A stretch of 27,180 nt of DNA from an uncultured Streptomycetaceae bacterium (GTDB taxonomy: Bacteria > Pseudomonadota > Gammaproteobacteria > Burkholderiales > SG8-41): NCBI GenBank assembly GCA_964593735.1, contig CAZQJF010000001.1, positions 1 through 27,180 on the forward strand, given 5' to 3'. The notes beneath the pieces were generated by a model, which had not been told where the DNA came from, did not search any database, and saw only the letters and a list, made by a program, of their open reading frames with translations. The position numbers and the translations under genes are program-made. Position 1 is the first letter of the stretch, and the number at the start of each line of letters is the position of its first letter. Positions 1-27,180 of this stretch are shown piece after piece.

Positions 1-3
1 CAA

Positions 4-25
4 CCCCTCTCCCGGAGGAGAGGGG
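4..25. repeat. REP-like GC-rich hairpin at the window end (CCCCTCTCC-cgga-GGAGAGGGG); mirror at 27156-27177
   Basis: Perfect 9-bp stem with a 4-nt loop. It resembles the CCCTCTCCC…GGGAGAGGG extragenic palindromes common in proteobacteria, so the contig may have ended at a dispersed repeat. Confidence 0.55.
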
Positions 26-66
26 AGCGTCGAGCGAGACCGGATTGTCATCCGGGTTCGTAATAT

Positions 67-225
67 TCAATAAGGACGCGACTTGCGGCGCGACGGCGGT
101 GACGCGGAGCGCAACCGCCTGAACAACACCGGCGCTCGGCAGCGCAGGCGCCGGTAGTTGCTCTTGGCCCGGCAGATCCAAAGCGGATCGCCGGTCAACG
201 ACTCGACCAGGTTGCGAAACTTCAT
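67..225 (-). CDS. Putative small basic protein, 52 aa (MKFRNLVESLTGDPLWICRAKSNYRRLRCRAPVLFRRLRSASPPSRRKSRPY)
   Basis: Read by hand; it is below the ORF-track cutoff. It has an ATG with a purine-rich AGGGGGG just upstream and lies downstream of a sigma54-type promoter. No homology recognised. Confidence 0.35.
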   Translation of the reverse strand: MKFRNLVESLTGDPLWICRAKSNYRRLRCRAPVLFRRLRSASPPSRRKSRPY

Positions 226-304
226 GGGCCCCCCTGTTTTTATGCTTGCGTGGCACCGCGCACGGTTTCACCTCGCAGTACGCGTGACCGCGGCTCACCC
301 CATT

Positions 305-321
305 AGCAATCCGCATGCCCA
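305..321 (-). promoter_or_regulatory. sigma54 (RpoN) -24/-12 promoter, TGGGCATGCGGATTGCT
   Basis: GG-N10-GC spacing is exact, with GGCATG at -24 and TTGCT at -12, close to the consensus TGGCACG-N4-TTGCW. An IHF site lies just upstream. Confidence 0.65.
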
Positions 322-338
322 TCGAGAGTAGTGATGGA

Positions 339-351
339 AATCAGTAGATTA
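339..351. promoter_or_regulatory. IHF binding site AATCAGTAGATTA
   Basis: Exact match to WATCAR-N4-TTR, in an AT-rich patch between the sigma54 promoter and upstream palindromes, which is the classic position. Confidence 0.6.
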
Positions 352-385
352 AGACGCGGGTGACAGTTGTCGCGACCGCGTTTGC

Positions 386-401
386 GTTGCCGATCGGCGA
401 C
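386..401. promoter_or_regulatory. Candidate enhancer (bEBP-binding) palindrome GTTGCCGATCGGCGAC
   Basis: 16-bp palindrome with one mismatched pair, about 65-80 bp upstream of the -24 element and beyond the IHF site. A related GTTG…CGAC element lies at 366-376. Confidence 0.35.
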
Positions 402-438
402 GTATTTTTTGGACTGCTGTCCGTACCGCCACATAAAA

Positions 439-1101
439 TCAGTGGCCTGGCATAGATGAGGATCTGCGCGCGTCGCGCCTGATCCAGAACTTCAGCAGTC
501 TCAACAATTGCTTAGGAGTGCCATAGTTGAAGCGCCATTCGCACTCCTTGAGAAACAGGTGAAAGTGCTGCCGCGGCACACCGTTGTATCTTCTCAAATG
601 CCGCTTGGCCTGGTTCCAGAAATTCTCGGTGCTGCTGATGTTCGCGCGGCCGCTGGTGAGGTGCGCTCGGCGCGGCACCCGTTGATGGCGCAAGTCGGAA
701 ACATCGAGCGCAAGGCGCGCATCCGGCGATTCGGCGTAGATGATCGAATCGGGACGAACCCTGGGCTTCTGCATCTGCGGGCCTGTGTGGCGCGGGTCCG
801 CAACCATTACGGTGAGGACCTTGTCGCCGCGTCTGACCAGCGCGAACACCGGGATTGCAGGCGCGCCATCATCACGTGCAGCCAACTCGCTGGCGTCGTC
901 GACGTCGATCTCGCCCGCGAGCGCGTTCTCGCTTTCCAGACGCTGCGCGATGATCTCGCGTACCTTGTGATAGAACAGCCTCGCCGTGTTGCGATTGACC
1001 TGGACCAGCTCGGCTGCAGTGCGCGCCGGCGTCCCGGCCACGAAATGCTCCAGCAAGCGCCGCGTCTGTTCGTCGGACAGCCTGGAGCGCCGCACTCTCA
1101 T
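439..1101 (-). CDS. IS1595-family (IS1016 group) transposase-derived protein with a degenerate catalytic core, 220 aa
   Basis: The N-terminus (RLSDEQ…FVAGTPARTAAELVQVNRNTA) and C-terminus (ENFWNQAKRHLRRYNGVPRQHFHLFLKECEWRFN) closely match IS1016 transposases as I recall them. The central motifs have diverged. Confidence 0.85.
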   Translation of the reverse strand: MRVRRSRLSDEQTRRLLEHFVAGTPARTAAELVQVNRNTARLFYHKVREIIAQRLESENALAGEIDVDDASELAARDDGAPAIPVFALVRRGDKVLTVMVADPRHTGPQMQKPRVRPDSIIYAESPDARLALDVSDLRHQRVPRRAHLTSGRANISSTENFWNQAKRHLRRYNGVPRQHFHLFLKECEWRFNYGTPKQLLRLLKFWIRRDARRSSSMPGH

Positions 1102-1138
1102 GCGTCACCCGGTGTGCGCATGCTGTCTATGCCAGGCC
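444..1138 (-). mobile_element. IS1016-group insertion sequence or remnant, 695 bp, with 13-bp terminal inverted repeats GGCCTGGCATAGA
   Basis: ggcctggcataga at 444-456 and its reverse complement tctatgccaggcc at 1126-1138 bracket the transposase ORF. The size is typical of the IS1016 group (~0.7 kb). No target-site duplication is seen (flanks aaatcagt / ggacgaag). Confidence 0.65.
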
Positions 1139-1540
1139 GGACGAAGAGGGCAGTGTCTCCAGTCAGCGACATTTTGTAGTGGTCTAACCGCAATCTGTCG
1201 TTGAAGCGGTGAAAGTTGTAGTCGCCCCACGGCTTTTTCCCCTTGCGCGGCATCGACTGGCAGGACCGATACCCTGATAAAGGTGAAGTTTGTCGCCGTG
1301 CAGAGACGTCCCTGAAAATTCGCGGCCGCAAACTGTGGTTGGCCCGTGACAGCCCCGCAGGGAGAGTCGATCGGCCGGGCGCTCGACGGGCGACCAATCG
1401 ATCGCTGGCGTTCGCGCCACCTCTGGGGTGGCAGCGTTGGAGCGTATCGGCAGACGGGCATAGCGACTCACTGAATAAACGAAAGTGGACGCCAGCCTAA
1501 CAATCCCAGTTGTGCATTTGATCGCGTCCTTACTAGTCGG

Positions 1541-1562
1541 AATGGACTGCAATGGACTGCAA
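1541..1562. repeat. Tandem 10-bp direct repeat AATGGACTGC x2 (+AA) in the divergent intergenic region
   Basis: Read directly: aatggactgc aatggactgc aa. Confidence 0.8.
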
Positions 1563-1773
1563 CGGCGGGGATAGCAGTAAGCGTTGTGCCAAAAGTCTGC
1601 TTTTCCACCAGGGATCAGCCGGCGGCTGGCAGGCAGTAGTCCGGTCGGCCCATATTCGATCGGCGCCCGCGGCCCCTCTGCTTCATCCAGCGCGCCTACC
1701 TTCGCATCACGCACCGCCGCCGGTCGAGCTTTCGGGAAACAGGTGGCCTGGTTTCAGCCGTTCAGGAGGCACC

Positions 1774-2340
1774 ATGAAACTGCTGTTCAAGCTGTTGCTC
1801 ATCGTGATCGCGTCTGTGGGAGCGACGGGCTATTACGCTCGCGCCCCGATAGGCGAATCAAATACACGCCCCCACGCGCGTGCGCCGCGCCTGGCGCAAG
1901 CGCCGGCGTTGACGCCCGCGTTGACACCCGCGCTGACACTGAGGGCGCTGCCAGCCCTGGAATCGCACACGCCCGTATATATCGCCAGTTTTCCGGCCGG
2001 AGCGGAAAACGGCCTGGTGTCCGGCCCTGCGGCCAGCCTCTTGCTCGGCGGCGACGCCACCATCGAGGCGATGGAGCCCGGCGCACTCATCCCGGCCGGA
2101 CCGGGTGGCTTTCTACGGGCCGGCTCGATCGCGTCGAAGGACGAAACCATCCCCGGTATCCCGGCCACGGCGATGGCAGCCTTGCATTCCGTGCGCGTCC
2201 CGGCCGTGGCTGATGGATCCGCGGATCTCTCTGTCCCGGAGCACACGCCATCCGAACCTTCCGGCTGGACGTTGTTGCTGTCCAGTTTCCTGGTCGTCGG
2301 GTTCATCGCGCGGCGTAGATCGCGTCTGGTCACGGGCTGA
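1774..2340 (+). CDS. Secreted protein with a variant PEP-CTERM sorting signal, 188 aa
   Basis: AGGAGG RBS at 1764-1769 supports the ATG at 1774 rather than the track start at 1552. It has a hydrophobic N-terminal signal/anchor (MKLLFKLLLIVIASVGA) and a low-complexity Pro/Ala body. The C-terminus VPEHTPSEPSGWTLLLSSFLVVGFIARRR is a PEP-like motif, then a TM helix, then an Arg cluster. Confidence 0.75.
   Translation: MKLLFKLLLIVIASVGATGYYARAPIGESNTRPHARAPRLAQAPALTPALTPALTLRALPALESHTPVYIASFPAGAENGLVSGPAASLLLGGDATIEAMEPGALIPAGPGGFLRAGSIASKDETIPGIPATAMAALHSVRVPAVADGSADLSVPEHTPSEPSGWTLLLSSFLVVGFIARRRSRLVTG
1903..1938 (+). repeat. In-frame 12-bp x3 tandem repeat encoding (PALT)3
   Basis: ccggcgttgacg / cccgcgttgaca / cccgcgctgaca. 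Confidence 0.8.
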
Positions 2341-2354
2341 TCCGGACGGGCCGG

Positions 2355-2383
2355 CCGCCGGCTGGCAAATTGCCAGCCGGCGG
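2355..2383 (+). terminator. Strong hairpin downstream of the PEP-CTERM gene (possible terminator or mRNA-stabilising stem)
   Basis: ccgccggctggcaa-a-ttgccagccggcgg has 14-bp perfect arms and starts 14 bp after the stop. The following U tract is weak. Confidence 0.5.
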
Positions 2384-2588
2384 ATCGGTTCTCGCTGCTT
2401 TTCCGGTAGCGGCCATGTCCGAGTAGTCCGTTTGGACCACAGCGTGACATCAGCTAAGCACGAATGGCGGAGCTAATCTGCCCCCAATCCCTGCCGCGAG
2501 GCCGGTTGACCGCGATACAGAGACCTACCAGTACACACATAGAGAAAATACAGAGACCGCCGGACCTGACAACTGAATGGAGAACGCC

Positions 2589-3434
2589 ATGGACCAGCAA
2601 TTCTCAGCGCAACTGCTTCCGTCACTGACCACCGTCCGCGCGGCGCGATGGCTTGCCGTCTTGGTCGGGTTCTTGATTGCGCTATCCGCCGCACAAAGCC
2701 TGGCCCAATCCCGCGAGTCCCTGGGCGCCGGGGACACCCTGCGCATCACCGTCTTCCAGAACCCGGATCTCACGACCGAGGCGCGCATCTCCGAGCGCGG
2801 CACGGTCCTGTTTCCGCTGGTGGGCGAAATCAATCTCAACGGGCAGACGCCCACGGGGGCGGCGACCCGGATCGCGGACGCGCTGAAACAGGGAAACTTC
2901 ATGAAGGATCCCCAGGTCAGCGTGGCGGTGCTGACGGTGCGCAGCCGGCAGGTCTCCGTGCTCGGCCACGTGGTTCGGCCCGGGCGCTACCCGCTCGACG
3001 AAGTCACCACGAGCATCACGGACCTTCTGGCGCTGGCCGGCGGCATCGCTCCCACGGGAGACGAGGTCGTCACCGCGGTGGTCACGCGCGAGGGCAAGGC
3101 CACGAAAGCGGAAATCGACGTGGCCGGGATGTACCGCAGCGGCGACATGAAGTCCAACTTTCAGGTGCAGGCGGGCGACACGATTTTCGTGCAGCGCGCG
3201 CCCGTCTTCTACATCTACGGCGAGGTCACCCGCTCGGGTTCCTACCGGCTCGAGCCCAACATGGCCGTGGTGCAGGCGCTCTCGCTGGGCGGCGGCCTGA
3301 CCCCCCGCGGCACGGAACGCGGTCTCCTCATCCACCGGCGCGGAGCGGACGGGACGCTGCAGAAGATCGGCGCGCGCCTTTCTGATCCGGTGCGGGCCGA
3401 TGACGTGATCTATGTCAGGGAAAGCCTGTTCTAG
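2589..3434 (+). CDS. epsE: Polysaccharide export protein EpsE (Wza/OPX family, SLBB domains), 281 aa
   Basis: LGAGDTLRITVFQNPDL…ISERGTVLFPLVGE is a Poly_export motif, followed by VSVLGHVVRPGRYPL and FYIYGEVTRSGSYRL SLBB repeats and the C-terminus DDVIYVRESLF. GGAG at 2579-2582 favours the ATG at 2589 over 2577. No lipobox Cys. Confidence 0.9.
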   Translation: MDQQFSAQLLPSLTTVRAARWLAVLVGFLIALSAAQSLAQSRESLGAGDTLRITVFQNPDLTTEARISERGTVLFPLVGEINLNGQTPTGAATRIADALKQGNFMKDPQVSVAVLTVRSRQVSVLGHVVRPGRYPLDEVTTSITDLLALAGGIAPTGDEVVTAVVTREGKATKAEIDVAGMYRSGDMKSNFQVQAGDTIFVQRAPVFYIYGEVTRSGSYRLEPNMAVVQALSLGGGLTPRGTERGLLIHRRGADGTLQKIGARLSDPVRADDVIYVRESLF

Positions 3435-3478
3435 ACGCCGCGCGCGAGAGCCTATCAGCGACTGACCCGGAGCACGAC

Positions 3479-4918
3479 ATGCATCTCCAACTTCTTCTTT
3501 CTACGCTGCGGGCACGCTTCGGCGTGTTCGCCCTGGTGGTGTGCGCCACCGTTCTTGCCGCCACCGTGGTGAGCCTCCTGCTGCCGAAAACCTACAAGGC
3601 GACGACCTCGCTGCTGGTCGACGCCAGGGACGCGCAGTCGCTGAGCGGCGCCGGCGCAGGGACCCCCCAGTTTTCCCATCCGCTGGAAAAAGTGACCTAC
3701 ATGCAAACCCAGATGGACATCATCGGCAGCGAGACGGTCGCGCGCAAGGTGGTGCAGGATCTGAGACTCGCGGAGAACCCGGCGGCGCAAGCGGAACACG
3801 CGAAGAGCGGCCGCGCCGGCTCGATCGAGGACAACCTTGCGAGGGACCTGCTCCTGGCGCTCAAGGTGGAGGGCTCGCAGAGCAGCATCATCCAGGTCAC
3901 CTTTACGGCCGGAGACCCGCGCTTCGCGGCGGCTGTGGCGAACGCTTTTGCCAAGGCCTACGCCGACACGGCGCTGGAGATGCGAACGGCACCGACGCGG
4001 CAGGCGGCGGTCTGGTTCGACGAGCAGCTGAAGGCCCTGCGGGAGAACTTGCAGGAAGCGCAGAGCACGCTCGCGGAGTACCAGAGAAAGAAGGGGATCG
4101 TCGCAGCCGACGAGCGCCTCGACGTCGAGAGCGTCCGGCTGGGAGAGCTTTCGACGCAACTGGCGCGAGCGCAGGACACCACGCTCGGCTGGCAGGCACG
4201 CGGTCAGCAGGCGCGCGAGGCGCTTGCGCGGGGACAGTCGCCCGAGAGGCTTGCGGACGTGCAGGCGAATCCGCTCGTGCAGACCCTGAAGACCGACATC
4301 CTGCGCGGGGAAGCCAAGCTGAAGGAGCTCGCTTCGCAGTACGGGACCAACTACCCGACCTACCAGCGGCAGCTCTCCGAGAACCAGAGCCTGCGTGAAA
4401 AGCTCGACGGCGAGGTGGCGAAGATCGCGGCCGGCTTCGATAACTCGAGCCGCCAGAGCCGCCAGCAGGAAGCGGGGCTGGCCGGGGCGCTGGCGGCACA
4501 GCGCGATCGCCTGCTGCAACTCAGGGAATCCCGGAGCGAGCTGGTGGTGCTCACGCGCAACGCGGAATCCGCGCAGCGGACCTACGAAACCGCGCTGCAG
4601 CGCGCCGTCCTCAACAAAGTTGAAAGCAGCGCCCGCGGGTCGAACGTTGCGGTGCTCGGTCCCGCGGTCGAACCCCCCGCTCCGGCCCGTCCCAAGGTCG
4701 GTCTCAACGTGGCCCTGTCGGTGGTCGTGGGGATCATCCTGGGCCTCGGGACCGTCATGTTGATGGAGTTGCTCGACCGCCGGGTGCGCTCGCATAACGA
4801 CCTGGTCACCGAACCGAACGTGCCGCTGCTCGCCGTGCTCAACAAGTGGGACCCGGCGGCCGGCCACCGACTCCCGGGCTGGTCGGGAAGCCAGCGCACA
4901 TTGCCCAAACCAACCTGA
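3479..4918 (+). CDS. epsF: Chain-length determinant EpsF (Wzc periplasmic/PCP module), 479 aa
   Basis: N-terminal TM helix followed by LPKTYKATTSLLVD, a long coiled-coil region, and PAVEPPAPARPK plus a C-terminal TM helix then ELLDRRVRS. It sits between epsE and a kinase-like gene. Confidence 0.88.
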   Translation: MHLQLLLSTLRARFGVFALVVCATVLAATVVSLLLPKTYKATTSLLVDARDAQSLSGAGAGTPQFSHPLEKVTYMQTQMDIIGSETVARKVVQDLRLAENPAAQAEHAKSGRAGSIEDNLARDLLLALKVEGSQSSIIQVTFTAGDPRFAAAVANAFAKAYADTALEMRTAPTRQAAVWFDEQLKALRENLQEAQSTLAEYQRKKGIVAADERLDVESVRLGELSTQLARAQDTTLGWQARGQQAREALARGQSPERLADVQANPLVQTLKTDILRGEAKLKELASQYGTNYPTYQRQLSENQSLREKLDGEVAKIAAGFDNSSRQSRQQEAGLAGALAAQRDRLLQLRESRSELVVLTRNAESAQRTYETALQRAVLNKVESSARGSNVAVLGPAVEPPAPARPKVGLNVALSVVVGIILGLGTVMLMELLDRRVRSHNDLVTEPNVPLLAVLNKWDPAAGHRLPGWSGSQRTLPKPT

Positions 4919-4950
4919 GCCAACCTGAGCCAACCTGAGCCGAGCTGAGG
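4910..4950. repeat. 10-bp tandem repeat CAACCTGAGC x3 plus a degenerate fourth unit (CGAGCTGAGG) at the epsF/epsG junction
   Basis: Read directly at 4911-4950. The first unit holds the epsF stop and the fourth holds the epsG RBS (GAGG). Confidence 0.9.
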
Positions 4951-4958
4951 ATACCGAG

Positions 4959-5852
4959 ATGAACGCACCCGAGAATGTCGTGATGCTGGAGGCTGCGGGA
5001 CGCGCCGTTGCGCCGCGGCGCGATCGAGCGATCGGCAGCATACTGGTCGAAGAAGGCAAGCTGGATCCCGCCGGCGTCGAGCAGGTCATGGAACTGCAGC
5101 GGGACAAGGGTCTGAAGTTCGGGGAAGCCGCGATGCGCCTCGGGCTCATCACGGAACGCGACCTCAACTACGCCGTCGCGAAGCAATACGACCTCCCGCG
5201 CCTGCTGGCGGACAACGATGGCGCCACCTCCGAGCTGGTCGTGGCGCACGCTCCGTTCCACCCCCGCGCCGAGGAGATACGCTCGCTGCGGACTCAGTTG
5301 CTTATCCGCTGGTCGAACACCGGGATGGACCGCGGGGTGCTGGCGGTCGTGAGCCCGGGCAGCGGTGAAGGTCGCAGCTACGTCGCAGCCAACCTCGCGG
5401 TCGCCTTCGCGCAACTGGGCGAGCGCACTCTGCTGATAGACGCGGACCTGCGCCGGCCGCGCCAGCACCGGATCTTCGAGGTTTCGGACCGTATCGGCCT
5501 CTCGACGGTGCTCTCGGGACGGGCGGGCGCGGAGGCGGCGGTGCAGGTGTCGGAGTTCGGACGCCTTGCGCTGTTGCCTGCCGGCCCGCTGCCTCCCAAT
5601 CCGCAGGAGCTGCTGTCGCGTCTTGCGCTCGCCGGTTTCCTGAAGGAAGCCCGCGCCGCGTTCGACGTCGTCCTCGTCGATACGCCGCCGGCGAAATTCT
5701 ACGCGGATGCGCAGATCGTGGGTTTCCGGGCAGGCAGCGTAATGGTCGTCGCGCGCAAGGATCACACGCGCATCGCCGATACGAACAGCGTCATCCAGGA
5801 AATGGGCAACTCCGGCACCCGCGTGGTCGGCACGGTGTTCAACGCATATTGA
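4959..5852 (+). CDS. epsG: Chain-length determinant tyrosine-kinase-like protein EpsG (BY-kinase/P-loop), with an N-terminal MshEN-like module, 297 aa
   Basis: EEIRSLRTQL, Walker A variant PGSGEGRS, Walker A' LLIDADLRRP, Walker B VVLVDTPP, C-terminus VVGTVFN. Confidence 0.88.
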   Translation: MNAPENVVMLEAAGRAVAPRRDRAIGSILVEEGKLDPAGVEQVMELQRDKGLKFGEAAMRLGLITERDLNYAVAKQYDLPRLLADNDGATSELVVAHAPFHPRAEEIRSLRTQLLIRWSNTGMDRGVLAVVSPGSGEGRSYVAANLAVAFAQLGERTLLIDADLRRPRQHRIFEVSDRIGLSTVLSGRAGAEAAVQVSEFGRLALLPAGPLPPNPQELLSRLALAGFLKEARAAFDVVLVDTPPAKFYADAQIVGFRAGSVMVVARKDHTRIADTNSVIQEMGNSGTRVVGTVFNAY

Positions 5853-5864
5853 CCCACACGAGTT

Positions 5865-5900
5865 CAGGCCGGCGGCGGGCAGCATGGCGCCGCCGGCCTG
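5865..5900. other. Intra-operon GC-rich hairpin (13-bp perfect stem, 10-nt loop), no U tract
   Basis: caggccggcggcg … cgccgccggcctg between epsG and the polymerase-like gene. Confidence 0.6.
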
Positions 5901-5988
5901 GGGAAATGCGAGAGACGCAGGTCCCGCGGTCAGGCGCGATGGGCTCCCGGCCGGCCAGCCGAACGGTAATACGACCCTGGTATAGACG

Positions 5989-7530
5989 ATGACCACGATC
6001 TCATCCAATGCGCCGCCAACCGCGGCAGGAACCTTCGCCCGGCTGCTTCGCGGATGGTCGAATCCGCGGGGCGGCCCGGCGGACGTGCGCGACCTGGCCT
6101 ACGTGGCCGACCACAATCTCCGAGCCAACCTCGCCCTGCTCGCCGGGATCGCTCTGCTCGGCGTGCTCGGCGGCGCCGCGGTCGCCGTCACCGGATGGAA
6201 CGCGCTCGTCCTCGTCATCTCGCTGATCGGCTGCGCGTTCATATTCCTCGACTTCAGAGTCGGCGTGGTGCTGCTCATGCTGTTGGTGCCGCTCTCGAGA
6301 AGCTACCTGTTCCCGCACGCGATGTTCGGCGTCACCGGCGCCAATCCGCTGAACCTGCTGGTCGCCGTAACACTGGGCTCGTACCTGCTCCAGGCGCTGA
6401 CGGGGGGCGGCCTGCGCCGGTTCCTACCTGCTCCGTTGGTGTGGCTGTATCTCGCGCCCATCGTGATCGCCGGCTTCATCGGCTCGCGTCACGTCGGCGA
6501 GATCGCGCCCGCCTTCGAATTGACCACGGGGCTCAAGTTGTACTCGAGCGCGGCCGGATACCTGCAGGAGACCGTGTTGAAGCCGCTCATGATCGTGGTG
6601 TCTGCGGTCCTGATCGGGGCCGCGGTCGCAAGATCGCAGAAGCCGGAGAGGTTCCTCGTGCCGATGCTGGCGTCGGTCTGGGCGATGAGTTTGATGGTCA
6701 TCGTGTTCGTGGCGCTTTCGGGCGTCGGGTTGAGCACGCTCGCGAGCAGTACCCAGCGCGAGTTCCTCTCCGCGCTGGGGCTGCACGCCAACGATCTCGG
6801 CCGCCTCTACACGGTCGCCTACGCGCTGCTGCTCTTTACCTGGGCCGGATCGAAGGAACGGGGCTTGAGAATCATGCTGCTCGCTTCGATGGGCGTGGTG
6901 GTGGTGGCATTGATGCTGACGTTCTCACGCAGCGCGTTCCTGGGGTTCATCTTTGTGAATCTGCTGTTCCTCCTCTGGCGCTTCAATGCGAAGACCTTCT
7001 TCCTGTTCGTGGCGCTCATTGCCGTGGGTGCGTTGCTGGTGCCGGGGGCGGTCTACGAGCGGCTGTCGTACGGAATGGGCGAGGGAGCGGATGCGATCTC
7101 CGCCGGGCGCGTCGAAGGGCTCTGGCTGCCCCTCCTTCCCGAAATCTTGAAGAGCCCGATCTGGGGCAGCGGCCTCGGCTCGATACTCTGGTCCGAAGCG
7201 ATGCGGCAAGGCGGAGGAAACACCGTCTTGCTGGTCACCCACCCGCACAGCGCGTACCTGGAGGCAGCGCTCGACATGGGCATCCTCGGCCTGATCCTGC
7301 TTTGCGCCTACTTCGCACACGTCTGGCGGGGCTTTCGCGCGCTGATCGCGACTCCGGGATTGAGTCCCACCCTGCGCGGCTTCTACCAGGGAGCGATTGC
7401 CGGGTTGCTGGTGGGCGTGTTGATCACCGGCCTCGCGGACGGCAGCCTGACGCCGCGGCCGGAGCACGCCTTCCTGTGGTTCGCCATCGGCATGATGTAC
7501 GGCCAGACTTCCCGGAAGCAGGCAGCCTGA
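5989..7530 (+). CDS. O-antigen ligase / Wzy polymerase-family membrane protein, 513 aa
   Basis: Many TM segments with the motifs HANDLG, LTFSRSAFLG, PIWGSGLGS and HPHSAYLE…MGILGL, typical of the Wzy_C/O-antigen ligase family. Confidence 0.82.
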   Translation: MTTISSNAPPTAAGTFARLLRGWSNPRGGPADVRDLAYVADHNLRANLALLAGIALLGVLGGAAVAVTGWNALVLVISLIGCAFIFLDFRVGVVLLMLLVPLSRSYLFPHAMFGVTGANPLNLLVAVTLGSYLLQALTGGGLRRFLPAPLVWLYLAPIVIAGFIGSRHVGEIAPAFELTTGLKLYSSAAGYLQETVLKPLMIVVSAVLIGAAVARSQKPERFLVPMLASVWAMSLMVIVFVALSGVGLSTLASSTQREFLSALGLHANDLGRLYTVAYALLLFTWAGSKERGLRIMLLASMGVVVVALMLTFSRSAFLGFIFVNLLFLLWRFNAKTFFLFVALIAVGALLVPGAVYERLSYGMGEGADAISAGRVEGLWLPLLPEILKSPIWGSGLGSILWSEAMRQGGGNTVLLVTHPHSAYLEAALDMGILGLILLCAYFAHVWRGFRALIATPGLSPTLRGFYQGAIAGLLVGVLITGLADGSLTPRPEHAFLWFAIGMMYGQTSRKQAA

Positions 7531-7576
7531 TGACTGCTGCACGCATGTTCGGCTCCCACCGGTCGGCACGGGTCCC

Positions 7577-9100
7577 GTGACCAACAACACAACTGAGGCA
7601 ACCGACGCCGGGGTCGTACCGCCCAACGTACAGCGACGGTTGGGCCAGCGCGCGCTGTCGCTGGGGGCCGCGAACGCCTTCGACTACGCCATCCAGTTCC
7701 TCCTGCCCGTGGTGCTGGTGCGCTGCCTCGATGCCGAAGCCTTCGGGCAGTACCGTCTGCTGTGGCTGGTGGTGGGGACGGTCATGGCGTTCCTGCCGCT
7801 GGCGATGGAAGCGAGCCTGTATTACTACCTGCCCCGGTCGGATGCTACGGGTAAACGGCTCTACATCAACCAGACGCTGGTATTTTTTGCGGCCGCCGGC
7901 CTGGTCGCCGCGTGGGCGGTCAGCGCCTGGAACCCCTGGTTGCCGGCGAAGCTGCAGGGGTTCTCGGACCCCGAGATCATCGTGCCCGCGTTCATGGCGC
8001 TATGGGTGGTGTCCTCGGTGCTCGATCTGCTGCCCACCATCGAGGAGCGGGTGGTCTGGCAGGCGAAGGCGACGGTCGGACTGGCGCTGGTGCGCGCCGT
8101 TGCAATGTCCCTGGTTGCCTGGCTCACGGGGGAACTCACGCCCGTGCTGCTGACGCTGCTCGCGTTCGTGTTGTTCAAGTCCGCGCTGCTGTTGCGCTAC
8201 GTCGCGGTCCATCACGGCTTGCGCGGACCGGTGCTGCGCCGTAAAACGTTCGCGGAGCAGATGACCTTCGTGGCCCCGTTCTGGGTGGGCGGCGTGCTCT
8301 ACGGATTGCGGACGCAGGCGGACCAGTGGGTGGCGGCGACGCTGTTTTCCCTGGGCATGTTCGCGTCGTTCTCGATCGCCGCGGTACTCGGCCCGCTGGT
8401 GAACCTGTGCCGGGTGTCGGTCAACAACGCCTTCCTGCCGAGCATGAGCCGGCTGCAGGCCGCGGGCAGCATAACCGGCATGCTCGAGCTGAACAGCCGC
8501 GCCAACGTGATGGTCGGAGCGCTCGTCTTCCCGCTGCTCGCCTTCACGTTCGTGTTTGCCGAGGAGATCGTCACGATCGTCTATACCGACGCCTACGTCG
8601 CCGCGGCGCCGGTCATGCGCCTGTATATCGTCGGCTTCGCAGCGCTGGTGGTCGAGCTCGCCAGCATTACGTTGCTCCTGCGCCAGGGCCCGTTCATGTT
8701 ATGGGTAAACCTCGCTGCGCTGGTCGTGTCCTTCGCCATGAACTGGTATGGGGCGCAGTACTTCGGCCTGCCGGGAGCGGCGGCAGGCACCGTGTTCGCG
8801 ATCTGCGGCGATCGCGTGATCACCCTGTGGCGCATCTCGCGCCTCACCGGTGTTGCGATACGTTCGTTGCAGGACTGGCGCACGCTCGGCGTGCTGGCGG
8901 TCATGTCCGCGCTGGCCGCGGCGCTGGCGTGGGGCATAGTGGGCAGCTATCTCGCCGCGAGCGGGCCGGTCACCCGCGTAGCCGCAGGCGGGCTGGTGAT
9001 CGCGGTCGCCTACGTTGCGCTGCGCGCGTGCGCGGGCATGGACCGGGAGCTGCTGCGCGAGCTCCGCAATTACCGGCAGGGCATGGGAGCGAAGTCGTGA
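7577..9100 (+). CDS. wzx: Polysaccharide flippase (Wzx, MOP superfamily), 507 aa, GTG start
   Basis: About 12-14 hydrophobic segments, with LLPVVLVRCLDAEAFGQYRL in the first loop, FASFSIA, and LVFPLLAFTFVFAEEIVTIVYTDAY…AAPVMR. It lies within the EPS operon. Confidence 0.82.
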   Translation: MTNNTTEATDAGVVPPNVQRRLGQRALSLGAANAFDYAIQFLLPVVLVRCLDAEAFGQYRLLWLVVGTVMAFLPLAMEASLYYYLPRSDATGKRLYINQTLVFFAAAGLVAAWAVSAWNPWLPAKLQGFSDPEIIVPAFMALWVVSSVLDLLPTIEERVVWQAKATVGLALVRAVAMSLVAWLTGELTPVLLTLLAFVLFKSALLLRYVAVHHGLRGPVLRRKTFAEQMTFVAPFWVGGVLYGLRTQADQWVAATLFSLGMFASFSIAAVLGPLVNLCRVSVNNAFLPSMSRLQAAGSITGMLELNSRANVMVGALVFPLLAFTFVFAEEIVTIVYTDAYVAAAPVMRLYIVGFAALVVELASITLLLRQGPFMLWVNLAALVVSFAMNWYGAQYFGLPGAAAGTVFAICGDRVITLWRISRLTGVAIRSLQDWRTLGVLAVMSALAAALAWGIVGSYLAASGPVTRVAAGGLVIAVAYVALRACAGMDRELLRELRNYRQGMGAKS

Positions 9101-10251
9101 TGCGGCTGCTTTTCGTCACCACTTCGTTGATCTACGGCGGCGCCGAGCGCCACGCGGTCACCCTCATGAATCGCATGACGGAGCGCGGACACGAGACGCA
9201 CGCCGTCCACGTCAAGGACGTGAAACCCGACCAGGCCGATCGCATCCGGCTGGGTGTAGCCGGAACCCTGCGCTGTCTCAATGCGGCGCGCTATTTCGAC
9301 CGGCGCGCGGTGGCCGATTTCGCCGACCACCTGACGCGTATCCGCCCCTCGGTGATCGTCGCGGCGAATCCCTATGCGCTCATGTACGCCTGGCTGGCGC
9401 TGCGCCTTGCCCGCACCGGCACGCGCACGGCGCTCGTCGTGACCTATCACTCGACCCGGCTCCTGAACGTCAAGGAACGCCTGCAGATGATGCTCTATCG
9501 CCTGTTCTTCTGGACGGCGGATTTCTCGGTCTTCGTCTGCGAAAAGCAGCGGCGCTACTGGCGCCGCCGCGGGGTATTTTCGCGCCGCAGCGAAGTGATC
9601 TATAACGGCGTGGATACGGACGAGTACTGCGACACGACGGGCCCCGAGAAACGCGCCGCCCTGCGCAGCGCGCTCGGTTTTGCCGAAACGGACTACGTAA
9701 TCGGCATTTCGGCCTGGTTGCGCCCGGAGAAGAACCACCTGCAGCTGGTGGATGCCGTTGCGGCGCTGCGCAAGAAGGGCATTCCGGCCCGGGCGCTGAT
9801 GATCGGCGAGGGCGAGATGCGCCAGGCGATCGAGGCGCGCGCGCGCGCGCTCGAGGTCGAAAACCACGTCGTGATCACGGGACACCAGGAAGACGTCCGC
9901 CCTTGCATCGCCGCGTCGGACGCCATGGTGCTGTGCAGTTTCACCGAAGCGTTCTCGCTGGCGGCGATCGAGGCCATGGCGCTGTGCAAGCCGGTGGTCC
10001 ATTCCGACGTCGGCGGCGCCGCCGAGATGATCCGCTGCGCGCGGGAGGGATTTCTCTTTCCCGTGGGTGACACCGGCGCGCTCGTCGACCGGCTTGCCGC
10101 GCTTGCCGATCGCGGGCTGGCGGCCCGTCTGGGCGCCCAGGCACGCGTGGCCGTCGAAACGCGTTTTTCGGAGCGCACGATGGTCGACCGCTACGAAAGC
10201 CTGCTGCTGGAGCTTTCCGGACGTACCAGCCCGTCACCCGCCGCCGTTTAG
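9100..10251 (+). CDS. Glycosyltransferase family 4 (GT-B, retaining), 383 aa
   Basis: The ATG overlaps the wzx stop (TGATG at 9098-9102). Motifs GGAERH, VIYNGVD, LRPEKNH, EX7E (EAFSLAAIE) and EAMALCKPVV. The track's 8326 start is a shadow extension. Confidence 0.9.
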   Translation: MRLLFVTTSLIYGGAERHAVTLMNRMTERGHETHAVHVKDVKPDQADRIRLGVAGTLRCLNAARYFDRRAVADFADHLTRIRPSVIVAANPYALMYAWLALRLARTGTRTALVVTYHSTRLLNVKERLQMMLYRLFFWTADFSVFVCEKQRRYWRRRGVFSRRSEVIYNGVDTDEYCDTTGPEKRAALRSALGFAETDYVIGISAWLRPEKNHLQLVDAVAALRKKGIPARALMIGEGEMRQAIEARARALEVENHVVITGHQEDVRPCIAASDAMVLCSFTEAFSLAAIEAMALCKPVVHSDVGGAAEMIRCAREGFLFPVGDTGALVDRLAALADRGLAARLGAQARVAVETRFSERTMVDRYESLLLELSGRTSPSPAAV

Positions 10252-10298
10252 CCGTCAATTGTGACGGCGCCGCTCTGCCATGGTCCATTTGGACCATG
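10251..10298. promoter_or_regulatory. Two short palindromes in the GT4/propeller intergenic region (GCCGTCA-attg-TGACGGC; CATGGTCC-attt-GGACCATG)
   Basis: Read directly at 10251-10268 and 10279-10298. Function unknown (operators or RNA stems). Confidence 0.4.
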
Positions 10299-10364
10299 CC
10301 TCCCGCAATTCCCCTACACAGTGAGTTCCGACAATGGCCTAACGCCGGAATCGAAGGTCGAACG

Positions 10365-12200
10365 ATGCTTGAAAATGCGCCATCCCCGGAACCTGTCAGC
10401 GTAGCGACCCCGTCGCGGGGAGAGCCTGGCGAGCGCACGTTCCTGCCTTCGGAAACACCGGCGAGCGATGGCAGACTTCGAGTCGGCGTGTTCGCCGATT
10501 CGCCGCTGCAGCCGCGCTGGATCGTCGAGGCGTTGGCCAGGGTGGCGGACTCCGATTTCGCGCTTGTCGTGGCGGTCGCTGAGAGGCGTTCGACGCCACC
10601 GGCGCTGCCCTGGCTGTGGCGCGTGTACAGCCGCCTCGACCACCGCGTTTTCGGCTCGGCGCCGGATCCGTCGGAGGGCGTGGCGCTGAAGGACCGCGTG
10701 GCGCACCTCCAGTTCATGTCCCTGCCGGAACACGACGCGGCGGACACGGTCATCGCGGCGTGGCGCGCGCGGATCATGGCCCTGGATCTCGATGTCGCGT
10801 TTGCGGCGGGCAACGTGGCCGATTCCCTGCTGGACGGCGTAGCGAAGTACGGCGTGTGGCGCTACTGCTTCGGTGAAGAGTGCGCATCGCTCGAAGTGGC
10901 GGCAGGCTTTCGCGAAGCGGCCGGCGGCGCCCCGGTGACGGCGTCGGCGCTGAGGGTCTGCCGCGGCGGCGAGACCGACGACCGGCTCGTTTACCGCTCC
11001 TGGTCGCGCACGTATCCGCTCTCGGTGGCCCGGAACCGCAGCAACTTCCTGCACAAGTCTGCGCAGTTCGCGGGCAGGGCGCTGCGGCAGCTGCATCGCT
11101 CGCCCAGCGAGTGGCTGCAGCAGTGGGAGTCCCTGCCGCGCGCCCCCGCGAGCCCGGCCCCCGGGATGCCCGGCACCGGCGAGACCGTGCGCGCCGTGGC
11201 GCAGCTTGCCGGGAGGCAGGCGCAGCGCGGGCTCCAGAAGCTGCTCTACGTGGATCAGTGGTTTCTCGCCTACCGGTTCGGGCCGCAGGAGCGCTGGCAG
11301 GGCGACCTGCGGGACTACACGTGTCTCGTGCCTCCCACGGATCGCATCTGGGCCGATCCGTTCCCGATCGAGCGCAACGGCAGACACTTCATTTTCTTCG
11401 AAGAGGTGATACTCGCGTCGGGCAAGGGTCACATTGCCGTCGTGGAGGTCGATCGCAAGGGGGTGTGTTCCCCGCCGGTGCGCGTGCTGGAGCGCGATTA
11501 CCACCTCTCGTATCCCAGTCTCATCGAGCACGAAGGGCAGCTCTTCATGGTTCCCGAGACCGGCGACAACCGGACCGTCGAGCTTTACCGCTGCATCGAA
11601 TTTCCCGGCCGCTGGCGCCTGGAAAAAGTGCTGCTGCGCGACGCCTGGTTCACGGATGCGACCCTGCACCGCGACGGCGACAAGTGGTGGATGTTCGTCA
11701 ACATCGGCCTGGAAGGGGCCGAGGCCCACGACGAGCTGCACCTTTATTTCGCCGACGATCTCATGGGTGAGTGGCGGCCTCATCGCGGCAATCCGGTCAA
11801 GTCCGACGCCCGGTGCGCTCGCCCGGCGGGCCGGCCCTATCTGCGCGACGGGGTGCTCTACCGCCCGGCCCAGATCTGCGCGCCGCTCTACGGCAGCGGT
11901 ATTTCGATCAACCGGGTGCTTCATGTGTCGCCGCAGGCTTATGTCGAGCGGGAGGAAGAGCGCATCCTGCCGCCGGGTCCCGCTGATCAGGGACTGCTGG
12001 GAATACACACCGTCAATCGCGCCGGCGACCTGAGCGTGGTGGACGTTTTCATGCGCCGCAGGCGGCTGGGAGCGCGCGGCCCGCGCGCCATCAGCCTAGC
12101 AGCCTGTCGGACTCGATGCTCCGACCGGCTGCTAAATGCAAAACCGCCCGCAGACTTGCAACAGTGCGGGGGTGAAAGGACCTGTTTTTGCGATTACTAA
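10365..12200 (+). CDS. Degenerate formyltransferase-like N-domain plus a GINT1-N-like (GH32/43-type five-bladed beta-propeller) C-domain, ~611 aa
   Basis: The C-half has the propeller motifs WADPFP, FIFFEE, YHLSYP, FMVPET, RPAG, RPAQ and IHT. The N-half has DLDV…AKYGVWRY…LVYRSWSRT, resembling formyltransferase-fold domains in this family. GAAGG at 10353-10357 favours the ATG at 10365 over 10296. Confidence 0.7.
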   Translation: MLENAPSPEPVSVATPSRGEPGERTFLPSETPASDGRLRVGVFADSPLQPRWIVEALARVADSDFALVVAVAERRSTPPALPWLWRVYSRLDHRVFGSAPDPSEGVALKDRVAHLQFMSLPEHDAADTVIAAWRARIMALDLDVAFAAGNVADSLLDGVAKYGVWRYCFGEECASLEVAAGFREAAGGAPVTASALRVCRGGETDDRLVYRSWSRTYPLSVARNRSNFLHKSAQFAGRALRQLHRSPSEWLQQWESLPRAPASPAPGMPGTGETVRAVAQLAGRQAQRGLQKLLYVDQWFLAYRFGPQERWQGDLRDYTCLVPPTDRIWADPFPIERNGRHFIFFEEVILASGKGHIAVVEVDRKGVCSPPVRVLERDYHLSYPSLIEHEGQLFMVPETGDNRTVELYRCIEFPGRWRLEKVLLRDAWFTDATLHRDGDKWWMFVNIGLEGAEAHDELHLYFADDLMGEWRPHRGNPVKSDARCARPAGRPYLRDGVLYRPAQICAPLYGSGISINRVLHVSPQAYVEREEERILPPGPADQGLLGIHTVNRAGDLSVVDVFMRRRRLGARGPRAISLAACRTRCSDRLLNAKPPADLQQCGGERTCFCDY

Positions 12201-12305
12201 GGACACAAGCGGGGCCGAATTCACGTATTTCGAATCAGATTGCGCTGTTTTCCTGCGGGCGGTTTTGCCTAAGGAGTGTGTCGGGACCAAGTCCGACACA
12301 CTCCT
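12097..12305. repeat. Symmetric element: hairpin (12097-12134), 16-bp IR (12138-12153), 99-bp spacer, 16-bp IR (12253-12268), hairpin (12272-12305)
   Basis: gcaaaaccgcccgcag / ctgcgggcggttttgc are perfect inverted repeats. The flanking hairpins tagcagcc-t-gtcgga…tccgac-c-ggctgcta and aggagtgtgtcgg…ccgacacactcct are each 3 bp from the IRs. Confidence 0.8.
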
Positions 12306-12395
12306 GGGCGATGCCGATCCGGGTCTTGCCGCGCAGGTAGCGTGAACCGGTGAGCCGGAAGACATGCGCGGGAACCCAAAAAGGAGCGAACGACG

Positions 12396-13496
12396 ATGAG
12401 TAACTATGAAGAGGTGCAGGAGCAATTGCGCGGCCGGTCCCGCACCTGGGTGGTGACCGGCGCCGCGGGATTCATCGGCTCCCACCTGGTGGAAACCCTG
12501 CTCGGGCTCGATCAGCGGGTGATCGCGCTGGACAATTTTTCCACCGGCAAACGGGGCAACCTGCTGCACATGAAAGAGGCAGTGACCGAAGCCCAGTGGC
12601 GGAATTTTCGTTTCATCGAGGGCGACATCCGTTCGGTGGATGTTTGCCGCCGGGTTTGCCGCCGGGCGGATTTCGTGCTGCACCACGCGGCGCTCGGCAG
12701 CGTGCCGCAATCCATCGAGCAGCCGATCGGCGCGCATGAAAACAATATCACGGGGTTTCTCAACATGCTGGTGGCTGCGCGCGACGCCGGCGTAACGCGG
12801 TTCGTTTACGCGAGCTCCAGTGCGACCTACGGCGACCATCCCGGCCTGCCGCAGGTCGAGTCCGAAATCGGCCGGCCGTTGTCGCCGTACGGGCTTACCA
12901 AATTCGTGAACGAGCTTTACGCGGAGATCTTCGCGAGCTGCTACGGGTTCGACTCGATCGGGCTGCGGTATTTCAACGTGTTCGGCCCGCGCCAGGACCC
13001 GGCCGGCGCCTACGCTGCGGTGATCCCGAAGTGGGCCGCCGCCATGATCGGCAACGAGCCCGTGTTCATCAACGGCGACGGCGAAACGGTGCGCGACTTC
13101 TGCTATGTCGGCAACGTGGTTCAGGCGAATTTGCTGGCGGCCGTGGCCGAGAATCCCGCCGCCGTAAACCAGGTCTACAACATCGCCCTGGGCGGCAGGA
13201 CGACTCTCAACGAGCTCTTCGAGATGATTCGCTCGCTGCTCGAGCCGCGCTGTCCCTGGCTGCGCGACGCGCGCCCGGTCTATCGCGATTTTCGCACCGG
13301 CGATGTGCGCCTCTCGCAGGCCGAAATCGGCAAGGCGCGGCGGCTGCTCGGCTACGAACCGGCATGGCGGGTGAGCGACGGGCTGGCGCGCGCGATCGAC
13401 TGGTACGCGGCAAAGACGCCGGTGCAGCGTTCTCACAACTCCGGGGCGCGGGAGTCGTGGCGGGGAATGAACGGCGCCTTGAGAAGTTATACCTGA
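12396..13496 (+). CDS. NAD-dependent UDP-GlcNAc/GalNAc 4-epimerase (WbpP/TviC-like extended SDR), 366 aa
   Basis: AAGGAG RBS, GAAGFIG Rossmann motif, [26 protein letters not shown] (YxxxK) and [14 protein letters not shown]. Confidence 0.92.
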
Positions 13497-13506
13497 AGGC
13501 TGAAGC

Positions 13507-13590
13507 ATGTCCTCATTCAAATCCGTCTCTCTGCGCGCGGCAGCGGTTCCCGGCGCCGCGGCGAACCCTGCGGTAACCCCCGCGGCGGCC
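13507..13590 (+). pseudogene. Probable 5' end of the next gene (MSSFKSVSLRAAAVPGAAANPAVTPAAA), cut at the fold-back axis
   Basis: The ATG is 10 bp after the epimerase stop, with GAAGG at 13495-13499, and the frame stays open for 28 codons up to the axis. It reads through into mirror sequence and stops at 13668. Mirror copy 13591..13674 (-). Confidence 0.45.
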
Positions 13591-13684
13591 GGCCGCCGCG
13601 GGGGTTACCGCAGGGTTCGCCGCGGCGCCGGGAACCGCTGCCGCGCGCAGAGAGACGGATTTGAATGAGGACATGCTTCAGCCT

Positions 13685-14785
13685 TCAGGTATAACTTCTC
13701 AAGGCGCCGTTCATTCCCCGCCACGACTCCCGCGCCCCGGAGTTGTGAGAACGCTGCACCGGCGTCTTTGCCGCGTACCAGTCGATCGCGCGCGCCAGCC
13801 CGTCGCTCACCCGCCATGCCGGTTCGTAGCCGAGCAGCCGCCGCGCCTTGCCGATTTCGGCCTGCGAGAGGCGCACATCGCCGGTGCGAAAATCGCGATA
13901 GACCGGGCGCGCGTCGCGCAGCCAGGGACAGCGCGGCTCGAGCAGCGAGCGAATCATCTCGAAGAGCTCGTTGAGAGTCGTCCTGCCGCCCAGGGCGATG
14001 TTGTAGACCTGGTTTACGGCGGCGGGATTCTCGGCCACGGCCGCCAGCAAATTCGCCTGAACCACGTTGCCGACATAGCAGAAGTCGCGCACCGTTTCGC
14101 CGTCGCCGTTGATGAACACGGGCTCGTTGCCGATCATGGCGGCGGCCCACTTCGGGATCACCGCAGCGTAGGCGCCGGCCGGGTCCTGGCGCGGGCCGAA
14201 CACGTTGAAATACCGCAGCCCGATCGAGTCGAACCCGTAGCAGCTCGCGAAGATCTCCGCGTAAAGCTCGTTCACGAATTTGGTAAGCCCGTACGGCGAC
14301 AACGGCCGGCCGATTTCGGACTCGACCTGCGGCAGGCCGGGATGGTCGCCGTAGGTCGCACTGGAGCTCGCGTAAACGAACCGCGTTACGCCGGCGTCGC
14401 GCGCAGCCACCAGCATGTTGAGAAACCCCGTGATATTGTTTTCATGCGCGCCGATCGGCTGCTCGATGGATTGCGGCACGCTGCCGAGCGCCGCGTGGTG
14501 CAGCACGAAATCCGCCCGGCGGCAAACCCGGCGGCAAACATCCACCGAACGGATGTCGCCCTCGATGAAACGAAAATTCCGCCACTGGGCTTCGGTCACT
14601 GCCTCTTTCATGTGCAGCAGGTTGCCCCGTTTGCCGGTGGAAAAATTGTCCAGCGCGATCACCCGCTGATCGAGCCCGAGCAGGGTTTCCACCAGGTGGG
14701 AGCCGATGAATCCCGCGGCGCCGGTCACCACCCAGGTGCGGGACCGGCCGCGCAATTGCTCCTGCACCTCTTCATAGTTACTCAT
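13685..14785 (-). CDS. Mirror copy: WbpP-like UDP-GlcNAc 4-epimerase
   Basis: Identical translation to 12396..13496. Confidence 0.9.
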
Positions 14786-14875
14786 CGTCGTTCGCTCCTT
14801 TTTGGGTTCCCGCGCATGTCTTCCGGCTCACCGGTTCACGCTACCTGCGCGGCAAGACCCGGATCGGCATCGCCC

Positions 14876-15084
14876 AGGAGTGTGTCGGACTTGGTCCCGA
14901 CACACTCCTTAGGCAAAACCGCCCGCAGGAAAACAGCGCAATCTGATTCGAAATACGTGAATTCGGCCCCGCTTGTGTCCTTAGTAATCGCAAAAACAGG
15001 TCCTTTCACCCCCGCACTGTTGCAAGTCTGCGGGCGGTTTTGCATTTAGCAGCCGGTCGGAGCATCGAGTCCGACAGGCTGCTA
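14876..15084. repeat. Mirror copy: hairpin-IR-spacer-IR-hairpin element
   Basis: Reverse complement of 12097..12305. Confidence 0.75.
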
Positions 15085-16816
15085 GGCTGATGGCGCGCGG
15101 GCCGCGCGCTCCCAGCCGCCTGCGGCGCATGAAAACGTCCACCACGCTCAGGTCGCCGGCGCGATTGACGGTGTGTATTCCCAGCAGTCCCTGATCAGCG
15201 GGACCCGGCGGCAGGATGCGCTCTTCCTCCCGCTCGACATAAGCCTGCGGCGACACATGAAGCACCCGGTTGATCGAAATACCGCTGCCGTAGAGCGGCG
15301 CGCAGATCTGGGCCGGGCGGTAGAGCACCCCGTCGCGCAGATAGGGCCGGCCCGCCGGGCGAGCGCACCGGGCGTCGGACTTGACCGGATTGCCGCGATG
15401 AGGCCGCCACTCACCCATGAGATCGTCGGCGAAATAAAGGTGCAGCTCGTCGTGGGCCTCGGCCCCTTCCAGGCCGATGTTGACGAACATCCACCACTTG
15501 TCGCCGTCGCGGTGCAGGGTCGCATCCGTGAACCAGGCGTCGCGCAGCAGCACTTTTTCCAGGCGCCAGCGGCCGGGAAATTCGATGCAGCGGTAAAGCT
15601 CGACGGTCCGGTTGTCGCCGGTCTCGGGAACCATGAAGAGCTGCCCTTCGTGCTCGATGAGACTGGGATACGAGAGGTGGTAATCGCGCTCCAGCACGCG
15701 CACCGGCGGGGAACACACCCCCTTGCGATCGACCTCCACGACGGCAATGTGACCCTTGCCCGACGCGAGTATCACCTCTTCGAAGAAAATGAAGTGTCTG
15801 CCGTTGCGCTCGATCGGGAACGGATCGGCCCAGATGCGATCCGTGGGAGGCACGAGACACGTGTAGTCCCGCAGGTCGCCCTGCCAGCGCTCCTGCGGCC
15901 CGAACCGGTAGGCGAGAAACCACTGATCCACGTAGAGCAGCTTCTGGAGCCCGCGCTGCGCCTGCCTCCCGGCAAGCTGCGCCACGGCGCGCACGGTCTC
16001 GCCGGTGCCGGGCATCCCGGGGGCCGGGCTCGCGGGGGCGCGCGGCAGGGACTCCCACTGCTGCAGCCACTCGCTGGGCGAGCGATGCAGCTGCCGCAGC
16101 GCCCTGCCCGCGAACTGCGCAGACTTGTGCAGGAAGTTGCTGCGGTTCCGGGCCACCGAGAGCGGATACGTGCGCGACCAGGAGCGGTAAACGAGCCGGT
16201 CGTCGGTCTCGCCGCCGCGGCAGACCCTCAGCGCCGACGCCGTCACCGGGGCGCCGCCGGCCGCTTCGCGAAAGCCTGCCGCCACTTCGAGCGATGCGCA
16301 CTCTTCACCGAAGCAGTAGCGCCACACGCCGTACTTCGCTACGCCGTCCAGCAGGGAATCGGCCACGTTGCCCGCCGCAAACGCGACATCGAGATCCAGG
16401 GCCATGATCCGCGCGCGCCACGCCGCGATGACCGTGTCCGCCGCGTCGTGTTCCGGCAGGGACATGAACTGGAGGTGCGCCACGCGGTCCTTCAGCGCCA
16501 CGCCCTCCGACGGATCCGGCGCCGAGCCGAAAACGCGGTGGTCGAGGCGGCTGTACACGCGCCACAGCCAGGGCAGCGCCGGTGGCGTCGAACGCCTCTC
16601 AGCGACCGCCACGACAAGCGCGAAATCGGAGTCCGCCACCCTGGCCAACGCCTCGACGATCCAGCGCGGCTGCAGCGGCGAATCGGCGAACACGCCGACT
16701 CGAAGTCTGCCATCGCTCGCCGGTGTTTCCGAAGGCAGGAACGTGCGCTCGCCAGGCTCTCCCCGCGACGGGGTCGCTACGCTGACAGGTTCCGGGGATG
16801 GCGCATTTTCAAGCAT
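14981..16816 (-). CDS. Mirror copy: formyltransferase-like/GINT1-N propeller protein
   Basis: Identical translation to 10365..12200. Confidence 0.7.
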   Translation of the reverse strand: MLENAPSPEPVSVATPSRGEPGERTFLPSETPASDGRLRVGVFADSPLQPRWIVEALARVADSDFALVVAVAERRSTPPALPWLWRVYSRLDHRVFGSAPDPSEGVALKDRVAHLQFMSLPEHDAADTVIAAWRARIMALDLDVAFAAGNVADSLLDGVAKYGVWRYCFGEECASLEVAAGFREAAGGAPVTASALRVCRGGETDDRLVYRSWSRTYPLSVARNRSNFLHKSAQFAGRALRQLHRSPSEWLQQWESLPRAPASPAPGMPGTGETVRAVAQLAGRQAQRGLQKLLYVDQWFLAYRFGPQERWQGDLRDYTCLVPPTDRIWADPFPIERNGRHFIFFEEVILASGKGHIAVVEVDRKGVCSPPVRVLERDYHLSYPSLIEHEGQLFMVPETGDNRTVELYRCIEFPGRWRLEKVLLRDAWFTDATLHRDGDKWWMFVNIGLEGAEAHDELHLYFADDLMGEWRPHRGNPVKSDARCARPAGRPYLRDGVLYRPAQICAPLYGSGISINRVLHVSPQAYVEREEERILPPGPADQGLLGIHTVNRAGDLSVVDVFMRRRRLGARGPRAISLAACRTRCSDRLLNAKPPADLQQCGGERTCFCDY

Positions 16817-16929
16817 CGTTCGACCTTCGATTCCGGCGTTAGGCCATTGTCGGAACTCACTGTGTAGGGGAATTGCGGGAGGCATGGTCCAAATGGACCA
16901 TGGCAGAGCGGCGCCGTCACAATTGACGG

Positions 16930-18081
16930 CTAAACGGCGGCGGGTGACGGGCTGGTACGTCCGGAAAGCTCCAGCAGCAGGCTTTCGTAGCGGTCGACCA
17001 TCGTGCGCTCCGAAAAACGCGTTTCGACGGCCACGCGTGCCTGGGCGCCCAGACGGGCCGCCAGCCCGCGATCGGCAAGCGCGGCAAGCCGGTCGACGAG
17101 CGCGCCGGTGTCACCCACGGGAAAGAGAAATCCCTCCCGCGCGCAGCGGATCATCTCGGCGGCGCCGCCGACGTCGGAATGGACCACCGGCTTGCACAGC
17201 GCCATGGCCTCGATCGCCGCCAGCGAGAACGCTTCGGTGAAACTGCACAGCACCATGGCGTCCGACGCGGCGATGCAAGGGCGGACGTCTTCCTGGTGTC
17301 CCGTGATCACGACGTGGTTTTCGACCTCGAGCGCGCGCGCGCGCGCCTCGATCGCCTGGCGCATCTCGCCCTCGCCGATCATCAGCGCCCGGGCCGGAAT
17401 GCCCTTCTTGCGCAGCGCCGCAACGGCATCCACCAGCTGCAGGTGGTTCTTCTCCGGGCGCAACCAGGCCGAAATGCCGATTACGTAGTCCGTTTCGGCA
17501 AAACCGAGCGCGCTGCGCAGGGCGGCGCGTTTCTCGGGGCCCGTCGTGTCGCAGTACTCGTCCGTATCCACGCCGTTATAGATCACTTCGCTGCGGCGCG
17601 AAAATACCCCGCGGCGGCGCCAGTAGCGCCGCTGCTTTTCGCAGACGAAGACCGAGAAATCCGCCGTCCAGAAGAACAGGCGATAGAGCATCATCTGCAG
17701 GCGTTCCTTGACGTTCAGGAGCCGGGTCGAGTGATAGGTCACGACGAGCGCCGTGCGCGTGCCGGTGCGGGCAAGGCGCAGCGCCAGCCAGGCGTACATG
17801 AGCGCATAGGGATTCGCCGCGACGATCACCGAGGGGCGGATACGCGTCAGGTGGTCGGCGAAATCGGCCACCGCGCGCCGGTCGAAATAGCGCGCCGCAT
17901 TGAGACAGCGCAGGGTTCCGGCTACACCCAGCCGGATGCGATCGGCCTGGTCGGGTTTCACGTCCTTGACGTGGACGGCGTGCGTCTCGTGTCCGCGCTC
18001 CGTCATGCGATTCATGAGGGTGACCGCGTGGCGCTCGGCGCCGCCGTAGATCAACGAAGTGGTGACGAAAAGCAGCCGCAT
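16930..18081 (-). CDS. Mirror copy: GT4 glycosyltransferase
   Basis: Identical translation to 9100..10251. Confidence 0.88.
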   Translation of the reverse strand: MRLLFVTTSLIYGGAERHAVTLMNRMTERGHETHAVHVKDVKPDQADRIRLGVAGTLRCLNAARYFDRRAVADFADHLTRIRPSVIVAANPYALMYAWLALRLARTGTRTALVVTYHSTRLLNVKERLQMMLYRLFFWTADFSVFVCEKQRRYWRRRGVFSRRSEVIYNGVDTDEYCDTTGPEKRAALRSALGFAETDYVIGISAWLRPEKNHLQLVDAVAALRKKGIPARALMIGEGEMRQAIEARARALEVENHVVITGHQEDVRPCIAASDAMVLCSFTEAFSLAAIEAMALCKPVVHSDVGGAAEMIRCAREGFLFPVGDTGALVDRLAALADRGLAARLGAQARVAVETRFSERTMVDRYESLLLELSGRTSPSPAAV

Positions 18082-19604
18082 CACGACTTCGCTCCCATGC
18101 CCTGCCGGTAATTGCGGAGCTCGCGCAGCAGCTCCCGGTCCATGCCCGCGCACGCGCGCAGCGCAACGTAGGCGACCGCGATCACCAGCCCGCCTGCGGC
18201 TACGCGGGTGACCGGCCCGCTCGCGGCGAGATAGCTGCCCACTATGCCCCACGCCAGCGCCGCGGCCAGCGCGGACATGACCGCCAGCACGCCGAGCGTG
18301 CGCCAGTCCTGCAACGAACGTATCGCAACACCGGTGAGGCGCGAGATGCGCCACAGGGTGATCACGCGATCGCCGCAGATCGCGAACACGGTGCCTGCCG
18401 CCGCTCCCGGCAGGCCGAAGTACTGCGCCCCATACCAGTTCATGGCGAAGGACACGACCAGCGCAGCGAGGTTTACCCATAACATGAACGGGCCCTGGCG
18501 CAGGAGCAACGTAATGCTGGCGAGCTCGACCACCAGCGCTGCGAAGCCGACGATATACAGGCGCATGACCGGCGCCGCGGCGACGTAGGCGTCGGTATAG
18601 ACGATCGTGACGATCTCCTCGGCAAACACGAACGTGAAGGCGAGCAGCGGGAAGACGAGCGCTCCGACCATCACGTTGGCGCGGCTGTTCAGCTCGAGCA
18701 TGCCGGTTATGCTGCCCGCGGCCTGCAGCCGGCTCATGCTCGGCAGGAAGGCGTTGTTGACCGACACCCGGCACAGGTTCACCAGCGGGCCGAGTACCGC
18801 GGCGATCGAGAACGACGCGAACATGCCCAGGGAAAACAGCGTCGCCGCCACCCACTGGTCCGCCTGCGTCCGCAATCCGTAGAGCACGCCGCCCACCCAG
18901 AACGGGGCCACGAAGGTCATCTGCTCCGCGAACGTTTTACGGCGCAGCACCGGTCCGCGCAAGCCGTGATGGACCGCGACGTAGCGCAACAGCAGCGCGG
19001 ACTTGAACAACACGAACGCGAGCAGCGTCAGCAGCACGGGCGTGAGTTCCCCCGTGAGCCAGGCAACCAGGGACATTGCAACGGCGCGCACCAGCGCCAG
19101 TCCGACCGTCGCCTTCGCCTGCCAGACCACCCGCTCCTCGATGGTGGGCAGCAGATCGAGCACCGAGGACACCACCCATAGCGCCATGAACGCGGGCACG
19201 ATGATCTCGGGGTCCGAGAACCCCTGCAGCTTCGCCGGCAACCAGGGGTTCCAGGCGCTGACCGCCCACGCGGCGACCAGGCCGGCGGCCGCAAAAAATA
19301 CCAGCGTCTGGTTGATGTAGAGCCGTTTACCCGTAGCATCCGACCGGGGCAGGTAGTAATACAGGCTCGCTTCCATCGCCAGCGGCAGGAACGCCATGAC
19401 CGTCCCCACCACCAGCCACAGCAGACGGTACTGCCCGAAGGCTTCGGCATCGAGGCAGCGCACCAGCACCACGGGCAGGAGGAACTGGATGGCGTAGTCG
19501 AAGGCGTTCGCGGCCCCCAGCGACAGCGCGCGCTGGCCCAACCGTCGCTGTACGTTGGGCGGTACGACCCCGGCGTCGGTTGCCTCAGTTGTGTTGTTGG
19601 TCAC
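18081..19604 (-). CDS. wzx: Mirror copy: Wzx flippase
   Basis: Identical translation to 7577..9100. Confidence 0.8.
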   Translation of the reverse strand: MTNNTTEATDAGVVPPNVQRRLGQRALSLGAANAFDYAIQFLLPVVLVRCLDAEAFGQYRLLWLVVGTVMAFLPLAMEASLYYYLPRSDATGKRLYINQTLVFFAAAGLVAAWAVSAWNPWLPAKLQGFSDPEIIVPAFMALWVVSSVLDLLPTIEERVVWQAKATVGLALVRAVAMSLVAWLTGELTPVLLTLLAFVLFKSALLLRYVAVHHGLRGPVLRRKTFAEQMTFVAPFWVGGVLYGLRTQADQWVAATLFSLGMFASFSIAAVLGPLVNLCRVSVNNAFLPSMSRLQAAGSITGMLELNSRANVMVGALVFPLLAFTFVFAEEIVTIVYTDAYVAAAPVMRLYIVGFAALVVELASITLLLRQGPFMLWVNLAALVVSFAMNWYGAQYFGLPGAAAGTVFAICGDRVITLWRISRLTGVAIRSLQDWRTLGVLAVMSALAAALAWGIVGSYLAASGPVTRVAAGGLVIAVAYVALRACAGMDRELLRELRNYRQGMGAKS

Positions 19605-19650
19605 GGGACCCGTGCCGACCGGTGGGAGCCGAACATGCGTGCAGCAGTCA

Positions 19651-21192
19651 TCAGGCTGCCTGCTTCCGGGAAGTCTGGCCGTACATCATGCCGATGGCGA
19701 ACCACAGGAAGGCGTGCTCCGGCCGCGGCGTCAGGCTGCCGTCCGCGAGGCCGGTGATCAACACGCCCACCAGCAACCCGGCAATCGCTCCCTGGTAGAA
19801 GCCGCGCAGGGTGGGACTCAATCCCGGAGTCGCGATCAGCGCGCGAAAGCCCCGCCAGACGTGTGCGAAGTAGGCGCAAAGCAGGATCAGGCCGAGGATG
19901 CCCATGTCGAGCGCTGCCTCCAGGTACGCGCTGTGCGGGTGGGTGACCAGCAAGACGGTGTTTCCTCCGCCTTGCCGCATCGCTTCGGACCAGAGTATCG
20001 AGCCGAGGCCGCTGCCCCAGATCGGGCTCTTCAAGATTTCGGGAAGGAGGGGCAGCCAGAGCCCTTCGACGCGCCCGGCGGAGATCGCATCCGCTCCCTC
20101 GCCCATTCCGTACGACAGCCGCTCGTAGACCGCCCCCGGCACCAGCAACGCACCCACGGCAATGAGCGCCACGAACAGGAAGAAGGTCTTCGCATTGAAG
20201 CGCCAGAGGAGGAACAGCAGATTCACAAAGATGAACCCCAGGAACGCGCTGCGTGAGAACGTCAGCATCAATGCCACCACCACCACGCCCATCGAAGCGA
20301 GCAGCATGATTCTCAAGCCCCGTTCCTTCGATCCGGCCCAGGTAAAGAGCAGCAGCGCGTAGGCGACCGTGTAGAGGCGGCCGAGATCGTTGGCGTGCAG
20401 CCCCAGCGCGGAGAGGAACTCGCGCTGGGTACTGCTCGCGAGCGTGCTCAACCCGACGCCCGAAAGCGCCACGAACACGATGACCATCAAACTCATCGCC
20501 CAGACCGACGCCAGCATCGGCACGAGGAACCTCTCCGGCTTCTGCGATCTTGCGACCGCGGCCCCGATCAGGACCGCAGACACCACGATCATGAGCGGCT
20601 TCAACACGGTCTCCTGCAGGTATCCGGCCGCGCTCGAGTACAACTTGAGCCCCGTGGTCAATTCGAAGGCGGGCGCGATCTCGCCGACGTGACGCGAGCC
20701 GATGAAGCCGGCGATCACGATGGGCGCGAGATACAGCCACACCAACGGAGCAGGTAGGAACCGGCGCAGGCCGCCCCCCGTCAGCGCCTGGAGCAGGTAC
20801 GAGCCCAGTGTTACGGCGACCAGCAGGTTCAGCGGATTGGCGCCGGTGACGCCGAACATCGCGTGCGGGAACAGGTAGCTTCTCGAGAGCGGCACCAACA
20901 GCATGAGCAGCACCACGCCGACTCTGAAGTCGAGGAATATGAACGCGCAGCCGATCAGCGAGATGACGAGGACGAGCGCGTTCCATCCGGTGACGGCGAC
21001 CGCGGCGCCGCCGAGCACGCCGAGCAGAGCGATCCCGGCGAGCAGGGCGAGGTTGGCTCGGAGATTGTGGTCGGCCACGTAGGCCAGGTCGCGCACGTCC
21101 GCCGGGCCGCCCCGCGGATTCGACCATCCGCGAAGCAGCCGGGCGAAGGTTCCTGCCGCGGTTGGCGGCGCATTGGATGAGATCGTGGTCAT
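19651..21192 (-). CDS. Mirror copy: O-antigen ligase/Wzy-family protein
   Basis: Identical translation to 5989..7530. Confidence 0.8.
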   Translation of the reverse strand: MTTISSNAPPTAAGTFARLLRGWSNPRGGPADVRDLAYVADHNLRANLALLAGIALLGVLGGAAVAVTGWNALVLVISLIGCAFIFLDFRVGVVLLMLLVPLSRSYLFPHAMFGVTGANPLNLLVAVTLGSYLLQALTGGGLRRFLPAPLVWLYLAPIVIAGFIGSRHVGEIAPAFELTTGLKLYSSAAGYLQETVLKPLMIVVSAVLIGAAVARSQKPERFLVPMLASVWAMSLMVIVFVALSGVGLSTLASSTQREFLSALGLHANDLGRLYTVAYALLLFTWAGSKERGLRIMLLASMGVVVVALMLTFSRSAFLGFIFVNLLFLLWRFNAKTFFLFVALIAVGALLVPGAVYERLSYGMGEGADAISAGRVEGLWLPLLPEILKSPIWGSGLGSILWSEAMRQGGGNTVLLVTHPHSAYLEAALDMGILGLILLCAYFAHVWRGFRALIATPGLSPTLRGFYQGAIAGLLVGVLITGLADGSLTPRPEHAFLWFAIGMMYGQTSRKQAA

Positions 21193-21328
21193 CGTCTATA
21201 CCAGGGTCGTATTACCGTTCGGCTGGCCGGCCGGGAGCCCATCGCGCCTGACCGCGGGACCTGCGTCTCTCGCATTTCCCCAGGCCGGCGGCGCCATGCT
21301 GCCCGCCGCCGGCCTGAACTCGTGTGGG

Positions 21329-22222
21329 TCAATATGCGTTGAACACCGTGCCGACCACGCGGGTGCCGGAGTTGCCCATTTCCTGGATGACGCTGTTCGT
21401 ATCGGCGATGCGCGTGTGATCCTTGCGCGCGACGACCATTACGCTGCCTGCCCGGAAACCCACGATCTGCGCATCCGCGTAGAATTTCGCCGGCGGCGTA
21501 TCGACGAGGACGACGTCGAACGCGGCGCGGGCTTCCTTCAGGAAACCGGCGAGCGCAAGACGCGACAGCAGCTCCTGCGGATTGGGAGGCAGCGGGCCGG
21601 CAGGCAACAGCGCAAGGCGTCCGAACTCCGACACCTGCACCGCCGCCTCCGCGCCCGCCCGTCCCGAGAGCACCGTCGAGAGGCCGATACGGTCCGAAAC
21701 CTCGAAGATCCGGTGCTGGCGCGGCCGGCGCAGGTCCGCGTCTATCAGCAGAGTGCGCTCGCCCAGTTGCGCGAAGGCGACCGCGAGGTTGGCTGCGACG
21801 TAGCTGCGACCTTCACCGCTGCCCGGGCTCACGACCGCCAGCACCCCGCGGTCCATCCCGGTGTTCGACCAGCGGATAAGCAACTGAGTCCGCAGCGAGC
21901 GTATCTCCTCGGCGCGGGGGTGGAACGGAGCGTGCGCCACGACCAGCTCGGAGGTGGCGCCATCGTTGTCCGCCAGCAGGCGCGGGAGGTCGTATTGCTT
22001 CGCGACGGCGTAGTTGAGGTCGCGTTCCGTGATGAGCCCGAGGCGCATCGCGGCTTCCCCGAACTTCAGACCCTTGTCCCGCTGCAGTTCCATGACCTGC
22101 TCGACGCCGGCGGGATCCAGCTTGCCTTCTTCGACCAGTATGCTGCCGATCGCTCGATCGCGCCGCGGCGCAACGGCGCGTCCCGCAGCCTCCAGCATCA
22201 CGACATTCTCGGGTGCGTTCAT
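21329..22222 (-). CDS. epsG: Mirror copy: EpsG
   Basis: Identical translation to 4959..5852. Confidence 0.86.
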   Translation of the reverse strand: MNAPENVVMLEAAGRAVAPRRDRAIGSILVEEGKLDPAGVEQVMELQRDKGLKFGEAAMRLGLITERDLNYAVAKQYDLPRLLADNDGATSELVVAHAPFHPRAEEIRSLRTQLLIRWSNTGMDRGVLAVVSPGSGEGRSYVAANLAVAFAQLGERTLLIDADLRRPRQHRIFEVSDRIGLSTVLSGRAGAEAAVQVSEFGRLALLPAGPLPPNPQELLSRLALAGFLKEARAAFDVVLVDTPPAKFYADAQIVGFRAGSVMVVARKDHTRIADTNSVIQEMGNSGTRVVGTVFNAY

Positions 22223-22262
22223 CTCGGTATCCTCAGCTCGGCTCAGGTTGGCTCAGGTTGGC

Positions 22263-23702
22263 TCAGGTTGGTTTGGGCAATGTGCGCTGGCTTCCCGACC
22301 AGCCCGGGAGTCGGTGGCCGGCCGCCGGGTCCCACTTGTTGAGCACGGCGAGCAGCGGCACGTTCGGTTCGGTGACCAGGTCGTTATGCGAGCGCACCCG
22401 GCGGTCGAGCAACTCCATCAACATGACGGTCCCGAGGCCCAGGATGATCCCCACGACCACCGACAGGGCCACGTTGAGACCGACCTTGGGACGGGCCGGA
22501 GCGGGGGGTTCGACCGCGGGACCGAGCACCGCAACGTTCGACCCGCGGGCGCTGCTTTCAACTTTGTTGAGGACGGCGCGCTGCAGCGCGGTTTCGTAGG
22601 TCCGCTGCGCGGATTCCGCGTTGCGCGTGAGCACCACCAGCTCGCTCCGGGATTCCCTGAGTTGCAGCAGGCGATCGCGCTGTGCCGCCAGCGCCCCGGC
22701 CAGCCCCGCTTCCTGCTGGCGGCTCTGGCGGCTCGAGTTATCGAAGCCGGCCGCGATCTTCGCCACCTCGCCGTCGAGCTTTTCACGCAGGCTCTGGTTC
22801 TCGGAGAGCTGCCGCTGGTAGGTCGGGTAGTTGGTCCCGTACTGCGAAGCGAGCTCCTTCAGCTTGGCTTCCCCGCGCAGGATGTCGGTCTTCAGGGTCT
22901 GCACGAGCGGATTCGCCTGCACGTCCGCAAGCCTCTCGGGCGACTGTCCCCGCGCAAGCGCCTCGCGCGCCTGCTGACCGCGTGCCTGCCAGCCGAGCGT
23001 GGTGTCCTGCGCTCGCGCCAGTTGCGTCGAAAGCTCTCCCAGCCGGACGCTCTCGACGTCGAGGCGCTCGTCGGCTGCGACGATCCCCTTCTTTCTCTGG
23101 TACTCCGCGAGCGTGCTCTGCGCTTCCTGCAAGTTCTCCCGCAGGGCCTTCAGCTGCTCGTCGAACCAGACCGCCGCCTGCCGCGTCGGTGCCGTTCGCA
23201 TCTCCAGCGCCGTGTCGGCGTAGGCCTTGGCAAAAGCGTTCGCCACAGCCGCCGCGAAGCGCGGGTCTCCGGCCGTAAAGGTGACCTGGATGATGCTGCT
23301 CTGCGAGCCCTCCACCTTGAGCGCCAGGAGCAGGTCCCTCGCAAGGTTGTCCTCGATCGAGCCGGCGCGGCCGCTCTTCGCGTGTTCCGCTTGCGCCGCC
23401 GGGTTCTCCGCGAGTCTCAGATCCTGCACCACCTTGCGCGCGACCGTCTCGCTGCCGATGATGTCCATCTGGGTTTGCATGTAGGTCACTTTTTCCAGCG
23501 GATGGGAAAACTGGGGGGTCCCTGCGCCGGCGCCGCTCAGCGACTGCGCGTCCCTGGCGTCGACCAGCAGCGAGGTCGTCGCCTTGTAGGTTTTCGGCAG
23601 CAGGAGGCTCACCACGGTGGCGGCAAGAACGGTGGCGCACACCACCAGGGCGAACACGCCGAAGCGTGCCCGCAGCGTAGAAAGAAGAAGTTGGAGATGC
23701 AT
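22263..23702 (-). CDS. epsF: Mirror copy: EpsF
   Basis: Identical translation to 3479..4918. Confidence 0.86.
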   Translation of the reverse strand: MHLQLLLSTLRARFGVFALVVCATVLAATVVSLLLPKTYKATTSLLVDARDAQSLSGAGAGTPQFSHPLEKVTYMQTQMDIIGSETVARKVVQDLRLAENPAAQAEHAKSGRAGSIEDNLARDLLLALKVEGSQSSIIQVTFTAGDPRFAAAVANAFAKAYADTALEMRTAPTRQAAVWFDEQLKALRENLQEAQSTLAEYQRKKGIVAADERLDVESVRLGELSTQLARAQDTTLGWQARGQQAREALARGQSPERLADVQANPLVQTLKTDILRGEAKLKELASQYGTNYPTYQRQLSENQSLREKLDGEVAKIAAGFDNSSRQSRQQEAGLAGALAAQRDRLLQLRESRSELVVLTRNAESAQRTYETALQRAVLNKVESSARGSNVAVLGPAVEPPAPARPKVGLNVALSVVVGIILGLGTVMLMELLDRRVRSHNDLVTEPNVPLLAVLNKWDPAAGHRLPGWSGSQRTLPKPT

Positions 23703-23746
23703 GTCGTGCTCCGGGTCAGTCGCTGATAGGCTCTCGCGCGCGGCGT

Positions 23747-24592
23747 CTAGAACAGGCTTTCCCTGACATAGATCACGTCATCGGCCCGCACCGGATCAGA
23801 AAGGCGCGCGCCGATCTTCTGCAGCGTCCCGTCCGCTCCGCGCCGGTGGATGAGGAGACCGCGTTCCGTGCCGCGGGGGGTCAGGCCGCCGCCCAGCGAG
23901 AGCGCCTGCACCACGGCCATGTTGGGCTCGAGCCGGTAGGAACCCGAGCGGGTGACCTCGCCGTAGATGTAGAAGACGGGCGCGCGCTGCACGAAAATCG
24001 TGTCGCCCGCCTGCACCTGAAAGTTGGACTTCATGTCGCCGCTGCGGTACATCCCGGCCACGTCGATTTCCGCTTTCGTGGCCTTGCCCTCGCGCGTGAC
24101 CACCGCGGTGACGACCTCGTCTCCCGTGGGAGCGATGCCGCCGGCCAGCGCCAGAAGGTCCGTGATGCTCGTGGTGACTTCGTCGAGCGGGTAGCGCCCG
24201 GGCCGAACCACGTGGCCGAGCACGGAGACCTGCCGGCTGCGCACCGTCAGCACCGCCACGCTGACCTGGGGATCCTTCATGAAGTTTCCCTGTTTCAGCG
24301 CGTCCGCGATCCGGGTCGCCGCCCCCGTGGGCGTCTGCCCGTTGAGATTGATTTCGCCCACCAGCGGAAACAGGACCGTGCCGCGCTCGGAGATGCGCGC
24401 CTCGGTCGTGAGATCCGGGTTCTGGAAGACGGTGATGCGCAGGGTGTCCCCGGCGCCCAGGGACTCGCGGGATTGGGCCAGGCTTTGTGCGGCGGATAGC
24501 GCAATCAAGAACCCGACCAAGACGGCAAGCCATCGCGCCGCGCGGACGGTGGTCAGTGACGGAAGCAGTTGCGCTGAGAATTGCTGGTCCAT
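23747..24592 (-). CDS. epsE: Mirror copy: EpsE
   Basis: Identical translation to 2589..3434. Confidence 0.88.
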   Translation of the reverse strand: MDQQFSAQLLPSLTTVRAARWLAVLVGFLIALSAAQSLAQSRESLGAGDTLRITVFQNPDLTTEARISERGTVLFPLVGEINLNGQTPTGAATRIADALKQGNFMKDPQVSVAVLTVRSRQVSVLGHVVRPGRYPLDEVTTSITDLLALAGGIAPTGDEVVTAVVTREGKATKAEIDVAGMYRSGDMKSNFQVQAGDTIFVQRAPVFYIYGEVTRSGSYRLEPNMAVVQALSLGGGLTPRGTERGLLIHRRGADGTLQKIGARLSDPVRADDVIYVRESLF

Positions 24593-24840
24593 GGCGTTCT
24601 CCATTCAGTTGTCAGGTCCGGCGGTCTCTGTATTTTCTCTATGTGTGTACTGGTAGGTCTCTGTATCGCGGTCAACCGGCCTCGCGGCAGGGATTGGGGG
24701 CAGATTAGCTCCGCCATTCGTGCTTAGCTGATGTCACGCTGTGGTCCAAACGGACTACTCGGACATGGCCGCTACCGGAAAAGCAGCGAGAACCGATCCG
24801 CCGGCTGGCAATTTGCCAGCCGGCGGCCGGCCCGTCCGGA

Positions 24841-25407
24841 TCAGCCCGTGACCAGACGCGATCTACGCCGCGCGATGAACCCGACGACCAGGAAACTGGA
24901 CAGCAACAACGTCCAGCCGGAAGGTTCGGATGGCGTGTGCTCCGGGACAGAGAGATCCGCGGATCCATCAGCCACGGCCGGGACGCGCACGGAATGCAAG
25001 GCTGCCATCGCCGTGGCCGGGATACCGGGGATGGTTTCGTCCTTCGACGCGATCGAGCCGGCCCGTAGAAAGCCACCCGGTCCGGCCGGGATGAGTGCGC
25101 CGGGCTCCATCGCCTCGATGGTGGCGTCGCCGCCGAGCAAGAGGCTGGCCGCAGGGCCGGACACCAGGCCGTTTTCCGCTCCGGCCGGAAAACTGGCGAT
25201 ATATACGGGCGTGTGCGATTCCAGGGCTGGCAGCGCCCTCAGTGTCAGCGCGGGTGTCAACGCGGGCGTCAACGCCGGCGCTTGCGCCAGGCGCGGCGCA
25301 CGCGCGTGGGGGCGTGTATTTGATTCGCCTATCGGGGCGCGAGCGTAATAGCCCGTCGCTCCCACAGACGCGATCACGATGAGCAACAGCTTGAACAGCA
25401 GTTTCAT
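24841..25407 (-). CDS. Mirror copy: variant PEP-CTERM protein
   Basis: Identical translation to 1774..2340. Confidence 0.73.
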   Translation of the reverse strand: MKLLFKLLLIVIASVGATGYYARAPIGESNTRPHARAPRLAQAPALTPALTPALTLRALPALESHTPVYIASFPAGAENGLVSGPAASLLLGGDATIEAMEPGALIPAGPGGFLRAGSIASKDETIPGIPATAMAALHSVRVPAVADGSADLSVPEHTPSEPSGWTLLLSSFLVVGFIARRRSRLVTG

Positions 25408-26042
25408 GGTGCCTCCTGAACGGCTGAAACCAGGCCACCTGTTTCCCGAAAGCTCGACCGGCGGCGGTGCGTGATGCGAAGGTAGGCGCGCTGGATGAAG
25501 CAGAGGGGCCGCGGGCGCCGATCGAATATGGGCCGACCGGACTACTGCCTGCCAGCCGCCGGCTGATCCCTGGTGGAAAAGCAGACTTTTGGCACAACGC
25601 TTACTGCTATCCCCGCCGTTGCAGTCCATTGCAGTCCATTCCGACTAGTAAGGACGCGATCAAATGCACAACTGGGATTGTTAGGCTGGCGTCCACTTTC
25701 GTTTATTCAGTGAGTCGCTATGCCCGTCTGCCGATACGCTCCAACGCTGCCACCCCAGAGGTGGCGCGAACGCCAGCGATCGATTGGTCGCCCGTCGAGC
25801 GCCCGGCCGATCGACTCTCCCTGCGGGGCTGTCACGGGCCAACCACAGTTTGCGGCCGCGAATTTTCAGGGACGTCTCTGCACGGCGACAAACTTCACCT
25901 TTATCAGGGTATCGGTCCTGCCAGTCGATGCCGCGCAAGGGGAAAAAGCCGTGGGGCGACTACAACTTTCACCGCTTCAACGACAGATTGCGGTTAGACC
26001 ACTACAAAATGTCGCTGACTGGAGACACTGCCCTCTTCGTCC

Positions 26043-26737
26043 GGCCTGGCATAGACAGCATGCGCACACCGGGTGACGCATGAGAGTGCGGCGCTCCAGG
26101 CTGTCCGACGAACAGACGCGGCGCTTGCTGGAGCATTTCGTGGCCGGGACGCCGGCGCGCACTGCAGCCGAGCTGGTCCAGGTCAATCGCAACACGGCGA
26201 GGCTGTTCTATCACAAGGTACGCGAGATCATCGCGCAGCGTCTGGAAAGCGAGAACGCGCTCGCGGGCGAGATCGACGTCGACGACGCCAGCGAGTTGGC
26301 TGCACGTGATGATGGCGCGCCTGCAATCCCGGTGTTCGCGCTGGTCAGACGCGGCGACAAGGTCCTCACCGTAATGGTTGCGGACCCGCGCCACACAGGC
26401 CCGCAGATGCAGAAGCCCAGGGTTCGTCCCGATTCGATCATCTACGCCGAATCGCCGGATGCGCGCCTTGCGCTCGATGTTTCCGACTTGCGCCATCAAC
26501 GGGTGCCGCGCCGAGCGCACCTCACCAGCGGCCGCGCGAACATCAGCAGCACCGAGAATTTCTGGAACCAGGCCAAGCGGCATTTGAGAAGATACAACGG
26601 TGTGCCGCGGCAGCACTTTCACCTGTTTCTCAAGGAGTGCGAATGGCGCTTCAACTATGGCACTCCTAAGCAATTGTTGAGACTGCTGAAGTTCTGGATC
26701 AGGCGCGACGCGCGCAGATCCTCATCTATGCCAGGCC
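26043..26737 (+). mobile_element. Mirror copy: IS1016-group element with 13-bp TIRs
   Basis: Reverse complement of 444..1138. Confidence 0.63.
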
Positions 26738-26742
26738 ACTGA
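26080..26742 (+). CDS. Mirror copy: IS1595-family transposase-derived protein
   Basis: Identical translation to 439..1101. Confidence 0.83.
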   Translation: MRVRRSRLSDEQTRRLLEHFVAGTPARTAAELVQVNRNTARLFYHKVREIIAQRLESENALAGEIDVDDASELAARDDGAPAIPVFALVRRGDKVLTVMVADPRHTGPQMQKPRVRPDSIIYAESPDARLALDVSDLRHQRVPRRAHLTSGRANISSTENFWNQAKRHLRRYNGVPRQHFHLFLKECEWRFNYGTPKQLLRLLKFWIRRDARRSSSMPGH

Positions 26743-26859
26743 TTTTATGTGGCGGTACGGACAGCAGTCCAAAAAATACGTCGCCGATCGGCAACGCAAA
26801 CGCGGTCGCGACAACTGTCACCCGCGTCTTAATCTACTGATTTCCATCACTACTCTCGA

Positions 26860-26876
26860 TGGGCATGCGGATTGCT
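26860..26876 (+). promoter_or_regulatory. Mirror copy: sigma54 promoter (IHF site mirror at 26830-26842)
   Basis: tgggcatgcggattgct read directly at 26860-26876. Confidence 0.63.
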
Positions 26877-26955
26877 AATGGGGTGAGCCGCGGTCACGCG
26901 TACTGCGAGGTGAAACCGTGCGCGGTGCCACGCAAGCATAAAAACAGGGGGGCCC

Positions 26956-27114
26956 ATGAAGTTTCGCAACCTGGTCGAGTCGTTGACCGGCGATCCGCTT
27001 TGGATCTGCCGGGCCAAGAGCAACTACCGGCGCCTGCGCTGCCGAGCGCCGGTGTTGTTCAGGCGGTTGCGCTCCGCGTCACCGCCGTCGCGCCGCAAGT
27101 CGCGTCCTTATTGA
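26956..27114 (+). CDS. Mirror copy: 52-aa basic small ORF
   Basis: ATG at 26956, TGA at 27112-27114. Confidence 0.33.
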   Translation: MKFRNLVESLTGDPLWICRAKSNYRRLRCRAPVLFRRLRSASPPSRRKSRPY

Positions 27115-27180
27115 ATATTACGAACCCGGATGACAATCCGGTCTCGCTCGACGCTCCCCTCTCCTCCGGGAGAGGGGTTG

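Follow-up and report, generated by a model that had tools for sequence, protein, structure and literature searches.

Transposase domestication is well documented in eukaryotes. The stationary P-element-derived genes of Drosophila, the KP repressors, Tn5 Inh and IS1 InsA are transposase derivatives that combine DNA binding and multimerisation without catalysis and repress their parent element, and KP elements also keep their end repeats. TldR proteins are nuclease-dead TnpB derivatives acting as repressors. To our knowledge, bacterial domesticated transposases are limited to few cases, i.e. the RAYTs, the CRISPR-associated transposases and the nuclease-dead TnpB derivatives. The RAYTs (TnpA-REP) have been described as the first prokaryotic domesticated transposase (PMC8266576). 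Full-text searches yielded no bacterial IS1016/IS1595 transposase reported as domesticated or as catalytically inactive.

The gene analysed here lies in a window of 27,180 bp, the window being the whole stretch of DNA under analysis. It resembles the canonical IS1016 group (ISApl4, ISEc69, IS1016) in forming an element of about 700 bp with one ORF of about 215-220 aa, and it also has the N-terminal helix-turn-helix, the motifs ENFW.QAK and LF.KECE.RFN and the GGGGCTG.C.TAGA-type ends known from that group (PMC12561309). In contrast to the canonical members, E-DESYFG, the basic Gly-rich loop, YTD, RINH and HINGIE are replaced in the window protein, the gene is single-copy without a 7-9-bp duplication, it is syntenic between species and under host-level purifying selection, and its ORF reads through the right repeat.

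With the RAYTs the gene shares the condition of a single-copy, vertically inherited transposase-derived gene between inverted sequences, which the RAYTs recognise; RAYTs, however, are catalytically active HUH enzymes with a different fold, and they are linked to REP sequences present in hundreds of copies, whereas the window protein has a DDE-type fold, a degenerate active site and an end motif without other copies in the genome. The P, KP, Tn5 Inh and IS1 InsA systems are either eukaryotic or products of active elements, whereas the window gene is a separate chromosomal gene with a putative repressor activity. TldR is likewise a transposon-encoded protein recruited to a host function but is RNA-guided and of unrelated fold. 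Ciliate macronuclear genes with DDE_Tnp_IS1595/Merlin domains present the same Pfam domain recruited to a host function; those genes are eukaryotic and are proposed as excisases, not as catalysis-dead binders. On the comparative evidence given below, the window gene is considered a candidate domesticated or repressor-type transposase derivative. We estimate at roughly 60% the probability that it is a stationary and selected IS1016 derivative in which catalysis is dispensable and whose product would act as a DNA-binding protein on its own end repeats.

The transposase-like gene and its surroundings

Comparison of the window with itself revealed that this sequence, which is a whole contig, is identical to its own reverse complement with 0 mismatches. 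The perfect palindrome is an assembly artefact, and the unique sequence of the window is restricted to positions 1-13590. It was the only palindromic contig among the 846 contigs of the assembly. An independent contig from the source permafrost metagenome ends at 13605, 15 nt past the palindrome centre, which looks like an assembly hairpin, and no independent contig of that metagenome crossed the centre by more than 15 nt. A 100% match at 26001-26781 was rejected as a second gene copy, since it is the mirror image within the palindromic contig. No Rfam families were found in 1-13600. The features of the locus are as follows.

439..1101, minus strand: non-canonical homologue of IS1016-group (IS1595 family) transposases, intact ORF of 220 aa (ORF calling, profiles and alignment)
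Residues ~10-58 of the protein: N-terminal helix-turn-helix
Residues ~61-155 of the protein: degenerate catalytic core
Residues ~156-215 of the protein: conserved C-terminal helices (ENFWNQAKRH...LFLKECEWRFN)
1126..1138: IRL, the end repeat on the left as seen from the gene, preceding the ATG by 25-37 bp
444..456: right end repeat (IRR), inside the last ORF codons, perfect complement of the left repeat
1154..1182, minus strand: CCACTACAAAA-TGTCGCTGACTGGAGACA, imperfectly palindromic module that is conserved although it lies beyond the element, at 15 bp upstream from the left repeat (ten-locus alignment by eye)
26080..26742, plus strand: mirror image of the ORF in the artefactual half of the contig, not an independent copy

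The sequence-only reading had described an intact 220-aa ORF without frameshift, host-like GC-rich codons, a pair of 13-bp terminal repeats with the stop codon just outside, no target-site duplication and a divergent orientation relative to a PEP-CTERM/eps operon over about 670 bp, and all of these observations were confirmed. The ORF extends from the ATG at 1101 to the TGA stop at 439-441, and its GC3 of 0.77 compares with 0.76-0.89 in the neighbouring genes. A distance of 672 bp separates its ATG from that of the divergent small ORF at 1774, which has a PEP-CTERM-like tail and matched none of the family models. Behind this ORF, on the plus strand, lie EpsE, EpsF and EpsG, all of which exceeded their NCBIfam cut-offs, and the eps locus continues with a Wzy-like protein, a flippase, glycosyltransferases and an epimerase. 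On the other side of the gene are a hairpin (383-404) located about 40 bp from the right end repeat, a sigma-54-like -24/-12 element (305-320) and a small sigma-54-type ORF; a scan with the sigma-54 consensus gave a number of matches not above chance.

Significant profile matches indicated homology to the IS1595 family and the IS1016 group. The protein scored 76.1 bits against NCBIfam transpos_IS1595 (NF033547, cut-off 75) over profile positions 2-214 of 215, and 37.1 bits against Pfam DDE_Tnp_IS1595 (PF12762, cut-off 27), of which only profile positions 38-153 were matched. Its identity to canonical IS1016-group members is 40-55%. Such proteins carry the NCBI name "IS1595 family transposase", so that annotation counts them as mobile elements.

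The inverted repeat GGCCTGGCATAGA at 444-456 and its counterpart at 1126-1138 are complementary at 13/13 positions. The right repeat encodes the last residues of the protein, SSSMPGH, and the stop codon lies 3-5 bp outside it. The left repeat agrees with the canonical IS1016 end GGGGCTGGCATAGA, a consensus derived from multicopy elements, at 12/14 positions, and the pair conforms to the terminal inverted repeats of the IS1016 group (about 14 bp, GGGGCTG..C.TAGA). The element is 695 bp long, which is inside the IS1016 length range (PMC12561309). No target-site duplication was present at the window element, as the flanks AAAATCAGT and GGACGAAGAG on its two sides do not match. The 13-mer has no other occurrence in the 4.12-Mb assembly (0.17 expected by chance), and no MITE-like partners of the end repeat were found there.

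Erosion of the catalytic motifs and phylogenetic position

Motifs were compared among the best 120 of about 6,500 homologues from the protein collection and at least 80 loci from species genomes. The published IS1016 signature is E-DESYFG...VYTD...HINGIENFW.QAK...LF.KECE.RFN (PMC12561309), and the alignment showed that the motifs of canonical IS1016-group members are nearly uniform across phyla, namely VDE(S/C)YFGG, x-RKGKRGRGAAGK, PVFG, Y(T/S)D, RINH, HINGIENFWNQAKRH and LFLKECEWRFN. In the window protein VDESYFG is replaced by VDDASEL, the basic Gly-rich loop (V/H)RKGKRGRGAAGK by ARDDGAPA, Y(T/S)D by YAE, RINH by RVPR and HINGIE by NISSTE, while the helix-turn-helix region and all residues from ENFWNQAKRH onward, including LFLKECEWRFN, are retained. 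Every substitution that had been listed in the earlier reading thus held against real IS1016-group proteins and the published signature (PMC12561309). The protein lacks the catalytic signature of active elements, carrying IDVDDASEL, IIYAE and NISSTENFWNQAK together with the conserved ENFW.QAK and LFLKECEWRFN. Acidic residues are still found at or near all three catalytic positions (VDD, YAE, ENFW), and the window copy may have kept some residual activity.

The eroded motifs are common to about half of the best 120 homologues. Across the non-canonical members the column of the first catalytic Asp contains D, E, G, A or H and that of the second D, E, A, N, S or G, the basic loop is replaced by lineage-specific sequences, and HINGIE is changed to x-I-D-S-I-E or N-I-S-S-T-E. 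The catalytic Glu is also replaced, by Q or A, at L097 and L099. The window gene is a member of a large non-canonical branch of IS1016-like proteins, whose catalytic residues vary freely.

The phylogenetic tree constructed using 187 proteins separated canonical from non-canonical members by one branch with 99% support, and the split persisted at 97% in a second tree from which the motif columns had been removed (both values are FastTree local supports). In the tree without the motif columns the copies from a further locus, described below as locus C, fell on the canonical side, which indicates that the syndrome arose at least twice. The main non-canonical group looks monophyletic, yet its members occupy different loci within one genus, so that they either moved after turning non-canonical or are partly united by long-branch attraction. 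Such attraction among fast-evolving sequences may lie behind the non-canonical grouping.

Predicted structures of the window protein and of the canonical protein P0120 were indistinguishable, both being of low confidence at motif 1. With the predicted structure a Foldseek search of the PDB gave no match at E <= 0.001; VIA-align gave a Z of about 5 to homeodomain-like helix-turn-helix folds and of 4.8 to the ISCth4 transposase (predicted structure).

Copy number, orthologous loci and selection

Searches of the 4.12-Mb assembly by DNA, protein and family model matched the window locus only. The gene is therefore not multicopy in the manner of an active IS, with some doubt because the assembly is 86% complete in 846 contigs and collapsed repeats could be missed. 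An independent contig of 8,355 bp from the source run spans window positions 26-8380 with two differences at a depth of 12.4, and the summed depth of contigs at 90% likeness or more was 12.6-13.9 over the element and 12.4-14 over its flanks. With several copies of the element, such contigs would be interrupted and the depth would be higher, which favours a single copy. By comparison, canonical members are multicopy, with seven copies in G328 and at least five in one alphaproteobacterial genome, and the canonical loci L023 and L038 have 8-bp target duplications. ISApl4 is present in 39 copies, and canonical IS1016 elements carry 8-bp AT-rich duplications (PMC12561309). Among 72,556 plasmids no close relative was found, the best match being of canonical type at 45% identity. 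In a contig scan of the species genomes the matches listed were all canonical with identities of at most 52%, and a class-level search matched 3 of 400 genomes. Carriers of stationary or canonical copies were few among the 401 genomes searched at order level and the 401 at class level. The locus was present in no RNA run, and no cultivated carrier was identified.

Metagenome contigs were scanned for the clade-specific peptide TENFWNQAK, and three close relatives were recovered (L129, L132 and L135), which represent two lineages and on which orthology at the window locus rests. Contig L135 (3,322 bp) is collinear with window positions 71-2919 at 77% nucleotide identity and has its features in the same order, running from the small ORF and its sigma-54-like promoter through the IS-like gene and a long intergenic stretch to the PEP-CTERM-like ORF and EpsE. 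Contig L129 is a shorter contig of the L135 type with flanks in common with the window, while L132 shares the gene and its downstream flank (hairpin, -24/-12 element and start of the small ORF). The proteins encoded on the three contigs are intact, 221-225 aa long and eroded in the same motifs. A homologue of any kind was detected in 4 of 32 genomes of the same genus, which indicates that the gene is dispensable. No empty site was found in the same-genus genomes, in which similarity ends at the PEP-CTERM-like gene.

The same syndrome was observed at two further loci in the genomes of seven other species, where the gene is again single-copy, syntenic and intact. Locus B occurs in the window's genus (G012, G001 and G032); its member is 56-58% identical to the window protein, lies between genes for an EamA transporter and a GHL15-like protein, and is in a collinear position between species. 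Locus C was identified in G118/G167 and G125/G300, genomes from two further families within the order, and adjoins a di-haem oxidoreductase (DHOR) gene, again collinearly, the neighbours being DHOR with an MFS-acyltransferase or a nitroreductase. Collinearity between species at both loci extends at 71-79% identity, each genome gave exactly one match, and the ORFs are intact with 213-221 aa. All eight genomes with a non-canonical member thus contain one copy each, and orthologues at the same position, as expected of domestication, exist at the window locus (A) and at loci B and C. The two catalytic Asp residues are changed to His and Asn in G118/G167, and in G125/G300 the catalytic Glu is also replaced, by Ala or Gln. 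One locus C orthologue (G216) is frameshifted in the loop. The canonical relics of G037, in which the motifs are kept and 4-5 stop codons have accumulated, are what plain decay looks like.

Rates of substitution calculated by the Nei-Gojobori method gave dN/dS values of 0.13-0.23 for the gene at the window locus. Against L135 the value was 0.22 for the whole gene, 0.03-0.06 for the N terminus, 0.26-0.28 for the core and 0.12-0.16 for the C terminus, and against L132 it was 0.13 for the whole gene. Over the window lineage the ranges were 0.03-0.07 (N terminus), 0.20-0.28 (core) and 0.04-0.18 (C terminus), and at loci B and C 0.19-0.45 overall, with 0.09-0.26 for the termini and 0.29-0.66 for the core. 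The core is relaxed but still constrained. The dS of the gene termini against L135 (0.26-0.46) matches that of the neighbouring EpsE (0.36), PEP-CTERM-like ORF (0.29) and small ORF (0.27), which indicates that the gene and its neighbours diverged in step. The intact orthologous ORFs vary in length by whole-codon gaps only, all in the variable loop. When neutral change was simulated on the GC-rich ORF, only 4% of the runs remained free of stop codons at the divergence of L135 and only 0.4% at that of L132. Purifying selection, as expected of a domesticated gene, was thus detected on vertically inherited copies.

These results bear on the outcomes that the sequence-only reading had named as contrary to exaptation. 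Multiple near-identical copies with target-site duplications were not found, as the genome has one copy, and neither was a lack of syntenic orthologues combined with a dN/dS near 1, as L135/L129 and L132 are syntenic with the low values given above. The proposed exaptation with selection on DNA binding only was upheld as regards selection on the gene; its restriction to binding was not, the core being constrained as well (0.20-0.28).

Alignment of ten stationary loci revealed that both end repeats are kept at 11-14 of the 14 positions of GGGGCTGGCATAGA; the left one precedes the ATG by 37-51 bp, and the right one is located at the stop codon or beyond it. The repeat core CTGGCATAGA is identical in the window, L135 and L132, while the 50 bp of intergenic DNA around it match L135 at about 62% identity. 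The right repeat of loci B and C is situated outside the coding sequence, so that constraint on the protein does not account for its conservation. The module at 1154-1182 is also shared: at loci A and B it consists of CTAC, a TGTCGC...CGACA palindrome, 15 bp and the repeat, and in three other species it occurs with equal spacing at locus B. Conservation therefore extends beyond the limits of the classical element, and the module is a candidate operator or promoter belonging to the gene unit.

Proposed function and alternative explanations

We propose that, in an ancestral member of the lineage, an IS1016-group IS inserted between the eps operon and the small ORF of sigma-54 type and then stopped moving, the gene being kept by selection as a single-copy chromosomal gene. 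The protein would no longer transpose DNA and would act as a sequence-specific binder of the IS1016 end through its unchanged helix-turn-helix, binding to the end repeats being suggested by their conservation. By occupying the left repeat, which lies a short distance ahead of the start codon, the protein would then regulate its own gene. Having the same specificity and the C-terminal helices, the protein could also sit on the ends of canonical IS1016 elements that enter the cell, or assemble together with the transposase of these elements, and the result would be repressed transposition by a dominant-negative immunity factor similar to the P-element KP repressors or Tn5 Inh. The retained end repeats might permit occasional mobilisation in trans, which would explain the sister copies at different loci. 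That the window protein does block incoming canonical IS1016 elements, whether by end occupation or by poisoned mixed complexes, is a possibility with the odds against it, perhaps one chance in three. The more general idea carries similar odds: IS1016-group ISs could have given rise, at least twice, to widespread bacterial "neogenes", single-copy, vertically inherited, catalysis-dead and with their own end repeats kept, whose products would be sequence-specific repressors immunising the host and themselves against canonical IS1016, a counterpart of the KP and P-neogene repressors.

Three other explanations were weighed against the stationary binder. The gene could belong to a divergent, rarely transposing subgroup of IS1016 that is still mobile, either through other acidic residues (D66/D68/D69, E124, E159) or with canonical IS1016 transposases, which recognise the same ends, acting in trans. 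The two end repeats are conserved and close to canonical, the 695-bp length falls within the IS1016 range (PMC12561309), related non-canonical genes occupy different loci in one genus, many homologues lie on metagenome contigs of roughly 1 kb and the window copy has acidic residues near all three catalytic positions, all of which would agree with mobility. We nevertheless consider it unlikely, because all eight carriers have one copy per genome, target duplications are absent, the contig passes through the element at the depth of its flanks, the catalytic positions are unconserved in the branch (A, G, H, N and Q included) and the plasmid collection contained only canonical matches of up to 45% identity in 72,556 plasmids. 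Furthermore, the copies between which purifying selection was measured are single and vertically inherited, a situation that leaves no room for element-level selection. A dead IS decaying neutrally, its frame open by chance, is on the other hand highly improbable. The loss of the catalytic motifs, the missing target duplication, the patchy distribution in the genus and the frameshifted orthologue at another locus (G216) are consistent with decay, but dN/dS is 0.13-0.23, the intact orthologous ORFs differ by whole-codon gaps only, ten copies are intact against a neutral expectation of 0.4-4% open per lineage, the end repeats are conserved against about 62% identity in the surrounding intergenic DNA, and the true relics in G037 carry 4-5 stop codons.

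The third explanation is exaptation as a transcription regulator acting locally, either on the adjacent eps/PEP-CTERM operon or on the small ORF of sigma-54 type. The position of the gene between two conserved regulatory regions, the conservation in L135 and L132 of this arrangement with the -24/-12 element (305-320) and the hairpin (383-404), and the proximity of the right repeat to the hairpin (about 40 bp) point in this direction. The link to EPS suggested by the sequence-only reading was not supported, since the sister copies have unrelated neighbours (EamA/GHL15, or DHOR with MFS-acyltransferase or nitroreductase) in place of EPS genes. In addition, same-genus genomes that share the EpsE region have EpsE and the PEP-CTERM-like gene without the transposase-like gene, synteny ending at the PEP-CTERM-like gene, and the end-repeat motif is unique in the genome, hence there is no regulon. 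Local regulation therefore appears rather improbable.

The window gene should not be taken as a sign of a mobile or recently acquired eps locus. If the branch does consist of stationary selected binders, it would offer a tractable example in which a DDE transposase has become a binder while remaining linked to its recognition sites, as well as a testable candidate for protein-based immunity against an IS family, and IS counts in environmental genomes would include non-mobile genes.

An association with the genome's own REP families, as in a RAYT-like system, was considered separately and rejected, the end motif being unique and REP counts not tracking the gene. REP-like palindromes gave one match per strand in G001, where the gene is present, and 79 in G006, where it is absent, while Y1_Tnp genes were identified in 24 of 33 genomes of the genus, the genus counts of Y1_Tnp and of REP-like repeats including the unpublished genome G011.

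Silent-site divergence and the outside module of the IS-like gene

Synonymous divergence (dS) along the IS-like gene, the degenerate IS1016-group transposase homologue at 439-1101 (minus strand), was uneven when compared with L135, a metagenome contig carrying an orthologue with the same flanks. The N-terminal 60 codons (922-1101) gave a dS of about 0.26 and the C terminus about 0.34-0.46, while the core (637-921) reached 0.8-0.9. Since the genes neighbouring the IS-like gene showed values of only 0.27-0.36, the value for the core lies above those of the gene's termini and of its surroundings, indicating that silent sites, too, change more quickly in the core or that part of the core is misaligned.

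Outside the left end repeat, at 1154-1182, lies the module CTAC-N5/6-(T)GTCGC-N6/7-CGACA, which is placed 15 bp from the repeat and is conserved in the window, L007, L008, L009, L132 (a second contig sharing the window's flanks) and L135; it is common to two different chromosomal loci. In place of this module, locus C, one of the loci with sister copies, has GCGACATCC(G/A)TGCC, separated from the repeat by 25-26 bp; in the locus C copy L097 this sequence makes a palindrome with 11-bp arms. The locus C orthologue from a third species of genus g42 (L102, G216:C12:887145-887796) carries a frameshift in the variable loop that splits the ORF and may mark a genuine pseudogene or stem from faulty assembly; the halves on either side are both otherwise well conserved.

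Features flanking the IS-like gene

The following features were identified downstream of the IS-like gene and upstream of EpsE.

Features on either side of the IS-like gene
67-225, minus strand: Arg-rich ORF of 52 aa, downstream of the IS-like gene
305-320, minus strand: sigma-54-like -24/-12 element GGGCATGCGGATTGCT, downstream of the IS-like gene
383-404: palindrome, downstream of the IS-like gene
1774-2340: ORF of 188 aa, upstream of EpsE

The three downstream features were all kept in L135 and partly in L132, and the dN/dS of the 52-aa ORF against L135 was 0.24. A simple scan interprets the palindrome as a terminator-like hairpin on the plus strand with a T run after it; in the window the full stem pairs on the plus strand only, through a G-U pair. 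The 188-aa ORF is fast-evolving, with a dN/dS of 0.6 and 72% identity to L135. It matched no Pfam or NCBIfam model; its start is signal-peptide-like and its C-terminal tail ...PSEPSGWTLLLSSFLVVGFIARRRSR resembles a PEP-CTERM anchor.

Contig structure and REP-like repeats

The window (1-27180) consists of 13,590 bp followed by their own exact reverse complement, forming a perfect palindrome, so that features within 13591-27180 are mirror images. No other contig of the assembly is palindromic, and none is longer. In the source run, an independent contig stops 15 nt beyond the centre of the palindrome.

Repeats at the contig end and within the window
1-31: GC-rich hairpin CCCCTCTCC-GGAGGAGAGGGG, the true contig end
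about 12267-12310: one REP-like copy, flanked by the GINT1_N-like and epimerase genes

The hairpin showed raised depth in the source run. One contig connected position 31 to 12094, and a dispersed repeat probably halted the assembly at 1-31. Genome-wide, the window's own assembly (G000) contains two abundant families of REP-like palindromic repeats, ...AGGAGTGTGTCGG-N8-CCGACACACTCCT... (about 79 copies) and ...TAGCAGCCTGTCGGA-N10-TCCGACAGGCTGCTA... (about 66 copies). The REP-like copy at about 12267-12310 explains why depth is very high in bin 12101-12584. No gene for a Y1 transposase (RAYT) was found in G000, an assembly 86% complete; such a gene occurs in 24 of the 33 genomes of the genus, a count that takes in the unpublished G011.
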